In this document: piece by piece, positions 1 through 64,000 of the stretch
Numbering within the stretch: position 1 is the first letter of the stretch
How the letters are laid out: the number at the start of each line of letters is the position of its first letter
Source of the DNA: a virus
UHGV virus genome: UHGV-0038498
Length of the DNA: 64,000 nucleotides
Reading direction: 5' to 3' (one strand)
Notes under the pieces: generated by a model
The model's database searches: none
Told to the model about the DNA's origin: nothing
The model's input: the letters and a program-made list of their open reading frames with translations, nothing else
Translations under genes and position numbers: made by a program

Positions 1-476
1 ATTCTTTTAAGGAAAAAGCTGAAAATGAATTTTTTGAAATAATTGGAGCTATTAATAATAAAACTAAATGCTCTATTGCTCAAAAAGATTATTCAAAATA
101 CATGGTTGAGAATGCATTATCACAATTTCCTGAGTGCATGCCAGCTGTATATGCTATGAATTTAATTGGATCAGGTTTAAGCGATGAAGCCCATTTTAAT
201 TATCTGATGGCTGCTGTTCCTCGGGGTAAAAGATATGGTAAATGGGCAAAACTGGTCGAAGATTCTACTGAAGTATTGATTATTAAGTTACTTGCTAAGC
301 GGTATCAAGTTAATACAAATGATGCAATTAACTATAAATCAATTCTTACTAAAAATGGAAAACTTCCTTTAGTTTTAAAAGAACTAAAAGGTTTAGTCAC
401 GGATGATTTTTTAAAAGAAGTGACTAAGAATGTAAAAGAACAGAAACAGCTCAAAAAACTAGCATTGGAATGGTAA
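1..476 (+). CDS. 62: Clamp-loader small subunit gp62, C-terminal part; 5' end lies upstream of the window
   Basis: Frame is open from window start to TAA at 474-476; translation (...[52 protein letters not shown]...LKKLALEW) matches the T4 gp62 sequence I recall. Confidence 0.88.
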
Positions 477-477
477 A

Positions 478-846
478 ATGATTGAAATTACTCTTAAAAA
501 ACCTGAAGATTTTCTGAAAGTAAAAGAAACTTTGACTCGTATGGGAATTGCTAATAATAAAGATAAAGTTCTGTATCAGTCCTGTCATATTCTTCAGAAA
601 AAAGGACTATACTATATCGTCCATTTTAAAGAAATGCTTCGTATGGATGGCCGTCAGGTTGAAATGACAGAAGAAGATGAAGTTCGTCGTGATTCGATTG
701 CATGGCTGTTAGAAGATTGGGGACTGATTGAAATCGTTCCTGGTCAAAGAACTTTTATGAAAGATTTAACCAATAACTTCCGAGTTATTTCTTTTAAACA
801 GAAACACGAATGGAAACTCGTTCCTAAATATACGATTGGTAATTAA
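478..846 (+). CDS. regA: Translational repressor RegA
   Basis: 122 aa ORF MIEITLKKPEDFLKVKETLTRMGIANNKDKVLYQSCHILQKKGLYYIVHFKEM...; T4 RegA length and sequence; follows gene 62 by 1 nt. Confidence 0.9.
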   Translation: MIEITLKKPEDFLKVKETLTRMGIANNKDKVLYQSCHILQKKGLYYIVHFKEMLRMDGRQVEMTEEDEVRRDSIAWLLEDWGLIEIVPGQRTFMKDLTNNFRVISFKQKHEWKLVPKYTIGN

Positions 847-856
847 GGCAAATTAT

Positions 857-1093
857 ATGACACAATCAGAGATTCAGTTTACCGAAGCTTTTCTAATATT
901 CGAAAATCTAAAACAAACATATGGTCTGTCTTCTACCCAACTGGTTTTTGACCTCCCGGAAGATAAACAAATAGAATTCCAAAAAGAATTCCAACGATTA
1001 GTTTACCCGCACCAGCTCGCATTTCATGCGATTATCAAAACCACAAATAAAGATGGCAAGTCCGTTATATCGCGTCGCACAATAGAAATTTAA
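857..1093 (+). CDS. Hypothetical protein between regA and gene 43
   Basis: ORF 836..1093 in track; first ATG at 857 (MTQSEIQF...), AAGG 9 nt upstream; followed by hairpin terminator. Confidence 0.45.
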   Translation: MTQSEIQFTEAFLIFENLKQTYGLSSTQLVFDLPEDKQIEFQKEFQRLVYPHQLAFHAIIKTTNKDGKSVISRRTIEI

Positions 1094-1099
1094 AGCAAA

Positions 1100-1119
1100 G
1101 GGGCTTCGGCCCCTTATTT
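1100..1119 (+). terminator. Rho-independent terminator-like hairpin (GGGGC-TTCG-GCCCC + TTATTT)
   Basis: 5 bp GC stem with UUCG tetraloop followed by T-rich tract directly after the 857..1093 ORF. Confidence 0.55.
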
Positions 1120-1136
1120 GGAGTATAATATATCAA

Positions 1137-1173
1137 GAGCCTAATAACTCGGGCTATAAACTAAGGAATATCT
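1137..1173 (+). promoter_or_regulatory. Gene 43 translational operator (short hairpin AGCC-UAAUAACUC-GGCU plus single-stranded tract up to the ATG)
   Basis: Hairpin with 8-9 nt loop immediately 5' of gene 43 SD (AAGGAA) and ATG; T4 gp43 is known to autoregulate through such an operator. Confidence 0.5.
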
Positions 1174-3870
1174 ATGAAAGAATTTTATATCTCTATCGAA
1201 ACAGTCGGAAATAACATTGTTGAGCGCTATATTGATGAAAACGGAAAGGAACGTACTCGTGAAGTAGAATATCTTCCGACTATGTTTAGGCATTGTAAGG
1301 AAGAGTCAAAATACAAAGACATTTATGGTAAAAATTGCGCTCCTCAAAAATTTCCATCAATGAAAGATGCACGAGACTGGATGAAGCGAATGGAAGACAT
1401 CGGTCTCGAAGCTCTCGGTATGAACGATTTTAAACTCGCTTACATCAGTGATACATATGGTTCAGAAATTGTTTATGACCGAAAATTTGTTCGTGTAGCT
1501 AACTGTGACATTGAGGTTACTGGTGATAAATTTCCTGACCCAATGAAAGCAGAATATGAAATTGATGCTATCACTCATTATGATTCAATTGACGACCGTT
1601 TTTACGTCTTTGACTTGTTGAATTCAATGTACGGTTCAGTATCAAAATGGGATGCAAAGTTAGCTGCTAAGCTTGACTGCGAAGGTGGTGATGAAGTTCC
1701 TCAAGAAATTCTTGACCGAGTAATTTATATGCCATTTGATAATGAGCGTGATATGCTCATGGAATATATTAATCTCTGGGAACAGAAACGACCTGCTATT
1801 TTTACCGGTTGGAATATTGAGGGATTTGACGTTCCGTATATCATGAATCGCGTTAAAATGGTTCTCGGCGAACGCAGTATGAAACGCTTCTCTCCAATCG
1901 GTCGAGTAAAATCTAAACTAATTCAAAATATGTACGGTAGCAAAGAAATTTATTCTATTGATGGCGTATCTATTCTTGATTATTTAGATTTGTACAAGAA
2001 ATTCGCATTTACTAATTTGCCATCATTCTCTTTGGAATCAGTTGCTCAACATGAAACCAAAAAAGGTAAATTACCGTACGATGGTCCTATTAATAAACTT
2101 CGTGAGACTAATCATCAACGATACATTAGTTATAACATCATTGACGTAGAATCAGTTCAAGCAATTGATAAAATTCGTGGGTTTATCGATCTAGTTTTAA
2201 GTATGTCCTATTACGCTAAAATGCCTTTTTCTGGTGTAATGAGTCCTATTAAAACTTGGGATGCTATTATTTTTAACTCACTGAAAGGTGAACATAGGGT
2301 TATTCCTCAACAAGGTTCGCACGTTAAACAGAGTTTTCCAGGTGCATTTGTGTTTGAACCTAAACCGATTGCTCGTCGATACATTATGAGTTTTGACTTG
2401 ACGTCTCTGTATCCTAGCATTATTCGCCAGGTTAACATTAGTCCTGAGACTATTCGCGGGCAGTTTAAAGTTCATCCAATTCATGAATATATCGCAGGAA
2501 CAGCTCCTAAGCCAAGTGATGAATATTCTTGCTCTCCGAATGGATGGATGTATGATAAGCACCAAGAAGGTATCATTCCAAAGGAAATCGCTAAAGTATT
2601 TTTCCAGCGTAAAGATTGGAAAAAGAAAATGTTCGCGGAAGAAATGAATGCCGAAGCTATTAAAAAGATTATTATGAAAGGTGCAGGGTCTTGCTCAACT
2701 AAACCAGAAGTTGAACGATATGTTAAGTTCAGTGATGATTTCTTAAACGAATTATCGAATTACACCGAATCTGTTCTTAATAGTCTGATCGAAGAATGTG
2801 AAAAAGCTGCTACGCTTGCTAACACAAATCAGCTGAACCGTAAAATTCTTATTAACAGTCTTTATGGTGCTCTTGGTAATATTCATTTCCGTTACTATGA
2901 TTTGCGAAATGCTACTGCTATCACAATTTTCGGTCAAGTCGGTATTCAGTGGATTGCTCGTAAAATTAATGAATATCTGAATAAAGTATGTGGAACTAAT
3001 GGTGAAGATTTCATCGCAGCAGGTGATACTGATTCGGTATATGTTTGTGTAGATAAAGTTATTGAAAAAGTAGGTCTTGACCGCTTTAAAGAACAAAATG
3101 ATTTAGTTGAATTCATGAATCAGTTTGGTAAGAAAAAGATGGAACCTATGATTGATGTTGCATATCGTGAGTTATGTGATTATATGAATAACCGCGAGCA
3201 TCTGATGCATATGGACCGTGAAGCTATTTCTTGCCCTCCGCTTGGTTCAAAGGGTGTTGGTGGATTTTGGAAAGCGAAAAAACGTTATGCTCTGAACGTT
3301 TATGATATGGAAGATAAGCGATTTGCCGAACCGCATCTAAAAATTATGGGTATGGAAACTCAACAGAGTTCAACACCAAAAGCAGTACAAGAAGCTCTCG
3401 AAGAAAGTATTCGTCGTATTCTTCAGGAAGGTGAAGAGTCTGTCCAAGAATACTACAAGAACTTTGAGAAAGAATATCGTCAACTTGACTATAAAGTTAT
3501 TGCTGAAGTAAAAACTGCGAACGATATAGCGAAATATGACGATAAAGGTTGGCCAGGATTTAAATGTCCGTTCCATATTCGCGGTGTGCTAACTTATCGT
3601 CGAGCTGTTAACGGTTTAGGTGTAGCTCCAATTTTGGATGGAAATAAGGTAATGGTTCTTCCATTACGTGAAGGAAATCCATTTGGTGACAAGTGCATTG
3701 CTTGGCCATCAGGCACAGAACTTCCAAAAGAAATTCGTTCTGATGTACTGTCTTGGATTGACTACTCAACTTTGTTCCAAAAATCGTTTGTTAAACCGCT
3801 TGCGGGTATGTGTGAATCGGCGGGTATGGACTATGAGGAAAAAGCTTCGTTAGACTTCCTGTTTGGCTGA
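1174..3870 (+). CDS. 43: DNA polymerase gp43 (family B, with 3'-5' exonuclease)
   Basis: 898 aa ORF MKEFYISIETVGNNIVERYIDENGKERTREVEYLPTMFRHCKEESKYKDIYGKNCAPQKF...; same length and near-identical sequence to T4 gp43; polymerase motifs (e.g. YGDTDS-like region ...AAGDTDSVYVC...). Confidence 0.96.
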   Translation: MKEFYISIETVGNNIVERYIDENGKERTREVEYLPTMFRHCKEESKYKDIYGKNCAPQKFPSMKDARDWMKRMEDIGLEALGMNDFKLAYISDTYGSEIVYDRKFVRVANCDIEVTGDKFPDPMKAEYEIDAITHYDSIDDRFYVFDLLNSMYGSVSKWDAKLAAKLDCEGGDEVPQEILDRVIYMPFDNERDMLMEYINLWEQKRPAIFTGWNIEGFDVPYIMNRVKMVLGERSMKRFSPIGRVKSKLIQNMYGSKEIYSIDGVSILDYLDLYKKFAFTNLPSFSLESVAQHETKKGKLPYDGPINKLRETNHQRYISYNIIDVESVQAIDKIRGFIDLVLSMSYYAKMPFSGVMSPIKTWDAIIFNSLKGEHRVIPQQGSHVKQSFPGAFVFEPKPIARRYIMSFDLTSLYPSIIRQVNISPETIRGQFKVHPIHEYIAGTAPKPSDEYSCSPNGWMYDKHQEGIIPKEIAKVFFQRKDWKKKMFAEEMNAEAIKKIIMKGAGSCSTKPEVERYVKFSDDFLNELSNYTESVLNSLIEECEKAATLANTNQLNRKILINSLYGALGNIHFRYYDLRNATAITIFGQVGIQWIARKINEYLNKVCGTNGEDFIAAGDTDSVYVCVDKVIEKVGLDRFKEQNDLVEFMNQFGKKKMEPMIDVAYRELCDYMNNREHLMHMDREAISCPPLGSKGVGGFWKAKKRYALNVYDMEDKRFAEPHLKIMGMETQQSSTPKAVQEALEESIRRILQEGEESVQEYYKNFEKEYRQLDYKVIAEVKTANDIAKYDDKGWPGFKCPFHIRGVLTYRRAVNGLGVAPILDGNKVMVLPLREGNPFGDKCIAWPSGTELPKEIRSDVLSWIDYSTLFQKSFVKPLAGMCESAGMDYEEKASLDFLFG

Positions 3871-3883
3871 TAGAATAAATCTA

Positions 3884-3905
3884 GGGACCTCCGGGTCCCT
3901 TTTTC
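3884..3905 (+). terminator. Rho-independent terminator (GGGACC-TCCG-GGTCCC + TTTTTC)
   Basis: Perfect 6 bp GC stem, tetraloop, T-run 14 nt after gene 43 stop. Confidence 0.7.
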
Positions 3906-3980
3906 ATACAAGTAATATAAATCTATACTTAGGAAAAATAGATGATTCTAGGTCCTGTAAATTCATTAAAAATTTTTTCA

Positions 3981-4020
3981 CAAAACTGTTTACATCCCTG
4001 TTCTTCCATGGTACTATACA
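3981..4020 (+). promoter_or_regulatory. T4-type early promoter (-35 GTTTAC 3988-3993, 18 nt spacer, -10 TACTAT 4012-4017) with A/T-rich UP-like tract
   Basis: Matches the GTTTAC-N18-TAnnAT geometry repeated 15 times in the window; directly upstream of the SD/ATG at 4052. Confidence 0.55.
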
Positions 4021-4051
4021 ACTATCAACTGATACGGATTTGGAGAATAAA

Positions 4052-4309
4052 ATGAAAATTGTTTATGGTTGTTTAGCAGCGTGTTTAGTTGCATTAGCAG
4101 TTGTTCTAGTTGCATTAGCAGCTGTTCCATTTATTGATATTGAAAATGACACTCAGAATGTGATTGAATCTAATACTGTTATTCACATGAATGGTAAAGT
4201 ATCAACAAAAATTGATGATAATCTTCATATGAATACTAATGGAACGCTGGGTGTTCAATTAGGTAATACCTGTGTAAGCACTACTGGAGTAATTACTACT
4301 TGTATTTGA
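4052..4309 (+). CDS. Hypothetical secreted or membrane-anchored protein (N-terminal hydrophobic helix)
   Basis: ATG 4052 preceded by GGAGAATAAA; product MKIVYGCLAACLVALAVVLVALAAVPF...; the track ORF 3863..4309 extends through terminator and promoter and is not credible as a start. Confidence 0.55.
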   Translation: MKIVYGCLAACLVALAVVLVALAAVPFIDIENDTQNVIESNTVIHMNGKVSTKIDDNLHMNTNGTLGVQLGNTCVSTTGVITTCI

Positions 4310-4319
4310 GGAAATTGTT

Positions 4320-4700
4320 ATGAAAATCGCTATTTTGGTTATTGCATTGGGTCTTACTGGCTGCGTAGCTCAAGGACCGGTAGTAAATCAATCTGATGTA
4401 GGAAAAATTGTAAACTGTTCAAGCAAATTTTATAATCCTAATGTTAAGTGTTATAAAGAAGCTCCAAAACAGACAGTAGAACAAATGCAGGCGAATTTTG
4501 ACGAAGCTATTCGTCCAGATGAATCTGCTCAAGCATATCGTAATTCAGATGTAATTACACGCGAAGAAAAAATTGAAAACTACTGCGCCGAACTTTGGGC
4601 TAATTGGGCTAATAATTACCAATGGCGTACAGGTAAAAATGCTCCGATGGAGTATGTAGTGAATTCTTATAATTCATGTGTAAAAAATTTGACTAAGTGA
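4320..4700 (+). CDS. Predicted lipoprotein (signal peptide with lipobox LTGC)
   Basis: 126 aa ORF MKIAILVIALGLTGCVAQGP...; SD GAGGAAA upstream; sits between gene 43 and imm. Confidence 0.6.
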   Translation: MKIAILVIALGLTGCVAQGPVVNQSDVGKIVNCSSKFYNPNVKCYKEAPKQTVEQMQANFDEAIRPDESAQAYRNSDVITREEKIENYCAELWANWANNYQWRTGKNAPMEYVVNSYNSCVKNLTK

Positions 4701-4707
4701 GGAAAAC

Positions 4708-4959
4708 ATGGAAACTTTAGTAGCAGGTTCAATTTTTATGGTTTTAGTTTCAGGCGTGTTGGCTATCATTATATACATGCTTCCGTGGTTCATCGCCTTG
4801 ATGCGTGGGTCAAAATCGACAGTAGGAATCTTTTTCACATCTTTACTGTTTAATTGGTCAATTATTGGTTGGTTTATTACATTTATTTGGTCAATTGCGG
4901 GTGAAACTAAAAAATCTGCACAACCGAATCAAGTAATTATCATCAGAGAGAAGGAATGA
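4708..4959 (+). CDS. imm: Superinfection immunity protein Imm
   Basis: 83 aa membrane protein METLVAGSIFMVLVSGVLAIIIYMLPWFIALMRGSKS...; T4 Imm length and sequence. Confidence 0.9.
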   Translation: METLVAGSIFMVLVSGVLAIIIYMLPWFIALMRGSKSTVGIFFTSLLFNWSIIGWFITFIWSIAGETKKSAQPNQVIIIREKE

Positions 4960-5105
4960 AAAGCAAAATTTTAGCAGTATTGCTTTTAATCTTGATGATT
5001 ATAATAAGTATATACTATAGCGTAACGGTTCCTTGTATGATTCCGACACTTATTATAGGTTGGGGTTTATTACTGTTACAAGTTAAATATGAATGTATCA
5101 ATTGA
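4956..5105 (+). CDS. Hypothetical small membrane protein (49 aa)
   Basis: ATG overlaps imm stop (ATGA); translation MKSKILAVLLLILMIIISIYYSVTVPCMIPTLIIGWGLLLLQVKYECIN; not in ORF track (under 60 aa). Confidence 0.4.
   Translation: MKSKILAVLLLILMIIISIYYSVTVPCMIPTLIIGWGLLLLQVKYECIN
4981..5005 (+). promoter_or_regulatory. Candidate MotA-dependent middle promoter for gene 42 (MotA box TGCTT 4981-4985, -10 TATAAT 5000-5005)
   Basis: TGCTT box 19 nt upstream of a TATAAT hexamer, the spacing expected for T4 middle promoters; lies inside the small ORF. Confidence 0.3.
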
Positions 5106-5112
5106 GGTTTAA

Positions 5113-5853
5113 ATGATTAGTGACTCTATGACAGTTGAAGAAATCCGTCTTCATTTGGGGCTTGCATTAAAGGAAAAAGATTTCGTAGTTGATAAAACTG
5201 GCGTTAAAACTATTGAAATTATTGGCGCATCATTTGTAGCAGATGAACCGTTTATTTTTGGCGCTCTTAATGATGAATACATTCAGCGTGAACTTGAATG
5301 GTATAAATCTAAAAGTTTGTTTGTTAAAGATATTCCAGGTGAAACACCGAAGATTTGGCAACAGGTAGCATCTTCTAAAGGCGAAATTAACTCGAATTAT
5401 GGTTGGGCCATCTGGTCAGAAGATAACTATGCTCAGTATGATATGTGTTTAGCTGAACTTGGTCAAAATCCTGATTCTCGACGCGGTATCATGATTTATA
5501 CTCGTCCATCCATGCAGTTTGACTACAATAAAGATGGTATGTCAGATTTCATGTGTACGAATACAGTACAGTACCTGATTCGTGATAAGAAAGTCAATGC
5601 AGTAGTGAGCATGCGTTCAAATGACGTTGTCTTCGGATTCCGTAATGATTATGCATGGCAAAAATACGTACTAGATAAATTAGTATCTGATTTGAATGCA
5701 GGTGATTCAACTCGTCAGTATAAAGCAGGTTCTATTATATGGAATGTTGGAAGTCTTCATGTATATTCTCGTCATTTTTACTTGGTTGATCATTGGTGGA
5801 ATACTGGCGAAACTCATATTGTGAAAAAAGATTATAATGGTGAGTGGAAATGA
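5113..5853 (+). CDS. 42: dCMP hydroxymethylase gp42
   Basis: 246 aa ORF MISDSMTVEEIRLHLGLALKEKDFVVDKTGVKTIEIIGASFVADEPFIFGALNDEYIQRELEWYKSK...; T4 gp42 length and sequence; implies hydroxymethyl-cytosine DNA. Confidence 0.95.
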   Translation: MISDSMTVEEIRLHLGLALKEKDFVVDKTGVKTIEIIGASFVADEPFIFGALNDEYIQRELEWYKSKSLFVKDIPGETPKIWQQVASSKGEINSNYGWAIWSEDNYAQYDMCLAELGQNPDSRRGIMIYTRPSMQFDYNKDGMSDFMCTNTVQYLIRDKKVNAVVSMRSNDVVFGFRNDYAWQKYVLDKLVSDLNAGDSTRQYKAGSIIWNVGSLHVYSRHFYLVDHWWNTGETHIVKKDYNGEWK

Positions 5854-6692
5854 TTCAATTCGTAATTCCAAGCTATCAACGCGTAGGGGCAGTTTCTGCC
5901 CTTGATATGTTTCCGACTGATTATGAACCTCATATTGTAGTACGTGAACACGAAGAAAAAGCTTATTATGACGCTTACGGGTCTAGAGCTAAAATTATAA
6001 CTATTCCTGATGATGTTAACGGAATTGCTGGTACTCGTAAAGCAATTACTGATATGTATGCAGGTCAACGAATTTGGATGATTGATGATGATACTACTAT
6101 TCGTATGAGTTCAATGCGAAAGAAAGATGATCGTCGCTGCGTAGATAAAATTAATCAGTTAACTCGTGAACAGTTCTATGAATTGATTCAATACGTTGAA
6201 GATGCCATGGATTGCGGGTATTATCATGGTCATGCTCGTCTGCCTATTTTTAAAATTACTTCATCTTGGGGTAATTATCGTGAAAATTCATATGGATTTA
6301 CGAATACCTGGTATGACCTCGGAAAACTTACAACAGAACAAATTGGGTATGGAAAAATTGATTTATGCGAAGATATGTATGCATTTCTCAATTTAATTAA
6401 TCAAGGTTATCCGCATTTGGCCTTGTTCAAATATCTGGTTGTATCTGGAAAAGCGCAAGCTCCTGGCGGATGTAGTTCAATTCGTAGTAATTCAAAACAT
6501 AATAGAGCTCTTGAGCAAATCAATAGAGAGTTTCCAGAGCAAGCTCGTTGGAAAACATCGAATATTGAAAAGAGAAAATCGTTGGGTGAAGAAGACGAGC
6601 CATTAAAGGTTCTTCGTATGTGTGTTTCGCGCAAAGAAAAATCAGAAGCGTTTCATAAGTTTAATGCTATTCATCCAATAGCAGTTGATTAA
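5850..6692 (+). CDS. Putative DNA glycosyltransferase (GT-A-like, DxD motif) occupying the beta-gt position
   Basis: 280 aa from ATG 5850 (ATGA overlap with gene 42 stop; track uses GTG 5844); product MIQFVIPSYQRVGAVSALDMF...RIWMIDDDTTIRM...; not similar to T4 beta-gt as I recall it. Confidence 0.55.
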   Translation: MIQFVIPSYQRVGAVSALDMFPTDYEPHIVVREHEEKAYYDAYGSRAKIITIPDDVNGIAGTRKAITDMYAGQRIWMIDDDTTIRMSSMRKKDDRRCVDKINQLTREQFYELIQYVEDAMDCGYYHGHARLPIFKITSSWGNYRENSYGFTNTWYDLGKLTTEQIGYGKIDLCEDMYAFLNLINQGYPHLALFKYLVVSGKAQAPGGCSSIRSNSKHNRALEQINREFPEQARWKTSNIEKRKSLGEEDEPLKVLRMCVSRKEKSEAFHKFNAIHPIAVD

Positions 6693-6747
6693 TGCCTAAA
6701 TTTATTGTGTTATAATTACTCTATCTTTAACCAGTGAGGAAAATATA

Positions 6748-6804
6748 ATGTTGCCTATGGAAAAAATGAATGTCTATTGCAGATTTAAAATCCCGTTTGA
6801 TTAA
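6748..6804 (+). other. Short upstream ORF (18 codons) with strong SD, overlapping the uvsX start in another frame
   Basis: GTGAGGAAAATATA precedes ATG 6748; translation MLPMEKMNVYCRFKIPFD; uvsX ATG at 6770 has only a weak GGA upstream. Confidence 0.25.
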
Positions 6805-7951
6805 AGCTTCCACTTCTAAAATGACTGCTGAACTGACTACATCTAAATTCTTTAATGAAAAGGATGTAATCCGTACAAAAATCCCAATGCTTAATATCGC
6901 TATTTCTGGTGCGATTGATGGTGGTATGCAGTCTGGTTTAACCATTTTTGCAGGTCCTTCTAAACACTTTAAATCAAATATGTCTTTGACTATGGTTGCG
7001 GCGTATTTGAACAAATATCCTGACGCGGTATGTCTATTTTATGATAGCGAATTTGGTATTACTCCAGCTTATTTGCGATCCATGGGAGTTGACCCGGAAC
7101 GAGTAATTCATACACCAATTCAGTCAGTTGAACAGCTGAAAATTGATATGGTGAATCAGCTTGAAGCTATTGAGCGTGGTGAAAAAGTTATTGTATTCAT
7201 CGACTCAATCGGTAATATGGCTTCTAAGAAAGAAACGGAAGATGCCTTGAATGAAAAATCTGTGGCAGATATGACTCGTGCTAAATCACTGAAGTCATTA
7301 TTCCGTATTGTTACTCCTTATTTTAGTATTAAAAACATTCCATGCGTTGCGGTTAACCATACAATTGAAACAATTGAAATGTTTAGTAAAACCGTGATGA
7401 CAGGTGGTACAGGCGTAATGTATTCGGCTGATACCGTATTCATTATCGGTAAGCGCCAGATTAAAGATGGTTCTGATCTTCAGGGGTATCAATTTGTTCT
7501 AAATGTAGAAAAATCTCGTACCGTCAAAGAAAAAAGTAAATTCTTTATTGATGTTAAATTTGACGGTGGTATCGATCCTTATTCTGGATTGTTAGATATG
7601 GCTCTTGAATTAGGATTTGTGGTAAAACCTAAAAATGGCTGGTATGCTCGTGAATTTCTTGATGAAGAAACCGGCGAGATGATTCGCGAAGAAAAATCTT
7701 GGCGTGCAAAAGATACCAACTGCACTACATTCTGGGGTCCTTTATTTAAGCATCAACCATTCCGAGATGCTATTAAACGTGCTTATCAGTTAGGTGCTAT
7801 TGATAGTAATGAAATTGTTGAAGCTGAAGTTGATGAATTGATTAACTCAAAGGTTGAAAAATTTAAATCTCCAGAAAGTAAAAGTAAATCAGCAGCTGAT
7901 TTAGAAACTGACCTAGATCAGTTAAGTGATATGGAAGAATTTAATGAATAA
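6770..7951 (+). CDS. uvsX: Recombinase UvsX (RecA/Rad51-like)
   Basis: 393 aa ORF MSIADLKSRLIKASTSKMTAELTTSKFFNEKDVIRTKIPMLNIAISGAIDGG...; T4 UvsX with a 2-residue N-terminal insertion and scattered substitutions. Confidence 0.92.
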   Translation: MSIADLKSRLIKASTSKMTAELTTSKFFNEKDVIRTKIPMLNIAISGAIDGGMQSGLTIFAGPSKHFKSNMSLTMVAAYLNKYPDAVCLFYDSEFGITPAYLRSMGVDPERVIHTPIQSVEQLKIDMVNQLEAIERGEKVIVFIDSIGNMASKKETEDALNEKSVADMTRAKSLKSLFRIVTPYFSIKNIPCVAVNHTIETIEMFSKTVMTGGTGVMYSADTVFIIGKRQIKDGSDLQGYQFVLNVEKSRTVKEKSKFFIDVKFDGGIDPYSGLLDMALELGFVVKPKNGWYAREFLDEETGEMIREEKSWRAKDTNCTTFWGPLFKHQPFRDAIKRAYQLGAIDSNEIVEAEVDELINSKVEKFKSPESKSKSAADLETDLDQLSDMEEFNE

Positions 7952-8288
7952 AGATGATTTAGATTTAGATCTAGAAATTATCGATGAATCCCCCTCTTCG
8001 GAGGGGGAAGAAGAAAGAAAAGAACGTCTTTTTAATGAATCTCTTAAGATAATTAAATCTGCCATGGAAAATGTTATCCAGGAGATTGTCATTAAACTAG
8101 AAGACGGTTCTACACACATTGTGTATGTGACAAAATTAGATTGGGTTGATGGAAAAGTCGTAATGGACTTTGCTGTTCTTGACCAAGAAAGAAAAGCTGA
8201 GTTAGCTCCTCATGTAGAAAAATGTATTACAATGCAACTACAAGATGCATTTAATAAAAGGTCAAAGAAAAAATTTAAATTCTTTTAA
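7944..8288 (+). CDS. 40: Probable head vertex assembly chaperone gp40 (assigned by position between uvsX and 41)
   Basis: 114 aa from ATG 7944 (MNKDDLDLDLEIIDESPSSEGEEERKE...), overlapping uvsX stop; track ORF 7926..8288 starts at a GTG. Confidence 0.55.
   Translation: MNKDDLDLDLEIIDESPSSEGEEERKERLFNESLKIIKSAMENVIQEIVIKLEDGSTHIVYVTKLDWVDGKVVMDFAVLDQERKAELAPHVEKCITMQLQDAFNKRSKKKFKFF
7990..8007 (+). other. GC-rich hairpin with UUCG tetraloop inside the 5' coding region of gene 40 (CCCCCTC-TTCG-GAGGGGG)
   Basis: Perfect 7 bp stem about 40 nt downstream of uvsX stop; no T-run; encodes ...SPSSEGE... Confidence 0.4.
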
Positions 8289-8297
8289 GGAGTAAGT

Positions 8298-9725
8298 GTG
8301 GTAGAAATTATTCTTTCTCATCTCATATTTGATCAAGCTTATTTTTCAAAAGTTTGGCCATATATGGATTCAGAATATTTTGAAAGTGGTCCAGCTAAAA
8401 ATACATTCAAATTAATTAAATCTCATGTTAATGAATACCATAGCGTTCCATCTATTAATGCGTTAAATGTTGCGCTAGAAAATAGTTCATTTACTGAAAC
8501 AGAATATTCTGGTGTAAAAACACTTATTTCGAAACTAGCCGATTCTCCAGAAGACCACAGCTGGTTAGTAAAAGAAACAGAAAAATATGTTCAGCAAAGG
8601 GCGATGTTTAATGCTACGTCTAAAATAATTGAAATTCAAACCAATGCTGAGCTTCCTCCGGAAAAACGAAATAAGAAAATGCCGGATGTTGGTGCTATTC
8701 CTGACATCATGCGCCAAGCATTATCAATTTCATTTGATAGTTATGTTGGTCATGATTGGATGGATGACTACGAAGCACGTTGGCTATCTTATATGAATAA
8801 AGCTCGTAAGGTTCCATTTAAACTCAAAATTCTAAATAAAATTACTAAAGGCGGAGCTGAAACTGGAACACTGAACGTTTTAATGGCCGGTGTTAACGTT
8901 GGTAAGTCATTAGGTCTGTGTTCATTAGCAGCAGATTATTTGCAGCTCGGACATAATGTTCTTTACATTTCCATGGAAATGGCAGAAGAAGTCTGTGCTA
9001 AGCGTATTGATGCTAATATGCTTGATGTTTCTCTCGATGACATTGATGACGGGCATATTTCTTACGCTGAGTATAAAGGAAAAATGGAAAAATGGCGTGA
9101 GAAATCTACTCTCGGTCGTTTAATCGTTAAACAGTATCCTACTGGTGGAGCAGACGCTAATACATTTCGATCTCTTTTAAACGAATTAAAGCTCAAGAAG
9201 AATTTTGTTCCAACAATCATTATTGTTGACTATCTGGGTATTTGTAAATCTTGCCGCATCAGAGTTTATTCAGAAAATAGTTACACAACTGTTAAAGCCA
9301 TCGCAGAAGAATTGCGTGCTCTTGCTGTTGAAACCGAAACTGTTCTTTGGACTGCAGCGCAGGTTGGTAAGCAAGCTTGGGATTCTTCTGATGTTAACAT
9401 GAGCGATATTGCAGAATCTGCCGGTCTTCCAGCAACAGCCGATTTTATGCTTGCGGTCATTGAAACCGAGGAGTTAGCAGCTGCTGAACAACAACTAATT
9501 AAGCAAATCAAATCACGATATGGTGATAAGAATAAATGGAATAAGTTTTTGATGGGTGTTCAAAAAGGAAATCAGAAATGGGTAGAAATTGAGCAAGATT
9601 CTACTCCAACCGAAGTGAACGAAGTAGCAGGTTCACAGCAGATTCAGGCTGAACAGAATCGTTATCAAAGAAACGAATCCGCTCGAGCTCAGTTAGATGC
9701 TTTGGCAAATGAATTAAAATTTTAG
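8298..9725 (+). CDS. 41: Replicative DNA helicase gp41 (DnaB-like); GTG start
   Basis: 475 aa MVEIILSHLIFDQAYFSKVWPYMDSEYFESGPAKNTFKLIKSHV...; Walker A GVNVGKS; T4 gp41 length and sequence. Confidence 0.92.
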   Translation: MVEIILSHLIFDQAYFSKVWPYMDSEYFESGPAKNTFKLIKSHVNEYHSVPSINALNVALENSSFTETEYSGVKTLISKLADSPEDHSWLVKETEKYVQQRAMFNATSKIIEIQTNAELPPEKRNKKMPDVGAIPDIMRQALSISFDSYVGHDWMDDYEARWLSYMNKARKVPFKLKILNKITKGGAETGTLNVLMAGVNVGKSLGLCSLAADYLQLGHNVLYISMEMAEEVCAKRIDANMLDVSLDDIDDGHISYAEYKGKMEKWREKSTLGRLIVKQYPTGGADANTFRSLLNELKLKKNFVPTIIIVDYLGICKSCRIRVYSENSYTTVKAIAEELRALAVETETVLWTAAQVGKQAWDSSDVNMSDIAESAGLPATADFMLAVIETEELAAAEQQLIKQIKSRYGDKNKWNKFLMGVQKGNQKWVEIEQDSTPTEVNEVAGSQQIQAEQNRYQRNESARAQLDALANELKF

Positions 9726-9761
9726 TTTACAAGCCGACAAGACTATGGTATAGTAGTCTTG
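9722..9761 (+). promoter_or_regulatory. Early promoter (-35 GTTTAC 9725-9730, -10 TATAGT 9749-9754) with an 8 bp inverted repeat (CAAGACTA / TAGTCTTG) enclosing the -10
   Basis: GTTTAC-N18-TAnnAT geometry; perfect palindrome arms 9738-9745 and 9754-9761 immediately after gene 41 stop. Confidence 0.5.
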
Positions 9762-9783
9762 TTGGTTAAATGAGGAGATTGTT

Positions 9784-9966
9784 ATGGAATTGGTAAAGGT
9801 AGTTTTTATGGGGTGGTTTAAGAACGAAAGCATGTTTACTAAAGAAATCACAATGATGAAAGATGACGTTCAATGGACTACTAATCAATATGCTGAAGTT
9901 AATAAAGCACTAGTTAAAGCTTTCATTGATGACAAGAAAGTATGCGAAGTGGATTGCCGAGGATAA
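9784..9966 (+). CDS. dmd: Dmd, antitoxin against host RnlA/LsoA (gene 61.5)
   Basis: 60 aa MELVKVVFMGWFKNESMFTKEITMMKDDVQWTTNQYAEVNKALVKAFIDDKKVCEVDCRG; near-identical to T4 Dmd. Confidence 0.85.
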   Translation: MELVKVVFMGWFKNESMFTKEITMMKDDVQWTTNQYAEVNKALVKAFIDDKKVCEVDCRG

Positions 9967-9967
9967 T

Positions 9968-10225
9968 ATGCATATTGTTTTATTTAAACCTACACCGTAT
10001 AACGTCAGGAAAAACACTCAATTCAAAGCACTTATCGCAGATACGTGGGAATTGGTATTAGATATTCCGGCAGAAGAAAGTCCTCCATTTGGTCGAGTGG
10101 AATTTATTAAGTTTGCTGTGCGCCCTACGAAGCGACAGATTCGCCAATGCAAAAGATACTTTCGTAAAATCGTCAAGTTAGAGAAACAGTTTGTAACATG
10201 TGATTATGCAGAAGTTTTAAAATAG
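9968..10225 (+). CDS. Hypothetical protein (61.4 position)
   Basis: ATG 9968 follows dmd stop by 1 nt (MHIVLFKPTPYNVRKNTQFKALIADTWELVLDIPAEE...); the track ORF 9926..10225 is an upstream extension. Confidence 0.5.
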   Translation: MHIVLFKPTPYNVRKNTQFKALIADTWELVLDIPAEESPPFGRVEFIKFAVRPTKRQIRQCKRYFRKIVKLEKQFVTCDYAEVLK

Positions 10226-10260
10226 CTGTTTACTTTTATTGGAAATTGAGATACTATATA
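10225..10260 (+). promoter_or_regulatory. Early promoter (-35 GTTTAC 10228-10233, -10 TACTAT 10252-10257)
   Basis: GTTTAC-N18-TACTAT upstream of sp. Confidence 0.5.
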
Positions 10261-10285
10261 AACATAAATTACTGAGGAGATTATC

Positions 10286-10579
10286 ATGAAAAAATTTATC
10301 TTTGCTACAATTTTTGCTTTATCTTCTTGTGCTGCTCAGCCTGCTATGGCGGGTTATGACAAAGATTTGTGTGAATGGTCTATGACTGCAGATCAGACTG
10401 AAGTTGAAACTCAAATTGAAGCAGATATTATGAATATTGTTGAGCGTGACCGTCCTGAAATGAAAGCTGAAGTACAAAAACAGCTTAAGTCTGGTGGTGT
10501 AATGCAGTATAATTATGTTCTGTATTGCGATAAAAACTTTAATAATAAAAATATCATCGCTGAAGTGGTAGGTGAATAA
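10286..10579 (+). CDS. sp: Spackle periplasmic protein Sp (superinfection exclusion / lysozyme inhibitor; gene 61.3)
   Basis: 97 aa with cleavable signal peptide MKKFIFATIFALSSCAAQPAMA|GYDKDLCEWSM...; matches T4 Sp. Confidence 0.88.
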   Translation: MKKFIFATIFALSSCAAQPAMAGYDKDLCEWSMTADQTEVETQIEADIMNIVERDRPEMKAEVQKQLKSGGVMQYNYVLYCDKNFNNKNIIAEVVGE

Positions 10580-11205
10580 TGCTCTATCAAATGCACAAGT
10601 GCAAAGATACATACAAATATAAAGGTGCTCAGTGTTATATCATTAATCGTGAAAACGCGGGTCCAGGTCATTCGCATCAATCACGGTTTGTATTCGTTAA
10701 AAACAATGAAATTATAGCAGTTGCTAATTACATGCTTGTGACTAATGACGTTAATCCGGTGCCTTTTACATATTATAATCTAATGGATTTGGCGTACGAT
10801 TATAATTGGTTTAATCATGATACTTTGGCTCATATTGAAGGCGTAGGATTTGACATCTCTTATTCTAGTTACTCGTTGTGTCCTATGAGCAGAGCTCATA
10901 AAGAGCCTGAATATTTTTCATTTCGTCGGCGTGTAGATTTTGAACGCAGCACAGAGTATGTCGGTGGAATCTTTGTTAAAGATAATCGAATTACTCGCAT
11001 TATTTATCCTTTGGGCTGTGGTCAAAAAGATATTGATGTTGATTTAGACTTTACTGAAAACATCATTAATCATATTGCTTCTGTGTATTTTGATATTGAT
11101 CACAAAATTGTAATATGTGGATATGAATTACCGTCAGAAAAACAGTCTAAAGTAGATGTTTCTATTGATGACCAAATTTTTAATGCTTTTATGAATAGAG
11201 GTTAA
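10579..11205 (+). CDS. Hypothetical protein (61.2 position)
   Basis: 208 aa ORF with ATGA-type overlap with sp stop; conserved early-gene position. Confidence 0.6.
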   Translation: MLYQMHKCKDTYKYKGAQCYIINRENAGPGHSHQSRFVFVKNNEIIAVANYMLVTNDVNPVPFTYYNLMDLAYDYNWFNHDTLAHIEGVGFDISYSSYSLCPMSRAHKEPEYFSFRRRVDFERSTEYVGGIFVKDNRITRIIYPLGCGQKDIDVDLDFTENIINHIASVYFDIDHKIVICGYELPSEKQSKVDVSIDDQIFNAFMNRG

Positions 11206-11206
11206 T

Positions 11207-11371
11207 ATGAAAACGTTTAAAGAATTTATTAAAGAAGATATGGTAGCTGGAGATTCAGGTGGTAATCCTGAAAATATCTCTACTGGAACAACGTCAGGCG
11301 CTGTAGTAAATAAAGGTCCTGAGCAGATTCCTAAAAAGAAAAAAGAGGAATCTAAAGAAAAAGAAGAGTAA
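11207..11371 (+). CDS. Hypothetical small acidic/lysine-rich protein (61.1 position)
   Basis: 54 aa MKTFKEFIKEDMVAGDSGGNPENISTGTTSGAVVNKGPEQIPKKKKEESKEKEE; tightly packed between neighbours. Confidence 0.45.
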   Translation: MKTFKEFIKEDMVAGDSGGNPENISTGTTSGAVVNKGPEQIPKKKKEESKEKEE

Positions 11372-11373
11372 AA

Positions 11374-12402
11374 ATGCCATCAATACCTTGGATTGATAAT
11401 GAGTTTGCATACCGTGCATTAGCTCATTTACCTAAATTCGCACAAGTAAATAATAGTTCAACTTTTAAATTACGGTTTAGATGCCCTGTTTGTGGAGATT
11501 CAAAAACCGACCAAAATAAAGCCCGTGGATGGTATTATGGCGATAATAATGAAGGAAATATTCATTGTTATAACTGTAACTATCATGCACCAATCGGAAT
11601 ATATTTAAAGGAGTTTGAACCTGATTTATATCGTGAGTATATCTTTGAAATAAGAAAAGAAAAAGGTAAAAGTCGTCCAATAGAAAAACCTAAAGAACTT
11701 CCTAAACAACCTGAGAAGAAAATAATTAAATCTCTTCCGTCATGCATTAGATTAGATAAACTGGCGGAAGACCATCCAATTATAAAATATGTAAAAGCTC
11801 GTTGTATTCCAAAGGATAAATGGAAATATCTTTGGTTTACAACCGAATGGCCTAAATTAGTTAATAGTATAGCGCCAGGAACATATAAAAAGGAAATACC
11901 TGAGCCTCGTCTTGTTATTCCAATTTATAATGCTAACGGAAAAGCTGAGTCTTTTCAAGGACGTGCATTAAAGAAAGATGCTCCTCAAAAATATATCACC
12001 ATCAAAGCTTATCCTGAGGCAACAAAAATTTATGGAGTTGAACGAGTCAAAGATGGTGATGTATATGTTCTAGAAGGACCTATAGATTCACTTTTTATTG
12101 AAAATGGTATAGCTATTACGGGCGGTCAATTAGACCTAGAAATTGTTCCATTTAAAGATAGACGTGTGTGGGTTTTAGATAATGAACCTCGTCACCCTGA
12201 CACTATTAAACGAATGACTAAATTGGTTGATGCAGGAGAAAGGGTTATGTTTTGGGACAAATCTCCCTGGAAATCAAAGGATGTTAATGATATGATTAGA
12301 AAGGAAGGTGCAACCCCTGAACAAATTATGGAATATATGAAAAATAATATTGCCCAAGGGTTGATGGCTAAAATGCGGCTATCTAAATATGCTAAGATTT
12401 AA
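11374..12402 (+). CDS. 61: DNA primase gp61
   Basis: 342 aa MPSIPWIDNEFAYRALAHLPKFAQVNNSSTFKLRFRCPVCGDSKTDQNKARGWYYGDNNEGNIHCYNCNYH...; zinc ribbon CxxC..CxxC plus TOPRIM region; T4 gp61 length. Confidence 0.92.
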   Translation: MPSIPWIDNEFAYRALAHLPKFAQVNNSSTFKLRFRCPVCGDSKTDQNKARGWYYGDNNEGNIHCYNCNYHAPIGIYLKEFEPDLYREYIFEIRKEKGKSRPIEKPKELPKQPEKKIIKSLPSCIRLDKLAEDHPIIKYVKARCIPKDKWKYLWFTTEWPKLVNSIAPGTYKKEIPEPRLVIPIYNANGKAESFQGRALKKDAPQKYITIKAYPEATKIYGVERVKDGDVYVLEGPIDSLFIENGIAITGGQLDLEIVPFKDRRVWVLDNEPRHPDTIKRMTKLVDAGERVMFWDKSPWKSKDVNDMIRKEGATPEQIMEYMKNNIAQGLMAKMRLSKYAKI

Positions 12403-12599
12403 ATTAACCCAACTAAAGCAAATGCTAAATCTACGAATGTATCAAGAGTAATTACCGGAATATTAACACCATGAGCGATAGCAATTGGCGATAAAATAAA
12501 GTTCCAGAGTAAAATTCCTACCATAGCAGAAATAGTAAAAGCTATACGTTTTTTATTACCTTTTATGGCATTAACAAGTGCCATTAATTTTTGTACCAT
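12399..12599 (-). CDS. Hypothetical small membrane protein encoded antisense between genes 61 and 56
   Basis: 66 aa MVQKLMALVNAIKGNKKRIAFTISAMVGILLWNFILSPIAIAHGVNIPVITLDTFVDLAFALVGLI; minus-strand AAGGAGGA 5 nt upstream of ATG; stop overlaps primase stop. Confidence 0.55.
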   Translation of the reverse strand: MVQKLMALVNAIKGNKKRIAFTISAMVGILLWNFILSPIAIAHGVNIPVITLDTFVDLAFALVGLI

Positions 12600-12610
12600 A
12601 TATCCTCCTT

Positions 12611-12636
12611 ATTGCTTTATATATTTATTGTATAAT
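12611..12636 (+). promoter_or_regulatory. Candidate middle promoter for gene 56 (MotA-box-like ATTGCTTTA 12611-12619; extended -10 TGTATAAT 12629-12636)
   Basis: TGCTT box about 18 nt upstream of TATAAT; spacing 1-2 nt off the ideal. Confidence 0.3.
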
Positions 12637-12670
12637 TAATCTACTAACCCATGAATTGAAAGGAAAAATA

Positions 12671-13189
12671 ATGGCATACTTTAATGAATGTTCACAACTG
12701 ATCGAAGGCGCTGATAAAGCTCAAAATGAATACTGGGATATTCTCGGTGATGAAAAAGACCCGCTGCAGGTTATGCTTGATATGCAGAAATCTCTGCAGG
12801 TTCGTTTAGCTAAAGATAAACCTGAATATAACCGTCATCCTGATGATTTGGCTACTGCAGGCGAAGTTGTTGATTGGCTGCGTAATCAGAAAGATTATAT
12901 TGATGATGAATTCCGCGAACTACTGACTTCTCTTGGTGGTATGAGCAATGGCGAAAAAGATGCATCTGCTGTATGGAAGCCATGGAAAGCTCAACATGGT
13001 GAACGTCGTGAAACTCTGATTACTGATTTGTCTCCACAAGACCAGTTGGAAATTAAATTCGAAATGATTGATATTCTTCATTTCGTTCTGAACATGTTCC
13101 AAGGTCTCGGTCTTACAGCTGAAGAAATCTTTAAACTTTATTATCTAAAAAATGCCGAAAACTTCGCTCGTCAAGACCGAGGTTATTAA
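12671..13189 (+). CDS. 56: dCTPase / dCTP pyrophosphatase gp56
   Basis: 172 aa from ATG 12671 (MAYFNECSQLIEGADKAQNEYWDILGDEKDPLQVMLDMQKSLQ...EEIFKLYYLKNAENFARQDRGY); matches T4 gp56; the 203 aa track ORF is a 5' extension. Confidence 0.9.
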   Translation: MAYFNECSQLIEGADKAQNEYWDILGDEKDPLQVMLDMQKSLQVRLAKDKPEYNRHPDDLATAGEVVDWLRNQKDYIDDEFRELLTSLGGMSNGEKDASAVWKPWKAQHGERRETLITDLSPQDQLEIKFEMIDILHFVLNMFQGLGLTAEEIFKLYYLKNAENFARQDRGY

Positions 13190-13223
13190 TATAAACGACA
13201 GCTTAAAAGCTGTGAGAATTTAT

Positions 13224-13231
13224 TATAAATA
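13224..13231 (+). promoter_or_regulatory. T4 late promoter TATAAATA for soc
   Basis: Exact TATAAATA 30 nt upstream of soc ATG; soc is a late capsid gene. Confidence 0.6.
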
Positions 13232-13261
13232 GTCATGTAATTTAAATAAAAGGAGAATTAC

Positions 13262-13507
13262 ATGGCTAGTACTCGCGGTTATGTTAATATTAAAACATTT
13301 GAGCAGAAATTAGATGGAAATAAGAAAATTGAAGGAAAAGAAATTTCTGTAGCTTTCCCTCTTTATTCTGACGTTCACAAAATTTCTGGCGCTCATTATC
13401 AGACATTCCCTTCAGAAAAAGCAGCATATTCTACAGTATATGAAGAAAATCAACGTGATGCATGGATTACTGCAAACGAAGATTTGTGGAAAGTAACTGG
13501 TGAATAA
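13262..13507 (+). CDS. soc: Small outer capsid protein Soc
   Basis: 81 aa MASTRGYVNIKTFEQKLDGNKKIEGKEISVAFPLYSDVHKISGAHYQTFPSEKAAYSTVYEEN...; matches T4 Soc. Confidence 0.92.
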   Translation: MASTRGYVNIKTFEQKLDGNKKIEGKEISVAFPLYSDVHKISGAHYQTFPSEKAAYSTVYEENQRDAWITANEDLWKVTGE

Positions 13508-13513
13508 ATTCAA

Positions 13514-13538
13514 GGACTCCTTCGGGAGTCCTTTTTTC
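13514..13538 (+). terminator. Rho-independent terminator (GGACTCC-TTCG-GGAGTCC + TTTTTT)
   Basis: 7 bp perfect stem, UUCG loop, T6 run right after soc. Confidence 0.75.
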
Positions 13539-13544
13539 ATTTTA

Positions 13545-13580
13545 CCGGTTTACTTTCCAAAATGAGTATGATATAATAGA
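13545..13580 (+). promoter_or_regulatory. Early promoter (-35 GTTTAC 13548-13553, -10 TATAAT 13572-13577)
   Basis: GTTTAC-N18-TATAAT. Confidence 0.55.
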
Positions 13581-13603
13581 ATTATCTTATAGAGGAGAGC
13601 ACT

Positions 13604-13810
13604 ATGTTAAATCGCTGGATTAAACCAAATGAAGATTTAGATATTATCATTTCACGGCATGTAATGAAGAAATATGAACTACAGCCATGGTCTACAGAAG
13701 TTGTTGTGCATTCATTTATGATGTACGCAGATGGTTCTGTTGAATTTAATGCAGAGATTCGATATGATTATGGCGAGAAGCAAGTTGAATTCAAAAGAGG
13801 CTTTTTGTAA
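13604..13810 (+). CDS. Hypothetical protein
   Basis: 68 aa ORF with SD AGAGGAGAG upstream. Confidence 0.5.
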   Translation: MLNRWIKPNEDLDIIISRHVMKKYELQPWSTEVVVHSFMMYADGSVEFNAEIRYDYGEKQVEFKRGFL

Positions 13811-14148
13811 TGTTTATCTTTAATTGGTTTAAAAGTTTCTTTACGGATTTTTTCTCTACAACTCCCGGAGAAGGTGTAGTTCCTATTTCAAACGACTACC
13901 TCCCTTTAACTGTAGTTGAATATGTTTATATGGGAGATGGAACAGTAGAAGCAGTTACTATGACTTATGAAGAAGCCCAAGAATATTATAAAAATCCTTG
14001 GCGTTGGTCAACACCTACATCATCTAATACGCAGAATACACAGTCTAGTTCTGATTCATATGATACTAATGTTCCTGTTCATGTATGGACGGGCGATTCA
14101 TGTGGAAGTTCTTGTGATTCTAGTTGTTCATCTACATCTTGTGATTGA
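13810..14148 (+). CDS. Hypothetical protein with Ser/Cys-rich C-terminal tail ([17 protein letters not shown])
   Basis: 112 aa ORF, ATGA-type overlap with previous ORF. Confidence 0.5.
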
Positions 14149-14156
14149 GGAAAATT

Positions 14157-14642
14157 ATGGAAGCGATTTTGTTTGAAATGTATATCAGCAGTAATAGTTT
14201 GTCGTTTGCTAAAGACGTTCCAATTACCGTAGCAGTAATGATTGATAAGGGTTATTGTGACCCAATGTATCTCGTAGAAAATTTCGTTTCAATGCCAGTT
14301 CCAGAAGATGCTGAAATAAAACTTAAAAAGATCGGAATTATTGAAACTGTGCCAAATATTCCATTTAGAGCAATTGAAGCATTTACTAAGTCCGAATACA
14401 TTAATGTTAGCGCAGAACAATATAATGATAATCCTTTATCTTTTTATTCGTACGATTCAGTATATGACTGGAAAATAGATAAAGGAAATAAATTTATAAT
14501 TGCAAGTGAAGATGCTTTATCATACTTTATTTCTTCTGTGTGGAATAGTTTGCATCCAAATTTGCTAAAAATTCATGAATTTGACGATGCTCCTACTATT
14601 GTTTTAGGTAAAACAAATGAAAGTTCTGAAGAAGATGCTTGA
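14157..14642 (+). CDS. Hypothetical protein (161 aa)
   Basis: ATG 14157 preceded by GAGGAAAA ([36 protein letters not shown]...); track ORF starts at an upstream TTG. Confidence 0.5.
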
Positions 14643-14820
14643 ATGGTTCAATAGACCAAACTCAATGTATATTGATGATGGTTGGGTTGAACAAGCAAAT
14701 AAAGAAATGCAGAACGAATCGGAAGAATGGATGAAATCAATGATTAGTGCCGAGAAAGAAAAGAAATTAGAACGCTCAGCGCTTAAATTGATGAGAGACA
14801 TCTATGGTGATAAATCATGA
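14635..14820 (+). CDS. Hypothetical small protein; start uncertain (14617 or 14635)
   Basis: ORF overlaps the end of the preceding gene; lysine/glutamate-rich product. Confidence 0.3.
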
Positions 14821-14981
14821 ACAAGAATATGACGTTAGAAGAGGCTAAAGCTAAAGCAAATGAAGCAATGGATTTGCTTCTTAAAATTGGCAGTAAAATG
14901 ATGGAAGAAAATGAGAAATACATTCAGGACAACAAAATTCCTGACGGTCCATTAGTAGGCAAAAGGAAATCACATGATTGA
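14817..14981 (+). CDS. Hypothetical small protein (54 aa)
   Basis: ATGA-type overlap with previous ORF; [54 protein letters not shown]. Confidence 0.35.
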
Positions 14982-15444
14982 AGTAGCAAAACGATATTCA
15001 ATAGAATTTATGTCTAAAGAAGGTAAATCAGTAAATACACTTAATAAAAATTGCTCATTAATTATTCCTTTAGCAGAAAATCCGGATCGTTTAATTAAAG
15101 ATATAAAAGAAAGAAAATATCCAGAAAATGTTATTCTAATTATAAAGCATACTGAAGATATTTTACATAATACAGATTCACCGTTTTCTTCTTCTGAAGC
15201 TTTAACTATTAAAGGCTATAAAAGAGCTAATGAATATGGTCTTTTTGACCTGTTTGAAGACGATAAAGTTAAATTAGCTAGTCAACCTTCTAAAAGTAAA
15301 ACATTCATTATTGAAGATATTAAAGATATAAATGCATTTGTTAAGATGGTCTGGGCTCATTTTGATGTTGGACTACGCTGGAGAATGTCCGAAGAAGAAA
15401 GAAAGATTATTGAAGCTAATCGTCATTTTGGTTTTTATCGCTAG
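14974..15444 (+). CDS. Hypothetical protein
   Basis: 156 aa ORF in the operon-like array. Confidence 0.5.
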
Positions 15445-15452
15445 GAATTAAT

Positions 15453-15635
15453 ATGGATTTATTTGAGATGTTAGAAGATAATCATTCTACGAATATCCAG
15501 AATGATTCTAGTGATTATAAGAAAGAGTACCGTATAGTATTACAGAATTATGGAATTGAAGCCCCAGATGCTCTTCTAGAAGAACTAGCTTCATACCATC
15601 TTGACCCTCCGCCCTGGGCTCCCTGGGCAAAATAA
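15453..15635 (+). CDS. Hypothetical small protein
   Basis: 60 aa ORF, GGAATTAAT upstream. Confidence 0.4.
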   Translation: MDLFEMLEDNHSTNIQNDSSDYKKEYRIVLQNYGIEAPDALLEELASYHLDPPPWAPWAK

Positions 15636-15643
15636 TTCAAAAA

Positions 15644-15680
15644 GTTGTTTACTTTCCTTCCTAACAATGATATGATAGCT
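15644..15680 (+). promoter_or_regulatory. Early promoter (-35 GTTTAC 15647-15652, -10 TATGAT 15671-15676)
   Basis: GTTTAC-N18-TATGAT upstream of the first ADP-ribosyltransferase gene. Confidence 0.5.
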
Positions 15681-15702
15681 TCTGAAGTATACGGAGGCTA
15701 TC

Positions 15703-16326
15703 ATGATTATTAATCTTGCAGATGTTGAACAGTTATCTATAAAAGCTGAAAGTGTCGATTTTCAATATGATATGTATAAAAAGGTCTGTGAAAAATTTAC
15801 TGACTTTGAACAGTCAGTTCTTTGGCAATGTATGGAAGCCAAAAAGAATGAAGCTCTTCATCAGCAGTTGAATAAAATCGTTAAAAAGCATTTAACTAAA
15901 TCACCTTATCAGCTATATCGTGGTATATCAAAATCTACAAAAGAACTCATTAAAGATTTACAAGTCGGAGAAGTGTTTTCAACGAACAGAGTAGATTCAT
16001 TTACTACTAGTTTGCATACAGCATGTGGTTTTTCTTATGTTGAATATTCCACTGAAATAATATTTCGCTTAAAAACTGATAAAGCTTTTAATTACTCTGA
16101 CCATATCAGCGATATTATACTTTCTTCTCCTAATACTGAGTTTAAGTATACATATGAAGATACTGATGGATTAGATTCAGAACGTACTGATAACTTAATG
16201 ATGATTGTACGTGAACAAGAATGGATGATTCCAATTGGAAAGTATAAAATAACTTCTATTTCAAAAGAAAAATTACACGATTCGTTTGGAACATTTAAAG
16301 TGTATGATATTGAGGTAGTTGAATGA
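15703..16326 (+). CDS. modB: ADP-ribosyltransferase, ModB-like (R-S-E class)
   Basis: 207 aa; LYRG (Arg), STS and EQEWMIP (Glu) motifs in the order typical of Arg-specific mono-ADP-ribosyltransferases; T4 ModB is 207 aa. Confidence 0.65.
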   Translation: MIINLADVEQLSIKAESVDFQYDMYKKVCEKFTDFEQSVLWQCMEAKKNEALHQQLNKIVKKHLTKSPYQLYRGISKSTKELIKDLQVGEVFSTNRVDSFTTSLHTACGFSYVEYSTEIIFRLKTDKAFNYSDHISDIILSSPNTEFKYTYEDTDGLDSERTDNLMMIVREQEWMIPIGKYKITSISKEKLHDSFGTFKVYDIEVVE

Positions 16327-16925
16327 AATATTCAGCAATGCAATTAAAAGATTTTAAAATCAAATCAATGGATGCATCTGTGCGTGCTTCTATTCGTGAA
16401 GAATTACTTTCTGAAGGATTTAATTTATCCGAAATTGAACTTTTAATTCATTGTATTACTAATAAGCCAGACGATCATTCTTGGTTAAATGAAATAATCA
16501 AATCTCGTTTGGTTCCAAACGATAAACCTCTTTGGAGAGGTGTTCCAGTTGAGACTAAACAGGTGTTAAATCAAGGAATTGATATTATTACATTTGATAA
16601 AGTAGTATCAGCTTCATATGATAAAAATATAGCTCTACATTTTGCTTCTGGATTAGAATACAACACACAAGTTATTTTTGAATTCAAAGCTCCTATGGTG
16701 TTTAATTTCCAGGAGTATGCTATAAAAGCTCTACGTTGTAAAGAATATAGTCCAAGTTTTAAGTTTCCAGATAGCCATCGCTATCGTAATATGGAATTAG
16801 TTTCAGATGAACAAGAAGTAATGATACCAGCTGGAAGTGTATTTAGAATTGCGGATAGATATGAGTATAAAAAGTATTCAACATACACTATCTATACTCT
16901 TGACTTTGAAGGATTTAATTTATAA
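16323..16925 (+). CDS. modA: ADP-ribosyltransferase, ModA-like (paralogue of the preceding gene)
   Basis: 200 aa; LWRG, SAS and EQEVMIP motifs; T4 ModA is 200 aa; ATGA overlap with previous gene. Confidence 0.65.
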   Translation: MKYSAMQLKDFKIKSMDASVRASIREELLSEGFNLSEIELLIHCITNKPDDHSWLNEIIKSRLVPNDKPLWRGVPVETKQVLNQGIDIITFDKVVSASYDKNIALHFASGLEYNTQVIFEFKAPMVFNFQEYAIKALRCKEYSPSFKFPDSHRYRNMELVSDEQEVMIPAGSVFRIADRYEYKKYSTYTIYTLDFEGFNL

Positions 16926-16977
16926 TGGAAGGACTTAGATTCATTATACCATGAAAGTTTTAAAGCATTTTTCATAA

Positions 16978-17015
16978 AGTTGTTTACAAGCTGAAGTAAA
17001 AATGTTATAGTATAA
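16978..17015 (+). promoter_or_regulatory. Early promoter (-35 GTTTAC 16982-16987, -10 TATAGT 17006-17011)
   Basis: GTTTAC-N18-TATAGT. Confidence 0.5.
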
Positions 17016-17041
17016 GTAGTTAACCCGTCCGTGAGAAAAAT

Positions 17042-17788
17042 ATGAAACTGACTAATAATCAAATTCGTAAAATTAAACGTCGTCTAGAGCATACTCAGGC
17101 ATCTGCTAAAAGACGTTCTAAAGATTTTAACTTAGACTTCAATTACATTAAGAACATTTTAGATCAGAAAGTTTGCGCTTACTCTGGAGAACCTTTTGAT
17201 AATCGTATTGAAGGAGAGAAATTATCATTAGAACGTTTTGATAATAACGTTGGATACATTAAAGGGAATGTTATTGCAGTAAAGAAAAAGTATAATACAT
17301 TTCGTTCTGATTATACTTTAGAAGAGTTGATTGAAAAGCGTGATTTATTTGCTTTGCGAATTGGTCGTTCATCTGCGAAAAAAGTTCATAAACTAAATTT
17401 AGATGAAAAGAAATGGGCTAAAATCAAAAAGACTTATAATCAAATTAAAGCTATACAGAAAAAACGTGAAAACCGAATTGAACACATTTCTCAGCTTTCT
17501 AAATTAAAACAAACCTCTGACATTAAGCTAACGATTATAGCACTCAAAGCTCGTATTGATGGTTCTCGTATAGCAGAAGGCGCTGAAGTTGTTAAATTGA
17601 ACGTTCTTCTTAAAGGCTCAGATTGGAAAACTGTGAAAAAGTTATCAGAAGCAGAAATGCAATATGATATGTGTGATAAAATTATTCAAGGTGTAGAGCG
17701 GTATCAAAACTTGTCTTTTATTGATAAACTTAAACTGAAAAGAGGATACCCGCTAAATTGTTCAATTTTTAAACTTATCCGAGGATAA
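17042..17788 (+). CDS. srd: Srd-like protein (postulated decoy of sigma-70/sigma-S region)
   Basis: 248 aa basic protein at the T4 srd position between modA and dda.1. Confidence 0.6.
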   Translation: MKLTNNQIRKIKRRLEHTQASAKRRSKDFNLDFNYIKNILDQKVCAYSGEPFDNRIEGEKLSLERFDNNVGYIKGNVIAVKKKYNTFRSDYTLEELIEKRDLFALRIGRSSAKKVHKLNLDEKKWAKIKKTYNQIKAIQKKRENRIEHISQLSKLKQTSDIKLTIIALKARIDGSRIAEGAEVVKLNVLLKGSDWKTVKKLSEAEMQYDMCDKIIQGVERYQNLSFIDKLKLKRGYPLNCSIFKLIRG

Positions 17789-17789
17789 T

Positions 17790-18101
17790 ATGTTTTATGT
17801 ATATGCGATAGTTTATAGAGATAAAGATGGATTTACGGCGCCTGTTCCGCTTGATGAACATCGTCCTGCTGTATTTTTTGAAAGGGAGATTGCTGATAAA
17901 GTATTTACCACTCTTAAAGAGCAGTATCGACTAGCTTTAGGTATGGGACTTCCGAGATTAGTTGAGACTCCACGCAAGTTTTGGTTTAATAAAATAGAAG
18001 TTAAACATGTTAAGCCTGATGTAGATACACAAAGATTATATCGGCGAATTTTAGATACTGGGCGTATTGTTAGTATACCAATTGCAGGGAATTTACGATG
18101 A
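17790..18101 (+). CDS. Hypothetical protein (dda.1 position)
   Basis: 103 aa ORF; 4-nt overlap with dda. Confidence 0.5.
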   Translation: MFYVYAIVYRDKDGFTAPVPLDEHRPAVFFEREIADKVFTTLKEQYRLALGMGLPRLVETPRKFWFNKIEVKHVKPDVDTQRLYRRILDTGRIVSIPIAGNLR

Positions 18102-19417
18102 CATTTGATGATTTGACCGAAGGCCAGAAAAATGCCTTTAACATCGTTATGAGGGCTATTAAAGAAAAGAAACATCATGTAACTATTAATGGACCTGCTG
18201 GTACTGGTAAGACTACTCTTACTAAGTTCATCATTGAAGCCTTAATATCTACGGGCGAAACTGGCATTATTTTAGCAGCTCCTACTCATGCAGCTAAAAA
18301 GATTCTTTCAAAACTGTCAGGGAAAGAAGCGAGTACTATTCACAGTATTCTCAAAATTAACCCGGTAACATATGAAGAAAACGTTCTTTTTGAACAAAAG
18401 GAAGTGCCAGATTTAGCTAAATGCAGAGTATTAATCTGCGACGAAGTGTCAATGTATGATAGAAAGCTATTTAAAATTCTGCTTTCAACTATCCCGCCGT
18501 GGTGTACTATAATTGGAATAGGCGATAATAAGCAAATTAGACCTGTTGACCCAGGAGAAAATACTGCTTATATCAGTCCGTTCTTTACACATAAAGATTT
18601 TTATCAGTGTGAACTCACTGAAGTTAAACGCAGTAATGCTCCTATTATTGATGTAGCTACTGATGTTCGCAACGGTAAGTGGATTTATGATAAAGTTGTT
18701 GACGGGCATGGAGTACGTGGATTTACGGGTGATACCGCTTTACGCGATTTTATGGTAAATTATTTTTCAATCGTAAAATCGCTAGATGATTTGTTTGAAA
18801 ATCGCGTAATGGCATTTACGAATAAATCTGTTGATAAGTTAAATAGCATTATTCGCAAAAAGATTTTTGAAACTGATAAAGATTTTATCGTTGGCGAAAT
18901 TATTGTAATGCAGGAACCATTAATTAAAACATATAAAATTGATGGAAAGCCTGTGTCAGAAATTATTTTTAATAACGGACAATTAGTTCGTATTATAGAA
19001 GCAGAGTATACATCAACATTTGTTAAAGCTCGTGGTGTTTCTGGAGAATATCTAATTCGTCATTGGGATTTAACAGTAGAAACTTACGGCGATGATGAAT
19101 ATTATCGTGAAAAGATTAAAATAATTTCATCTGATGAAGAGCTGTATAAGTTTAACTTATTTTTAGGTAAAACGGCAGAAACTTATAAAAATTGGAATAA
19201 AGGTGGAAAAGCTCCGTGGAGTGATTTTTGGGATGCTAAATCACAGTTTAGTAAAGTGAAAGCACTTCCTGCATCAACATTCCACAAAGCTCAGGGCATG
19301 TCTGTAGACCGTGCTTTCATCTATACGCCTTGTATTCATTATGCAGATGCTGAATTGGCTCAGCAGCTTCTTTATGTTGGTGTCACTCGTGGTCGTTATG
19401 ATGTGTTTTATGTGTGA
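18098..19417 (+). CDS. dda: Dda DNA helicase (SF1B)
   Basis: 439 aa MTFDDLTEGQKNAFNIVMRAIKEKKHHVTINGPAGTGKTTLTKFIIEAL...; Walker A GPAGTGKTT; T4 Dda length and sequence. Confidence 0.92.
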   Translation: MTFDDLTEGQKNAFNIVMRAIKEKKHHVTINGPAGTGKTTLTKFIIEALISTGETGIILAAPTHAAKKILSKLSGKEASTIHSILKINPVTYEENVLFEQKEVPDLAKCRVLICDEVSMYDRKLFKILLSTIPPWCTIIGIGDNKQIRPVDPGENTAYISPFFTHKDFYQCELTEVKRSNAPIIDVATDVRNGKWIYDKVVDGHGVRGFTGDTALRDFMVNYFSIVKSLDDLFENRVMAFTNKSVDKLNSIIRKKIFETDKDFIVGEIIVMQEPLIKTYKIDGKPVSEIIFNNGQLVRIIEAEYTSTFVKARGVSGEYLIRHWDLTVETYGDDEYYREKIKIISSDEELYKFNLFLGKTAETYKNWNKGGKAPWSDFWDAKSQFSKVKALPASTFHKAQGMSVDRAFIYTPCIHYADAELAQQLLYVGVTRGRYDVFYV

Positions 19418-19423
19418 GGATAT

Positions 19424-19684
19424 ATGATTAACATCAATTCAAAATATTTAAATCGTCTAATAGATGGTATAAAGAAGCATACTGATAAGCAAGATAACCT
19501 CAGTGTTATGGTAACAGGAGCTGAGCTCCTTTATAAGCTTAATCTTATAAGTGATACTATACTAGCAATTAAACGAATTGAAAAACAATCATATCATAGT
19601 AATACAGACACGGTAATTACATTAGATGAAAGTGTCTGTAAGCTGCTGATTAAATTTGAGGAAGCTATTCGTGGAAATAACTAA
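19424..19684 (+). CDS. Hypothetical protein (dexA.2-like position)
   Basis: 86 aa ORF. Confidence 0.45.
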   Translation: MININSKYLNRLIDGIKKHTDKQDNLSVMVTGAELLYKLNLISDTILAIKRIEKQSYHSNTDTVITLDESVCKLLIKFEEAIRGNN

Positions 19685-19916
19685 AGATCAGTTTTATCTG
19701 CTTCAAGATAAAGTGAGTGAAATTTATGAAATAGCTTATAGTAAAAATCGCAAAAACGTGAAAATTGAATCAGGCAAGTTAATGCTTCAATTGGAAGAAA
19801 TTGAACGAGATTTGATTGCGTTAGAATTCTTTTGTGGTGAAGTGAAAACTGTTACAATCAGTGATTATGTTTTAGGTGAAATTAGCCATCTTTATAAGGC
19901 GGTTATTAATGATTGA
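19656..19916 (+). CDS. Hypothetical protein, paralogue of next ORF
   Basis: 86 aa; shares ...EEIERDLIALEFF...VTISDYVLGEISHLYK... pattern with 19876..20151. Confidence 0.4.
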   Translation: MRKLFVEITKDQFYLLQDKVSEIYEIAYSKNRKNVKIESGKLMLQLEEIERDLIALEFFCGEVKTVTISDYVLGEISHLYKAVIND

Positions 19917-20151
19917 ATTAAGTTTGCATCAGTTTAAATCTCTTATGGCAAATGTTAAAGCTGTCATTCAAGAAAATCCAGGACCTGATAATGTTACTAT
20001 TCGCGAAAAAGCTTTAAAGATAGTATACAGTCTTGAAGAGATACAAAAAGATATTGAATCTATGGCAAAATTTATTGATGAGCCCATTAATAAAGTTTAT
20101 ATCCAAGATTATACTGTAGGTCAAATTCGCGATTTAGCGAGGAAAATTTAA
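19876..20151 (+). CDS. Hypothetical protein, paralogue of previous ORF
   Basis: 91 aa; ...EEIQKDIESMAKFI...VYIQDYTVGQIRDLARK... Confidence 0.4.
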   Translation: MKLAIFIRRLLMIELSLHQFKSLMANVKAVIQENPGPDNVTIREKALKIVYSLEEIQKDIESMAKFIDEPINKVYIQDYTVGQIRDLARKI

Positions 20152-20834
20152 TGTTTGATTTTATTATAGATTTTGAAACAATGGGAAGCGGTGAAAAGGC
20201 AGCTGTTATTGATTTGGCTGTTATTGCCTTTGACCCTAATCCAGAAGTAGTTGAAACATTTGATGAATTAGTTTCACGCGGCATTAAAATCAAGTTTGAT
20301 TTAAAAAGCCAAAAAGGACATCGTCTTTTTACTAAAAGCACTATCGAATGGTGGAAAAATCAATCTCCTGAAGCTCGAAAAAATATTGCACCATCAGATG
20401 AAGATGTAAGCATTATCGATGGTATTGCAAAATTTAATGATTACATCAATGCGCATAATATCGATCCTTGGAAATCTCAGGGCTGGTGCCGTGGAATGTC
20501 ATTTGATTTTCCAATTTTAGTTGATCTCATTCGTGATATTCAACGTCTTAATGGTGTATCTGAGAATGAGCTTGATACGTTTAAGTTAGAACCTTGTAAA
20601 TTCTGGAATCAGCGTGATATTCGTACCAGAATTGAAGCACTTCTGCTTGTTCGTGATATGACTACATGTCCTCTTCCAAAGGGAACTTTAGATGGATTCG
20701 TTGCACATGATTCTATTCATGACTGTGCGAAAGACATCCTGATGATGAAGTATGCTTTGCGATATGCTATGGGTCTTGAAGATGCTCCGTCAGAGGAAGA
20801 GTGCGATCCTCTGTCTCTTCCAACAAAACGATAA
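20151..20834 (+). CDS. dexA: Exonuclease A (DnaQ-like 3'-5' exonuclease) DexA
   Basis: 227 aa MFDFIIDFETMGSGEKAAVIDLAVIAF...; DEDD-type exonuclease motif (DFETMG); T4 DexA length. Confidence 0.85.
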   Translation: MFDFIIDFETMGSGEKAAVIDLAVIAFDPNPEVVETFDELVSRGIKIKFDLKSQKGHRLFTKSTIEWWKNQSPEARKNIAPSDEDVSIIDGIAKFNDYINAHNIDPWKSQGWCRGMSFDFPILVDLIRDIQRLNGVSENELDTFKLEPCKFWNQRDIRTRIEALLLVRDMTTCPLPKGTLDGFVAHDSIHDCAKDILMMKYALRYAMGLEDAPSEEECDPLSLPTKR

Positions 20835-20837
20835 AAA

Positions 20838-20872
20838 GTTGTTTACTTCCTCGGTTAGTTGTGGTATTATAA
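20838..20872 (+). promoter_or_regulatory. Early promoter (-35 GTTTAC 20841-20846, -10 TATTAT 20865-20870)
   Basis: GTTTAC-N18-TATTAT. Confidence 0.5.
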
Positions 20873-20897
20873 CACCATAGCTACTGAGGATAATAAA

Positions 20898-21398
20898 ATG
20901 AAAATTTATCGTGTTGAATCATCGTTTAGTATTCTTGATTATGAAGATGCTATAACAATACGTCGAAATCTTTGTGTTCAAATAACGCCGTACAGGAGTA
21001 TAATAGATTCATGGAGCGAAGAGTGGCTATTACGTGTAGGTTATAGTAGACCTAATTTTATGCATCATAGCGATGATAATAAAAGAATTCCTGTACCACA
21101 TGAAGATAAACTATTAGTTAAAAACGCTAATATAGTAATTAATACTAAGTTCAATAAAGATTATGTTGGAGTAGAATATCATATTCCAGGATGGTTTATA
21201 GCTCTTTATCATTTTGCTTTCGCTAGCGAATATGATATGATGAGATGGTTCACACGAGAAGAGCGTGAAGAATTATCTTCTAAAGGATTTTATCTTGCTG
21301 TATACGAAGTGCCAGATGACCAAGTTATCATTGGCGGACACCAAGTAATGTTCCGTAAATCCCATGCTGAACTTGTAGATTTTATTGAAATGAGATAA
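20898..21398 (+). CDS. Hypothetical protein
   Basis: ATG 20898 preceded by CTGAGGATAA (MKIYRVESSFSILDYEDAITIRRNL...); the track start 20859 lies inside the promoter -10. Confidence 0.5.
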   Translation: MKIYRVESSFSILDYEDAITIRRNLCVQITPYRSIIDSWSEEWLLRVGYSRPNFMHHSDDNKRIPVPHEDKLLVKNANIVINTKFNKDYVGVEYHIPGWFIALYHFAFASEYDMMRWFTREEREELSSKGFYLAVYEVPDDQVIIGGHQVMFRKSHAELVDFIEMR

Positions 21399-21400
21399 TT

Positions 21401-21943
21401 ATGAAATTTAATTATAATTCTGAATACACCCCAAATCCTATAGATAAAATATTTGATATGGATATAGCAAGCATGTACGGCACTCTTGTTAAACCATTAG
21501 AAATTAAGGAAACCTTTATGACTGCTCGGACCATCGAAATTGGCAAAACCTACAAACTGGTTGAAACTGAAATTAAAACTACTGAACTAAGTTTGGGTTA
21601 TAAAGCATTGACCAGTGTTTTGGGTGAAGGTGAGTTTGCGGTTAAAAGTTTTTCAAAAAGTAATTGGCATGATAAGAATAAAGCTTATGTGATTCGAGCA
21701 CAACGCTTAGATAATGATGAAGTAATTAAAACTATAGTCTTTGAAGCAGAGCTTATCCTTTTCCAAGAATGCGATCCTACTGACCTTCTAACTCGTGCTG
21801 TAGCTATCAAAACCCCATTTATTTCGGTCTGTGGCTGGGTAACAGACCAGTGGATTGAAGATGGCGTTGAACTTCTGAACGTTGTTCATGCAGGTGATTT
21901 TAGTGTAGTACCTCGTAGTGCAGTGGTAGCTATTTTGAATTAA
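21401..21943 (+). CDS. MotB-like family protein (paralogue 1)
   Basis: 180 aa; C-terminal block WVTDQWIEDGVELLNVVHAGDFSVVP shared with the next two genes. Confidence 0.5.
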   Translation: MKFNYNSEYTPNPIDKIFDMDIASMYGTLVKPLEIKETFMTARTIEIGKTYKLVETEIKTTELSLGYKALTSVLGEGEFAVKSFSKSNWHDKNKAYVIRAQRLDNDEVIKTIVFEAELILFQECDPTDLLTRAVAIKTPFISVCGWVTDQWIEDGVELLNVVHAGDFSVVPRSAVVAILN

Positions 21944-21980
21944 TAGTTTACAAACTCTTGGGACCAGAGTATAATGGTCC
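21943..21980 (+). promoter_or_regulatory. Early promoter (-35 GTTTAC 21946-21951, -10 TATAAT 21970-21975) with inverted repeat GGACCA/TGGTCC enclosing the -10
   Basis: GTTTAC-N18-TATAAT; palindrome arms 21961-21966 and 21975-21980. Confidence 0.5.
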
Positions 21981-22019
21981 TGTGGAGTATAAAATCTTTT
22001 TAACAAGTGAGAGATAACT

Positions 22020-22508
22020 ATGATTATTAATATTGGTGAATTAGCTCGTGTATCTGATAAATCCCGTTCTAAAGCAGCAGGAAAATTGGTCGAAATTGTA
22101 AGCATTCAGCTTAAACATGGCGTTAAAGATGAAGATTCTGAAGTAAAAGTGCGTATCATTCCTAAAGATGGAAAGTCTAAACCTCAGTTTGGCTATGTTC
22201 GTGCGAAATTTCTTGAGTCTGCGTTTTTGAAAGCTGTTCCTGCTAAAGGAATTGAAACGATTGATACTTCGCATGTAGGTGTAGACTTTAAGTGGAAACT
22301 CGGTCAGGCTATTAAGTTCATTGCTCCTTGTGAATTTAAATTTATCAAAGATGATGGTTTGGCTGTTTATACTCGTGCTATGTGTGCATACATTACCGAC
22401 CAGTGGGTAGAAGACGGTGTTAAGCTGTATAATGTGGTATTTTTAGGAACATACAAAGTCATTCCTGAAAGCTGGATTAAACACTATAGCAAAGCTCTCT
22501 ATGCATAA
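22020..22508 (+). CDS. motB: Probable MotB (DNA-binding early protein), 162 aa
   Basis: Length equals T4 MotB; N-terminal SRSKAAGKLVEIVS and C-terminal ITDQWVEDGVKLYNVVFLG blocks; located between dexA and gene 39 as in T4. Confidence 0.5.
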   Translation: MIINIGELARVSDKSRSKAAGKLVEIVSIQLKHGVKDEDSEVKVRIIPKDGKSKPQFGYVRAKFLESAFLKAVPAKGIETIDTSHVGVDFKWKLGQAIKFIAPCEFKFIKDDGLAVYTRAMCAYITDQWVEDGVKLYNVVFLGTYKVIPESWIKHYSKALYA

Positions 22509-22524
22509 AGTTTAAGGAATTATT

Positions 22525-22944
22525 ATGAATATTGTAAATCTATCTACTGGTGATTACGTATATGTATCCGTTGCTTCTCGTTCTAAAGTTGCAGGAAAGC
22601 TGGTTGAAGTTCTTTCTGTAAGTGATCCAGTTTTTGGTCGTAACGAGGTTAAAGTTCGTGACGCTGATGGTAACATTGGTTATGTCTCAAGCCAATTCAT
22701 TGAGCCAGAAGAAAGCGCGTTTAAATGGAAACTTTGTTCTTCAGTTTTAGTTGTAAAAGACCATAAATTCACAATTGCGGCAGCAACAGATGGAACTCCA
22801 TGGACAACGAATCAAGTCGCTGGTTTTATTTCGGACCGTTGGGTAGAAGATGGCGTCAAGCTCTACAATATTGTTTTTGCAGGCCAGTTCATGGTAGTTC
22901 CTGAATTCCAAATTAAAAAATGGTGCGAAGCAGCTTTAGCATAA
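22525..22944 (+). CDS. MotB-like family protein (paralogue 3)
   Basis: 139 aa; SRSKVAGKLVEVLSV and ISDRWVEDGVKLYNIVFAG blocks shared with 22020..22508. Confidence 0.5.
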   Translation: MNIVNLSTGDYVYVSVASRSKVAGKLVEVLSVSDPVFGRNEVKVRDADGNIGYVSSQFIEPEESAFKWKLCSSVLVVKDHKFTIAAATDGTPWTTNQVAGFISDRWVEDGVKLYNIVFAGQFMVVPEFQIKKWCEAALA

Positions 22945-22978
22945 ATTTGCATAAAGCTTAAAATTTTTTCATAAAACT

Positions 22979-23030
22979 ATATACATCAGTAGTTGATTAT
23001 GGTACTATATCAATATCAACTACTGATACA
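22979..23030 (+). promoter_or_regulatory. Promoter-like element with degenerate -35 and -10 TACTAT (23003-23008) flanked by a 13 bp perfect inverted repeat (22985-22997 / 23015-23027)
   Basis: ATCAGTAGTTGAT ... ATCAACTACTGAT arms around TGGTACTATAT; shares downstream leader with other cassettes. Confidence 0.35.
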
Positions 23031-23051
23031 GAAAACAACTTGGAGAATAAA

Positions 23052-23321
23052 ATGGAAAACTTAATTATCATCGAACAATCTTTCAACGATTATGGTATGG
23101 CTTATGGTTATCGTGCGATAATGGAAGATTCTCGTGGATGTGTTATCGATATTGCAGAATGTAAAGATTTACTGCAGCTTTTGAAGATTGTTCGCAAAAA
23201 TTGGGATTGTGAAAACATTAAAGCTCGTGTTGTAACGGAAGAAGAAACTGTTTTTCATGATGTAAAATTCGCCAAAGGTGCTGCTACTCTTCTGAAACGC
23301 ATCGCTCCACTGTTCAATTAA
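23052..23321 (+). CDS. Hypothetical protein
   Basis: ATG 23052 after GGAGAATAAA (MENLIIIEQSFNDYGMAYGYRAIMEDSRG...). Confidence 0.5.
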   Translation: MENLIIIEQSFNDYGMAYGYRAIMEDSRGCVIDIAECKDLLQLLKIVRKNWDCENIKARVVTEEETVFHDVKFAKGAATLLKRIAPLFN

Positions 23322-23334
23322 TGAGGAAATTGTA

Positions 23335-23550
23335 ATGAAACGTAAAACTGTTCAGAAATGCACTAATGACGAATTTGAAGATGTATTATTCGATCCAGAT
23401 TTGGTAGTAGTTCAAAAGGAACACACTGCTAAGTTTACTCACTTGACTTCGGTTTATGTGTATGAAAAGGTTGGTGATAAACAACCAATTTACGGTGTAT
23501 TTCGTGAAATTACTGAAGACGGTACAACTTACTGGAAGGAAATTTATTAA
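23335..23550 (+). CDS. Hypothetical protein (71 aa; cef-sized, identity not confirmed)
   Basis: ORF with GAGGAAATTGTA upstream. Confidence 0.45.
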
Positions 23551-23969
23551 TGGCTATTAGATTTGAAGTTAATAAATGGTATCAATTTAAAAATAAACAA
23601 GCTCAAGAAGCTTTTATTAAAGACCATACTGATAACGGAATCTATGCGCGCCGTTTAGGTATGCATCCTTTTAAAATTTTAGATGCTGACCATCTTGGTC
23701 GTCCTACTAAAATTATGTCATTTACTGGCACAATTGGATATGCAAAACATGGTGATATCCTTGATGAAAACTTTATCTGGCTTTCTACTAACGAAGCTGA
23801 GTTCTTTGATGAAGTTGAAAATCCATATCAGGCAGCTGAAGAGCAAGAGCAGGAAGAGCAAGAACAAATAGAAGATTTCACAGCATTTCCTGTCATGAAA
23901 GTTACTATTGAAAATAATGAACAGGCATGGTCCTTGTATCAGATGTTGAAAGCACACTTTAAGGAATAA
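23550..23969 (+). CDS. Hypothetical protein with acidic EQEQEEQEQ tract (goF-position)
   Basis: 139 aa ORF, ATGA-type overlap with upstream gene. Confidence 0.5.
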
Positions 23970-23971
23970 TT

Positions 23972-24148
23972 ATGCCAATGTATGATTATAAATGCCAATC
24001 CGAAGATTGCGGGCATGAATATGAAAAAATTAAAAAGATTTCTGAACGAGAAAATGATGTTTGCCCTAAATGTCATCGTTTGTCTACTCGTCGGCCTTCT
24101 GCTCCTAAGCATGTGAATGGTGGATTTTACGACTTACTTAAAGGGTAA
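23972..24148 (+). CDS. Small zinc-ribbon protein (CxxC ... CxxC), FmdB-like
   Basis: 58 aa MPMYDYKCQSEDCGHEYEKIKKISERENDVCPKCHRLSTRRPSAPKHVNGGFYDLLKG. Confidence 0.45.
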   Translation: MPMYDYKCQSEDCGHEYEKIKKISERENDVCPKCHRLSTRRPSAPKHVNGGFYDLLKG

Positions 24149-24150
24149 TT

Positions 24151-24522
24151 ATGTTTAAAATTGGTAAGAAATATCGCATTCGTGAAGGTGAAGAACAGAA
24201 ATATCTACTTTCTGCTAGTAATAGGAATAGTTCTATTAATGCTGTAATATTGACTAGTGAATTTATCGTTGAAGATATGAAAGGTCATAATGTTACAATG
24301 ATTAGTACAGCATCTGGAAATGATGGAAAAATTCTTCATAGTTGTCAGAGTAATGTTCTAATTTATGATGAAGAATTTGACTTCTTTAAAGAAGTTTCCG
24401 AAGATTTTAATTTTGAATGTACTATTACTATGAAATCTGGTGACCCTCTTTCTTTTACAGTTAAAGATGAAAGAAGTCGCTTGAGAATTATTAGTCTTCT
24501 TCAAGCCATTAAATTTGAGTGA
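24151..24522 (+). CDS. Hypothetical protein
   Basis: 123 aa ORF. Confidence 0.5.
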   Translation: MFKIGKKYRIREGEEQKYLLSASNRNSSINAVILTSEFIVEDMKGHNVTMISTASGNDGKILHSCQSNVLIYDEEFDFFKEVSEDFNFECTITMKSGDPLSFTVKDERSRLRIISLLQAIKFE

Positions 24523-24526
24523 AATT

Positions 24527-24787
24527 ATGAAATATATTAATCGTTCTATCGCAGCATTAGTATTAGCAGTGTCTTTAGCAGGATGTACTGATGCTGATAA
24601 TGCAACCAAAGTTTTGTCTTCAAGCGGTTTTACTAATATTGAAATCACTGGATACAATTGGTTCGGTTGCTCTGAAAATGATTTCCAACATACTGGATTT
24701 CGCGCTATTGGACCTACCGGGCAGAAAGTAGAAGGAACCGTATGTTCTGGTCTATTCTTCAAGGATTCGACTATCCGTTTTAAATAA
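24527..24787 (+). CDS. Predicted lipoprotein (lipobox LAGC)
   Basis: 86 aa from ATG 24527: MKYINRSIAALVLAVSLAGCTDADNATKV... Confidence 0.5.
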   Translation: MKYINRSIAALVLAVSLAGCTDADNATKVLSSSGFTNIEITGYNWFGCSENDFQHTGFRAIGPTGQKVEGTVCSGLFFKDSTIRFK

Positions 24788-24810
24788 AAGGCCTTCGGGC
24801 CTTTAGCTTT
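24788..24810 (+). terminator. Terminator-like hairpin (AAGGCC-TTCG-GGCCTT)
   Basis: 6 bp stem with UUCG loop after the lipoprotein gene; weak T tract. Confidence 0.45.
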
Positions 24811-24856
24811 ATGATTACCGGAGTATAATATTCCCGAAACCAAACGAGGATAAGTG

Positions 24857-26674
24857 ATGATTAAGAATGAAATTAAAATTCTGAGCGATATTGAACATAT
24901 CAAAAAGCGTAGCGGCATGTATATTGGCTCTTCTGCTAATGAAATGCATGAGCGCTTTCTGTTTGGTAAATGGGAAAGTGTTCAGTATGTACCTGGTCTT
25001 GTTAAGCTTATTGATGAAATTATCGATAACTCAGTAGATGAAGGTATTCGTACTAAGTTTAAATTCGCAAATAAAATTAACGTTACTATTAAAAACAATC
25101 AAGTAACAGTTGAAGATAACGGTCGTGGTATTCCGCAAGCGATGGTTAAAACACCTACCGGCGAAGAAATTCCTGGTCCTGTTGCTGCCTGGACTATTCC
25201 AAAAGCAGGTGGTAACTTTGGTGATGATAAAGAACGCGTCACTGGCGGTATGAATGGTGTTGGTTCTAGTTTAACTAACATTTTTTCTGTGATGTTTGTT
25301 GGTGAAACTGGCGACGGTCAAAATAATATTGTAGTTCGTTGTTCAAATGGCATGGAAAATAAATCATGGGAAGATATTCCCGGAAAATGGAAAGGAACTC
25401 GTGTTACTTTCATTCCTGATTTTATGTCATTTGAAACTAATGAGCTATCTCAAGTTTATCTTGACATTACACTAGATCGTCTCCAGACACTTGCAGTAGT
25501 TTATCCTGATATTCAATTTACCTTTAATGGTAAAAAGGTTCAGGGTAATTTTAAGAAATATGCACGCCAATATGATGAGCATGCTATTGTTCAAGAACAA
25601 GAAAATTGTTCTATTGCGGTTGGTCGTTCACCGGATGGTTTTCGTCAATTAACATACGTCAATAACATTCATACTAAGAATGGTGGCCATCATATTGACT
25701 GTGTTATGGATGATATTTGTGAAGACCTTATTCCACAAATCAAACGTAAGTTCAAAATTGATGTAACTAAAGCACGTGTTAAAGAATGTTTGACTATCGT
25801 CATGTTTGTTCGTGATATGAAAAACATGCGATTTGATTCTCAAACTAAAGAGCGTTTGACTTCTCCATTTGGTGAAATTCGTAGTCATATTCAGCTTGAT
25901 GCTAAAAAGATTTCACGCGCTATTTTAAACAATGAAGCAATTTTAATGCCAATTATTGAAGCTGCTTTGGCTCGTAAATTGGCGGCAGAAAAAGCAGCAG
26001 AAACTAAAGCAGCTAAAAAGGCTTCTAAAGCTAAGGTTCATAAACATATTAAAGCGAATCTTTGCGGTAAAGATGCTGACACGACTCTTTTCTTGACTGA
26101 GGGTGATTCTGCTATCGGATATCTTATTGATGTTCGTGATAAAGAACTTCATGGTGGTTATCCATTACGTGGTAAAGTTCTCAACAGTTGGGGTATGTCA
26201 TATGCTGATATGCTTAAAAATAAAGAACTGTTTGATATTTGCGCAATCACTGGATTAGTTCTTGGTGAAAAGGCTGAAAACTTAAATTATCATAATATTG
26301 CCATTATGACTGACGCTGACCATGATGGTCTAGGAAGCATTTATCCTTCTCTGCTCGGATTTTTTAGTAATTGGCCAGAACTGTTTGAACAAGGAAGAAT
26401 TCGCTTTGTCAAAACTCCTGTAATCATCGCTCAGGTCGGTAAAAAACAAGAATGGTTTTATACAGTCGCTGAATATGAGAGTGCCAAAGATGCTCTACCT
26501 AAACATAGCATCCGTTATATTAAAGGACTTGGCTCTTTGGAAAAATCTGAATATCGTGAGATGATTCAAAATCCAGTATATGATGTTGTTAAACTTCCTG
26601 AGAACTGGAAAGAGCTTTTTGAAATGCTCATGGGAGATAATGCTGACCTTCGTAAAGAATGGATGAGCCAGTAG
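24857..26674 (+). CDS. 39: DNA topoisomerase II large (ATPase, GyrB-like) subunit gp39, uninterrupted form
   Basis: 605 aa from ATG 24857 (MIKNEIKILSDIEHIKKRSGMYIGSSANE...); continuous through the region that in T4 is split into genes 39 and 60 (...LVLGEKAENLNYHNIAIMTDADHDGLGSIYPSLLGFFSNWPELFEQ...). Confidence 0.92.
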   Translation: MIKNEIKILSDIEHIKKRSGMYIGSSANEMHERFLFGKWESVQYVPGLVKLIDEIIDNSVDEGIRTKFKFANKINVTIKNNQVTVEDNGRGIPQAMVKTPTGEEIPGPVAAWTIPKAGGNFGDDKERVTGGMNGVGSSLTNIFSVMFVGETGDGQNNIVVRCSNGMENKSWEDIPGKWKGTRVTFIPDFMSFETNELSQVYLDITLDRLQTLAVVYPDIQFTFNGKKVQGNFKKYARQYDEHAIVQEQENCSIAVGRSPDGFRQLTYVNNIHTKNGGHHIDCVMDDICEDLIPQIKRKFKIDVTKARVKECLTIVMFVRDMKNMRFDSQTKERLTSPFGEIRSHIQLDAKKISRAILNNEAILMPIIEAALARKLAAEKAAETKAAKKASKAKVHKHIKANLCGKDADTTLFLTEGDSAIGYLIDVRDKELHGGYPLRGKVLNSWGMSYADMLKNKELFDICAITGLVLGEKAENLNYHNIAIMTDADHDGLGSIYPSLLGFFSNWPELFEQGRIRFVKTPVIIAQVGKKQEWFYTVAEYESAKDALPKHSIRYIKGLGSLEKSEYREMIQNPVYDVVKLPENWKELFEMLMGDNADLRKEWMSQ

Positions 26675-26705
26675 TTTACTTTACCACAAGGATGTGGTAT
26701 AATTA
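26672..26705 (+). promoter_or_regulatory. Early promoter (-35 GTTTAC 26674-26679, -10 TATAAT 26698-26703)
   Basis: GTTTAC-N18-TATAAT overlapping the gene 39 stop. Confidence 0.5.
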
Positions 26706-26728
26706 ATTGGGCAAATGAGGATATTGAA

Positions 26729-26932
26729 ATGAAATCATATAAAGTAAATTTAGAACTTTTTGATAAAGCAGTTCATCGAGAATATAGAATCATTCAACGC
26801 TTTTTCGATATGGGAGAAGCTGAAGAGTTTAAAAACCGCTTTAAGGATATTAGAGATAAAATTCAATCCGACACCGCAACTAAAGATGAACTACTAGAAG
26901 TTGCTGAAGTTATTAAACGCAATATGAATTAA
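26729..26932 (+). CDS. Hypothetical protein (rIIA.1 position)
   Basis: 67 aa ORF immediately upstream of rIIA. Confidence 0.5.
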
Positions 26933-26942
26933 TGAGGAAATT

Positions 26943-29120
26943 ATGATTATCACCACTGAAAAAGAAACAATTCTTGGTAATGGTTCTAAATCAAAAGCAT
27001 TTAGCATTGCAGCAAATCCTAAAGTATTTAAAATTCTGTCATCTGATTTGTATACAAACAAGATTCGCGCAGTAGTCCGTGAATTGATTACCAACATGAT
27101 TGATGCCCATGCTCTCAATGGAAATCCTGAAAAATTTATCATTCAAGTTCCAGGACGATTAGATCCGCGATTTGTTTGCCGAGATTTTGGTCCGGGTATG
27201 AGCGATTTTGATATTCAAGGTGATGATAATTCTCCTGGGTTGTATAATTCATACTTTAGTTCATCTAAGGCTGAATCTAACGATTTCATTGGCGGATTTG
27301 GTTTAGGTTCTAAATCTCCGTTTAGCTATACTGATACATTTAGTATTACTTCATATCATAAAGGCGAAATTCGTGGTTATGTAGCTTACATGGATGGTGA
27401 TGGTCCGCAAATTAAACCTACATTCGTAAAAGAAATGGGTCCAGATGATAAAACTGGTATTGAAATCGTAGTTCCAGTTGAAGAAAAAGACTTTAGAAAC
27501 TTTGCTTATGAAGTTTCTTATATCATGCGACCATTCAAAGATTTGGCTATCATTAATGGTCTTGACCGCGAAATTGATTATTTTCCGGATTTTGATGACT
27601 ATTACGGTGTAAATCCAGAAAGATATTGGCCAGATCGTGGTGGATTGTATGCTATCTATGGTGGTATTGTTTATCCTATCGATGGTGTTATTAGAGACCG
27701 TAACTGGTTAAGCATCCGCAATGAAGTGAATTACATTAAGTTTCCAATGGGTTCACTTGATATTGCTCCATCACGCGAAGCTCTTTCACTAGATGATCGT
27801 ACCCGTAAAAATATTATTGAGCGTGTTAAAGAGCTTAGTGAGAAGGCATTCAATGAAGATGTAAAACGATTTAAAGAATCTACATCTCCTCGTCATACAT
27901 ACCGTGAATTGATGAAGATGGGATATTCTGCTCGAGATTATATGATTAGTAATTCAGTCAAATTTACGACTAAAAATCTGTCATATAAGAAGATGCAAAG
28001 TATGTTTGAACCTGATAGTAAACTATGCAATGCAGGAGTTGTGTATGAAGTAAATCTTGACCCTCGGCTGAAACGCATTAAGCAAAGCCATGAAACTTCA
28101 GCCATTGCATCAAGTTATCGTCTATTTGGTATTAATACAACAAAAATTAATATCGTTATTGATAATATTAAAAATCGTGTTAATATTGTCCGTGGATTAG
28201 CGCATGCGTTAGATGATAAAGAATTTAACAACACTTTGAATATTCATCACAACGAGCGTCTTCTGTTTATTAATCCGGAAGTAGAATCGCAGATTGATTT
28301 ACTCCCTGATATTATGGCAATGTTTGAAAGTGATGAAGTTAACATTCATTATTTGTCAGAAATTGAAGCTTTAGTTAAAAGTTATATTCCGAAGGCAGTT
28401 AAAAGTAAAGCTCCTCGTCCTAAAGCTGCTACTGCATTTAAGTTTGAAATTAAAGACGGGCGCTGGGAAAAAGAGGAACTGTTTACACTTACGTCAGAAG
28501 CAGATGAAATTACTGGTTATGTAGCATACATGCATCGTTCTGATATTTTCTCTATGGATGGTACTACATCGCTTTGTCATCCATCTATGAGTATTTTGAC
28601 TCGTATGGCTAATCTTATTGGCATTAATGAATTTTATGTTATTCGTCCGCTTTTGCAGAAAAAGGTAAAAGAACTTGGTCAGTGCCAATGTATTTTTGAA
28701 ACTCTGCGTGATTTATATGTAGATGCTTTTGATGCTGTAGATTATGATAAGTATGTAGGTTATTCAAGTTCAGCTAAACGATATATTGATAAAATTATTA
28801 AGTATCCTGAACTCGATTTTATGATGAAGTACTTCAGTGTAGATGAAGTTTCTGAAGAATATACTCGCCTTGGTAATATGGTTAGTTCATTGCAGGGTAT
28901 ATATTTCAACGGTGGAAAAGGTACCATCGGTCATGATATCTGGACAGTAACTAATCTTTTTGATGTATTGTCAAATAATGCTTCAAAAAACAGTGATAAA
29001 ATGGTCGTTGAGTTTACCAAGAAATTCCGTATTGTTTCCGACTTCATCGGTTATCGCAACTCTTTAAGTGATGATGAAGTTTCCCAAATCGCTAAAACTA
29101 TGAAGGCCCTTGCGGCCTAA
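26943..29120 (+). CDS. rIIA: rIIA protein (lysis-inhibition / Rex exclusion-related membrane-associated ATPase-like)
   Basis: 725 aa [65 protein letters not shown]...; T4 rIIA length and sequence. Confidence 0.93.
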
Positions 29121-29131
29121 TAAGGAAAATT

Positions 29132-30070
29132 ATGTACAATATTAAATGTCTGACCAAAAACGAACAAGCTGAAATTGTCAAACTGTATTCAAGCGGTAAT
29201 TACACCCAACAGGAATTGGCTGATTGGCAAGGTGTATCGGTTGACACAATCCGTCGTGTTTTGAAAAATGCTGAAGAAGCTGAGCGCTCCAAAGTTACCA
29301 TTAGCGGTGACATTACGGTTAAAGTTAATAGCGATACAGCTATCGCTCCAGTTGCTAAATCTGACATTATTTGGAATGCATCTAAAAAATTCATTTCAAT
29401 TACTGTTGACGGTGTAACTTATAACGCAACTCCTAATACTCATTCAAACTTCCAGGAAATTCTTAATCTGCTTGTTGCAGATAAATTGGAAGAAGCGGCA
29501 CAAAAAATTAACGTTCGTCGCGCTGTTGAAAAATATATTTCTGGTGATGTTCGAATTGAAGGCGGAAGCTTGTTCTATCAAAATATTGAATTGCGGTCTG
29601 GTTTAGTTGATCGTATTCTCGATTCGATGGAAAAAGGCGAAAACTTTGAATTTTATTTTCCGTTCTTGGAAAATTTGTTGGAAAACCCGAGCCAAAAGGC
29701 GGTATCTCGACTCTTTGATTTCTTGGTAGCAAACGATATTGAAATTACGGAAGACGGCTACTTCTATGCTTGGAAAGTAGTTCGCAGTAATTACTTTGAC
29801 TGTCATTCAAATACTTTTGATAACAGTCCCGGTAAAGTAGTTAAAATGCCACGTACTCGTGTGAATGACGATGATACACAAACTTGTTCTCGTGGTCTGC
29901 ATGTGTGTTCTAAATCTTATATTCGTCACTTTGGTAGTTCAACCAGCCGAGTTGTAAAAGTTAAAGTGCATCCGCGTGATGTAGTATCAATTCCGATTGA
30001 TTACAACGATGCTAAAATGCGTACCTGCCAATATGAAGTAGTTGAAGACGTTACTGAACAATTTAAATAA
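29132..30070 (+). CDS. rIIB: rIIB protein
   Basis: 312 aa MYNIKCLTKNEQAEIVKLYSSGNYTQQELADWQGVSVDTIRRVLKNAEE...; T4 rIIB length and sequence. Confidence 0.93.
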   Translation: MYNIKCLTKNEQAEIVKLYSSGNYTQQELADWQGVSVDTIRRVLKNAEEAERSKVTISGDITVKVNSDTAIAPVAKSDIIWNASKKFISITVDGVTYNATPNTHSNFQEILNLLVADKLEEAAQKINVRRAVEKYISGDVRIEGGSLFYQNIELRSGLVDRILDSMEKGENFEFYFPFLENLLENPSQKAVSRLFDFLVANDIEITEDGYFYAWKVVRSNYFDCHSNTFDNSPGKVVKMPRTRVNDDDTQTCSRGLHVCSKSYIRHFGSSTSRVVKVKVHPRDVVSIPIDYNDAKMRTCQYEVVEDVTEQFK

Positions 30071-30098
30071 GGGCTTCGGCCCTTAACTAAGGAAAATT

Positions 30099-30293
30099 AT
30101 GTTAGGTTATCAAGCACGAGTAAAAGAAGAATACGATCAATTAATGCTCAAAATTAATGCACTGAGCAAATTTTTAGAAAGCACAAAGTTTCTAACGATT
30201 AATGAAGTTGAGCAAGAATTACTGCTTTCACAGTTCATCTCAATGAAATCTTACGCAGATTGTTTAGAAAAAAGAATTGCACAATTCAAATAA
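30099..30293 (+). CDS. Hypothetical small protein (rIIB.1 position)
   Basis: 64 aa ORF with AAGGAAAATT upstream. Confidence 0.45.
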   Translation: MLGYQARVKEEYDQLMLKINALSKFLESTKFLTINEVEQELLLSQFISMKSYADCLEKRIAQFK

Positions 30294-30296
30294 AAT

Positions 30297-30320
30297 AAGG
30301 GGCTTCGGCCCTTTTGTTTT
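30297..30320 (+). terminator. Rho-independent terminator (AAGGGGC-TTCG-GCCCCTT + TTGTTTT)
   Basis: 7 bp stem, UUCG loop, T-rich tract. Confidence 0.6.
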
Positions 30321-30379
30321 AAGAGAAACTATGATTTATTGTATGAATATCAGTGATTCCGTCGTAAAAGGAAAGTTTA

Positions 30380-30937
30380 ATGCAGAAAACGAATCCGGGT
30401 TTACAGAGACTATTTCACATTCCGGCATTTACCATGTCGAACAGTGACTTGACTAGTGAAATGAAGGTCAAAATTGCTGATACAGCAAGATACTCTTTAA
30501 AACAAAACCCGAACCAGGATAAAGCAGAAGTTATCGAAAGATGCCGTATCGCTGTGTACGCAGAATTTTTTGTAGCAGATTGGTTGAGCGGGTATGTTAA
30601 CAAAGGCCAAGAGGATGTTAATGATCCGTATACATACGCATGGGATGTATTGGCGCATCCAAGATACTGCGGGCTTCGTGTAGAAGTTAAGACACATCAA
30701 ACTGACTCACGTTGGATTTCTGTAACAACAGGATGCAGCGGAGAGTATCCATATGGTTCTGGAATAAATCTAGGGCCCATTCTGAATCATCAGGTCGCTG
30801 ACTGTATAATTATATTCAACACTAAAGAAATTCATCCAGGTGTCATCCAGTACACTCCGAAGTTCATCGGTGATAGAGAAGACCTTCGTAAGGTTGTAAG
30901 AAAAAGCAACTACAACGGATGGTATCTTTCCATTTAA
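30380..30937 (+). CDS. denB: Endonuclease IV DenB (cytosine-DNA specific)
   Basis: 185 aa ORF at the T4 denB position next to rIIB; length matches T4 DenB. Confidence 0.6.
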   Translation: MQKTNPGLQRLFHIPAFTMSNSDLTSEMKVKIADTARYSLKQNPNQDKAEVIERCRIAVYAEFFVADWLSGYVNKGQEDVNDPYTYAWDVLAHPRYCGLRVEVKTHQTDSRWISVTTGCSGEYPYGSGINLGPILNHQVADCIIIFNTKEIHPGVIQYTPKFIGDREDLRKVVRKSNYNGWYLSI

Positions 30938-30949
30938 AAATTTTCACAA

Positions 30950-30985
30950 AACAGTTTACATACCACAAGGACTGTGGTACTATAC
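30950..30985 (+). promoter_or_regulatory. Early promoter (-35 GTTTAC 30954-30959, -10 TACTAT 30978-30983)
   Basis: GTTTAC-N18-TACTAT; member of the repeated promoter-leader cassette. Confidence 0.55.
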
Positions 30986-31010
30986 AACTATCAGCTACGG
31001 AGGAGTAAAA

Positions 31011-31274
31011 ATGAAATTTAAATTTTATTACGCTAAACATAAAATAACTGATGAGTTTGTGTCAGTTGAATATTCTAGCGATGATGAAGGTATGATTTAT
31101 ACTCGCTTGGGGCTATCGCACTGGGAGTCTGATACGCCTTATTTTTCAACTCCCGAAGAAATTACACGCTTAGTTAATGGTCATATGAATGACCACTGGT
31201 GTGTAATTCTTTCAGATAGTCTTAAAGCGGCTATTAATAGTAATGAAATGAAAATCGCTGAGATTGAACTATGA
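31011..31274 (+). CDS. Hypothetical protein
   Basis: 87 aa ORF after ACGGAGGAGTAAAA. Confidence 0.5.
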   Translation: MKFKFYYAKHKITDEFVSVEYSSDDEGMIYTRLGLSHWESDTPYFSTPEEITRLVNGHMNDHWCVILSDSLKAAINSNEMKIAEIEL

Positions 31275-31357
31275 GTTCATTGTGGTGGTGTTTTATTTGG
31301 TTAATTAGTATTCCATTAATTTGTTTAACATTTACTTTTGTGATGAGGTTATTATGA
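31271..31357 (+). CDS. Hypothetical hydrophobic microprotein (28 aa)
   Basis: MSSLWWCFIWLISIPLICLTFTFVMRLL; ATGA overlap with upstream stop; below ORF-track size cutoff. Confidence 0.35.
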   Translation: MSSLWWCFIWLISIPLICLTFTFVMRLL

Positions 31358-31452
31358 AAATTTTGAATTCTGTGCTTATTGCTTGTGCGTGGTGGGTTGC
31401 GCAAGTTTCAGCGGTAGTAGTTGGTATTCACATTTATTACGAATATTTTTAA
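31354..31452 (+). CDS. Hypothetical hydrophobic microprotein (32 aa)
   Basis: MKILNSVLIACAWWVAQVSAVVVGIHIYYEYF; start overlaps previous stop. Confidence 0.35.
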   Translation: MKILNSVLIACAWWVAQVSAVVVGIHIYYEYF

Positions 31453-31454
31453 AA

Positions 31455-31492
31455 AAAGTTGTTTACAAGACTGTTCCTCTGTGGTATTATTA
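31455..31492 (+). promoter_or_regulatory. Early promoter (-35 GTTTAC 31461-31466, -10 TATTAT 31485-31490)
   Basis: GTTTAC-N18-TATTAT. Confidence 0.5.
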
Positions 31493-31518
31493 TCCTATCA
31501 ACTACGGAGGAACAGAAA

Positions 31519-31632
31519 ATGAAAAAGATTGTTAAAGCTATATGGAATGTAGTTATAATACTAATAGTTTTGAGTATATTCCCAATCGTTTTAATGATTG
31601 ATGTATTAAACGCTTACTTTGGATTTATGTGA
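31519..31632 (+). CDS. Hypothetical hydrophobic microprotein (37 aa)
   Basis: MKKIVKAIWNVVIILIVLSIFPIVLMIDVLNAYFGFM; SD ACGGAGGA. Confidence 0.4.
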   Translation: MKKIVKAIWNVVIILIVLSIFPIVLMIDVLNAYFGFM

Positions 31633-31639
31633 GGAAAAT

Positions 31640-31837
31640 ATGAAGCGTAAACGCAGTGCTTTTACATTTATTGAATGGTTTTTCGATAATATTTTTCCGG
31701 CTTTATTCATTTTCATGCTGATTTTTGCCTTAGGTTCAGTTGTAGTTGGAATTTATTTGATGGCAGTTGTCGGAATGGACATTCATCAAAATGGTTTAAA
31801 ATCTGTGGTTGAAACAATTTGGAATGGTGTAAAATGA
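31640..31837 (+). CDS. Hypothetical membrane protein (65 aa)
   Basis: ATG 31640 after GTGAGGAAAATA; MKRKRSAFTFIEWFFDNIFPALFIFMLIFALGSVVVGIYLMAVVGMDIHQ... Confidence 0.45.
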   Translation: MKRKRSAFTFIEWFFDNIFPALFIFMLIFALGSVVVGIYLMAVVGMDIHQNGLKSVVETIWNGVK

Positions 31838-31944
31838 TAAATTTGCTGAGTGGTTGGTTTTATATTCTCATGTTTTACGTTGGTGCAAATTTTCCGTATT
31901 GGATGGGATGGTCAACAACTGCATTTGGATTTTATACTCCCTGA
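31834..31944 (+). CDS. Hypothetical hydrophobic microprotein (36 aa)
   Basis: MINLLSGWFYILMFYVGANFPYWMGWSTTAFGFYTP; ATGA overlap. Confidence 0.35.
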   Translation: MINLLSGWFYILMFYVGANFPYWMGWSTTAFGFYTP

Positions 31945-31952
31945 GGTGAATT

Positions 31953-32168
31953 ATGAAAATTTTTAAAGATGTAAAAGTTGGCGAAATTTTTTGCTTAGAT
32001 AGTGGTGATCAGTTAATTCGTATTTCACCTCTTAAGAGCACTAGCGAGAAAATGACAGTTAATGCTACTTTAGCAAACAACAGCAATGAACGTTTCTGTA
32101 TTGAAAATGATACTGAAACTTATACCGTAGAAGAGTTTTGGGAATTGAGCGTCGACTGCGACGATTAA
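31953..32168 (+). CDS. Hypothetical protein
   Basis: 71 aa ORF with GAGGTGAATT upstream. Confidence 0.45.
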   Translation: MKIFKDVKVGEIFCLDSGDQLIRISPLKSTSEKMTVNATLANNSNERFCIENDTETYTVEEFWELSVDCDD

Positions 32169-32228
32169 TTTATCGGGCCGTATGTATTCATGCGGCCTTG
32201 GAGTAGAAAATAATTAGAGGAAATTAAC

Positions 32229-32684
32229 ATGAAATATATGACTGTTACTGATTTGAATAATGCAGGCGCAACTGTTATTGGTACAATCAAGGGCGGTGAA
32301 TGGGTTTTTGGAACTCCGCATAAAGACATTTTGTCTAACCCTGGATTTTACTTTTTAGTGAGCAAATTTGGTGGTCCATTTGATAGTCCGTGTGTATCTG
32401 CACGATTTTATGTAGGTAATCAGCGTTCTAAGCAAGGATTCAGTGCAGTTCTAAGTCATATTCGTCAGCGTCGGTCTCAGCTTGCGCGTACTATTGCAAA
32501 TAACAATGTTCCATACACAGTATTTTATCTTCCTGCTTCTAAGATGAAACCTCTGACGACGGGATTTGGAAAAGGTCAGTTAGCTTTAGCGTTTACTCGT
32601 AATCATCATTCTGAGTATCAAACACTTGAAGAAATGAACCGTATGTTGGCTGATAACTTTAAATTTGTTTTGCAGGCATATTAA
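32229..32684 (+). CDS. ndd: Nucleoid disruption protein Ndd
   Basis: 151 aa [68 protein letters not shown]...; T4 Ndd. Confidence 0.9.
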
Positions 32685-32764
32685 TGAGTAATTTCCATAA
32701 CGAACATGTGATGCAGTTCTATCGTAACAATCTTAAAACCAAAGGCGTCTTCGGACGCCAGTGA
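32684..32764 (+). CDS. stp: Stp peptide (26 aa; inhibitor of type I restriction that activates the PrrC anticodon nuclease)
   Basis: [26 protein letters not shown]; start overlaps ndd stop (TAATG); matches the T4 Stp sequence I recall. Confidence 0.78.
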
Positions 32765-32771
32765 GGAAAAT

Positions 32772-32930
32772 ATGAATATCGCAAAATTATTAGGAGTTAT
32801 TTCATTTGTTTGTTGGATAGTAGCATGTGTTTTAACTATCTGTATCGATGCTAGCAGTGTGTTTTCACAAGCTTTAGCCCAGGGTATGTGTGCATATTTA
32901 ACATTTGTGTTGTTATCTACTAATGATTAA
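32772..32930 (+). CDS. Small membrane protein (52 aa), possibly the ac (acridine sensitivity) homologue
   Basis: MNIAKLLGVISFVCWIVACVLTICIDASSVFSQALAQGMCAYLTFVLLSTND; SD GTGAGGAAAATA. Confidence 0.45.
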   Translation: MNIAKLLGVISFVCWIVACVLTICIDASSVFSQALAQGMCAYLTFVLLSTND

Positions 32931-33063
32931 GAAAATCTTGGGCTATTCATTAGCCCTTGCTACTTTATTGGTAGCACTATATTATGGAGTAATGTTCGGA
33001 TTAATTCAAGTCGTGCTTTTCATTTCTGATGTTATTATGGCACTACATTCACTAGTATGGTAA
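32923..33063 (+). CDS. Hypothetical hydrophobic microprotein (46 aa)
   Basis: MIKKILGYSLALATLLVALYYGVMFGLIQVVLFISDVIMALHSLVW; overlaps previous ORF end. Confidence 0.35.
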   Translation: MIKKILGYSLALATLLVALYYGVMFGLIQVVLFISDVIMALHSLVW

Positions 33064-33067
33064 ATTT

Positions 33068-34396
33068 ATGCAACTGAATAATCGCGATTTAAAAAGTATC
33101 ATTGATAATGAAGCATTGGCTTATGCTATGTACACGGTTGAAAATCGTGCTATCCCAAATATGATTGATGGATTTAAGCCAGTTCAACGATTTGTTATTG
33201 CTCGAGCTCTTGATTTGGCACGAGGAAATAAAGATAAGTTTCACAAACTCGCTTCTATTGCAGGCGGTGTAGCAGACCTTGGATATCATCATGGTGAAAA
33301 CTCTGCACAAGACGCGGGTGCTTTGATGGCTAACACTTGGAATAATAACTTTCCTTTGTTAGATGGTCAAGGAAATTTTGGTTCTCGTACCGTTCAAAAA
33401 GCAGCGGCAAGTCGTTATATTTTTGCTCGTGTAAGTAAAAATTTCTATAACGTATATAAAGATACTGAATATGCTCCGGTACATCAAGATAAAGAACACA
33501 TTCCGCCTGCTTTCTATTTGCCTATTATTCCTACTGTTCTTCTTAACGGTGTTTCCGGTATTGCAACTGGTTATGCAACTTACATTCTTCCTCATAGTGT
33601 TTCTTCTGTCAAGAAAGCTGTACTGCAAGCTCTTCAAGGAAAGAAAGTAACTAAACCGAAGGTAGAATTCCCAGAATTTCGCGGTGAAGTCGTTGAAATT
33701 GACGGTCAATATGAAATTCGTGGAACGTACAAGTTTACTTCACGAACTCAAATGAATATCACTGAGATTCCATATAAGTATGATCGTGAAACTTATGTGA
33801 GTAAAATCTTAGACCCGCTTGAAGATAAAGGCTTCATTACGTGGGATGATGCTTGTGGTGAGCATGGTTTTGGCTTTAAAGTTAAATTCCGTAAAGAATA
33901 TTCTTTGAGCGATAACGAAGAAGAACGCCATGCAAAAATTATGAAAGACTTCGGGTTGATTGAGCGTCGTTCCCAGAATATTACTGTTATTAATGAGAAA
34001 GGAAAGCTGCAAGTTTACGATAACGTAGTTGATTTAATCAAAGACTTCGTTGAAGTTCGTAAAACTTATGTCCAAAAACGAATTGATAACAAAATCAAAG
34101 AAACTGAATCGGCATTTCGTTTAGCCTTTGCCAAGGCGCATTTCATTAAGAAAGTAATTTCAGGTGAAATTGTTGTACAAGGTAAAACTCGTAAAGAACT
34201 GACCGAAGAACTTTCTAAAATTGATATGTATTCTTCTTATGTTGATAAACTAGTTGGAATGAACATTTTTCATATGACTTCCGACGAAGCAAAGAAACTT
34301 GCTGAAGAAGCTAAAGCTAAAAAAGAAGAAAACGAATATTGGAAAACTACTGATGTAGTTACCGAATACACTAAAGATTTAGAGGAAATCAAATGA
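33068..34396 (+). CDS. 52: DNA topoisomerase II medium (GyrA-like, DNA breakage-reunion) subunit gp52
   Basis: 442 aa MQLNNRDLKSIIDNEALAYAMYTVENRAIPNMIDGFKPVQRFVIARALD...; T4 gp52 length and sequence. Confidence 0.92.
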   Translation: MQLNNRDLKSIIDNEALAYAMYTVENRAIPNMIDGFKPVQRFVIARALDLARGNKDKFHKLASIAGGVADLGYHHGENSAQDAGALMANTWNNNFPLLDGQGNFGSRTVQKAAASRYIFARVSKNFYNVYKDTEYAPVHQDKEHIPPAFYLPIIPTVLLNGVSGIATGYATYILPHSVSSVKKAVLQALQGKKVTKPKVEFPEFRGEVVEIDGQYEIRGTYKFTSRTQMNITEIPYKYDRETYVSKILDPLEDKGFITWDDACGEHGFGFKVKFRKEYSLSDNEEERHAKIMKDFGLIERRSQNITVINEKGKLQVYDNVVDLIKDFVEVRKTYVQKRIDNKIKETESAFRLAFAKAHFIKKVISGEIVVQGKTRKELTEELSKIDMYSSYVDKLVGMNIFHMTSDEAKKLAEEAKAKKEENEYWKTTDVVTEYTKDLEEIK

Positions 34397-34542
34397 GTCC
34401 ATTCATTGGTATTACAAGCGCTGCATTAGTATCCGGTGGCATTTTACTGGCGGGTTTAGGTGTTGTTCCTGCCGTAGCAGGAGGTCTTCTTGCGTTCGGA
34501 ATTCAACGTGTTATCATGACAGTTATCACAGTCATGCAGTAA
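34393..34542 (+). CDS. Hypothetical glycine-zipper membrane microprotein (49 aa)
   Basis: MSPFIGITSAALVSGGILLAGLGVVPAVAGGLLAFGIQRVIMTVITVMQ; ATGA overlap with gene 52 stop. Confidence 0.4.
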   Translation: MSPFIGITSAALVSGGILLAGLGVVPAVAGGLLAFGIQRVIMTVITVMQ

Positions 34543-34547
34543 TTTTA

Positions 34548-34574
34548 GGGAGAGCCGAGGCTCTCCCTTTTTTA
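34548..34574 (+). terminator. Rho-independent terminator (GGGAGAGCC-GA-GGCTCTCCC + TTTTTTA)
   Basis: 9 bp perfect stem followed by T-run. Confidence 0.72.
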
Positions 34575-34594
34575 TTTCAAAAATTTTTTCACAA

Positions 34595-34630
34595 AACGGT
34601 TTACAACCAAAGCATACTGTGGTACTATAC
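34595..34630 (+). promoter_or_regulatory. Early promoter for motA (-35 GTTTAC 34599-34604, -10 TACTAT 34623-34628)
   Basis: GTTTAC-N18-TACTAT; member of the repeated cassette. Confidence 0.55.
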
Positions 34631-34669
34631 AACTATCAACTACTGATACAGAATTACGGAGATTAGAAA

Positions 34670-35305
34670 ATGTCTAAAGTAACTTACATCATCAAAGCTT
34701 CTAACGATGTTCTGAATGAAAAAACTGCTGCGATTTTAATTACCATTGCTAAGAAAGATTTCATTACAGCTGCAGAAGTTCGTGAGGTGCATCCAGATTT
34801 AGGTAACGCAGTAGTTAATAGTAATATTGGGGTATTGATTAAAAAAGGCCTGGTGGAGAAATCTGGTGATGGATTAATCATTACAGGCGAAGCTCAGGAT
34901 ATTATTTCAAATGCAGCAACTTTATATGCGCAGGAAAATGCTCCTGAACTACTGAAAAAACGAGCAACTCGTAAAGCTCGTGAGATTACTTCCGATATGG
35001 AAGAAGATAAAGACTTCATGTTAAAACTTTTAGATGAAAATGGATTTGTTCTTAAAAAGGTTGAAACTTACCGCAGTAACTATCTTGCTATTTTAGAAAA
35101 ACGCACTCACGGAATTCGTAATTTTGAAATTAATAACAATGGAAATATGCGAATTTTTGGATACAAAATGATGGAACATCATATTCAGAAATTTACTGAT
35201 ATCGGAATGTCATGTAAAATCGCTAAAAACGGTAATGTGTATCTTGACATTAAACGCTCGGCAGAAAACATTGAAGCAGTAATCACCGTAGCATCTGAAC
35301 TGTGA
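34670..35305 (+). CDS. motA: Middle-transcription activator MotA
   Basis: 211 aa MSKVTYIIKASNDVLNEKTAAILITIAKKDFITAAEVREVHPDLGNAVVNSNIGVLIKKG...; almost identical to T4 MotA. Confidence 0.95.
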   Translation: MSKVTYIIKASNDVLNEKTAAILITIAKKDFITAAEVREVHPDLGNAVVNSNIGVLIKKGLVEKSGDGLIITGEAQDIISNAATLYAQENAPELLKKRATRKAREITSDMEEDKDFMLKLLDENGFVLKKVETYRSNYLAILEKRTHGIRNFEINNNGNMRIFGYKMMEHHIQKFTDIGMSCKIAKNGNVYLDIKRSAENIEAVITVASEL

Positions 35306-35315
35306 GGAATAAATA

Positions 35316-35645
35316 ATGAACAAGTTAGAAATTGTTAATGAACTTCGTCGTTGTGCAGAACCCACTCAAGAGGGGTGGGACATCTGGTACCATGGAGCTT
35401 ATCTTGGAACTATCGTAAAGATTAAGACTGGTAAATACATGATTATTCGTGAAAGTAAAGATGCTCCAGTAGGTATTCGCAATAATTTTATGGCGGCGAT
35501 AAGTTCCTTTACGGATTCAGCTTATGAAATTTACCTTGCTGATTATAAAGAATTCCAGGAATCTCAACCAGTTATTCGCTCAATTGGTGTTAACAAAGCT
35601 CAACAGAAAACTTTGTGGCAGCGTATTAAAGGATGGTTTAAATGA
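35316..35645 (+). CDS. Hypothetical protein (motA.1 position)
   Basis: 109 aa ORF. Confidence 0.5.
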
Positions 35646-36103
35646 ACCCATTTATTAATCGTTTAAAAATGCTGAATGTTCCTTTATCTCGTGAAACTCC
35701 AGAAAGTCTTGTTGAAAAATTTAAAGCGCATGGTTATAAATGCACAGAAGAAGATATTCTGAAAGAAGTTCCTGAAATCTGTTGGCAGTCTGCATATTGG
35801 GACGAAAATCAAAAATATCAACGACGAATTGTTTGCGCAGCCAACCGTTTTAAATTAAAAGATGGACGAACTCTTGTTATTCCAGGTGCTCGTCATTATT
35901 CTAAAGATATGGCAGAAGTTTTAGATGTAGTTAAACCTCAATTAGTTACTCAACAAGTTTGTGATGATGACCAAGGGTTTATTGACCAATATAGTAATTA
36001 TTGGACCCGTGAAGAAGCAATGATTATTGCAACTTACGCTGGACAAGTACGTATTGAACGTGGTGGTAGTGAAAAAGAACTTTACTCTGAGGACCTTTAC
36101 TAA
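35642..36103 (+). CDS. Hypothetical protein
   Basis: 153 aa ORF, ATGA overlap. Confidence 0.5.
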
Positions 36104-36399
36104 TGAATATTAAAAAGTTTCAAATTGATGGAATTAAGAATCAAATCCAGGCACTGGAATATGCCAATAAAATGATGTCAACTAATTGGGGAATTTATGC
36201 CAATGAACCGGCATTTCAATTCTGTAATATGGAATTCACCAAAAAGCTCGTAGGAAAAGATTATGTATGTCCATTTAGTTCCCCAATAAATGGAATGCTA
36301 AAACCTGCTTTACGCGATCTTTATATTGCGATGAACGAAGAAATGATAAAAGAACTAAAACGTCAACTGAAGGTGATTCAATTTGGCCAGGGAAATTAA
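36103..36399 (+). CDS. Hypothetical protein
   Basis: 98 aa ORF, overlapping start/stop with neighbour. Confidence 0.5.
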   Translation: MNIKKFQIDGIKNQIQALEYANKMMSTNWGIYANEPAFQFCNMEFTKKLVGKDYVCPFSSPINGMLKPALRDLYIAMNEEMIKELKRQLKVIQFGQGN

Positions 36400-36601
36400 T
36401 TCAAAATCCGATTATTTTAATTCTCTCAATGATAAAGATAAAAATCTAATACGGCATTTTATTGTTGAGATGGGATATACTGACACACGTGATTTAAGAG
36501 AACATATATTTGAATGTGGTGTAGCTAAAAAGTTTTCATTCACATGCAAATGTTTGAGAGAGGTAATTCAGCACTATGAACAATTTAGTCGCAAAACATA
36601 A
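36383..36601 (+). CDS. Hypothetical protein
   Basis: 72 aa ORF; start codon uncertain. Confidence 0.4.
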   Translation: MAREINSKSDYFNSLNDKDKNLIRHFIVEMGYTDTRDLREHIFECGVAKKFSFTCKCLREVIQHYEQFSRKT

Positions 36602-36684
36602 TTTTAATAAAGCTTCTATCCATAAAGATAAGAAGAAAGCGTTTAAAGAATCTAATCGCAAACAGAAACATAAGGGGAAGGTCT

Positions 36685-36963
36685 ATGATTATTGATTCTC
36701 AGTCTGTGGTTCAATACACAATCAAAATTGATATTCTAGAAAAGCTATATAAGTTTCTACCAAATTTATACCACTCAATTGTTAATGAATTAGTTGAAGA
36801 ACTACATCTCGAGAATAATGATTTCTTGGTTGGAACTTATAAAGACCTCTCAAAAGCAGGATATTTTTACGTAATTCCAGCTCCAGGAAAAAGTATTGAT
36901 GATGTATTAAAAACTATAATGATTTATGTCCTTGATTATGAAATTGAAGATTATTTCGAATGA
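36685..36963 (+). CDS. arn: Arn, anti-restriction nuclease (inhibitor of McrBC)
   Basis: 92 aa MIIDSQSVVQYTIKIDILEKLYKFLPNLYHSIVNELVEELHLENNDF...; matches T4 Arn length and position before asiA. Confidence 0.8.
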   Translation: MIIDSQSVVQYTIKIDILEKLYKFLPNLYHSIVNELVEELHLENNDFLVGTYKDLSKAGYFYVIPAPGKSIDDVLKTIMIYVLDYEIEDYFE

Positions 36964-37112
36964 GTCATAATCTTGAAAAAGTAATCGAGCATAATGTAGC
37001 TCAGGAACGTAAGTCGTTCAAGGAATTCGTAGAAAAAATTTTTGAAGAAAATACCACAGACCAGTTTACAAATCAAGCGTCTGATGATATTATAGTAAAG
37101 TCAACTAATTGA
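36960..37112 (+). CDS. Hypothetical small protein (50 aa)
   Basis: ATGA overlap with arn stop; MSHNLEKVIEHNVAQERKSFKEFVEKIFEENTTDQFTNQASDDIIVKSTN. Confidence 0.35.
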   Translation: MSHNLEKVIEHNVAQERKSFKEFVEKIFEENTTDQFTNQASDDIIVKSTN

Positions 37113-37124
37113 GTGGTATAGTTA

Positions 37125-37397
37125 ATGAATAAAAATATTGATACAGTTCGTGAAATTATTACTGTTGCGTCTATTTTAATTAAATTTTCCAGAGAAGATA
37201 TTGTTGAGAATCGTGCTAATTTTATTGCATTTCTGAATGAGATTGGAGTAACGCATGAAGGTAGAAAGTTGAATCAGAATTCATTCCGTAAAATTGTTTC
37301 TGAATTAACTCAAGAAGATAAGAAAACCCTCATCGACGAATTCAACGAGGGTTTTGAGGGTGTATATCGATATCTAGAGATGTATACGAACAAATAA
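37125..37397 (+). CDS. asiA: Anti-sigma-70 factor AsiA
   Basis: 90 aa MNKNIDTVREIITVASILIKFSREDIVENRANFIAFLNEIGVTHEGRKLNQNSFRKIVSELTQEDKKTLIDEFNEGFEGVYRYLEMYTNK; T4 AsiA. Confidence 0.95.
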   Translation: MNKNIDTVREIITVASILIKFSREDIVENRANFIAFLNEIGVTHEGRKLNQNSFRKIVSELTQEDKKTLIDEFNEGFEGVYRYLEMYTNK

Positions 37398-38054
37398 TTA
37401 TTTAGCCCTTCCTAATATTCTGGCCGCCTGAGCACATATTGATTCAAGGCGGTCATTACTTATATGATCATTTCTATACCAGTACATGGTTATTGTTCCA
37501 GCATAGATATTATCCAAATTGAAATATGGACAACTGTACATGTAATTTATTTCGGGAGTAGGCTTTTTAGTCGGTAAAAAAGCAAATTTTGAGTTGGAAT
37601 AATAATGACGTCCATTTAAATGAACTGCATATTCATCCATAGTTTTATCAACAGGATATCCTCCAAGTGATTTTTCACTTATTGTTGAAGGTAATTTTCC
37701 TTCATATGCTATAATATCAACAAAATAGTTTAAGTTTTTAGGGCGGAAAGAATACACCGCACTAAAGTCTGCCTCAGATGATATATGAACTATCTGGAGT
37801 TGTTCCAGGGCGACAGATTCAAAGCGTGCATTTCTTTCCTTTTCAATAATTTCACTGTATGTTTCATACTTTGATTGCTTATAGTACTCAAAGAAACTAT
37901 CTCCCCTATACCAAACAATCGCCATTATAAACAAAAGAATTACGACAGCTACACGGGAAGCAAGAACTTTCCCGGTAGCGTTATCTTTGAACAAGCGATC
38001 TAGAACACCAAACAGAATATCAGAGGGCGAAAATGATATTCTAGGTGCTGCCAT
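37398..38054 (-). CDS. t: Holin T
   Basis: 218 aa MAAPRISFSPSDILFGVLDRLFKDNATGKVLASRVAVVILLFIMAIVWYRGDSFFEYYKQSKYETYSEI...; single TM with large periplasmic domain; T4 T; SD AAGGAGGG. Confidence 0.92.
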   Translation of the reverse strand: MAAPRISFSPSDILFGVLDRLFKDNATGKVLASRVAVVILLFIMAIVWYRGDSFFEYYKQSKYETYSEIIEKERNARFESVALEQLQIVHISSEADFSAVYSFRPKNLNYFVDIIAYEGKLPSTISEKSLGGYPVDKTMDEYAVHLNGRHYYSNSKFAFLPTKKPTPEINYMYSCPYFNLDNIYAGTITMYWYRNDHISNDRLESICAQAARILGRAK

Positions 38055-38085
38055 AGACCCTCCTTTTAAGGATATTTATTCAAAA

Positions 38086-38877
38086 TTATACTCTTGCACC
38101 ATATATTGTACCAACTTTAGTCCAAGTTGGAGCATTACCAGTAACAGCTTTACCTGCTGCGCCACCCGAGTGAACAGTTCCTCCAGTACCACCTTGAATA
38201 TATGAAGATTTGCCCGCAGCCCCCAAATCTCCACCATCTCCTCCATGGTGAACCCCAGAAACAGTACCTTTACCAGGAGCAGAAATTGTAGCGGCAGATG
38301 CTGCCGATGCGCTGCCGCCTGCTGCACCCGCTGCACCAAATGGACGACCTCCGCCGCCACCAAATATCATATCCATTTGGGGGAAAGGATGATATCTAGC
38401 ACCAGCGCCGCCACCACCGCCACCACCGATAATACCATTATTGTTTATTCTTAAACGAGTTCCAATTCCGTTATTTATTGCAGTTCCTCCTGCTCCACCA
38501 GCAGAGTTACTTCCGCCATTTCCTCCTCGACCCAATACATGAACACCACTATTAATATTTAAGGTAACATATGCATTAGTTAATGAGCTAGGAAAATCTA
38601 AGCATGGTTGACCTGTCGATGAAGAAACGATATTGCCTGTAATTGTAATAACAACAGGAGTACTTCCTTGGGCTTTTATCCAATTTATTAGTGTGTCTTT
38701 ATTATAAGAATTGCTAGCACCAATGCTGTAATATACTTCTTTAGATTGTCCGGCCATTGAGCTCATCCAACCAGGAACTGAAACACGAACTGCTTTCATT
38801 GCAGCATCCATCCAACGTTGTCCAGTTTCATTCACGGCAGATTCACCAATCCAGCCAGGAACACCTACAATTGCCAT
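38086..38877 (-). CDS. 38: Receptor-recognising tail-fibre tip adhesin gp38 (T2-type, glycine-rich motifs)
   Basis: 263 aa; conserved N-terminus MAIVGVPGWIGESAVNETGQRWMDAAMKAV... and C-terminal half with poly-Gly blocks (GGGGGGGAG, GGGGRPFG, GGTGGT) separated by variable segments. Confidence 0.85.
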   Translation of the reverse strand: MAIVGVPGWIGESAVNETGQRWMDAAMKAVRVSVPGWMSSMAGQSKEVYYSIGASNSYNKDTLINWIKAQGSTPVVITITGNIVSSSTGQPCLDFPSSLTNAYVTLNINSGVHVLGRGGNGGSNSAGGAGGTAINNGIGTRLRINNNGIIGGGGGGGAGARYHPFPQMDMIFGGGGGRPFGAAGAAGGSASAASAATISAPGKGTVSGVHHGGDGGDLGAAGKSSYIQGGTGGTVHSGGAAGKAVTGNAPTWTKVGTIYGARV

Positions 38878-38888
38878 TAAAAATCCTT

Positions 38889-38906
38889 AGAGGGCCGAAG
38901 CCCTCT
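38889..38906 (-). other. RNA hairpin with UUCG tetraloop between genes 37 and 38 (AGAGGGC-UUCG-GCCCUCU), immediately 5' of the gene 38 SD
   Basis: Perfect 7 bp stem on the minus-strand transcript in the 30 nt intergenic gap. Confidence 0.45.
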
Positions 38907-38907
38907 T

Positions 38908-41900
38908 TTACATAAGTTTAGATTCAAGTTCTTTTACACGAGAAGAAAGTGTTTTCACAGCTTCAACCAGAAGAGCAATCTGGGCTTGAGAAGAAACAGT
39001 GAGTATTTTATTACCCTTGCTATCTTCTGTTTCATGGACAGCTTCTGGTAAAACGTCTTGCAACGTTTGAGCTATAATACCCGCTTCGGTTTGAACAGGT
39101 TCACCGCCTATATATTCAGCTTTGTCATAGATTAAACCATCAAGTTGCTCAACCCTTTCGAGCGCATTTTTAATAGGTTTAAAATTAGATTTCAAGCGAA
39201 CATCAGAACGAATATAAACGTTAGGAGCATTGACGTTTTTCTCGGAATAAACTTCACTTGAGGTGAATCTAACAACTTTAACGTTGTTCGCCCACGCTTC
39301 TAAAAGCCCATCGCCTACTTGTCTAAAACCAGTATCGCTATCACCAATTGCAATGGAGTTACCACCCCAACCGTTGGAGGTATTTACACCAAATGCTCTC
39401 GCAGATCCGCATGATAGTATAGGAGCATAAAATGTTCCATCCATGTCAAAAGTCCAACGAGCCTGTTGCCCCGATGGGTTGTCGCCACGCATGCGAATAA
39501 TACCTTGACGCCAAGTACCAGAAACACCTAACCATCCAAATTCAAATGATTGACGATAGCCCGCGTCAGTTAAAAAACTGTATCCAGAAAATAGCGGGTA
39601 ATAAGCTTGACTTGTCTTGGAAATGCCACCCGTATTCGCTAAGAATGCAGAATTGTCGCGAGTCACATTTGAAATAGCAGAAAAGCTAACACTCCATTGT
39701 CCGGCAGCTTTAACTCGTGAATTAATGTTTCCATTAATAGTAATATCTTTATCAAAAGAAGTATTTTCGCCAAGACGAACAGTACCAGCAGTCATATCGA
39801 TTGAAAACGGTCGTTTTCCATTCCAATCGCCTTCAGTTGCTTTATTATCGCCGTCTGAAGAGTTTTTGTCAGTCAGTAAAATATAGAAGTTTCCACCGTC
39901 ATTTCGAAATAAAACGGAATTAGAACCTGATCTATCAGAATTACTTGTAATACGAATACCAGTTTGGTTATTAATAGCAATTTCTGACTCTGCTACATAA
40001 CGCTTAGGCCCGTTAGGCGTTTTTTGCAAGTTATTCAATATACTTGCAACTTGACCTTGAATTGCCGTCTCAGGAAGTTCAACTGCAGTTTCTGTGGCGC
40101 CGGATGAATCTGAAGCAAATATTTGATTAACATTAGCGTTCGGTGTGGCATAATATGAAACAGCCAACGCCTGGGCGTATGTACCTACATTCACATAGAT
40201 ATCATAAACATCGCCTGATGTATTAACAGTGGCAACGTTTTTAATACCTTGAGCAACATCCAACGACCAAACAACAGCATTAATGCCTTTAGGATTGTTG
40301 TTAGAAGTTCTTAAAACAATTTGCGAAATAACACACTGGTGAGGAGTGGAAACATTATACCCGTTCCCGCCTGAAATTTCAAATTTAATAGTTGAGGTTG
40401 ATTGCGGCATTGTCACCGTTGCTAATTTGTACCAACCGCCAGTACCTGAATAAGAAACCATTCGGGTATTGACTTTACGATCTAATGTCGAGTTCAAGTT
40501 AGCAAAGTTAGGTAATGAACCACCCGTGATATTACCATCAGTACCAATACGAACATTACCAGCACCTAATTTACCAGGAGAGTAAAAATCACCGTTTTTA
40601 TTAAATTCCCAACCTAAATCCTTTATAATCGCGCCAGTAGAACCGCCATCACCACCTTCATGATAATGAACTCTAAAATTACCACCGTTAATTAAAGTAC
40701 CAATAGAATAGCAACTATTATTTTGTACGTATCTCTGTTTAACAATTGGAACATACGTACTTGTATCTGTGCGATTAATATTCATATAGAACGGAGCACG
40801 AACGTTTTCATTATTTTGTGAAGCAAATGAACCAGCCCCCGCAGGTCTAACAGCATCAGTACATTCTACATCGATGTACGACGACTGACCTAACTGCATA
40901 CGGTAATTAGGAGAAATACGACTATGACTAGTAACAACAACAAGTTTATTATCGTTGTCTACAGTAATCATATTGCCGCCTCTGCCGTCATCGCCTAACG
41001 TGACAGAATGACGCATTTGTACCATACCATTATTAAGACTAATACTTAATGGGCGGAGATTACTTATTCCACCACTTTCACCAGCATCTTTAGGAGTCGG
41101 GATAATATGTAATGATGCTTCTGAACGACGGAAAATAGCACCATATTCAGCATTCCAAATTCTTAATGCATCTGCTGTTCCACCAAATTTAGCTTGTCCG
41201 TTTACAGATAATCCATTATTAACATTTAAAGAAGATTCAGTTGTAATAGAACCAGAAGCAACAATACTGCCTGAAGTTAATAAACCACCATTAACTCGAA
41301 ATTGAATAGGTCCGACAGTAGAACCTGATCCGGGAGCAACTCGCTGAGAATAAAAATGGTAACCTTGCCCATCTGATACTTCAAAAACTGTTTCACGGGA
41401 ACGATCGCCAGATGCGTTAAATGAATTACCCCACGCTTTAACAGTTACATAGCTTTTATTCTGCCCAGCACGAGTACCACCTTCCCACAAAATTTGCTTA
41501 GTGCCATCAACCGTAGTAGTTGGAGCGAATGTTAGCCCAGCAGTAGAATTATTAGCTGCTAAATATACACCATTATATATTGAAAGCTGCTTAGTGGATG
41601 TAATACCGCCATCAGCATAAAACATTACATTATTTGCACCGGTTACTATTTTAAGAATACCCGGGTTAACTTCCATGCCTTCTTGGGTATTAATATTAGT
41701 TTTGCCTTTACCACGGAAATAGTGGTTCATTTTTCCGCCTGAGTTATAGCCAATATGTGTCTGGCCGTCTCCAGCAGTGTTTTCATCAGCCTGTGTTTGA
41801 ACTGATAAAAATGCAACATTCGTTCCAGGCATAGTCCATGTTGTACCTTGATCTTCTGAGCGACCAAATATACCTTTACGAGTACTACGGAAACTATCAG

Positions 41901-42891
41901 GCGTAATAGATGCAACGGAATAACCTCCACCAACTAAATCATAAACACCTTGTTTAATATATTTCAGACCAGTTACAGTGTCACCGAGAACAAGATACTT
42001 ATCACCCATTACCCCAGTATTTCCATAATCACTAGACGGGAAACCCGTAGTGAATGTACCTAATGCAAGGCTATTACGGCCAGCTATTCGGCCATCATTA
42101 CGAATACCATATTGTTTAGATTGAGGAGTATTACCAGTCCACCATGACATTTCATCAGCTTGTCCAGTCTGAGCTGTACAGATTTCATGCCACATGGTTC
42201 CGCCTGATTTAGCACGAACTTTACGAAGATAGTTTACTCCGTTAGTTTCACCGGTTCCAGGATAAACATACTGAACCAATGATTGTGAATCGTATTGTCC
42301 AAAGGCTTTAGAATCATGATTAATTAAATTAACACTAATAGTTGGTGTACTAATAGAAGTTAAAGCAGTTAACTTGCGTGCCTGGAAAATACCACCATCA
42401 GTAGAAATGAAATGAAATTCTGAATTTTGAGCCCCTGCTGCGGTTCCTTGACGAACACGCATTGTGATTACGCCTTCATTTTCAGACTGTGGTTTTGAAT
42501 ATAAAACACCTCTCTCCGATCCATCTGTATTTTCAAACCAAAGATGGGCATTGGAAGTATCATTTGTTGCTCTTGCGTAAAATGACCCTCGCATAGATCT
42601 GAAAACTTTTGCAGTTATGCCATCAGTAGAACCAATAGGTCCATTTACGGTCATTCCACCTGTTTGTACATAATCGCCATTTAACCTCAAAAGACCATTG
42701 ATAGTTACATTTCCATCAATTTGACCGCCTTTAGCAATACCTAGATCAATAATATTTCCTGAATCATCTTTAGTAAAAATTGTTCTATCTTTTAAGTTTA
42801 TAGCCAATTCACCTTCGGCTAATACTGAAGCAGCAGGACGTGCACCTGCGGTTTTGCTTCTTTTAAATTGTATTTGTTTTAAAGTAGCCAT
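38908..42891 (-). CDS. 37: Long tail fibre distal subunit gp37 with C-terminal intramolecular chaperone domain
   Basis: 1327 aa; N-terminus [51 protein letters not shown] typical of gp37; C-terminus ...[35 protein letters not shown]...[15 protein letters not shown] resembles auto-cleaving S74-type chaperone domains. Confidence 0.9.
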
Positions 42892-42899
42892 AAGTCCTC

Positions 42900-43565
42900 T
42901 TAATAATAGCCGAAATCTTGAACAGAATCCTTAATTACGATTTGGTCAAATCGCGGAACGTGTGAAGGTTGAGACGCAGGATTCTGCGAGAAAAAGTTTG
43001 GTGCGGTTAAGTTTCCAGTCATAGTGTCTCCTTTACGGAAAACTCTAGAATCCGCATTTGCCGTAACAGTATTTATTGCTCCATCAACATAGTCCTTTCT
43101 AGTAAGGTCATTCACTGCTATAGGAGCAGCCGCATCACTTCTTACTTGACCAGCTGCTGACACAACACCTTTTGTGTTAATATCACCATTACGTGTGTTA
43201 ATTACCACAGTTCGAGCTGCTGAACCTTGTGATGATTTAAAACCAATACCATACCATGAAACAATATCAATATTTGCTGTAGCAAAAGTTGCTGCATCGC
43301 CATTACCTGGATAAATACCGCACGGGTTTGTATTGTTTACAGCATATGGTACTTGAACACCAGCATTAAATGTTACCTTTGACGCAAAAGTACCACCATT
43401 AGCTTTAGAAACGAAATCGTTATCAACAGCTTGTGGTTTATTATATTCTGAATATATTTTAAATGATTTATAGAGTACATCGTCACCGGCTGGATTCAAT
43501 GGAAAATTTCCTTGATGCCAAATGACAGAGCCTCCAGTTGTTGAACCTACTTTTAAATCAGCCAT
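42900..43565 (-). CDS. 36: Long tail fibre distal connector gp36
   Basis: 221 aa [51 protein letters not shown]...; T4 gp36 length. Confidence 0.9.
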
Positions 43566-43588
43566 TGTATGCCCCTTTATTTTAATAG

Positions 43589-43596
43589 TATTTATA
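43589..43596 (-). promoter_or_regulatory. Late promoter TATAAATA (minus strand) for genes 36-37-38
   Basis: Plus-strand TATTTATA = minus TATAAATA, about 25 nt upstream of gene 36 ATG. Confidence 0.55.
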
Positions 43597-43599
43597 AAG

Positions 43600-43625
43600 A
43601 AAAAGGGAACCCGAAGGCTCCCTCA
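43600..43625 (-). terminator. Terminator-like hairpin after gene 35 (minus strand GGGAGCC-UUCG-GGUUCCC + UUUUU)
   Basis: 7 bp stem (one G-U pair), UUCG loop, T5 run on the minus-strand transcript. Confidence 0.55.
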
Positions 43626-43627
43626 AT

Positions 43628-44743
43628 TTATACTTCTCTAAATTCTTGCCCAAACACTTTACCAGTTTTAGACGATGCTTGCGTAGGAAGTACCATTATA
43701 TCCGGAGGTGAAGCAGATTCACAGATATAATTAACACGAATGCCATTGACGCCAAATTCAGCGGGTTTCGAAATACCTCCATTTCTTGACACTTCAGAAA
43801 AGCTTAAATTTCTCATGCCACCTTGACCAGCTTGTGCTGTTCTTTGTGCATATATCGTAAATCCTACAGCGTTTTCTGGAACAACTACATAATCTTCCTT
43901 TAATTCCCAAGACCCAGCTTGCCCGGTAAACTCAGCTTGCGTCGAGGAAATATATCCATTAGATGCGTTATAAAAACGGATGGATATATTTGTAGTTCCA
44001 AGAGCAAGTAAATCGGCATCAGCATATAACTGTGCTTTAAGATAAAGAACATCGCCAGGGATTAAATTATAGTCAGATAATTTACTTATAGCAGCCGAAG
44101 TCGGTAGACGTGCAATTTCGTTATTAGTTCCACCAACTGCCGACATAAATTGCTCAACGCTTTCGTATGTTCTTTTAGGAAATCCCGTAGCTCCAACGTC
44201 TTCTAAACTGTCAAATACAACATCTAAAATAGTTTGATAGTCATCTGTGCTTTTTCTATTACTTAGTTTAACATGCTCCAATGCAATAGCTCTTTTAGAA
44301 GAAGTGTAAAAAGCAGCATATGATACGTCAAATCTTGACAATATAGAATCAGATGGAAAAGCAGACGTTCCTGCGGTTCTCAACCAAGATACTACTTCAG
44401 GAGGAAAATTAACCTTTCCGCTAGTTAATATAGCAACAAGTCTGTTATTCGTCAAAGAATTCATGAAACTAACAAAAGCAGCCGATGTAGTATCATTTGA
44501 AGCCGAAAAAGCATATGACTTACTATCAACTAATGCTCCGGTGGAAGGGTCAAAAACTCTTAAATGAAGTCCTGCGCTAAATGTTTGACTTCCAACAGGA
44601 TTATCCTGAAATTTAACATATGGTCCTGCCGTAGAAAGCGGGCAAGAACCCGCTATACTTATTTTATATCTTACTGAATTACTTTCCGATAAAAATGGCG
44701 TTTGGACATATCCTTGTCCAAACTCTGCCATAAATTTTTCCAT
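43628..44743 (-). CDS. 35: Long tail fibre hinge protein gp35
   Basis: 371 aa MEKFMAEFGQGYVQTPFLSESNSVRYKISIAGSCPLSTAGPYVKF...; T4 gp35 length and position. Confidence 0.85.
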   Translation of the reverse strand: MEKFMAEFGQGYVQTPFLSESNSVRYKISIAGSCPLSTAGPYVKFQDNPVGSQTFSAGLHLRVFDPSTGALVDSKSYAFSASNDTTSAAFVSFMNSLTNNRLVAILTSGKVNFPPEVVSWLRTAGTSAFPSDSILSRFDVSYAAFYTSSKRAIALEHVKLSNRKSTDDYQTILDVVFDSLEDVGATGFPKRTYESVEQFMSAVGGTNNEIARLPTSAAISKLSDYNLIPGDVLYLKAQLYADADLLALGTTNISIRFYNASNGYISSTQAEFTGQAGSWELKEDYVVVPENAVGFTIYAQRTAQAGQGGMRNLSFSEVSRNGGISKPAEFGVNGIRVNYICESASPPDIMVLPTQASSKTGKVFGQEFREV

Positions 44744-44751
44744 AATACCTC

Positions 44752-47700
44752 TTATTCAATCCATTCAAATTTAACAGATTTATTCACTGGGTCAGGAATA
44801 ATGCGAACATTACCAATTCGTAAGAAATCACGAATAGTAAGATTCCCCATTGTAGCATTATCAGATGGTAAAGCACCGATATCAGACGGCTGAGGAGGGT
44901 TACCTCCATCAAATACCTGAACAAAACTCGACCAAGAGTTTTTGGTTTTCTGCCATGTACGCGTCCAGCGAGTGGTACGTGCTTCTGGAGTCGTTGGATA
45001 AGTAATCCAATCTTGGTAAAGCGAATCAAGTGTGTTACCAAACTGAGTCAATGTACCAGGAGATTTAACTTCTTCACCACGTTCTAAGTATGGAAGTCCA
45101 GTCACTTCATTAGTTTTTTCAACCATTTTAAAATAACCTGGGAACTGGTTATAAGTAGCTGAATCATTAATGTCAATTGACCAGAATCCTACAGTATCAG
45201 ATGTTGGCGCACGGGTATATAAGTCAGATGTTTTAGTGCCCTGAGAACGAATTCTCGAGTTAACAGTTAAACCACCTGAATTTATAGTAGCACCTTTGGC
45301 AATGATTAAGCTTTCACCAATCGTTACTTGACCGGATGCATTGTTAATAGCTAAAGGACGTAATCCATTAAATCCGCCAGTCTGATCACCCGATGCAGTA
45401 AGCATAAAATAGGTGTTAGCAGCATCATTACGAATAAAGAATCCATAGTCGCCATTTATTGCTCTGAAAGCATTTGCAGACTTGCTGATGAATTCACCAT
45501 TGGCTGTAACTGAACTACCAAATGTTGCAACGCCGTTCGCATTCAAAGAACCCGAAGCATTAACATTTATTGGCATTACAGTACCATTGATACTAAACGT
45601 TATATTCCCAGCTTTATTGCGTTGAGAATAAAAGTGATTAGACGTTTCATCACCAACTTCAAATACAGTAGAACGTGTTGTATCTGAACCGCCACCAAAC
45701 TGATTTCCCCAAACTCTGATAGTCATCGTCTGTACTGGGTTAGTTCCAGTTTGAGGTCCTTTCTCAAAAATCAGACGAGTTGCTGTTCCAGTATTAGAAA
45801 TAGTTAATGTGCTGTTTGCCGAAACTGATCCGCCAAACGTAGCAGTACTAGATGATACAAGAGGGGCACTCAGATTCGTTTGTTGGGTTAAGGTTAGTGA
45901 ACCATTAACCGTCTGTGCAATATCCCTACGAATGAATTGAGATGAATCTAGACCATCCAATAAATTTGTATCAGCAGCTTTTGCTTTTAATGGCAAATAA
46001 TTTGCTAATACACGGTTTAATTCGTATGGTGATACTGCATAGCTATTTTTCTCGTATAATTCTAATGACTGGGTTGAACCAACTGTATCATTACCAACGA
46101 ATGTAATTGAACCAGATGAAGTTTTAACAAAGCCTCTTATCGCAGTAGTAGCTGCCCAAGTAGGTTCACTCTGCACAATCCATTTTAAATTTTTTGGAGA
46201 TACAGCAGTATTTGCTGACGTTCCAGTAACAGTTTCAGACTGGGTTGCAACTTTAATAACACCTTCCTGCGCTTCAGTAGATTTAGTACCTAAAAGCTTT
46301 TTAGGAGTTATTAAAACATTATCTAATGTTCCTGCAGCAGCTTCAACTTGTGTAGCCACACGAAGTGTACCACGCTGTGTCTCATTTGCTTCAAGAATAT
46401 TAAGGGTATAATGGTCCCAGAGAGTTCCTGATTCAACTAATCCAGATAGAGCAACAACAGAAGTACGATCAGTACTATTAAATCTAGTTTTAATTTTTAA
46501 TGGTGTAGAGATACGAGTATCGTCGACGCCTGCGTCGAATTCAACTTGTGTAGCAATTTCAGCTATACCACTTAAACTTTCAGTTGCTCTACGGTCATTT
46601 AAAGTTTTAGGAGTGACTGCACGAGTATAATCAGTTCCTGTATTAACTTCACTTTGTGTAGCAATTTCAATTAAACCAATTCTTCCATCAGTTGATGTCT
46701 TTTTATGTAACGTTTCTGGCGTTACAACCGCATTTGCCCATCCTTCTTGACTCTGTCCAGCAATTACTTCACTTTCAACTGCTAAAATTACTGCACCTTG
46801 TTGCGTTGGAGTAGCTTTATACTGATCCAGAGCTTTAGGCGAAACAACTAAATTATTAGTGTTTTTATTATAAACGTTTGTACCATTTAATTCACGACTA
46901 GAAGCTGGAGTAGCTCCTGCGGTAGATACAAAGGTTACAATACCAGATAATGACTCAGAACCTTGACGAGCTTGAAGCTTTTTAGGAGTGATGATTGTAG
47001 TATCATCAGTACCTGCATTAGTTTCCTGTTGCGTAGCAATTTCAGCAACACCTCTACGAGTTTCTGTAGCAGTTCTTTCATTCAGCTTTTTAGGAGTGAT
47101 GATAATATCATCAGCAAAAGAGAATGTGGTGTTCTGATTCACTTGAGCAGTAGTTGCTATTCTTGCGATACCTCTACGAGTTTCTGTAGCAGTACGGTTA
47201 GCTAATGTTTCTGGAGTAATTGCTAATTCTTTTTGTGGAGAATTTTCTAAATCGACATTAGCTTGCGCTTGTGTAGCTAAAGCAATCACGCCTAATCTTG
47301 CTCTAGTAGAATCGTTTAAAGAATCAACTCTTTCTACGGTTGGAACGTTTTGTTGTACAACCCAGTATTTTCCATCAGAATCTTCTATATAAGCAAGTTG
47401 TAAAACTGGAACATAATTAGTTTCACCGTTAAAAACTAATTCTTGGACAGTCACCCATTCAGCTTCAGGTGGATACTCTGAACGTTTTGGGAATTGCAGC
47501 AATTGAACTGAAGAAGCAATTTTATCTTCACCGGCAGCTTTGATTTTAACTGTTTGTCCTTTTCTCATGTAATTCATGGAAATTTTAACAGTATCACCAA
47601 CAGAAATATTAGTTGGAAGCTGAAGCTCAATTGTTTGAGTTGTTCCGTTATTCGCACCAAATACCATAACTTCTTCATTTGGACGAATGTTTGAATTAGT

Positions 47701-48621
47701 CGTTATGATACGTAAACGTGCTTTACTGTCCCCGTCAAATAATCTCCACAATTTCTCATTATCATCATACATCAAGAAACCGTCAATCGATGTACGGCCT
47801 TCAATGGAATGAGTTCCATCTTCTTGCACTGATGTCGTTTCATCATATGTAGTAACAATTGTATGATAAAGAGGGTTTAATTTATCCAAATCGACGAAAT
47901 TAATAATATCGCCGTGATTAGCAAATCTCGGAAGTTTAATATTTATCGGTGCAGCAGAAGTAAATCTACGTACGATAAAATCGTTGGATTGTGCTTGATA
48001 AGTATTCGCTGGTGTTACAACTACAGCTTCTCTACTATAATCAGCTACATACATTTGCCACAGACGATTACTAAAAATTAAAACTAACTGTGACTTTGGA
48101 TGAGTCATTAGTACTGAACGTACTTGCTCGCCTCTGAAGTTTACAATACTTTGCACTGGAGCTACAATTAAAACTTGGTTAACTCCAGGTTTTCCTCCAA
48201 TATCTTGGAGAACTATAGTATCACCGTCAATTGGGGTAGATGGTAAAGTAAATGTAATATCATTACCAGCTGCAGTGTTAACCGAAATAGCTTCACCGGA
48301 TTTTAATTGATATGAACCAGATGAGACTGTAATCCAGTTAGCATCGGTACGTAATGCTCTCCAGCGTCCGCTATTAAAAGGTCCTGCCGGTTTTGGAATA
48401 TCATTTATAGCAGCCCAAAAGCGGTTATCATAAATGATTACAAAATCTTTTAAATATCCACGAGTTGGATCGTATTGTTGAACTGTGTTTTCTTGAATTA
48501 GGTAATCAACGTTAACACCGTCAGTTCCTACGGCACGATCAGCTAAAGCTACGTTGATTATTTTATCGCCACCTGCGTCCAGACCATCTTCTGCTCTGAA
48601 CTTTCTTTTAATCTCGGCCAT
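44752..48621 (-). CDS. 34: Long tail fibre proximal subunit gp34
   Basis: 1289 aa MAEIKRKFRAEDGLDAGGDKIINVALADRAVGTDGVNVDYLIQENTVQQYDPTRGYLKD...; T4 gp34 length; internal array of about 7 repeats of an ETRRG(I/V)A(E/R)IAT...ITPKKL motif. Confidence 0.92.
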   Translation of the reverse strand: MAEIKRKFRAEDGLDAGGDKIINVALADRAVGTDGVNVDYLIQENTVQQYDPTRGYLKDFVIIYDNRFWAAINDIPKPAGPFNSGRWRALRTDANWITVSSGSYQLKSGEAISVNTAAGNDITFTLPSTPIDGDTIVLQDIGGKPGVNQVLIVAPVQSIVNFRGEQVRSVLMTHPKSQLVLIFSNRLWQMYVADYSREAVVVTPANTYQAQSNDFIVRRFTSAAPINIKLPRFANHGDIINFVDLDKLNPLYHTIVTTYDETTSVQEDGTHSIEGRTSIDGFLMYDDNEKLWRLFDGDSKARLRIITTNSNIRPNEEVMVFGANNGTTQTIELQLPTNISVGDTVKISMNYMRKGQTVKIKAAGEDKIASSVQLLQFPKRSEYPPEAEWVTVQELVFNGETNYVPVLQLAYIEDSDGKYWVVQQNVPTVERVDSLNDSTRARLGVIALATQAQANVDLENSPQKELAITPETLANRTATETRRGIARIATTAQVNQNTTFSFADDIIITPKKLNERTATETRRGVAEIATQQETNAGTDDTTIITPKKLQARQGSESLSGIVTFVSTAGATPASSRELNGTNVYNKNTNNLVVSPKALDQYKATPTQQGAVILAVESEVIAGQSQEGWANAVVTPETLHKKTSTDGRIGLIEIATQSEVNTGTDYTRAVTPKTLNDRRATESLSGIAEIATQVEFDAGVDDTRISTPLKIKTRFNSTDRTSVVALSGLVESGTLWDHYTLNILEANETQRGTLRVATQVEAAAGTLDNVLITPKKLLGTKSTEAQEGVIKVATQSETVTGTSANTAVSPKNLKWIVQSEPTWAATTAIRGFVKTSSGSITFVGNDTVGSTQSLELYEKNSYAVSPYELNRVLANYLPLKAKAADTNLLDGLDSSQFIRRDIAQTVNGSLTLTQQTNLSAPLVSSSTATFGGSVSANSTLTISNTGTATRLIFEKGPQTGTNPVQTMTIRVWGNQFGGGSDTTRSTVFEVGDETSNHFYSQRNKAGNITFSINGTVMPINVNASGSLNANGVATFGSSVTANGEFISKSANAFRAINGDYGFFIRNDAANTYFMLTASGDQTGGFNGLRPLAINNASGQVTIGESLIIAKGATINSGGLTVNSRIRSQGTKTSDLYTRAPTSDTVGFWSIDINDSATYNQFPGYFKMVEKTNEVTGLPYLERGEEVKSPGTLTQFGNTLDSLYQDWITYPTTPEARTTRWTRTWQKTKNSWSSFVQVFDGGNPPQPSDIGALPSDNATMGNLTIRDFLRIGNVRIIPDPVNKSVKFEWIE

Positions 48622-48655
48622 TCTCCCGGGCTCCTATTGTGTTTTCAATAATAAG

Positions 48656-48663
48656 TATTTATA
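48656..48663 (-). promoter_or_regulatory. Late promoter TATAAATA (minus strand) for gene 34
   Basis: Plus-strand TATTTATA about 35 nt upstream of the gene 34 start. Confidence 0.55.
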
Positions 48664-48698
48664 CTTGTTTACTTTAAGATTCGGATGGTATATAATAG
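48664..48698 (+). promoter_or_regulatory. Early promoter for rnh (-35 GTTTAC 48667-48672, -10 TATAAT 48691-48696)
   Basis: GTTTAC-N18-TATAAT; back to back with the minus-strand late promoter. Confidence 0.55.
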
Positions 48699-48725
48699 AA
48701 ATCTCACTAATTGAACGAGGTTCAT

Positions 48726-49643
48726 ATGGATTTAGAAATGATGCTGGATGAAGATTACAAAGAAGGAATCTGCTTAATTGACTTTAGTCAAATTGCGCTT
48801 TCAACTGCTTTGGTAAACTTCCCAGATAAAGAAAAAATTAATTTATCAATGGTTCGTCATTTGATATTGAACTCAATTAAGTTTAATGTCAAAAAAGCAA
48901 AAACTCTTGGATACACTAAAATTGTACTGTGTATTGATAATGCGAAATCTGGATACTGGCGTCGTGATTTTGCTTATTATTATAAGAAAAACCGTGGAAA
49001 AGCACGAGAAGAATCTACTTGGGACTGGGAAGGTTATTTTGAATCCAGTCATAAAGTTATAGATGAATTGAAAGCTTATATGCCATACATTGTTATGGAT
49101 ATTGATAAGTATGAAGCAGATGACCATATTGCTGTTCTTGTTAAAAAGTTCTCTTTAGAAGGACATAAGATTTTAATCATTTCATCTGATGGTGACTTTA
49201 CTCAACTTCATAAATACCCAAATGTTAAGCAATGGTCACCGATGCACAAGAAATGGGTTAAAATTAAAAGCGGTTCTGCTGAAATTGACTGTATGACTAA
49301 AATCCTTAAAGGTGACAAAAAGGATAACGTTGCTTCAGTTAAAGTACGGTCTGACTTTTGGTTTACTAGAGTTGAAGGTGAACGAACTCCTTCAATGAAA
49401 ACCTCTATTGTCGAAGCTATTGCTAATGACCGCGAGCAAGCTAAGGTGCTTCTCACAGAATCTGAATATAATCGTTATAAAGAAAATTTAGTTCTAATTG
49501 ATTTTGATTATATTCCTGATAATATTGCTTCAAACATTGTGAATTACTATAATTCATATAAATTACCGCCGCGTGGCAAAATTTATTCATATTTTGTAAA
49601 AGCGGGACTTTCTAAATTAACTAATAGCATTAATGAATTTTGA
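48726..49643 (+). CDS. rnh: RNase H / 5'-3' flap exonuclease (FEN-1 family)
   Basis: 305 aa from ATG 48726 (MDLEMMLDEDYKEGICLIDFSQIALSTALVNF...); T4 RNase H length and sequence; track start 48711 is a TTG extension. Confidence 0.92.
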   Translation: MDLEMMLDEDYKEGICLIDFSQIALSTALVNFPDKEKINLSMVRHLILNSIKFNVKKAKTLGYTKIVLCIDNAKSGYWRRDFAYYYKKNRGKAREESTWDWEGYFESSHKVIDELKAYMPYIVMDIDKYEADDHIAVLVKKFSLEGHKILIISSDGDFTQLHKYPNVKQWSPMHKKWVKIKSGSAEIDCMTKILKGDKKDNVASVKVRSDFWFTRVEGERTPSMKTSIVEAIANDREQAKVLLTESEYNRYKENLVLIDFDYIPDNIASNIVNYYNSYKLPPRGKIYSYFVKAGLSKLTNSINEF

Positions 49644-49651
49644 GGTGAATA

Positions 49652-49921
49652 ATGGCTAAAAAAGAAATGGTTGAATTTGATGAAGCTATCCATGGCGAAG
49701 ACTTGGCTAAATTTATCAAAGAAGCATCTGATCATAAACTGAAAATTTCCGGTTATAATGAATTGATTAAAGACATTCGAATTCGTGCCAAAGATGAACT
49801 TGGTGTTGATGGCAAGATGTTTAATCGTCTATTAGCTTTGTATCATAAAGATAACCGTGATGTGTTTGAAGCTGAAACTGAAGAGGTAGTTGAACTTTAT
49901 GACACAGTTTTCTCTAAATGA
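49652..49921 (+). CDS. dsbA: Double-stranded DNA-binding protein DsbA (late transcription enhancer)
   Basis: 89 aa MAKKEMVEFDEAIHGEDLAKFIKEASDHKLKISGYNELIKDIRIRAK...; T4 DsbA. Confidence 0.85.
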   Translation: MAKKEMVEFDEAIHGEDLAKFIKEASDHKLKISGYNELIKDIRIRAKDELGVDGKMFNRLLALYHKDNRDVFEAETEEVVELYDTVFSK

Positions 49922-50237
49922 TATTCGTCCGGTCGATGAGACCGGTCTTTCAGAAAAAGAACTTTCAATTAAGAAAGAAAAGGATGAAATTGCAAAGCTT
50001 CTTGACCGCCAAGAAAATGGATTTATTATTGAAAAAATGGTAGAAGAGTTTGGAATGAGTTATCTTGAAGCTACAACAGCGTTCTTAGAAGAAAATTCTA
50101 TTCCTGAAACTCAATTTGCTAAATTTATTCCTTCGGGTATAATTGAAAAAATTCAGTCAGAAGCTATCGACGAAAATCTTTTACGTCCTTCTGTTGTTCG
50201 TTGTGAAAAAACTAATACATTAGATTTTCTACTATGA
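49899..50237 (+). CDS. 33: Late-promoter transcription accessory protein gp33
   Basis: 112 aa from ATG 49899 (MTQFSLNDIRPVDETGLSEKELSIKKEKDEIAKLL...); T4 gp33 length; overlaps dsbA 3' end. Confidence 0.85.
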   Translation: MTQFSLNDIRPVDETGLSEKELSIKKEKDEIAKLLDRQENGFIIEKMVEEFGMSYLEATTAFLEENSIPETQFAKFIPSGIIEKIQSEAIDENLLRPSVVRCEKTNTLDFLL

Positions 50238-50887
50238 TTAAACTCCGCATGCCTGCTGATGGTGAAAGATACATTGATGGTAAATCAGTTTATAAATTAT
50301 ACTTAATGATAAAACAGCATATGAATGGAAAGTATGATGTAATTAAGTATAATTGGTGCATGCGGGTGTCTGATGCCGCTTATCAAAAGCGAAGGGATAA
50401 GTATTTTTTCCAGAAGTTATCAGAAAAATATAAATTAAAGGAACTTGCTTTAATCTTTATAAGCAATCTGGTTGCTAACCAAGATGCTTGGATTGGTGAC
50501 ATCTCTGACGCTGATGCACTTGTGTTTTATCGTGAATATATCGGACGCTTAAAGCAAATTAAATTTAAGTTTGAAGAAGATATTCGCAACATTTATTATT
50601 TTAGTAAAAAAGTTGAAGTTTCTGCTTTTAAAGAAATCTTTGAGTATAATCCAAAAGTCCAATCGAGTTATATTTTTAAACTACTTCAATCGAATATAAT
50701 TTCGTTTGAGACGTTTATCCTGCTTGATTCGTTTTTAAATATAATCGATAAACATGATGAACAGACTGATAATTTAGTCTGGAATAATTATTCTATAAAG
50801 TTAAAGGCTTATAGAAAAATTTTAAATATTGATTCACAGAAAGCTAAAAGTGTTTTCATTGAAACTGTGAAATCTTGCAAGTATTAA
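50234..50887 (+). CDS. 59: Helicase loader gp59
   Basis: 217 aa MIKLRMPADGERYIDGKSVYKLYLMIKQHMNGKYDVIKYNWCMRVSDAAYQKRR...; T4 gp59. Confidence 0.9.
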   Translation: MIKLRMPADGERYIDGKSVYKLYLMIKQHMNGKYDVIKYNWCMRVSDAAYQKRRDKYFFQKLSEKYKLKELALIFISNLVANQDAWIGDISDADALVFYREYIGRLKQIKFKFEEDIRNIYYFSKKVEVSAFKEIFEYNPKVQSSYIFKLLQSNIISFETFILLDSFLNIIDKHDEQTDNLVWNNYSIKLKAYRKILNIDSQKAKSVFIETVKSCKY

Positions 50888-50888
50888 T

Positions 50889-50913
50889 TGCTTATTATAA
50901 ATAGATTATAATT
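50889..50913 (+). promoter_or_regulatory. Candidate MotA-dependent middle promoter for gene 32 (TGCTT 50889-50893, -10 TATAAT 50908-50913)
   Basis: MotA box 19 nt upstream of TATAAT, the canonical middle-promoter spacing. Confidence 0.4.
50896..50903 (+). promoter_or_regulatory. Late promoter TATAAATA for gene 32
   Basis: Exact TATAAATA overlapping the middle promoter. Confidence 0.45.
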
Positions 50914-50919
50914 ATCTCA

Positions 50920-50986
50920 CTGACCAGCTATGAGGTAAAGTGTCATAGCACCAACTGTTAATTAATTAAATCAAAAAGGAAATAAA
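50920..50986 (+). promoter_or_regulatory. Gene 32 autoregulatory leader (GCTATGA/TCATAGC stem region plus AU-rich UUAAUUAAUUAAA tract)
   Basis: Inverted repeat and long unstructured A/U tract directly 5' of the gene 32 SD, as in the T4 gp32 translational operator. Confidence 0.5.
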
Positions 50987-51895
50987 ATGTTTAAACGTAA
51001 ATCTACTGCTGAACTCGCTGCACAAATGGCTAAACTGGCTGGAAATAAAGGTGGTTTTTCTTCTGAAGATAAAGGCGAGTGGAAACTGAAACTCGACAAT
51101 GCGGGTAACGGTCAAGCAGTAATTCGTTTTCTTCCGTCTAAAAATGATGAACAAGCACCATTTGCACTTCTTGTAAATCACGGTTTCAAGAAAAATGGTA
51201 AATGGTATATCGAAACATGCTCATCTACCTACGGTGATTACGATTCTTGTCCAGTATGTCAGTACATCAGTAAAAATGATTTGTATAACACTGACAATAA
51301 AGAGTACGGTCTTGTTAAACGTAAAACTTCTTACTGGGCTAACATTCTTGTAGTAAAAGACCCGGCTGCTCCAGAAAATGAAGGTAAAGTATTTAAATAC
51401 CGTTTCGGTAAGAAAATCTGGGATAAAATCAATGCAATGATTGCAGTTGATGTTGAAATGGGTGAAACTCCGGTTGATGTAACTTGTCCGTGGGAAGGTG
51501 CTAACTTTGTACTGAAAGTTAAACAAGTTTCTGGTTTTAGTAACTACGACGAATCTAAATTCCTGAATCAATCTGCGATTCCAAACATTGATGATGAATC
51601 TTTCCAGAAAGAACTGTTCGAACAAATGGTTGACCTTTCTGAAATGACTTCTAAAGATAAATTCAAATCGTTTGAAGAACTGAGCACTAAGTTCAGTCAA
51701 GTTATGGGAACTGCTGCTATGGGTGGTGCCGCAGCGACTGCCGCTAAGAAAGCTGATAAAGTTGCTGATGATTTGGATGCATTCAATGTTGATGACTTCA
51801 ATACAAAAACTGAAGATGATTTTATGAGCTCAAGCTCTGGCAGTTCATCTAGTGCTGATGACACGGACCTGGATGACCTTTTGAATGACCTTTAA
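50987..51895 (+). CDS. 32: Single-stranded DNA-binding protein gp32
   Basis: 302 aa [59 protein letters not shown]...[12 protein letters not shown]; T4 gp32. Confidence 0.96.
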
Positions 51896-51917
51896 TAGAT
51901 TATATTACTAATTAATT

Positions 51918-51943
51918 GGGGACCCTAGAGGTCCCCTTTTTTT
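51918..51943 (+). terminator. Rho-independent terminator (GGGGACC-CTAGA-GGTCCCC + TTTTTTT)
   Basis: 7 bp perfect stem followed by T7 run after gene 32. Confidence 0.78.
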
Positions 51944-51963
51944 ATTTCAAAATTTTTTCACAA

Positions 51964-52000
51964 AACGGTTTACATACCACAAGGACTGTGGTACTATACA
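51964..52000 (+). promoter_or_regulatory. Early promoter (-35 GTTTAC 51968-51973, -10 TACTAT 51992-51997)
   Basis: GTTTAC-N18-TACTAT; member of the repeated cassette. Confidence 0.55.
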
Positions 52001-52040
52001 ACTATCAGCAATACTGCTGATGATTAAAGAGGAAAATAAT

Positions 52041-52268
52041 ATGGCTAAAGTTGATATTGACATCGTTGATTTTGAATATATTGAAGAAATTATTCGTAAT
52101 CGTTATCCTGAACTTAGTATCACAAGCGTGCAAGATTCTAAGTTTTGGAGTATTCAAATCGTTATTGAAGGTCCTCTTGAAGACCTCACCCGCTTTATGG
52201 CTAATGAATATTGTGATGGCATGGATTCTGAAGACGCAGAATTTTACATGGGACTGATTGAACAATAA
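52041..52268 (+). CDS. Hypothetical protein (frd.3-like position)
   Basis: 75 aa from ATG 52041 after AAGAGGAAAATAAT ([26 protein letters not shown]...). Confidence 0.5.
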
Positions 52269-52313
52269 TTATCAAGGGGGCTATCAAGCCCCCATTAAAA
52301 TGAGGAAAATGCA

Positions 52314-52694
52314 ATGTATACTGGTAGAAAATATGAACTTGTTCCAAGACTTATTGATACATTTATTAATTATAGCCCACGTTCCAATTCATCAATAGTT
52401 AAAGCTATTCGAGATAATGGCGGATGGTTTGAAGTTAAAGAAGTTTCCGTCGCCAATGGATACAAAGCAGTAAAACACATTGAATGCGCAAATGGAAAGC
52501 ATTTTTATCTCAAAGATAGACTTTTAGAAATTTGTGAAGATGAATTTCATTGTTTTCGTGAGTATAAAGAATCGACTTCCGAAGAAGATGAAGTCGAAGA
52601 CAAGGTTTCTGGCGTAACAAAAATTCACTGCATTGTTGACGAAAATAATGTAGACGAAATCATTGAACTTTTGCGAAAAACTTTCAAAAAGTAG
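52314..52694 (+). CDS. Hypothetical protein
   Basis: 126 aa ORF with GAGGAAAATGCA upstream. Confidence 0.5.
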   Translation: MYTGRKYELVPRLIDTFINYSPRSNSSIVKAIRDNGGWFEVKEVSVANGYKAVKHIECANGKHFYLKDRLLEICEDEFHCFREYKESTSEEDEVEDKVSGVTKIHCIVDENNVDEIIELLRKTFKK

Positions 52695-52726
52695 TTTACA
52701 GTAGGGTAGTAGTGTGATACTATTAC
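52690..52726 (+). promoter_or_regulatory. Early promoter (-35 GTTTAC 52694-52699, -10 TACTAT 52718-52723) embedded in a 9 bp stem hairpin (GGGTAGTAG / CTATTACCC)
   Basis: GTTTAC-N18-TACTAT; inverted repeat 52704-52712 / 52720-52728. Confidence 0.5.
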
Positions 52727-52748
52727 CCTATCAACTAAGGAGAATAAA

Positions 52749-52991
52749 ATGAGATTACAACGTCAGAGCATTAAAGATTCAGAAGTTAGGGGTAAATGGT
52801 ATTTTAATATCATCGGTAAAGATTCTGAACTTGTTGAAAAAGCTGAACGTCTTTTGCGTGATATGGGATGGGAAGATGAATGCGATGGATGTCCTCTTTA
52901 TGAAGATGGAGAAAGCGCAGGATTCTGGATTTACCATTCTGATGTTGATCAGTTTAAAGCTGATTGGAAAACTGTGAAAAAGTCTGTTTGA
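52749..52991 (+). CDS. Hypothetical protein
   Basis: 80 aa ORF after AAGGAGAATAAA. Confidence 0.5.
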   Translation: MRLQRQSIKDSEVRGKWYFNIIGKDSELVEKAERLLRDMGWEDECDGCPLYEDGESAGFWIYHSDVDQFKADWKTVKKSV

Positions 52992-53001
52992 GGAAAATAT
53001 T

Positions 53002-53334
53002 ATGTCTGACATTCATGTAACTGGAATTTCTCAAGTAAACATTCGCTGTCAATTTAAAACTGTACCTGGGGTGACTCATATTACTTTATCACATGACCCA
53101 TATTCTCGTGGAAGACAGTTAACTGGAGTAATTAAGTTTTTCGGTGGAATTGGCGGTAATGAATTTACTATAGGCGATGACGAAATTGTTGGCTGTAAAT
53201 TAAAAGTTCAGAAGGGTGTGCTAGAACTTTTTAATGATGAAGTTTTTGATGAAATCTCACAAGCAGTTAACAAAGGAATGGTAACATTAGTTAAAATGAT
53301 TAAAGCTAGTGGATATGTTCCTGATCCTTTTTAA
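53002..53334 (+). CDS. Hypothetical protein
   Basis: 110 aa ORF after GAGGAAAATATT. Confidence 0.5.
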   Translation: MSDIHVTGISQVNIRCQFKTVPGVTHITLSHDPYSRGRQLTGVIKFFGGIGGNEFTIGDDEIVGCKLKVQKGVLELFNDEVFDEISQAVNKGMVTLVKMIKASGYVPDPF

Positions 53335-53345
53335 TAGGAGATAAT

Positions 53346-54377
<1,032 letters not shown>

Positions 54378-54378
<1 letters not shown>

Positions 54379-55238
54379 TGAAACAATACCAATTTTTAAT
54401 TAAAGATATCCTGGAAAACGGTTATGAAACCGATGACCGAACAGGCACAGGAACAATTGCTTTGTTCGGTACTAAATTACGCTGGGATTTAACTAAAGGT
54501 TTTCCTGCAGTAACGACTAAGAAGCTCGCCTGGAAAGCTTGTATTGCTGAGCTAATATGGTTTTTATCGGGAAGCACGAATGTCAATGATTTACGATTAA
54601 TTCAACATGATTCATTAATTCAAGGTAAAACAGTTTGGGATGAAAATTACGAAAATCAAGCAAAAGATTTAGGATACCATAGCGGTGAACTTGGTCCAAT
54701 TTATGGAAAACAATGGCGCGATTTTGGTGGTGTAGACCAAATTATAGAAGTTGTTGATCGTATTAAAAAACTGCCAAATGATAGGCGTCAAATTGTTTCT
54801 GCATGGAATCCAGCTGAACTTAAATATATGGCATTACCGCCTTGTCATATGTTCTATCAATTTAACGTACGTAATGGCTATTTGGATTTGCAGTGGTATC
54901 AACGTTCGGTAGATGTTTTCCTCGGTCTTCCATTTAATATTGCATCATATGCTACGTTAGTTCATATTGTAGCTAAGATGTGTAATCTTATTCCAGGAGA
55001 TTTGATATTTTCTGGTGGTAATACTCATATCTATATGAATCACGTAGAACAATGTAAAGAACTTTTGCGTCGTGAACCTATGGATTTATGCGAATTACAA
55101 TTAAAATTTCCAGATGAATTTGATGAATGGGACACAGAATCACAGGTATTTTGGTTGAGTCAATTCGCAAAGCCACATAATTTTGTTCTTAACAACTACG
55201 TATCTCACCCGCCAATTAAAGGAAAGATGGCGGTGTAA
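54378..55238 (+). CDS. td: Thymidylate synthase, intron-free
   Basis: 286 aa from ATG 54378 (MKQYQFLIKDILENGYETDDRTGTGTIALFGTKLRWDLTKGFPAVTTKKLAWKACIAELIWFLSGSTN...); catalytic Cys in ALPPCH; single uninterrupted frame. Confidence 0.92.
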
Positions 55239-55261
55239 TTTTAATTTAATTGAGAGGATAT

Positions 55262-55525
55262 ATGATTTTACGATTTAAGGATACTTCTGGTGTCGTTCTT
55301 TTTACACTTCCTAATCCAAGTGAGTTAGAAGTTCCAGGACCAGAACAACCTATTATCATTTATGGTAAAAAATACTATACTCATAAAATGACTCGTGAGT
55401 ATTTTGATAATAAAATTTCTACAGTTAAAACTTCTTCTGATTGTTATTATGATATTACTGTTTTAACGGAACAACAATATGACGAATTATTACCGCGCGG
55501 GCCGTCTATGCCGGGTAGTGAATAA
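55262..55525 (+). CDS. Hypothetical protein
   Basis: 87 aa from ATG 55262 after GAGAGGATAT. Confidence 0.45.
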
Positions 55526-55805
55526 ATATAAATCCGACTTTGATGTTAATATTCACCGCGGTACATTTTGGGGAAATTACGTCGGTAAAGATGCTGGCAG
55601 CCGGGAGGCTGCCATTGAATTATTCAAAAAAGATTTTATACGTCGAATTAAATCCGGAGAAATAACTAAAGCACATTTAGAGCCTTTACGTGGAATGAGG
55701 CTAGGATGCACATGTAAACCAAAGCCGTGTCATGGTGATATAATAGCTCATATAGTTAACCGATTGTTTAAAGACGATTTTCAAGTTGAGGACTTATGCA
55801 ATTAA
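55479..55805 (+). CDS. Hypothetical Cys/His-containing protein overlapping both neighbours; start uncertain
   Basis: 108 aa ORF; ...[20 protein letters not shown]... Confidence 0.4.
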
Positions 55806-58060
55806 TTAATGTTATCAAAAGTAGTGGTGTTTCTCAGAGCTTTGACCCGCAAAAAATTATTAAAGTTTTATCTTGGGCAGCTGAAGGAACATCTGTAGAT
55901 CCTTATGAATTATATGAAAATATTAAATCATATCTCCGTGATGGAATGACAACTGATGACATTCAGACTATTGTCATTAAGGCTGCTGCGAATTCTATTT
56001 CAGTTGAAGAGCCTGATTATCAATACGTAGCTGCACGCTGTTTAATGTTTGCTCTTCGTAAGCATGTTTATGGGCAGTATGAACCACGTTCATTTATTGA
56101 CCATATTTCTTACTGTGTAAATGAAGGTAAATATGACCCTGAATTGTTGTCAAAATATTCTGCCGAAGAAATTACATTTTTAGAATCAAAAATTAAGCAC
56201 GAGCGGGATATGGAATTTACTTATTCCGGGGCGATGCAATTAAAAGAAAAATATCTAGTTAAAGATAAAACCACTGGTCAAATTTATGAAACTCCGCAGT
56301 TTGCATTTATGACTATTGGAATGGCATTACATCAAGATGAACCTGTTGATAGATTAAAACATGTTATTCGTTTTTATGAAGCAGTATCTACTCGACAGAT
56401 TTCATTACCAACTCCTATTATGGCTGGTTGCCGTACTCCAACTCGGCAGTTTAGTTCATGCGTTGTTATTGAAGCAGGTGATTCATTAAAGTCTATCAAT
56501 AAGGCTTCCGCTTCAATTGTTGAATATATCTCCAAACGCGCTGGAATTGGTATTAACGTTGGTATGATTCGTGCCGAAGGTTCTAAGATTGGCACAGGTG
56601 AAGTGCGTCATACTGGCGTTATTCCTTTTTGGAAACATTTTCAGACTGCTGTTAAATCATGTTCACAAGGCGGAATTCGTGGCGGCGCTGCTACTGCTTA
56701 TTATCCTATTTGGCATTTGGAAGTTGAAAATCTTCTCGTTTTGAAAAATAACAAAGGCGTAGAAGAAAACCGCATCCGTCATATGGATTACGGTGTTCAA
56801 CTGAATGACCTAATGATGGAACGATTCGGAAAGAATGATTACATTACTTTGTTCAGTCCGCATGAAATGGGTGGCGAACTTTATTATTCTTATTTTAAAG
56901 ACCAAGACCGTTTCCGTGAATTATACGAAGCCGCAGAAAAAGACCCTAATATTCGTAAAAAGCGTATTAAAGCCCGTGAACTGTTTGAATTGCTCATGAC
57001 TGAACGCTCAGGAACAGCAAGGATTTATGTGCAGTTCATTGATAATACGAATAACTATACGCCATTTATTCGTGAAAAGGCACCTATTCGTCAGAGTAAC
57101 TTGTGTTGTGAAATTGCTATTCCAACAAATGACGTGAATAGTCCTGATGCTGAAATTGGATTGTGTACGTTATCTGCATTTGTGTTAGATAACTTTGATT
57201 GGCAAGACCAAGATAAAATTAACGAATTGGCAGAAGTCCAAGTTCGTGCTCTTGATAATCTTTTGGATTACCAAGGATATCCAGTTCCAGAAGCTTTAAA
57301 AGCTAAAAAGCGTCGAAACCTCGGTGTTGGTGTGACGAACTATGCAGCTTGGCTGGCAAGTAATTTTGCTTCTTATGAAGATGCTAACGATTTAACACAC
57401 GAACTATTTGAGAGATTACAGTATGGACTCATTAAAGCATCCATTAAGCTCGCCAAAGAAAAAGGACCTTGCGAATATTATTCAGACACTCGTTGGTCTC
57501 GAGGCGAATTACCTATCGACTGGTACAATAAAAAGATTGACCAAATCGCAGCTCCAAAATACGTTTGTGACTGGTCGTCGCTGCGGGAAGACCTTAAGCT
57601 CTTTGGCATCCGTAATAGCACATTATCAGCACTTATGCCATGTGAGTCATCTTCCCAAGTTTCTAACAGTACAAACGGTATCGAGCCTCCACGTGGACCA
57701 GTCTCTGTTAAAGAATCAAAAGAGGGTTCCTTTAATCAAGTCGTGCCCAATATTGAGCATAACATAGACCTCTATGATTATACGTGGAAATTAGCTAAGA
57801 AAGGTAATAAACCTTATCTTACGCAAGTAGCTATTATGTTGAAATGGGTATGTCAATCAGCTTCAGCGAATACATATTATGACCCGCAGATTTTTCCAAA
57901 AGGAAAGGTTCCAATGTCAATAATGATTGATGACCTTTTGTATTTTTGGTATTTTGGCGGAAAAAATTTCTATTATCATAATACACGTGACGGTTCTGGT
58001 ACTGATGATTATGAAATAGAAACTCCAAAAGCTGAAGATTGTTCATCCTGTAAATTATGA
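55796..58060 (+). CDS. nrdA: Aerobic ribonucleotide reductase large subunit NrdA
   Basis: 754 aa [44 protein letters not shown]...; T4 NrdA length and sequence. Confidence 0.95.
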   Translation: MQLINVIKSSGVSQSFDPQKIIKVLSWAAEGTSVDPYELYENIKSYLRDGMTTDDIQTIVIKAAANSISVEEPDYQYVAARCLMFALRKHVYGQYEPRSFIDHISYCVNEGKYDPELLSKYSAEEITFLESKIKHERDMEFTYSGAMQLKEKYLVKDKTTGQIYETPQFAFMTIGMALHQDEPVDRLKHVIRFYEAVSTRQISLPTPIMAGCRTPTRQFSSCVVIEAGDSLKSINKASASIVEYISKRAGIGINVGMIRAEGSKIGTGEVRHTGVIPFWKHFQTAVKSCSQGGIRGGAATAYYPIWHLEVENLLVLKNNKGVEENRIRHMDYGVQLNDLMMERFGKNDYITLFSPHEMGGELYYSYFKDQDRFRELYEAAEKDPNIRKKRIKARELFELLMTERSGTARIYVQFIDNTNNYTPFIREKAPIRQSNLCCEIAIPTNDVNSPDAEIGLCTLSAFVLDNFDWQDQDKINELAEVQVRALDNLLDYQGYPVPEALKAKKRRNLGVGVTNYAAWLASNFASYEDANDLTHELFERLQYGLIKASIKLAKEKGPCEYYSDTRWSRGELPIDWYNKKIDQIAAPKYVCDWSSLREDLKLFGIRNSTLSALMPCESSSQVSNSTNGIEPPRGPVSVKESKEGSFNQVVPNIEHNIDLYDYTWKLAKKGNKPYLTQVAIMLKWVCQSASANTYYDPQIFPKGKVPMSIMIDDLLYFWYFGGKNFYYHNTRDGSGTDDYEIETPKAEDCSSCKL

Positions 58061-58103
58061 TATAATTTGACTCACGGACGAGTCACCAACAACGAGAAAT
58101 AAT

Positions 58104-58895
58104 ATGAAAGACCTACCTGCCATAACATATCCAGGTGCAAAACATAAGTATATGCCATTTATTAGACAATTTTCAAACCGCTTTGACGATAAGCCTGTTT
58201 TGGATGCTTTTTGTGGTGGTCTTGGATTTTCTATGAATTGTCAGAGAGATGTTATATGTAATGATATTAATACTCCTCTTATAGATATGTATAACAAGAT
58301 GAAATTATCTTCAATTAATGATATAGTTCAAATTATTGAAGACTTTAATTTGAATGACAAAGATTCAGCACCTTTTTATAATCTGTCAAAAGAATACGAT
58401 AAAACCAAAAACGGATTATATCTTTATGTTTTACATTTATTTTCATTCAGTTCGTTAATCCGATTTTCTAGTAATGGAAATTATAACGCGGCTTTCGCCA
58501 ATAGAGCCAAGTATTCCAGAACTTCTTTTAACAAGTCTCAACAGGATAAATTTTCTGAATTTAAAAATAGACAGCACCGATTTACATTTAGTAATAAATC
58601 ATTCAGAGATTTGGATTTTGAAAACAAAAATTTATTCATTGACCCACCATATCTTTCTACTAAATTTAAATATTCAGGCTGGGAAGAAAAGGATGAATTA
58701 GAATTATTAGACAAAATTAAACAATCAAAGTCTAAATTTATTATCACTAATAATCTATCAGACGATATTAACAATTATATTTTAAAAGATTGGGCACTTT
58801 CTAATAATTTCAAAATTGAATATTTTGAAACCATGTATAGGAAGCAAAAGAAAGGTGCATCATTTCAGACTGAAGTGCTTATACACAATATGTGA
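58104..58895 (+). CDS. Dam-family N6-adenine DNA methyltransferase (divergent), in the nrdA-nrdB gap
   Basis: 263 aa; motifs in Dam order: YPGAK (cf. WAGGK), DAFCGGLGFS (AdoMet motif I), NDINTPLIDMY, LYLYVLH, FIDPPY (catalytic DPPY); own SD (AACGAGAAATAAT). Confidence 0.7.
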   Translation: MKDLPAITYPGAKHKYMPFIRQFSNRFDDKPVLDAFCGGLGFSMNCQRDVICNDINTPLIDMYNKMKLSSINDIVQIIEDFNLNDKDSAPFYNLSKEYDKTKNGLYLYVLHLFSFSSLIRFSSNGNYNAAFANRAKYSRTSFNKSQQDKFSEFKNRQHRFTFSNKSFRDLDFENKNLFIDPPYLSTKFKYSGWEEKDELELLDKIKQSKSKFIITNNLSDDINNYILKDWALSNNFKIEYFETMYRKQKKGASFQTEVLIHNM

Positions 58896-58930
58896 TTAAA
58901 TAATTTAAATCTATAATAAGCGAGAATAAT

Positions 58931-60100
58931 ATGTCTACAGTTTTTAATACAAATCCAGTTGATGTTTTAAAAGAACCTATGTTCTTCGGTTCAGGTCTTG
59001 GTATTGCGCGTTATGATATTCAACGCCATAAAGTTTTTGAAGATTTAACCGAAAAGCAATTATCATTTTTCTGGCGTCCTGAAGAAGTAAACTTAATGAT
59101 GGATGCTGCGCAATTTAACAAGCTTCCTCAGTATCAGCAAGATATTTTTACTAATAACTTGAAGTATCAATCACTTCTAGATAGCATTCAGGGTCGTGCA
59201 CCGTCTGCTGTACTTATGTCGTTAATTTCAGACCCAAGTCTTGATACATGGGTTGCTACATGGACTTTTAGTGAAACTATTCACAGCCGTTCATATACTC
59301 ATATCATGCGAAATCTTTATACTGATCCGTCAAAGGTATTTGATGAGATTGTATTAGATAAAGCTATTATGAAACGTGCCGAGTCCATTGGTCGCTATTA
59401 CGATGATGTTCTAGTTAAGACTCGTGAATACCAAAACGCGGTTGAAGATTATGAAGGAATTTTATCAGAAGGATTTCGTAAAGACGAATTAGGCAAAGTT
59501 GTTGAATGTACTAAACGAGCACTAATGAAATCTCTTTATCTTTGCCTTCATGTAATCAACGCGTTGGAAGCTATTCGTTTTTATGTATCTTTCGCATGTA
59601 CCTTTAACTTCCATAAGAACATGGAAATCATGGAAGGTAATGCCAAGATTATGAAGTTCATTGCACGTGATGAGCAGCTTCACCTTAAAGGCACTCAATA
59701 TATTATTCGTCAACTTCAACTTGGCACTGATGGCGATGAATGGGTTAAAATTGCTCAAGAGTGTGAACAAGAAGCAGTTGATATTTTCATGGAAGTTAAC
59801 CGTCAAGAAAAAGACTGGGCAGTTCATTTATTTAAAGATGGCGATGTTCCTGGATTAAATACAAATAGCATGTGGAGCTTTATTGATTACTTAACTGTAT
59901 CTCGTATGAAACAGTGCGGTCTTCCATGCCCAATTACTGATGCTCCGGTTAAACATCCGTATCCTTGGATTCGTGAATATCTTAATTCTGATAATGTTCA
60001 ATCCGCGCCACAAGAAGTAGAACTGTCATCTTACCTTGTAGCACAGATTGATAATGATGTTGATGATAAAGTTATGATGGGTTTTAAAAAATATTTTTAA
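58931..60100 (+). CDS. nrdB: Aerobic ribonucleotide reductase small subunit NrdB, intron-free
   Basis: 389 aa MSTVFNTNPVDVLKEPMFFGSGLGIARYDIQRHKVFEDLTEKQLSFFWRPEEVN...; single uninterrupted frame. Confidence 0.92.
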   Translation: MSTVFNTNPVDVLKEPMFFGSGLGIARYDIQRHKVFEDLTEKQLSFFWRPEEVNLMMDAAQFNKLPQYQQDIFTNNLKYQSLLDSIQGRAPSAVLMSLISDPSLDTWVATWTFSETIHSRSYTHIMRNLYTDPSKVFDEIVLDKAIMKRAESIGRYYDDVLVKTREYQNAVEDYEGILSEGFRKDELGKVVECTKRALMKSLYLCLHVINALEAIRFYVSFACTFNFHKNMEIMEGNAKIMKFIARDEQLHLKGTQYIIRQLQLGTDGDEWVKIAQECEQEAVDIFMEVNRQEKDWAVHLFKDGDVPGLNTNSMWSFIDYLTVSRMKQCGLPCPITDAPVKHPYPWIREYLNSDNVQSAPQEVELSSYLVAQIDNDVDDKVMMGFKKYF

Positions 60101-60104
60101 GGAG

Positions 60105-60127
60105 TGGGCCGCAAGGCCCATTTTATT
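60105..60127 (+). terminator. Hairpin (TGGGCC-GCAA-GGCCCA) with U-rich tail between nrdB stop and denA start; possible terminator and/or SD-bridging structure
   Basis: 6 bp GC stem with GNRA loop; AAGGAG lies just 5' of the hairpin and denA ATG just 3'. Confidence 0.45.
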
Positions 60128-61715
<1,588 letters not shown>

Positions 61716-61750
61716 GCTGTTTACAAGTCCCTCGTGTTGTGTTACAGTAG
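61716..61750 (+). promoter_or_regulatory. Early promoter (-35 GTTTAC 61719-61724, -10 TACAGT 61743-61748)
   Basis: GTTTAC-N18-TAnnnT. Confidence 0.4.
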
Positions 61751-61776
61751 TCTTACTGACATAACATGAGGACTTT

Positions 61777-62283
61777 ATGATGGATTTACAGCTTATTACT
61801 ACTGAAATGGTCGTTGAAGCATACGGTGATACCACGGATGGGATTTCTGTATTTAAAGGAAATCGTCGAGTTGGATATATCACCGATCTTAAGAAAGATT
61901 TAGCTAAGCAAGCAAAGCGGAAAACGACCATTAAAGAATATCGAAATCGTCGTCTTGAGCAAGCCCGTGATATGCTTCCCGATGCGGTTGAGGAGATGAA
62001 AGTCTTTTTAGAAAATCAGCTTGCGAAATATGATTGTGATGTGTTCATTAATCAGACTCAACCTAATGTTCATATTAATAACTGTAAATGCTATATCATC
62101 GTTAATCCTTTGACGGGAAAACATCGTCTTGGAATTAGTAATCCAAATCGTAGCGCATCGGATATGGCAGAAGATGTTGAGGCATGCTTTAAAATTTCTA
62201 AATCTCCTGCTGAACATCATATTTTAATTAACGGTCTTTCTCAAGACGATATTATAGAGGTTATTAAAACTTTATGCAATTAA
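61777..62283 (+). CDS. alc: Alc (blocks transcription of cytosine-containing DNA)
   Basis: 168 aa ORF at the T4 alc position between gene 63 and the spanin genes. Confidence 0.75.
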   Translation: MMDLQLITTEMVVEAYGDTTDGISVFKGNRRVGYITDLKKDLAKQAKRKTTIKEYRNRRLEQARDMLPDAVEEMKVFLENQLAKYDCDVFINQTQPNVHINNCKCYIIVNPLTGKHRLGISNPNRSASDMAEDVEACFKISKSPAEHHILINGLSQDDIIEVIKTLCN

Positions 62284-62627
62284 GTAATACGACAGCAGGC
62301 TTGCTATTAATTGTAATTGCATTGGGCGGAACTTCTTTAATTTTAAAAAATAAAATTGAAAGATTAGAAACGTCTGTTGTAGAAATTACAAAAACGGCCA
62401 ATGAAAACGCTTTAGCATTAAATAATTTGCGAATTCAGTATAATTATATTGATGCGATGAATAATAAAAATCGTGAGGCAATTGCTGCTATTGAGCGTGA
62501 AAATGAAAAACTGCGCAAAGACGCAAAGAAGGCGGATGTGGTGGCTCATAAGCCAGGATTGGTTGAAAAACAAATCAACAACTCCTTCAACAAGTTCGCA
62601 GAAGACATCCAGGACCTTTCTAAATGA
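62274..62627 (+). CDS. Inner-membrane spanin (i-spanin; pseT.3 position)
   Basis: 117 aa; N-terminal TM helix (LLLIVIALGGTSLIL) followed by coiled-coil-like region. Confidence 0.6.
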   Translation: MQLSNTTAGLLLIVIALGGTSLILKNKIERLETSVVEITKTANENALALNNLRIQYNYIDAMNNKNREAIAAIERENEKLRKDAKKADVVAHKPGLVEKQINNSFNKFAEDIQDLSK

Positions 62628-62923
62628 TTAAACTATCAGCAGTAATATTATCTATTGGTCTTCTAGTTGGTTGTTCGACAAAGCCTCTAGAAGTAAAGAA
62701 AGAAACAGTTCATCCTAATTGGCCTGTACAAATAAAGTCATATGATGAAGCTAAACTATCCTGGCAAGTTAAAGTTATTGATGGCAAAGCTTGGGTCGGT
62801 ATGCCATTCGAAGATTCCCAGGAATTTCGTATTTGGCTTAATGATGTAAAACGATATGTACATGATCAGAAAACTATGATATGTTATTATCGCCAAGAGT
62901 TAAAAGAGGATAAATGCAAATGA
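62624..62923 (+). CDS. Outer-membrane lipoprotein spanin (o-spanin; pseT.2 position)
   Basis: 99 aa; signal peptide with lipobox LVGC (MIKLSAVILSIGLLVGCSTKP...); ATGA overlap with i-spanin. Confidence 0.6.
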   Translation: MIKLSAVILSIGLLVGCSTKPLEVKKETVHPNWPVQIKSYDEAKLSWQVKVIDGKAWVGMPFEDSQEFRIWLNDVKRYVHDQKTMICYYRQELKEDKCK

Positions 62924-63144
62924 TTTCATGGCATCAATTTGAACATCTCAAAGGATTGATTTATGAATCCGAGATGGCTGCAATGATTTACGGACGCCAG
63001 ATTCAGCGGTTAGAATCTTTACCTCCAACTAATGATGTTTTATTAGCTCAATCTCGTGCTAATCTTAAAAATGAATACCAAAATAAGTGGGGTAAAGCAT
63101 CTAAAGACCTGCATGATTATATTCAATCATTGGTTGAGAAATAA
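62914..63144 (+). CDS. Hypothetical protein
   Basis: 76 aa ORF. Confidence 0.45.
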   Translation: MQMISWHQFEHLKGLIYESEMAAMIYGRQIQRLESLPPTNDVLLAQSRANLKNEYQNKWGKASKDLHDYIQSLVEK

Positions 63145-63147
63145 TAA

Positions 63148-64000
<853 letters not shown>

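What the first reader, a model, noticed from the sequence alone, without database searches (positions are those of the whole stretch)
38086..38877. T2-type gp38 adhesin with glycine-rich motifs: the host-range determinant differs from T4
In T4, gp38 is only an assembly chaperone and the receptor is recognised by gp37 itself. Here gp38 has the conserved N-terminal attachment domain (MAIVGVPGWIGESAVNETGQRWMDAAMKAVRVSVPGWMSSMAGQSK...) followed by poly-glycine blocks (GGGGGGGAG, GGGGRPFG, GGTGGT and others) separated by variable segments, the architecture of the T2/S16-type tip adhesin that sits on the gp37 tip and binds OmpF/OmpC/FadL/Tsx-type receptors. The variable segments between Gly blocks set receptor specificity. 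At the DNA level this is a GC-rich, repetitive GGN tract in an AT-rich genome, a likely recombination hot spot.
Basis: partly seen in the sequence, partly recalled or inferred. Interest (0 to 1): 0.5.

Follow-up and report, generated by a model that had tools for sequence, protein, structure and literature searches.

The report
T2/S16-type gp38 tail-fibre adhesin gene
This is an ordinary, intact copy of the well-known gp38 tail-fibre tip adhesin found in most T-even phages (T4 itself is the exception); it belongs to an allele group whose tested members all need the E. coli outer-membrane channel Tsx.

Summary
Window 38086-38877 is one 263-aa ORF with exactly the quoted sequence, but it lies on the minus strand. 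It matches Pfam GP38 and Gp38_N at full length (3.9e-69, 7e-18). It aligns with the S16 gp38 crystal structure (1e-47). A confident AlphaFold2 model (pLDDT 92.7) matches only S16 and PP01 gp38 in the PDB. It has no similarity to the T4-type chaperone gp38 (E=15). It sits between a T2-type gp37 and holin t. That gp37 is 1327 aa, with an S16-like tip and a C-terminal self-cleaving chaperone domain.

The allele is 99.2% identical to gp38 of phage SA20RB. Its specificity domain is 95-96% identical to gp38 of Bas43, KIT06 and AV115. These three, plus AV114 of the same published clade, were each shown experimentally to need Tsx. I therefore predict Tsx (about 0.75-0.8).

- A beta-helix domain was omitted.
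- 'GGTGGT' lies in variable loop E, not in a conserved glycine motif.
- DNA repeats are only 9-24 nt long.
- The clearest exchanged unit is a ~1.9 kb cassette (gp37 tip plus gp38), shared at 92-100% with a Mosigvirus whose flanks are 65-78% identical.

Everything here is already known; interest is low.

The parts
38086..38877 (-). Gene 38: 263-aa receptor-recognising adhesin (stop codon 38086-38088)
   Evidence: ORF list. Pfam GP38 3.9e-69 and Gp38_N 7.3e-18. S16 gp38 6f45_D 1e-47. AF2 pLDDT 92.7 and Foldseek TM 0.78-0.88 to 6f45_D and 9v85.
38743..38877 (-). N-terminal attachment domain, residues 1-45. Three short helices (10-18, 23-29, 38-41), each preceded by a conserved Trp (W9, W22, W37)
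   Evidence: Gp38_N hit at 1-42. W9, W22 and W37 are invariant in the 14-sequence alignment. Helices are from the model. The three-tryptophan docking mode is described for S16 in PMC6851490.
38533..38742 (-). Central beta-helix region, residues 46-115 (further strands at 134-151 and 245-259 close it)
   Evidence: Secondary structure of the model. Three-domain description of S16 and PP01 gp38.
38089..38532 (-). C-terminal specificity domain, residues 116-263: conserved glycine-rich motifs alternating with hypervariable loops. 32% Gly, GC 0.507
   Evidence: Composition. Invariant Gly columns in 72 homologues. Fold match to the PP01 receptor-binding domain, TM 0.88, rmsd 2.3.
38485..38532 (-). 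Glycine-rich motifs GRGGNGG...GGAGG (residues 116-131), enclosing loop A (122-127, GSNSAG; nt 38497-38514)
   Evidence: Invariant G116 R117 G118 G119 G121 G127 G130 G131. Loop A mapped from PP01 W119-I124 through the alignment and PMC12892980.
38407..38427 (-). Longest polyglycine run, G151-G157. It corresponds to the central PGII helix 3 of S16 (151-GGGGGGGG-158)
   Evidence: It is also the site of the short tandem DNA repeat at 38400-38428.
38365..38394 (-). Receptor loop B (residues 162-171, YHPFPQMDMI)
   Evidence: Mapped from PP01 Q161-V170. Identical in Bas43, KIT06, AV115, SA20RB and ADUt; related to T6-type YYSPFSQMRLT; unlike the OmpA, OmpF and FadL types.
38335..38361 (-). Glycine-rich motif GGGGGRPFG (residues 173-181)
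   Evidence: G173-G177, R178, P179, F180 and G181 are invariant in the 14-sequence alignment. In 72 homologues G176, G177, P179 and G181 are invariant, and G174, R178 and F180 are nearly so.
38305..38325 (-). Receptor loop C (residues 185-191, AAGGSAS). It carries the only two residues that differ from SA20RB (S189, S191)
   Evidence: Mapped from PP01 N184-W189. Differences listed.
38245..38262 (-). Receptor loop D (residues 206-211, VSGVHH). H211 is Tyr in all Tsx-typed relatives compared
   Evidence: Mapped from PP01 N204-Y209. H211Y in Bas43, KIT06 and AV115.
38176..38196 (-). Receptor loop E (residues 228-234, QGGTGGT), within variable stretch 223-237.
   Evidence: Mapped from PP01 N225-S231. 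No invariant or nearly invariant column between 223 and 237 in 72 homologues. 2-residue insertion relative to every other receptor type compared.
38889..38906 (-). Intercistronic hairpin AGAGGGC-UUCG-GCCCUCU between the gp37 stop and the gene 38 ribosome-binding site (AAGGA, 38884-38888)
   Evidence: Sequence. Fold. Identical in six relatives (T2, Bas39, ADUt, SA20RB, KIT06; Bas43 differs only outside the stem); Bas45 has one stem mismatch; different stems with preserved pairing in other lineages.
38908..42891 (-). Gene 37: 1327-aa distal half-fibre, the trimer on whose tip gp38 sits
   Evidence: ORF. Pfam Gp34_trimer and Peptidase_S74. Identical length in ADUt.
38911..39207 (-). gp37 residues 1229-1327: C-terminal intramolecular chaperone (Peptidase_S74), starting at the conserved S-D-V-R-L-K motif. 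Predicted to be cleaved off to expose the tip
   Evidence: Pfam hit at 1229-1286. SDVRLK at residue 1229. Aligns with SDRRIK of S16 gp37 6f45_A, E 1.6e-9. Motif region YIRSD-RLKSNF invariant in 8 phages apart from V/I at the fourth position of the motif. Cleavage itself is inferred from what is known of T2 and S16.
39208..39950 (-). gp37 distal tip region (about residues 980-1228), co-inherited with gp38 as one cassette
   Evidence: 92-98% nt identity to Mosigvirus AV115 across this stretch; identity collapses to 38-65% beyond about 39950.
43589..43596 (-). T4-type late promoter TATAAATA, 24 nt upstream of the gene 36 start. Likely drives a 36-37-38 late transcript
   Evidence: Exact match on the coding strand. 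A promoter is annotated at the same place in SA20RB. Function is inferred.
37398..38054 (-). Gene t (holin), the conserved right-hand flank where divergence between phages drops abruptly
   Evidence: Pfam Phage_holin_T 2e-117. At least 97% nt identity to seven of the eight Tequatrovirus references (Bas38 is the exception at 73.4%) and 75.5% to Mosigvirus AV115.

Best explanation
Gene 38 encodes the monomeric tip adhesin of the long tail fibre, of the T2/T6/S16 kind.

Proposed mechanism:
1. It is made late in infection, probably from the 36-37-38 transcript.
2. gp37 trimerises with the help of its own C-terminal chaperone domain. That domain then cuts itself off at the S|DVRLK motif (residue 1229).
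3. One gp38 molecule caps the exposed trimer tip. Three conserved tryptophans (W9, W22, W37) on three short N-terminal helices insert into three equivalent pockets.
4. A beta-helix carries a three-layer lattice of polyglycine-II helices formed by the conserved glycine-rich motifs.
5. Five variable loops project from the far end of that lattice (A 122-127, B 162-171, C 185-191, D 206-211, E 228-234) and contact the extracellular loops of an outer-membrane beta-barrel.
6. For this allele the receptor is most probably the nucleoside channel Tsx.

Shown here: family membership, fold, motif and loop layout, gene order, the matching gp37 tip with its chaperone domain, absence of any T4-chaperone similarity, and near-identity to alleles with an experimentally determined receptor.

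Inferred: cleavage, docking, loop-receptor contacts, and the receptor itself. My probability for the adhesin identity is about 0.97; for Tsx as the main receptor, about 0.75-0.8.
For: - Family: Pfam GP38 at full length (3.9e-69) plus Gp38_N (7.3e-18).
- Solved structures by sequence: S16 gp38 6f45_D 1e-47 over residues 8-261; PP01 gp38 9v85 9e-31.
- Predicted fold: AF2 model with pLDDT 92.7 and pTM 0.87. Foldseek finds only 6f45_D (TM 0.78/0.82) and 9v85 (TM 0.75/0.88); the next hit has E=2.9.
- Conserved residues: W9, W22, W37 and the glycine motifs are invariant across 14 receptor-typed gp38s; most are conserved in 72 homologues.
- Partner: gp37 has Peptidase_S74 at 1229-1286 and aligns with S16 gp37 across the tip and the SD(V/R)R(L/I)K site.
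- Gene order: 36-37-38-t-asiA is the same as in T2 and eleven other phages.
- Receptor: the specificity domain is 95% identical to Bas43 and 96% to KIT06. It differs from AV115 at 6 of 148 positions.
  - Bas43 depends on Tsx (BASEL table S5).
  - KIT06 makes no plaques on the Keio delta-tsx strain (PMC11274021).
  - AV114 and AV115 were shown to recognise Tsx (PMC10844046).
  - All five loops are of the Bas43 type. None shows the OmpA-type loop B deletion or loop D insertion, nor the OmpF- or FadL-type sequences.
Against: - No receptor assay exists for this exact allele or for its two closest relatives, SA20RB and ADUt.
- Compared with every Tsx-typed relative, it differs inside the predicted receptor loops or right beside them: S189G and S191A (loop C), A196G, H211Y (loop D) and D214N.
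- In this family very small changes can move specificity. A single Q206L change in HVS3 switches RB51 from OmpF to OmpW (bioRxiv 10.64898/2026.04.02.716166). A few HVS2/3 residues let PST add OmpA to Tsx (PMC3157838).
- The polyglycine-II geometry was not measured on the model. It is implied only by the fold match.
- KIT06 also showed weak infection of a btuB-defective strain, so secondary contributions are possible.
Confidence: 0.9

Rival explanations
1. It is the same adhesin, but its receptor is not Tsx, or not only Tsx. The substitutions shared with SA20RB and ADUt (H211, D214, A196) and the two private ones (S189, S191) in loops C and D have shifted or broadened specificity. The target could be another porin, or a Tsx variant of a different host lineage.
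For: All five differences from the Tsx-typed alleles lie in or beside predicted receptor loops. Single or few substitutions in these segments are documented to switch or extend receptors. SA20RB was isolated on an O156:H25 STEC strain rather than K-12.
Against: Loops A, B and E are identical to those of the Tsx-typed KIT06 and AV115. The overall loop set is unmistakably of that type. The loop C changes are conservative (G/A to S in an Ala/Gly/Ser-rich stretch). Four independently tested phages with this loop set, from three laboratories and two genera, all need Tsx.
Confidence: 0.2
2. It is a T4-type gp38: a chaperone for gp37 folding that is absent from the virion, with gp37 itself binding the receptor.
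For: Only the gene's name and its position downstream of gene 37.
Against: BLASTP against the T4-type chaperone gp38 of phage FelixPlatter gives E=15 with no meaningful alignment. All family, structure and fold evidence points to the adhesin type. The gp37 here ends in a self-cleaving chaperone domain instead of a T4-type needle tip.
Confidence: 0.01
3. The ORF is a decayed or non-functional copy, for example an assembly chimera in a metagenomic contig.
For: The exact protein is known only from unnamed metagenome or assembly contigs. One is 196,677 bp, longer than a ~167 kb T-even genome.
Against: The ORF is intact, of family-typical length, and has a ribosome-binding site. Every invariant family residue is present. 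It is 99.2% identical to the gp38 of a cultured, plaque-forming phage. The same sequence occurs on three contigs.
Confidence: 0.02

Closest known systems
gp38 of Escherichia phages SA20RB and ADUt (same allele subgroup)
   Same: 99.2% and 98.9% amino-acid identity (2 and 3 differences). Same loops, including H211 and D214. ADUt also has an identical gp37 C-terminus and the same gp37 length of 1327 aa.
   Different: S189 and S191 in loop C are Gly and Ala there. SA20RB combines this gp38 with a different gp37 shaft and tip: only 19% of gp37 residues 800-1228 align. No receptor data were found for either phage.
gp38 of Bas43 TadeuszReichstein, KIT06 and AV114/AV115 (experimentally Tsx-dependent)
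   Same: Same 90% cluster. Specificity domain 95-96% identical for Bas43, KIT06 and AV115. Loops A and B are identical in these three, and loop E is identical or differs by one residue. Same 263-aa length. AV114 was not aligned here; the source paper places it in the same clade.
   Different: 10-12 substitutions overall, five of them in or near loops C and D (S189G, S191A, A196G, H211Y, D214N). AV114 and AV115 are Mosigvirus, so the genomic background differs.
Salmonella phage S16 gp38 (PDB 6F45), the structural archetype
   Same: Three-domain architecture, three docking tryptophans, a long central polyglycine helix, and the same order of motifs and loops. E 1e-47, TM 0.78-0.82.
   Different: Only about 41% identity. 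Different loops and a different host (Salmonella). S16 is about 14 residues shorter, mainly in loops B and E.
PP01 gp38 receptor-binding domain (PDB 9V85), an OmpC binder
   Same: Beta-helix plus PGII sandwich with loops A-E. TM 0.88 on the target, rmsd 2.2-2.3.
   Different: 40% identity. Loops differ in sequence and length. The PP01 loop E/OmpC contacts cannot be transferred to this protein.
T6 gp38 and T6-like Tsx binders (Bas35-37)
   Same: Same family and probably the same receptor. Loop B (YYSPF.QM..) and the 'TISAPG' segment are recognisably related.
   Different: Only 54-55% identity overall and 61% in the specificity domain. Loops C, D and E are 20-40% identical. The N-terminal domain is of another type (64-67% over residues 1-45, 31-33% over 46-115) and goes with a short gp37 of about 982-989 aa.
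T2 gp38 (FadL/OmpF)
   Same: N-terminal attachment domain 96% identical. Same long gp37 with chaperone domain, same intergenic hairpin, same gene order.
   Different: Specificity domain only 49% identical, with loops 0-13% identical apart from loop A, so the receptor differs.
T4 gp38 (chaperone)
   Same: Gene name and map position only.
   Different: Unrelated sequence (E=15 against the T4-type protein of FelixPlatter). 183 aa against 263 aa. Not a virion component.

Membership tests
T2/T6/S16-type gp38 adhesin (Pfam PF05268 GP38 + PF21721 Gp38_N) | Sequence matches both family profiles above the curated cut-offs | tested here: met
   GP38 233.2 bits (cut-off 25), profile positions 1-218 of 218. 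Gp38_N 64.7 bits (cut-off 25).
T2/T6/S16-type gp38 adhesin (Pfam PF05268 GP38 + PF21721 Gp38_N) | N-terminal attachment domain with three conserved tryptophans at the apices of three helices | tested here: met
   W9, W22 and W37 are invariant in 14 typed gp38s. Each directly precedes a predicted helix (10-18, 23-29, 38-41). The feature is defined in PMC6851490.
T2/T6/S16-type gp38 adhesin (Pfam PF05268 GP38 + PF21721 Gp38_N) | Beta-helix plus polyglycine-II sandwich fold | tested here: met
   AF2 pLDDT 92.7. Foldseek hits only 6f45_D and 9v85 (TM 0.75-0.88, E down to 7.5e-23). Backbone angles of the PGII helices were not measured.
T2/T6/S16-type gp38 adhesin (Pfam PF05268 GP38 + PF21721 Gp38_N) | Conserved glycine-rich motifs alternating with hypervariable segments, plus a conserved C-terminal end | tested here: met
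   Invariant Gly columns at 116-131, 155-157, 176-181, 202, 215 and 239 in 72 homologues; no conserved columns in 158-172, 185-201 or 223-237. The codon-level scan shows divergence confined to about residues 141-240.
T2/T6/S16-type gp38 adhesin (Pfam PF05268 GP38 + PF21721 Gp38_N) | Encoded directly downstream of a gp37 whose C-terminus is an S16/T2-type tip followed by a removable intramolecular chaperone | tested here: met
   gp37 stop at 38908, gene 38 start at 38877. Peptidase_S74 at 1229-1286. Match to 6f45_A, E 1.6e-9. Motif conserved in 8 phages.
T2/T6/S16-type gp38 adhesin (Pfam PF05268 GP38 + PF21721 Gp38_N) | Present in the virion at the fibre tip and necessary for adsorption | not testable with these tools
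   Needs virion proteomics, immuno-EM or genetics. Known for T2, T6 and S16 from the literature.
Tsx-binding gp38 alleles, Bas43/KIT06/AV115 subtype | Same set of five receptor loops as experimentally Tsx-dependent phages | tested here: met
   Loops A and B are 100% identical to Bas43 and KIT06. Loop E is 93-100%, loop D 89% and loop C 73-80% identical. AV115 has 6 differences in the specificity domain.
Tsx-binding gp38 alleles, Bas43/KIT06/AV115 subtype | Infection abolished on a tsx deletion host | not testable with these tools
   Shown for Bas43, KIT06, AV114 and AV115 in the literature. Never tested for this allele, SA20RB or ADUt.
OmpA-binding gp38 (Bas45 / Krischvirus JSE type) | Short loop B (GN-----RG.L), 'EGSL' insertion in loop D, loop E 'GRCNTQG--NGTEYN' | tested here: not met
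   None of these features is present in the window protein.
T4-type gp38 (tail-fibre assembly chaperone) | Sequence similarity to the T4-type 183-aa protein | tested here: not met
   BLASTP against the FelixPlatter chaperone gp38 gives a best E of 15. No Pfam family other than the adhesin ones is hit.

The most novel reading that the evidence does not exclude
The H211/D214/A196 variant of loops C and D (shared with SA20RB and ADUt), together with the private S189/S191 changes, marks a sub-allele whose receptor use has moved away from K-12 Tsx. It might target a Tsx loop variant of particular wild E. coli lineages, or add a second porin. That would be a natural few-residue specificity shift within an otherwise Tsx-typed clade.
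Probability: 0.15. Interest if true: 0.3.

Novelty: already known. Interest (0 to 1): 0.1.

Why it matters
It matters little beyond correct annotation. gp38 adhesins have been known since the 1980s, two crystal structures exist, and recent work already predicts receptors from gp38 similarity.

The practical value is twofold. First, this metagenome-derived T-even phage can be annotated as a probable Tsx user. That helps when choosing phages with non-overlapping receptors for cocktails. Second, the locus gives a clean example of the gp37-tip-plus-gp38 cassette moving between Tequatrovirus and Mosigvirus.

Many database records of this same allele are still labelled 'tail assembly protein' or 'distal long tail fiber assembly catalyst'. 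That is the T4 function, not the function of this protein.

Tried and rejected
1. T4-type chaperone reading. Tested by direct BLASTP against the chaperone gp38 of FelixPlatter and rejected.
2. OmpA-type allele. This was prompted by the statement that Krischvirus AV108 (OmpA) resembles the AV109/114/115 adhesins apart from HVS3/4. Alignment with Krischvirus JSE-type and Bas45 proteins shows a different loop set, so it was rejected. AV108 itself was not fetched.
3. A long repetitive DNA array in the glycine region. Only short imperfect repeats were found.
4. A known structured RNA around the gene. No Rfam family reaches threshold in 36000-44000. The intergenic hairpin folds well, but the 56-nt context is only modestly better than shuffles (z = -1.8). 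Its support comes from conservation instead.
5. Receptor data for the two nearest relatives. The literature search found papers on SA20RB and ADUt; their listed titles and abstracts mention no receptor work, and I did not read them in full.
6. Overlapping ORFs, on the plus strand (38245-38454, 37987-38205, 38757-38915) and in another minus-strand frame (38076-38363). They have no support and are the expected by-product of a stop-poor, GC-rich Gly/Ala-codon stretch.
7. Modelling a gp38-Tsx complex was not possible with the tools available, which predict single chains only.
Full report
OBSERVATION. Window 38086-38877 holds a single ATG-started ORF of 263 codons plus stop. It lies on the minus strand; the plus strand of the same coordinates is full of stops. 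It contains the blocks GGGGGGGAG (151-159), GGGGRPFG (174-181) and GGTGGT (229-234).

WHAT IT IS. The protein matches both Pfam adhesin families. GP38 (PF05268) scores 3.9e-69 across all 218 profile positions, and Gp38_N (PF21721) scores 7.3e-18. Against the PDB by sequence, it hits the Salmonella phage S16 gp38 of the gp37-gp38 tip complex (6f45_D, 1e-47, residues 8-261). It also hits the PP01 gp38 receptor-binding domain (9v85, 9e-31). An AlphaFold2 model built on 72 homologues is confident (pLDDT 92.7, pTM 0.87). Foldseek against the PDB finds only those two structures (TM 0.75-0.88), and the next hit has E = 2.9. BLASTP against the T4-type chaperone gp38 of phage FelixPlatter gives E = 15. 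This is therefore the adhesin kind of gp38, not the T4 kind.

ANATOMY. The published S16 and PP01 structures define three parts: an attachment domain, a beta-helix, and a polyglycine-II sandwich with five distal loops.
- Residues 1-45 form three short helices (10-18, 23-29, 38-41). Each is preceded by a tryptophan (W9, W22, W37) that is invariant in 14 receptor-typed gp38s.
- Residues 116-263 are 32% glycine.
- In 72 homologues the invariant columns cluster in G116-G131, G155-G157, G176-G181, G202, G215 and G239. Stretches 158-172, 185-201 and 223-237 have no conserved column.
- Carrying the PP01 loop definitions through the alignment gives loop A 122-127 (GSNSAG), B 162-171 (YHPFPQMDMI), C 185-191 (AAGGSAS), D 206-211 (VSGVHH) and E 228-234 (QGGTGGT).

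PARTNER AND CONTEXT. Directly upstream on the same strand is a 1327-aa gp37 (38908-42891). It carries a Peptidase_S74 intramolecular chaperone at residues 1229-1286, and the conserved S-D-V-R-L-K motif starts at residue 1229. Its last ~150 residues align with S16 gp37 (6f45_A, 1.6e-9), including the tip and the equivalent SDRRIK site. The motif region is invariant in eight phages apart from V/I at one position. Holin t follows downstream (37398-38054). The order 36-37-38-t-asiA matches T2 and eleven other phages. A TATAAATA late promoter lies on the coding strand 24 nt upstream of gene 36 (43589-43596). A 7-bp hairpin with a UUCG loop separates the gp37 stop from the gene 38 ribosome-binding site (38889-38906). 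The inferred mechanism is as follows. gp37 trimerises and sheds its chaperone domain. One gp38 docks on the tip through the three tryptophans. The five loops then engage the extracellular loops of a porin. Cleavage, docking and contacts are inferred from T2, S16 and PP01, not shown here.

WHICH RECEPTOR. The window comes from a Tequatrovirus. Its best match is phage ADUt, at 95.4% identity over 20 kb. The exact gp38 protein occurs on three unnamed contigs, one of which is from an ENA metagenome assembly. The nearest named alleles are SA20RB (2 differences, S189G and S191A) and ADUt (3 differences). No receptor data were found for either.

The same 90% cluster contains phages with experimentally determined receptors:
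- Bas43 TadeuszReichstein uses Tsx (BASEL table S5).
- KIT06 makes no plaques on the Keio delta-tsx strain.
- AV114 and AV115 were shown to recognise Tsx.

Identity of the specificity domain to receptor-typed references:
- Bas43 95%, KIT06 96%, and 6 of 148 positions different from AV115.
- Bas39 (Tsx) 72%.
- Bas45 (OmpA) 65%.
- T6-like Tsx binders 61%.
- T2 (FadL) 49%.
- Bas38 (OmpF) 41%.

The OmpA-type hallmarks (short loop B, EGSL insertion in loop D) are absent. I therefore predict Tsx.

The prediction has a clear caveat. The window differs from every Tsx-typed relative at S189, S191, A196, H211 and D214, all in or beside loops C and D. In this family a single HVS3 substitution can switch receptor (RB51 Q206L, OmpF to OmpW), and a few residues can add OmpA to Tsx (PST versus T6). 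I put Tsx at about 0.75-0.8.

'T2-type' is accurate only for the attachment domain, which is 96% identical to T2 over residues 1-45. The T2-like N-terminal type travels with long gp37s of 1260-1341 aa. The T6-like type travels with gp37s of 982-1082 aa.

DNA-LEVEL CLAIMS. GC enrichment is confirmed: window 0.356, gene 0.452, C-terminal domain 0.507, peak 0.56. Repetition is modest. There are three tandem arrays of about 2.3 copies, and direct repeats of 14-24 nt at 73-93% identity to their reference copies.

Recombination is well supported for the locus. Seven of the eight Tequatrovirus references compared are at least 97% identical in t and asiA; Bas38 is the exception at about 73%. Identity falls to 66-75% in the gp38 C-terminal domain for phages with other loop sets, and gp37 is patchy. 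A codon-level scan shows a variable block at about residues 141-240, bounded by near-identical ends.

The clearest case is Mosigvirus AV115. It is only 65-78% identical to the window in gp52, motA, asiA, t and gp35. Yet it is 92-100% identical from about 38060 to about 39950, which covers gp37 residues ~980-1327 plus gp38. The exchanged unit seen here is therefore the gp37 tip plus gp38. It is bounded by the gp37 shaft and the gp38/t junction. I found no breakpoint inside the GGN tract. The literature reports both flank-preferred exchange and one crossover from HVS2 onwards.

COMPARISON AND NOVELTY. Every element is already described:
- the adhesin and its glycine-rich motif and hypervariable-segment layout (PMC3157838);
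- the fold (6F45, 9V85);
- receptor prediction from gp38 similarity (PMC12032242 and the 2026 preprint);
- the plasticity of this locus.

The allele itself is in public databases and is 99% identical to that of cultured phages. The finding is correct but ordinary. The only open point is the receptor consequence of five loop-proximal substitutions.

LIMITS. No complex modelling or wet test was possible. PGII geometry was not measured on the model. The loop boundaries are transferred by alignment from PP01, which is 40% identical. AV108 itself was not examined.

Noticed in passing
window 38889-38906 (minus strand); loci L001-L012 at the gp37/gp38 junction: An intercistronic hairpin AGAGGGC-UUCG-GCCCUCU lies between the gp37 stop and the gene 38 ribosome-binding site. 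Its stem and loop are identical in T2, Bas39, Bas43, ADUt, SA20RB and KIT06. Bas45 has one stem mismatch (GTCCC). Other lineages keep a hairpin at this spot with different, still-pairing stems: GGGCC-UUCG-GGCCC in Bas38, GGGGC-UUCG-GCCCC in T4-type Bas40, and GGGGG-AAAUR-CCCCC in Bas35-37. From my own knowledge, C(UUCG)G hairpins are a known feature of T4 intercistronic regions. No Rfam family matched.
   Followed up: partly
window 38060-39950 versus L014 (AV115) 4650-6830: A ~1.9 kb cassette (gp37 residues ~980-1327 plus gp38) is 92-100% identical between this Tequatrovirus and Mosigvirus AV115. The flanking genes (t, asiA, motA, gp52, gp35) are only 65-78% identical. This indicates a cross-genus transfer of the whole fibre-tip module.
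   Followed up: yes
L006 (Bas38 AugustSocin) 5224-6156 versus window 37125-38054: Bas38 is classified as a Tequatrovirus, and its motA and gp52 are 96-98% identical to the window. Its holin t and asiA are only 73-74% identical, the same level as Mosigvirus AV115. The mosaic patch in that phage appears to extend beyond gp38 into t and asiA.
   Followed up: no
window 43589-43596 (minus strand): An exact T4 late-promoter consensus, TATAAATA, lies 24 nt upstream of the gene 36 start, in the gp35-gp36 gap. A promoter is annotated at the same place in SA20RB. The motif as such is not enriched in the window (4 found, 9.7 expected).
   Followed up: partly
window 38765-38778 and 38849-38862: A 14-nt direct repeat (93% identical) encodes the duplicated motif VPGW(I/M) at gp38 residues 6-10 and 34-38. 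These copies carry two of the three docking tryptophans. This hints at an internal duplication in the attachment domain.
   Followed up: no
window 39208-39510; alignment A3: The gp37 tip just upstream of the cleavage motif comes in at least two versions: [13 protein letters not shown] in the window and ADUt (KIT06 has ...LLEVW), and GIKQNGDGLLDIY in Bas43, Bas39, Bas45 and T2 (SA20RB has GIKQSGDGLLDII). These versions do not track the gp38 allele. SA20RB has nearly the same gp38 but a different gp37 tip and shaft.
   Followed up: partly
L013 = ENA ERZ27287477 contig k141_40467: The contig carrying this exact gp38 is 196,677 bp, about 30 kb longer than typical T-even genomes (164-170 kb among the relatives seen here). 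Possible causes are assembly through a circularly permuted or terminally redundant genome, or a chimeric assembly.
   Followed up: no
public records listed: Many deposited records of this same adhesin allele are annotated 'tail assembly protein', 'distal long tail fiber assembly catalyst' or 'hypothetical protein'. The first two carry over the function of the unrelated T4 gp38.
   Followed up: no

Follow-up and report, generated by a model that had tools for sequence, protein, structure and literature searches.

[quoted passage not shown] A sequence-only reading had proposed that gp37 ends in an intramolecular chaperone domain, with the aid of which the fibre trimer would fold and which would then be cleaved away before gp38 docks onto the new tip. 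Our analysis leads to much the same view: residues Ser1229 to Met1327 of gp37 very probably form a C-terminal intramolecular chaperone domain of the Peptidase S74 type, self-cleaving before the docking of gp38. The identity of the domain is established by its sequence and predicted fold. We infer its role as a chaperone, its cleavage and the exact position of the cut, and the order of docking from homologues in T2, S16, T5 pb1 and the K1F endosialidase.

The gene in question occupies the following interval.

38908..42891, minus strand: gene 37, long tail fibre distal subunit precursor (open reading frame listing; 1327 aa plus stop codon)

This and the other features reported below lie on the minus strand, which corrects the earlier description; the C-terminal sequence quoted there is present as written in the 1327-aa reading frame, the translation of which ends in ...KELESKLM. 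The precursor has a mass of 142 kDa and matches PHROG 1699 ('long tail fiber protein distal subunit') from end to end. Relative to T2 gp37 it is 60% identical over its full length, while the 70% identity to T4 gp37 is restricted to aa 1-814. Its last 200 residues are identical in phage KFS-EC3. NCBIfam offered no model for either gp37 or gp38, and the window in its entirety gave no matches to Rfam or in a tRNA scan.

Within gp37, two features delimit the proposed domain.

38911..39207, minus strand: intramolecular chaperone domain of Peptidase S74 type at the C-terminus, 99 aa (aa 1229-1327), ~10.9 kDa (Pfam, PDB profile, AlphaFold and Foldseek)

39034..39207, minus strand: Pfam Peptidase_S74 core, aa 1229-1286 (model positions 1-58 of 58)

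The Pfam family PF13884 (Peptidase_S74, "chaperone of endosialidase") matches aa 1229-1286 with full model coverage (51.1 bits, the gathering score being 22; E 1.7e-13). The resemblance to S74-type chaperones, for which a similarity check had been suggested, is thus clearly detected, and it recurs in the profile and Foldseek comparisons described below. The domain is shorter than the roughly 120 residues first supposed, comprising 99 from Ser1229 onwards. The interval originally assigned to it, 38908..39300, does hold the domain but also takes in the stop codon and aa 1198-1228, 31 residues that belong to the predicted mature tip.

A single-sequence search of the PDB with the last 170 residues of gp37 recovered S16 gp37 (6f45_A, E 3e-10), MyRF weakly, and coiled-coil matches to haemagglutinin HA2 (E 0.2-1) which we regard as spurious. 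A profile built from 11 diverse homologues extended these results, matching 6f45_A (1.5e-28), 7dc3 (3.5e-12), 8jov (5.5e-10) and 3gud (1.8e-3); the GA-1 protein was recovered by the profile and not by the single sequence, and the K1F endosialidase (3gw6) by fold alone. The S74-type domain sits at the extreme C-terminus of gp37, and the tail-fibre homologues in PHROG likewise match at their C-termini. Such a module occupies the C-terminus of fibre proteins in 1524 phage records, and T5-like fibres, at 36-41% identity, are among the tblastn matches to the gp37 chaperone domain.

The predicted structure points in the same direction. An AlphaFold model of a 115-aa construct containing the chaperone domain, based on a profile search yielding 718 homologues, reached a pLDDT of 89.3 and showed the succession helix, two strands, helix, two strands and long helix. 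The best ten Foldseek matches to this model in the PDB were all IMC/ICA domains (7dc3, 3gw6, 3gud), the top match being 7dc3 with a TM-score of 0.68. A 170-aa monomer model of the tip together with the chaperone domain, which rested on six near-identical fragments from a single 140-aa query, attained a pLDDT of 42.5 and was left out of the fold search. The last helix of the smaller model is located as follows.

38914..38991, minus strand: long C-terminal helix, aa 1301-1326, its hydrophobic residues in 3-4 heptad spacing (H89-114 in the AlphaFold model of the 115-aa construct)

Reading of the sequence places I1305, L1308, V1312, L1315, V1319, L1322 and L1326 at the 3-4 heptad positions, and the coiled-coil-like tail previously noted is therefore borne out by both the predicted helix and its spacing. 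By analogy with the T5 chaperone domain, which has a trimeric coiled coil at its centre (PMC4690869), this helix probably forms the trimeric coiled coil of the gp37 domain.

The N-terminal edge of the domain coincides with the residues expected to carry out cleavage.

39205..39210, minus strand: predicted scissile bond Arg1228/Ser1229, with the Ser1229 codon at 39205-39207 (serine conservation; T5 pb1 equivalent)

39190..39192, minus strand: Lys1234 codon, predicted general base at Ser +5 in S-D-V-R-L-K (conservation; corresponds to Lys1269 of T5 pb1)

39208..42891, minus strand: predicted mature gp37, aa 1-1228, ~131 kDa, ending ...NAPNVYIR (boundary from homologue alignment)

The serine of SDVRLK, earlier described as conserved, is indeed retained in 117 of 118 homologues, while Asp1230 and Lys1234 are present in all 118, and the motif S-D-x-R-x-K is common to 11 diverse phage fibres. 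Ser1229 is position 1 of the PF13884 model, and the released GA-1 chain (3gud) begins at the serine aligned to it, reading SDERHK. The boundary of mature gp37 was placed by alignment to this chain start and to the cleavage sites of S16 and the fPS phages (PMC7917993). The predicted context in gp37, NVYIR^SDVRLKS, may be compared with DLNVS^SDRRIKK, given for S16 (PMC7917993), and with DVYIR^SDGRLKI, where the site is predicted in the fPS phages (PMC7917993). In T5 pb1, Ser1264 is needed for autocleavage, which S1264A blocks, and in the published mechanism the lysine at +5 acts as base for the serine, giving the dyad Ser1264/Lys1269 (PMC4690869). The published homologues differ on the bond that is cut, which lies either before or after the equivalent of Ser1229.

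In K1F and T5 the active site is completed from upstream, by an arginine of a neighbouring chain (a folding sensor) and by an aspartate in the preceding interdigitated region. Upstream of Ser1229, gp37 has R1208, which is conserved in T2, and R1228; its mature tip is unalignable with those of T5 or K1F.

If the domain is removed, the last strand of mature gp37 would become the docking surface for gp38, and the processed tip would be capped by that protein. Gene 38 lies immediately downstream of gene 37, in the order 37-38-t also found in T2.

38086..38877, minus strand: gene 38, T2/S16-type adhesin, 263 aa (Pfam GP38 PF05268, 3.9e-69; Gp38_N PF21721, 7.3e-18)

38752..38877, minus strand: gp38 N-terminal attachment domain, aa 1-42, with Trp9, Trp22 and Trp37 (Gp38_N match)

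In the PDB this adhesin matches the gp38 of S16 (6f45_D, E 1e-47) and that of PP01 (9v85, E 9e-31), and it shares 75% identity with T2 gp38 over aa 1-148, the first 45 residues showing two differences. Trp9, Trp22 and Trp37 align to tryptophans of S16 gp38, where such residues insert into pockets of gp37 (PMC6851490). The two partners also agree in lock-and-key subtype (T2-, T6- or K3-like), for which a rule pairing gp37 C-termini with gp38 N-termini has been described (PMC3157838): both are T2-like here. On the gp37 side, identity to T2 amounts to 86% in the chaperone domain and 64% over the preceding 100 residues.

Several other explanations of this region deserve consideration. Least credible, to the point of being practically negligible, is that the similarity arises by chance or from a low-complexity coiled coil and that the region is the mere end of the fibre shaft. 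The heptad helix can draw spurious matches, as the HA2 examples illustrate, but the Pfam match falls within the non-helical N-terminal 58 residues of the domain, profile E-values descend to 1e-28, the fold matches are confined to IMC/ICA domains, and the module recurs at fibre C-termini throughout the phage records counted above. The Pfam, profile and fold matches together refute this reading.

There are two further alternatives, each of which we consider very unlikely. The domain may be truly of the S74 type and yet be retained as a permanent trimerisation plug, with gp38 attaching elsewhere or transiently, a proposal favoured by the fact that the sensor arginine and the aspartate of the K1F/T5 type were not located by eye upstream of Ser1229. 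Against it, nothing is missing from the Ser/Asp/Lys motif, which does not vary among homologues, and the 86%-identical T2 domain belongs to a protein reported as cleaved (PMC3157838). The docking surface for S16 gp38 exists only after the chaperone is removed (PMC7917993), and the gp38 attachment domain encoded here is essentially that of T2. In T5, moreover, an uncleaved mutant fibre failed to compete with phage infection, whereas the processed protein did so (PMC4690869). Alternatively, a separate host or phage protease may remove the C-terminus, the S74 resemblance then reflecting only a shared role in folding or trimerisation; the 1986 work on T2 is indeed cited as 'proteolytic processing', with the protease unnamed in that citation (PMC3157838). 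This is difficult to reconcile with the strict conservation of the nucleophile and base, with a predicted fold which matches autocatalytic domains only, or with T5 pb1, in which the change of serine to alanine alone abolishes cleavage upon expression in E. coli (PMC4690869). The S16 gp37 domain is described as autocleaved (PMC7917993). Autocleavage by an S74-type domain, followed by docking of gp38, thus remains our preferred reading, and the sequence itself offers no argument to the contrary.

T4, in which gene 37 has the same position and gp37 is homologous over the first 814 residues, offers an instructive contrast. The C-terminal domain of T4 gp37 is itself the adhesin, and folding of the protein relies on the trans-acting chaperones gp38 and gp57A, T4 gp38 being unrelated to the adhesin-type gp38 (PMC3157838). 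No match to Peptidase_S74 was found in T4 gp37 (1026 aa) even at E ≤ 1, and over the last 99 residues the two proteins are 12% identical. Together with an alignment which extends only over aa 1-814, this sustains the earlier suggestion that the domain is absent from T4 gp37. Conversely, the Collar and Phage_fiber domains (PF07484, PF03335), both found in T4 gp37, had no match in the gp37 studied here. A T4-type tip, comprising a gp37 C-terminal adhesin and a chaperone-type gp38, was considered as a candidate and rejected; the gp38 encoded here is of the adhesin type.

The nearest known systems are those of T2 and S16. T2 gp37 (LC348380, 1341 aa) is encoded in the order 36-37-38-t, which is shared here, as is the sequence NAPNVYIR/SD(I/V)RLKSNFKPI around the predicted cleavage site. 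It differs in that the N-terminal 200 residues of our gp37 are T4-like (the first 100 are 92% identical to T4 versus 68% to T2), in the region of the gp37 mid-tip (aa 800-1100, just 35-52% identical), and in the hypervariable part of gp38. According to PMC3157838, citing Drexler et al. 1986, the gp37 C-terminus of T2 and T6 is removed proteolytically and gp38 then caps the fibre, T2 gp37 being the protein in which C-terminal processing was first reported, in 1986. For S16, PMC7917993 describes autocleavage of the last 113 residues of gp37, which exposes the docking surface for gp38 (structure 6F45, Dunne et al. 2018). Both the chaperone domain and gp38 of S16 are homologous to those described here, but its chaperone domain measures 113 aa as opposed to 99, and the mature tip just upstream of cleavage is alignable in part only.

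More distant relatives share the domain and diverge in its use. At its C-terminus T5 pb1 carries a chaperone domain which contains a Ser...Lys(+5) dyad and a trimeric coiled coil and which cleaves itself once folded (PMC4690869, 2015). Its domain, however, spans 133 aa and bears 50-Å beta-hairpin 'tentacles' (PMC4690869), for equivalents of which the 99-aa gp37 domain is too short, and the cleaved T5 tip itself binds the receptor without an added adhesin. The eukaryotic MyRF ICA domain (7DC3) is the best structural match (TM-score 0.68, 28% identity) and follows the same logic of trimerising and then cleaving itself; in animals it detaches a transcription factor from the membrane of the ER, and it takes no part in the assembly of fibres. 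The K1F endoNF (3GW6) and the GA-1 neck appendage (3GUD) were both recovered by fold, the latter also by profile, but at 14-21% identity, and the proteins that bear them are tailspikes or appendages whose heads are enzymatic or of another kind. These two domains (Schulz et al. 2010) are the founding members of PF13884 and MEROPS S74.

Taken together, these comparisons suggest a course of assembly in which the chaperone domain would align three gp37 chains at their C-termini through the trimeric coiled coil of the heptad helix, and this registration would nucleate folding of the distal, beta-structured tip. Once the tip had trimerised correctly, Ser1229, activated by Lys1234, would attack the Arg1228-Ser1229 bond in each chain. 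The 10.9-kDa domains would then depart, exposing the new C-terminal tip ...NAPNVYIR, on which one gp38 would dock by its helical, three-tryptophan N-terminal domain and provide receptor recognition. The proposal that the trimer folds, cleaves itself and then receives gp38 on its new tip is, by homology to T2, S16 and T5, a well-supported one. There is a slim chance that the arrangement holds something more: that the released 99-aa trimer has a second role, timing or licensing the loading of gp38 or titrating it, or that the short, tentacle-less domain chaperones the last interdigitated turn only, the remainder of the fibre being folded with gp57A. Our data do not suggest either.

Phages of the T2 type ordinarily have a self-cleaving chaperone tail, and this is already known. 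The idea put forward for this locus is correct but not novel, because the arrangement has been shown experimentally in T2 and S16, and its importance lies in annotation and engineering rather than in discovery. The fibre protein of the virion is expected to measure ~131 kDa and end at Arg1228, rather than to be the 142-kDa precursor. Any recombinant fibre or exchange of gp38 must retain the chaperone domain and an NVYIR tip that pairs with the N-terminus of a T2-type gp38. For the family as a whole, T4, the usual reference, is atypical: most T-even fibres use a self-cleaving chaperone domain together with a gp38 adhesin.

The C-terminus of gp37, the distal subunit precursor of the long tail fibre, is an S74-type intramolecular chaperone domain. 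Pfam Peptidase_S74 (PF13884, "chaperone of endosialidase") covers residues 1229-1286 over its whole model (E 1.7e-13; 51 bits, gathering score 22). Dozens of PHROG tail-fibre families match the last 140 residues at their own C-termini. By tblastn these residues occur in 1524 phage records, including T-even gp37, L-shaped fibres of the T5 kind and fibres from phages of Vibrio, Aeromonas, Synechococcus, Thermus and Burkholderia; in one such record the region is annotated "chaperone of endosialidase". A profile of 11 diverse copies, searched against solved chains, retrieved gp37 of Salmonella phage S16 (6f45_A, E 1.5e-28), the intramolecular chaperone autoprocessing domain of MyRF (7dc3, E 3.5e-12), tail fibre 8jov (E 5.5e-10) and 3gud, the chaperone domain that the GA-1 neck appendage releases (E 1.8e-3), whose first residue is the Ser aligned with Ser1229. 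An AlphaFold2 model of the domain, built on a 118-sequence alignment of homologues, was confident (mean pLDDT 89.3); a model of tip plus domain was poor (pLDDT 42). The best ten Foldseek matches in the PDB were all intramolecular chaperone or autoprocessing domains, namely 7dc3 (TM 0.68), 3gw6 (K1F endosialidase) and 3gud, and matches below these were noise (E > 0.3). Chance similarity to S74 is excluded by the Pfam, PDB profile and Foldseek matches, and the resemblance proposed in the sequence-only reading is real on the agreement of all these searches. The homologues also included stand-alone ORFs of 114-170 aa with little beyond the chaperone domain (P0002, P0007, P0009, P0010 and P0015). 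They bear the name "tail fiber domain-containing protein [Escherichia coli]" and lie on contigs of about 166-169 kb, which are probably genomes of T-even phages recorded as E. coli, with a split or incompletely called gene 37.

The window is a segment of a T-even (Tequatrovirus) phage genome. Many T4-like phages of Escherichia and Shigella share 96-98% identity with its first 25 kb. The gene order 34-35-36-37-38-t is that of T2 and T4.

Features of the tail-fibre locus and of the gp37 chaperone domain
Minus strand: gene 34, 1289 aa
Minus strand: gene 35, 371 aa
Minus strand: gene 36, 221 aa
38908..42891, minus strand: gene 37, 1327 aa, with the chaperone feature at its 3' end
38086..38877, minus strand: gene 38, 263 aa
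Minus strand: t holin gene, 218 aa
38911..39207, minus strand: chaperone domain, 99 aa, 10.9 kDa
39205-39207 and 39190-39192, minus strand: Ser and Lys codons of motif S-D-x-R-x-K (S1229-D-V-R-L-K1234)
gp37 aa 1243-1248: helix (AlphaFold2 prediction)
gp37 aa 1253-1258 and 1265-1271: strands (AlphaFold2 prediction)
gp37 aa 1274-1280: helix (AlphaFold2 prediction)
gp37 aa 1285-1289 and 1295-1299: strands (AlphaFold2 prediction)
gp37 aa 1301-1326: long helix (AlphaFold2 prediction)

The C-terminus first read as that of gp37 is exactly the end of the translated ORF. Within 38908..39300 the opposite strand carries no ORF of at least 60 aa, and the whole window (1..64000) yielded 0 tRNA genes and 0 Rfam families at the gathering threshold.

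The domain had been put at some 120 residues. Its C-terminal position stands; its length is 99 aa, because the conserved motif starts at Ser1229, and the interval originally proposed adds 31 residues of the mature tip. An earlier paper on gp37 processing reportedly estimated that roughly 120 residues are removed, which may be where the longer figure comes from. The catalytic dyad is conserved, Ser in 117 of the 118 homologues and Lys, like the intervening Asp, in all 118, in agreement with the conserved Ser proposed in SDVRLK. The suggested coiled-coil-like tail corresponds to the predicted long helix, where the sequence itself shows a 3-4 heptad pattern of I1305, L1308, V1312, L1315, V1319, L1322 and L1326. 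Such a pattern agrees with the T5 chaperone domain, which has a trimeric coiled coil at its centre (PMC4690869).

T4 gp37 (1026 aa) is 70% identical to the window protein over aa 1-814 and unrelated beyond; it has Collar and Phage_fiber domains and no S74 match even at E <= 1, so that the domain was correctly described as absent from it. T2 gp37 (1341 aa) aligns end to end, contains [20 protein letters not shown] and shares 86% identity with the window protein over the 99 aa of the domain. Gene 37 is a three-way mosaic, T4-like at the N-terminus and T2-like at the tip. Residues 1-100 are 92% identical to T4 and only 68% to T2 and KFS-EC3; residues 600-700 are 97% identical to phage KFS-EC3; residues 800-1200 share 32-54% identity with T2 and with KFS-EC3 and have no relation to T4; and the last 200 are 100% identical to KFS-EC3. 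The closest whole gene 37 is that of phage ADUt (about 93-94% DNA identity). The segment that encodes the chaperone domain has the look of a conserved cassette boundary at which fibre tips and adhesins would be swapped. Within the shaft, Pfam Gp34_trimer (PF21446) matches aa 493-617 in two stretches (about 41041..41415, minus strand; E 5.9e-12) and also, though less strongly, the corresponding part of T4 gp37, reflecting the known sharing of shaft modules by proximal and distal half-fibres.

The analysis itself establishes what the domain is, that its catalytic dyad is conserved and of which type the partner protein is; the remaining mechanism is drawn from homologues. In the T5 L-shaped fibre protein pb1, Lys1269 activates Ser1264, S1264A blocks cleavage, an Arg of the neighbouring chain makes cleavage conditional on correct trimer folding, and only the processed mature protein, not the uncleaved mutant, inhibited phage infection in a competition assay (PMC4690869). 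S16 gp37, once trimerised, loses its last 113 residues by autocleavage at DLNVS^SDRRIKK, and the equivalent site predicted in fPS phages is DVYIR^SDGRLKI (PMC7917993). By alignment, the window protein would be cut at NVYIR^SDVRLKS, between Arg1228 and Ser1229, which gives a predicted mature gp37 of ~131 kDa. That the domain is instead kept uncleaved on the fibre is unlikely, given that the dyad is intact and the 86%-identical T2 homologue is reported to be cleaved; cutting by an external protease is likewise unlikely, since S1264A blocks cleavage in T5 and the fold is that of an autocatalytic family. These comparisons support the proposed sequence of folding, self-cleavage and then gp38 docking.

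The partner encoded by gene 38 is an adhesin-type gp38 (Pfam PF05268, 3.9e-69; Gp38_N, 7.3e-18), matching S16 gp38 (6f45_D, 1e-47) and PP01 gp38 (9v85). Its Trp9, Trp22 and Trp37 align with the S16 Trp residues that fill three pockets of the gp37 base in the crystal structure (PMC6851490), and T2 gp38 differs at only 2 positions across the first 45 residues. Such a T2-like N-terminus fits the T2-type tip of gp37, in line with the lock-and-key rule by which gp37 C-terminal subtypes pair with gp38 N-terminal ones (PMC3157838).

A 30-nt spacer separates the gene 37 stop (38908-38910) from the gene 38 start (38877). It holds a hairpin (38889..38906, minus strand; AGAGGGC-UUCG-GCCCUCU, -13.4 kcal/mol) with a 7-bp G+C-rich stem and a C(UUCG)G tetraloop, directly followed by the gene 38 Shine-Dalgarno AAGGA; its z-score against shuffles is only -1.9, 7 of 200 folding equally well. 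Hairpins of this UUCG type are known from the intercistronic regions of T4, and this one may make the gene 37 message more stable or control gene 38 translation. In Klebsiella phage KP182 (OM337876; Jiaodavirus), an S74-bearing fibre protein annotated "L-shaped tail fiber protein" (1..939) precedes a gene labelled "gp38 distal long tail fiber assembly catalyst". A chaperone domain that cleaves itself off is here coupled with the name of a chaperone of the T4 style, and the label marks either a mislabelled adhesin or a mixed arrangement.

The observation made from sequence is thus confirmed, and in gp37-gp38 the window has the long tail fibre of canonical T2 type. Recent papers treat self-cleaving chaperone domains at the C-termini of tail fibres, including those of S16 and T5, as textbook material (PMC7289586), and T4 is the less common type (PMC6851490). 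What the window adds to this known picture is one additional mosaic gp37 allele.

What the first reader, a model, noticed from the sequence alone, without database searches (positions are those of the whole stretch)
58061..58930. Divergent Dam-family DNA adenine methyltransferase inserted in the nrdA-nrdB intergenic hot spot
The 263 aa ORF 58104..58895 has the hallmarks of the Dam / T4 Dam group of N6-adenine methyltransferases in the right order: YPGAK near the N-terminus (cf. Dam WAGGK), AdoMet motif I DAFCGGLGFS, NDINTPLIDMY, LYLYVLH and the catalytic FIDPPY. It sits between the two ribonucleotide reductase genes, a position that in T4 is occupied by the mobE homing endonuclease (and where T4 nrdB carries an intron); here both are absent and a methyltransferase is present instead. 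No methyltransferase ORF exists in the 61-56 interval where I recall T4 dam to lie. Neighbouring genes are nearly identical to T4 whereas this protein appears only distantly related to the T4 Dam sequence I remember. The gene is very AT-rich and uses AGA/AGG for 7 of 10 Arg codons; an inverted repeat TGACTC...GAGTCA lies just upstream. Together this suggests a horizontally acquired or relocated anti-restriction methyltransferase whose target sequence may not be GATC.
Basis: partly seen in the sequence, partly recalled or inferred. Interest (0 to 1): 0.7.

Follow-up and report, generated by a model that had tools for sequence, protein, structure and literature searches.

The report
Rare second Dam methylase in T4-like phage
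A T4-like phage that lacks the usual T4 dam gene carries, between its two ribonucleotide reductase genes, a rare and divergent Dam-type DNA adenine methyltransferase gene that is swapped as a compact cassette among T4-like phages; it is a new branch of a well-known enzyme family rather than a new kind of system.

Summary
ORF 58104..58895 (263 aa) is an intact D12/alpha-class N6-adenine DNA methyltransferase. It matches Pfam PF02086 at E=1.8e-23. Its closest solved relative is T4 Dam (33-34% identity, E~2e-36), and an AlphaFold model (pLDDT 91.6) matches T4 Dam at TM 0.85.

It lies between nrdA and nrdB, where T4 has mobE and nrdB.1. The canonical dam slot between genes 61 and 56 is empty in this window.

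The gene is rare. It occurs in 9 of 50,697 phage records and a few metagenome contigs, always in this slot, across Tequatrovirus, Gelderlandvirus, Marfavirus and a phage whose flanks match Dhakavirus IME08. It is under purifying selection (dN/dS 0.07-0.17). Identity breaks at the gene borders show it is exchanged laterally as a cassette, bounded by a duplicated ~20-nt nrdB leader.

- The upstream TATAAT and hairpin belong to the slot, since empty sites have them too.
- The gene is not a relocated T4 dam. One phage, BGP, carries both genes.
- A dam-less 61-56 junction is common in this genus.

In this allele most GATC-reading residues are conserved (R120, L118, F115, R134; A130 replaces Pro), so GATC is the likeliest target. 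That is untested. A sister allele has R120K.

Verdict: a new member of a known kind, of modest interest.

The parts
58104..58895 (+). Coding sequence of the 263-aa orphan Dam-family (D12, alpha-class) N6-adenine DNA methyltransferase, allele group A.
   Evidence: Pfam PF02086 at E=1.8e-23 and 84 bits against a cut-off of 22. PHROG 56, DNA methyltransferase, at 4e-35. T4 Dam structures 1YFJ/1Q0S at E~2e-36. AF2 model with pLDDT 91.6, and Foldseek to T4Dam with TM 0.85. dN/dS between alleles is 0.07-0.17.
58061..58066 (+). TATAAT hexamer immediately after the nrdA stop codon. It is probably the -10 element of the nrdB middle promoter. It is native to the slot and is not part of the insert.
   Evidence: It is conserved in filled and empty spacers of five genera. 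[quoted passage not shown] Its role as a promoter here is inferred.
58068..58085 (+). Conserved hairpin TGACTC-acggac-GAGTCA. It is native to the nrdA-nrdB spacer and forms the left border of the cassette.
   Evidence: RNA fold of -7.5 kcal/mol, z = -2.5. Five of seven stem pairs show compensatory double changes across six distinct sequences; 0 of 500 shuffles reach the covariation score and the slid controls collapse. It is present in the empty sites of Shfl2, IME08, STP4-a and Shf125875.
58084..58106 (+). Left copy of the duplicated nrdB translation-initiation leader (caccaacaacgagaaataatATG). It now serves the methyltransferase.
   Evidence: It scores 18 against the 27-nt empty-site leader of IME08. 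Background leaders in the window have a mean of 7.3, a 95th percentile of 12 and a maximum of 18. Allele-B copies score 22-24.
58896..58933 (+). 3' spacer plus the right copy of the nrdB leader (ttaaataatttaaatctataataagcgagaataatATG). It serves nrdB.
   Evidence: The right copies score 14-23 against the IME08 empty-site leader. All carriers have ATGtct as the nrdB start, whereas empty Tequatrovirus sites have ...aagcggaaaatttATGagc.
55796..58060 (+). nrdA, the left flanking gene. It provides the homology arm and upstream transcription.
   Evidence: 754-aa ORF. 94-96% nucleotide identity to T4 nrdA.
58931..60100 (+). nrdB, intron-less, the right flanking gene. Codon 42 (59054-59056) is AAG, the type nicked by MobE.
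   Evidence: Continuous 389-aa ORF. The codon was read. MobE nicking at codon 42 AAG of mobE-less phages is described in PMC2790892.
12403..12670 (+). The 61-56 spacer, the empty canonical dam site. The junction that replaces about 0.9 kb of T4 sequence lies at 12611-12630.
   Evidence: tblastn places gp61 at 11374-12399 and gp56 at 12671-13186, with no Dam hit there. blastn against T4 shows that T4 locus L002 2827-3725 (dam is 2847-3626) is missing.

Best explanation
The ORF encodes an active orphan DNA N6-adenine methyltransferase of the Dam (D12, alpha) class. It has no restriction partner. It belongs to a small, separate lineage found only in the nrdA-nrdB slot of T4-like phages.

Expression (inferred). 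The gene sits downstream of the conserved TATAAT-hairpin element and upstream of nrdB. It should therefore be transcribed before replication together with the nrd genes, both by read-through from nrdA and from the nrdB middle promoter. It is translated from a duplicated copy of the nrdB leader.

Activity (inferred). The protein binds AdoMet through DAFCGGLG and D54. It flips the target adenine into the DPPY pocket. It reads DNA with the beta-hairpin F115-S116-S117-L118-I119-R120...A130...R134. Because this hairpin keeps most GATC-reading residues of EcoDam and T4 Dam, the most likely product is G(m6A)TC on the phage's hydroxymethylcytosine DNA. That would do the same job as canonical T4 Dam: protect against restriction systems whose sites overlap GATC.

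Mobility (shown). The gene is a compact cassette of ORF, short 3' spacer and duplicated leader. It has moved between T4-like genera. The route is inferred to be homologous recombination in the conserved nrdA and nrdB flanks during co-infection.

Status of each step. Shown: family, fold, motifs, slot, rarity, purifying selection and lateral exchange. Inferred: enzymatic activity, GATC target, timing of expression and anti-restriction role.
For: Family and fold:
- Pfam PF02086 E=1.8e-23 and PHROG 56.
- phmmer against PDB: T4 Dam 2e-36, EcoDam 3e-6, DpnM 3e-5.
- BLASTP to T4 Dam: 34% identity, E=3e-37.
- AF2 pLDDT 91.6. Foldseek gives T4Dam at TM 0.85 and rmsd down to 2.0 A, and EcoDam at 1e-14.

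Catalytic and AdoMet residues G11, K13, G38, D180 and P182 are invariant across 46-47 family members. R120 is nearly invariant in both alignments and N128 in the 46-sequence one.

GATC-reading residues, by alignment to EcoDam and using the roles given in PMC4417163:
- R120 = R124, which contacts Gua of base pair 4.
- L118 = L122, which contacts base pair 3.
- F115 = Y119, the intercalating residue.
- S116 = N120.
- A130 = P134.
- R134 aligns with T4 R130.

Selection: dN/dS is 0.07-0.17 between alleles.

Distribution: all relatives of at least 75% identity lie in the same nrdA-nrdB slot, in 9 phage records and metagenome contigs L010-L012.

Lateral exchange:
- PhiKpNIH-6 versus L010: nrdA 74.9% but MTase 97.8%, with the jump exactly at the nrdA stop.
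- BGP versus CF-SP2: nrdA 80.4% but MTase 91.5%.
- Window versus BGP: nrdA 95.8% but MTase 79.9%.

Leader duplication: the empty site of IME08 equals the left flank plus the right flank of carriers.

No second Dam homologue: the window has none, and the five phages that carry this allele at 98.8-99.6% aa identity each have only one matching place.
Against: - No biochemical or methylome data exist for any member. The one paper that analysed nucleosides of two carriers (NR1 and BGP) reports only cytosine modifications and does not mention adenine methylation.
- The protein scores below NCBIfam's curated Dam cut-off (TIGR00571: 92.4 against 114.85 bits). It is only 33% identical to the nearest enzyme of known specificity.
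- The Pro that contacts base pair 3 in EcoDam is Ala here.
- BGP keeps both this gene (a different allele) and canonical dam. That is odd if the two are fully redundant, although BGP's close relative Geo has an empty slot, so the acquisition looks recent.
- Promoter use and timing are inferred from a paper on other phages, not measured.
Confidence: 0.65

Rival explanations
1. It is an active orphan adenine methyltransferase with a target other than GATC, for example a relaxed ATC-type or extended site. It would then add a new protective modification rather than duplicate Dam.
For: - Only 33% identity to T4 Dam, on an isolated long branch.
- Below the curated Dam-family score.
- The Pro134-equivalent residue is Ala130.
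- The recognition hairpin is the most variable stretch within the clade. Allele B has K instead of the near-invariant Arg and I instead of N128, with only 10-11 of 20 hairpin residues identical to allele A.
- BGP carries allele B together with canonical dam.
- PMC4417163 notes that first-base-pair recognition is not conserved in the Dam family, and that relatives such as M.EcoRV read expanded sites.
Against: - The window's allele A keeps R120, L118, the aromatic F115, N128 and R134.
- The three solved relatives recovered (T4 Dam, EcoDam, DpnM) are all GATC enzymes despite less than 30% mutual identity (own knowledge of these enzymes).
- The position equivalent to Pro134 varies (P, Q, K, S, T) across the T4-Dam-like relatives in alignment A1.
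- BGP's co-occurrence involves the other allele and looks recent.
Confidence: 0.2
2. It is simply T4's dam gene moved to a new place, an orthologue displaced from the 61-56 interval into the nrdA-nrdB spacer.
For: - The window lacks dam at 61-56 and has a Dam homologue elsewhere.
- T4 Dam is the best-scoring relative outside the clade.
- Seven of the eight carriers with complete information lack canonical dam.
Against: - Identity to T4 Dam is 33%, whereas neighbouring genes are 94-98% identical to T4.
- Many other proteins are closer to T4 Dam (42-52%) than this one is.
- In the NJ tree the clade does not group with T4 Dam.
- BGP has both genes intact.
- The dam-less 61-56 junction is common in Tequatrovirus generally. 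Only about 35-40% of T4-like coliphage records have any Dam homologue. The 7-of-8 figure is therefore close to background.
Confidence: 0.03
3. It is a decaying or functionless passenger gene that hitch-hikes in a recombination hot spot.
For: - Rarity: 9 of 50,697 phage records.
- Canonical T4 dam is dispensable in the laboratory (own knowledge).
- The slot is polymorphic, being empty, holding a mobE-type endonuclease, or holding something else.
Against: - The ORF is full-length in every carrier, with all catalytic motifs invariant.
- dN/dS is 0.07-0.17 over synonymous divergences up to saturation, comparable to nrdA.
- The gene is retained across several genera.
Confidence: 0.07

Closest known systems
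Phage T4 Dam (M.EcoT4Dam; gene dam between genes 61 and 56; PDB 1Q0S, 1YFJ, 1YFL)
   Same: Same fold and domain order (motif X, I, II, recognition hairpin, DPPY) and similar length (263 vs 259 aa). It is the best sequence and structure match. Both are orphan enzymes in a T-even phage, both are AT-rich accessory genes, and each is a clean presence/absence cassette. Most residues of the DNA-reading hairpin are conserved.
   Different: Only 33-34% identical. It lies at a different locus (nrdA-nrdB rather than 61-56). It forms a separate lineage that does not group with T4 Dam in the tree. The Pro126 equivalent is Ala, and there is a 5-6 residue insertion after the hairpin (RAKYSRTSF vs RTI). Its target sequence is untested.
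E. coli Dam and DpnM (GATC-specific D12-class methyltransferases; PDB 2G1P, 2DPM)
   Same: Same Pfam family and fold (Foldseek E of 1e-14 and 4e-13). The R124, L122 and Y119 equivalents are present.
   Different: 16-18% identity in the structural alignment. The EcoDam equivalog model NF008152 scores 35.6 bits against a cut-off of 441. [quoted passage not shown]
T4 mobE, the free-standing HNH homing endonuclease in the nrdA-nrdB spacer (PMC2790892)
   Same: It occupies the same intergenic slot. It is a compact, promoter-dependent single-gene insertion that is polymorphic among T-even phages and inherited together with its flanks.
   Different: The methyltransferase has no nuclease domain and therefore no self-driven homing. 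It lies downstream of the spacer's TATAAT-hairpin instead of replacing it. It is much rarer: about 1% of records against roughly one fifth in an even sample. The window's nrdB has the MobE-susceptible AAG codon 42, so mobE would be expected to displace it in mixed infections (inference).

Membership tests
D12-class (alpha-group) N6-adenine DNA methyltransferases, Pfam PF02086 | Match to the family profile above the curated gathering score, over the full length. | tested here: met
   84 bits against a cut-off of 22, E=1.8e-23, covering residues 9-245 on profile positions 1-251 of 253.
D12-class (alpha-group) N6-adenine DNA methyltransferases, Pfam PF02086 | AdoMet-binding motif I (FxGxG), with the acidic motif II residue, lying N-terminal to the catalytic (D/N)PPY motif IV and separated from it by the recognition domain (alpha order). 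| tested here: met
   DAFCGGLG at 34-41, ND at 53-54 and DPPY at 180-183. G11, K13, G38, D180 and P182 are invariant in 46-47 relatives.
D12-class (alpha-group) N6-adenine DNA methyltransferases, Pfam PF02086 | Rossmann-like methyltransferase fold with an inserted helical/hairpin DNA-recognition domain. | tested here: met
   AF2 model with pLDDT 91.6 and pTM 0.89. The top 24 Foldseek PDB hits are T4Dam, EcoDam and DpnM, with TM 0.70-0.85.
D12-class (alpha-group) N6-adenine DNA methyltransferases, Pfam PF02086 | Transfer of methyl from AdoMet to adenine N6 in DNA. | not testable with these tools
   No biochemical or methylome data were found for any member.
Dam family in the strict sense (GATC-specific; NCBIfam TIGR00571) | Score above the curated cut-off of the Dam subfamily model. 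| tested here: not met
   92.4 bits against a cut-off of 114.85. The alignment is nevertheless full-length, 5-261 on 3-266 of 267.
Dam family in the strict sense (GATC-specific; NCBIfam TIGR00571) | Conservation of the residues that read GATC: EcoDam R124, L122, Y119, N120 and P134, and T4 R130. | tested here: inconclusive
   R120, L118, F115 and R134 are conserved. N120 is replaced by S116, as in T4 S112. P134 is replaced by A130. This is consistent with GATC but not proof.
Dam family in the strict sense (GATC-specific; NCBIfam TIGR00571) | Methylation of the adenine in GATC. | not testable with these tools
   This needs DpnI/DpnII/MboI assays or SMRT/nanopore motif calling.
Orthologue of T4 dam | Position between genes 61 and 56, with high identity matching that of neighbouring genes. 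| tested here: not met
   It lies between nrdA and nrdB, and the 61-56 spacer is empty. Identity is 33%, against 94-98% for the flanking genes. It co-occurs with true dam in BGP.
Restriction-modification system | A cognate restriction endonuclease gene adjacent to the methyltransferase. | tested here: not met
   In every carrier the gene lies directly between nrdA and nrdB with no other ORF in between. It is therefore an orphan methyltransferase.
Free-standing homing endonuclease cassette (mobE, seg type) | Encodes an HNH or GIY-YIG nuclease that cuts the cassette-less allele. | tested here: not met
   The only domain is PF02086, and no nuclease ORF lies within 58061-58930.

The most novel reading that the evidence does not exclude
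The nrdA-nrdB methyltransferases may be a phage-only Dam lineage whose recognition hairpin is diversifying. Allele A has Arg120 and Asn128, while allele B has Lys and Ile. Different alleles would then methylate different sites. T4-like phages would swap them as plug-in anti-restriction cassettes through a fixed docking site formed by the conserved TATAAT-hairpin and the duplicated nrdB leader. On this reading the window's enzyme, or at least its sister allele, has a non-GATC or relaxed specificity.
Probability: 0.2. Interest if true: 0.55.

Novelty: new member of a known kind. Interest (0 to 1): 0.3.

Why it matters
It shows that T4-like phages draw on at least two unrelated-by-descent Dam-type genes. 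Each is a clean plug-in cassette at its own locus. It also shows that the well-studied mobE slot between nrdA and nrdB can hold a DNA-modification gene instead of a homing endonuclease.

For phage therapy and defence-system work, carriers such as ECO07P2, NR1 and T4_ev240 may have adenine-methylated DNA even though they lack the gene people normally look for.

The allele pair that differs at the key specificity arginine offers a small natural experiment on how Dam enzymes change target. None of this overturns current understanding. The enzyme family, the hot spot and accessory-gene flux in T-even phages are all well known.

Tried and rejected
- **Wider searches for the clade.** IMG/VR viral contigs and GTDB genomes returned nothing. 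JGI metagenomes returned only one 31%-identical relative. No bacterial or prophage source could be identified.
- **Representative-library search.** The exhaustive HMMER search of 1.84 billion representatives found only one cluster at 50% identity or above, then a gap to E=4e-28. An NJ tree of 154 sequences gave no informative sister group.
- **Mutual exclusivity with canonical dam.** I rejected this idea. The dam-less 61-56 junction is common and BGP has both genes.
- **Upstream inverted repeat as an insertion scar or terminator.** I rejected this too. It is present in empty sites, it covaries, no T-run follows it, and the terminator scan found none.
- **Sigma-70-like promoter hits inside the ORF.** They number 14 against 8.9 +/- 2.8 expected. 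The best, at 58354-58382, is not conserved in CF-SP2. I treated them as chance matches in AT-rich DNA.
- **Rfam.** No family matched in 57800-59100.
- **Literature.** No paper describes this gene. The Durham-collection paper on NR1 and BGP reports no adenine data. The T4Dam-DNA structure paper (PMC2656680) was not available, so the residue roles come from the EcoDam paper PMC4417163 plus alignment.
- **Tooling.** I re-ran it without that sequence.
Full report
**1. The observation**

ORF 58104..58895 on the + strand runs from ATG to TGA and encodes 263 aa.

The ORF lies 43 nt after the nrdA stop (nrdA 55796..58060) and 35 nt before nrdB (58931..60100). nrdB here is one uninterrupted 389-aa ORF. 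In T4 the same interval holds mobE and nrdB.1, and T4 nrdB carries the I-TevIII intron.

The window is from a Tequatrovirus. The region 57500-59500 is 99.0% identical to Escherichia phage ECO07P2, where the gene is annotated as 'DNA adenine methylase'.

The composition figures check out:
- GC is 28.4%, against 35.6% for the window. That is the second lowest of 74 ORFs.
- AGA/AGG account for 7 of 10 Arg codons, against 16% overall.
- T4's own dam has 27.7% GC and 4 of 7 Arg codons as AGA. This composition is therefore ordinary for T-even accessory genes.

**2. The canonical dam locus**

In the window gp61 ends at 12402 and gp56 starts at 12671. A tblastn of T4 Dam against all 64 kb hits only 58113..58889.

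Compared with T4, about 0.9 kb containing dam is cleanly replaced by 20 bp at 12611-12630. This dam-less junction is not special. RB14, RB27, RB6 and many other Tequatroviruses have it as a single uninterrupted match. Only about 35-40% of T4-like coliphage records contain any Dam homologue (compare the organism counts).

**3. What the protein is**

Sequence evidence:
- Pfam PF02086 (D12-class N6-adenine methyltransferase) matches end to end at E=1.8e-23.
- PHROG 56 matches at 4e-35.
- Among solved structures, T4 Dam is by far the closest at E~2e-36. EcoDam is at 3e-6 and DpnM at 3e-5.
- BLASTP to T4 Dam gives 34% identity.

Structural evidence: an AlphaFold model built on 46 relatives has pLDDT 91.6. 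It superposes on T4Dam-DNA complexes with TM 0.85.

Conserved residues: G11, K13, G38, D180 and P182 are invariant across the family alignments. R120 is nearly invariant in both, and N128 in the 46-sequence alignment.

The protein scores below NCBIfam's curated Dam cut-off, 92.4 against 114.85 bits. 'Divergent' is therefore a fair description.

**4. How isolated the lineage is**

An exhaustive HMMER scan of 1.84 billion representative proteins found one cluster at 50% identity or above. The next hit was at E=4e-28 and 34% identity. Many of the lower hits are 42-52% identical to T4 Dam, so they are closer to T4 Dam than this protein is. In an NJ tree the clade is a long branch with no informative sister and does not group with T4 Dam.

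Relatives of 75-99% identity exist in only nine of 50,697 phage records:
- Tequatrovirus: T4_ev240, 236Ecol005PP, EP02SG, ECO07P2, NR1 and BGP.
- Gelderlandvirus: Salmonella phage CF-SP2.
- fDHCT2, which is unclassified. Its left flank matches Dhakavirus IME08.
- Marfavirus: Klebsiella phage PhiKpNIH-6.

A few metagenome contigs carry it as well. In every case the gene sits between nrdA and nrdB. Searches of IMG/VR, GTDB genomes and JGI metagenomes added no close relatives.

**5. Selection and lateral exchange**

dN/dS between alleles is 0.07-0.17, similar to nrdA. The gene is therefore maintained by selection.

There are three allele groups:
- A: the window and its near-identical relatives.
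- B: BGP, metagenome contig L012, CF-SP2 and fDHCT2.
- C: PhiKpNIH-6 and metagenome contigs L010/L011.

Gene and flanks disagree sharply:

| Pair | nrdA identity | MTase identity |
|---|---|---|
| Window vs BGP | 95.8% | 79.9% |
| BGP vs CF-SP2 | 80.4% | 91.5% |
| PhiKpNIH-6 vs L010 | 74.9% | 97.8% |

In sliding windows the change occurs exactly at the nrdA stop and MTase start. The gene is therefore exchanged laterally among T4-like genera and always lands in the same slot.

**6. Anatomy of the insertion**

The empty spacer of Tequatrovirus Shfl2 reads TGA-tataatttgactcacggacgagtcac-tatctattaactaagcggaaaattt-ATGagc. The window is identical up to ...gagtcac (58086) and then diverges until just inside nrdB, where it reads ATGtct.

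The empty spacer of Dhakavirus IME08 reads ...tataattgactcatggatgagtCACTAACAAATGAGAATAATATGtct. That sequence equals the left flank of the B-type carriers joined to the right flank of all carriers. Both the leader in front of the methyltransferase and the leader in front of nrdB match this 27-nt empty-site leader far better than other gene leaders do. The scores reach 24 and 23, against a background mean of 7.3 and a 95th percentile of 12.

The cassette is thus the ORF plus about 15 nt of 3' spacer, bounded by a duplicated nrdB leader of about 20 nt. Tequatrovirus carriers have the donor-type leader and the ATGtct start. This suggests import from a non-Tequatrovirus background resembling Dhakavirus (inference).

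**7. The upstream 'inverted repeat'**

The TATAAT (58061-58066) and the hairpin (58068-58085) are present in both empty and filled spacers of five genera. Five of seven stem pairs show compensatory double changes among six distinct sequences. No shuffle out of 500 reaches the observed covariation score, and the slid controls collapse. No T-run follows the hairpin and no terminator was predicted.

[quoted passage not shown] I therefore read the element as the promoter -10 plus a 5'-leader hairpin of the nrdB transcript. The methyltransferase has been slotted in behind it as a new first cistron. That reading is an inference.

**8. Likely target**

The EcoDam paper PMC4417163 gives the following roles:
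- R124 reads the Gua of the fourth base pair.
- L122 and P134 contact the third base pair.
- Y119 intercalates.

By alignment the window protein has R120, L118, A130 and F115 at these positions. S116 aligns with N120, as S112 does in T4. R134 aligns with T4 R130. Only the Pro is changed, and that position varies among T4-Dam-like relatives in alignment A1. The three solved relatives are all GATC enzymes. GATC is therefore the most probable target for this allele, at about 0.7 conditional on the enzyme being active.

The recognition hairpin is nevertheless the most variable stretch within the clade. Allele B has Lys in place of R120 and Ile in place of N128. It shares only 10-11 of 20 hairpin residues with allele A, against about 80% overall. 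BGP is the one phage that also has an intact canonical dam, and it carries allele B. Its close relative Geo has an empty slot, so that acquisition looks recent.

**9. Context of the slot**

In an evenly spaced sample of the 826 records that match the flanks, most spacers are empty (span about 1.1-1.2 kb). Roughly one in five holds a mobE-type endonuclease. Only 8 of the 826 records hold the methyltransferase.

The window's nrdB has AAG at codon 42 (59054-59056). This is the form that MobE nicks in mobE-less phages (PMC2790892). In mixed infections mobE would be expected to overwrite the cassette. That could help explain its rarity (inference).

**10. Verdict**

These parts of the interpretation are not supported:
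- That the gene is a relocated dam.
- That the missing canonical dam is meaningful.
- That the inverted repeat marks the insertion.
- That the target is probably not GATC, although this last point cannot be settled without experiments.

The gene is already annotated as a DNA adenine methylase in several GenBank records. I found no paper that discusses it. It is a new member of a known kind, of modest interest. The hairpin-divergent sister allele is the most promising lead.

Noticed in passing
window 58061-58085: A TATAAT hexamer followed by a 6-7 bp hairpin with a YGGA-type loop is conserved in the nrdA-nrdB spacer of five T4-like genera, whether or not anything is inserted. Five of seven stem pairs show compensatory double changes. 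It is probably the nrdB middle-promoter -10 plus a 5' leader hairpin.
   Followed up: partly
window 1-64000; L017 (T4 119000-168903): GATC is by far the most depleted 4-bp palindrome. Observed/expected is 0.29 in the window (62 against 212) and 0.30 in T4. The next lowest palindrome is about 0.66-0.72. The depletion is lineage-wide and does not depend on which dam gene a phage carries.
   Followed up: partly
L004 4001-4792 (vB_Eco_BGP), L005 (CF-SP2), L006 (fDHCT2), P0003: Allele B of the methyltransferase has Lys in place of the near-invariant specificity arginine (window R120, EcoDam R124) and Ile in place of N128. Its recognition hairpin is only about 50% identical to allele A. BGP carries this allele together with an intact canonical dam (L009 2964-3743).
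   Followed up: partly
window 12611-12630: The canonical T4 dam is itself a clean presence/absence cassette. About 0.9 kb of T4 (dam plus about 100 bp upstream) is replaced here by 20 bp, and the same dam-less junction is common in Tequatrovirus.
   Followed up: yes
window 59054-59056 (nrdB codon 42): The codon is AAG. According to PMC2790892 this is the form nicked by the MobE homing endonuclease in mobE-less phages. The methyltransferase cassette about 125 nt upstream should therefore be prone to replacement by mobE in mixed infections.
   Followed up: no
window 54172-54378: A 68-aa ORF sits between frd and td, where the two genes overlap in T4. A 68-aa ORF also occupies this position in metagenome contig L011. 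In addition, td (54378-55238) and nrdB lack the group I introns present in T4.
   Followed up: no
window 58354-58382: An 11-of-12 match to the sigma-70 consensus (ATGACA, 17 nt, TATAAT) lies inside the methyltransferase ORF on the + strand. It is not conserved in the CF-SP2 allele and is probably a chance match in AT-rich DNA.
   Followed up: partly
L009 2404-2964 (vB_Eco_BGP): In BGP a 186-aa ORF lies immediately upstream of canonical dam. It is probably the 'restriction enzyme-like gene' that PMC13390438 reports only in Geo, EL and BGP, though the paper gives no coordinates. I did not examine it here.
   Followed up: no
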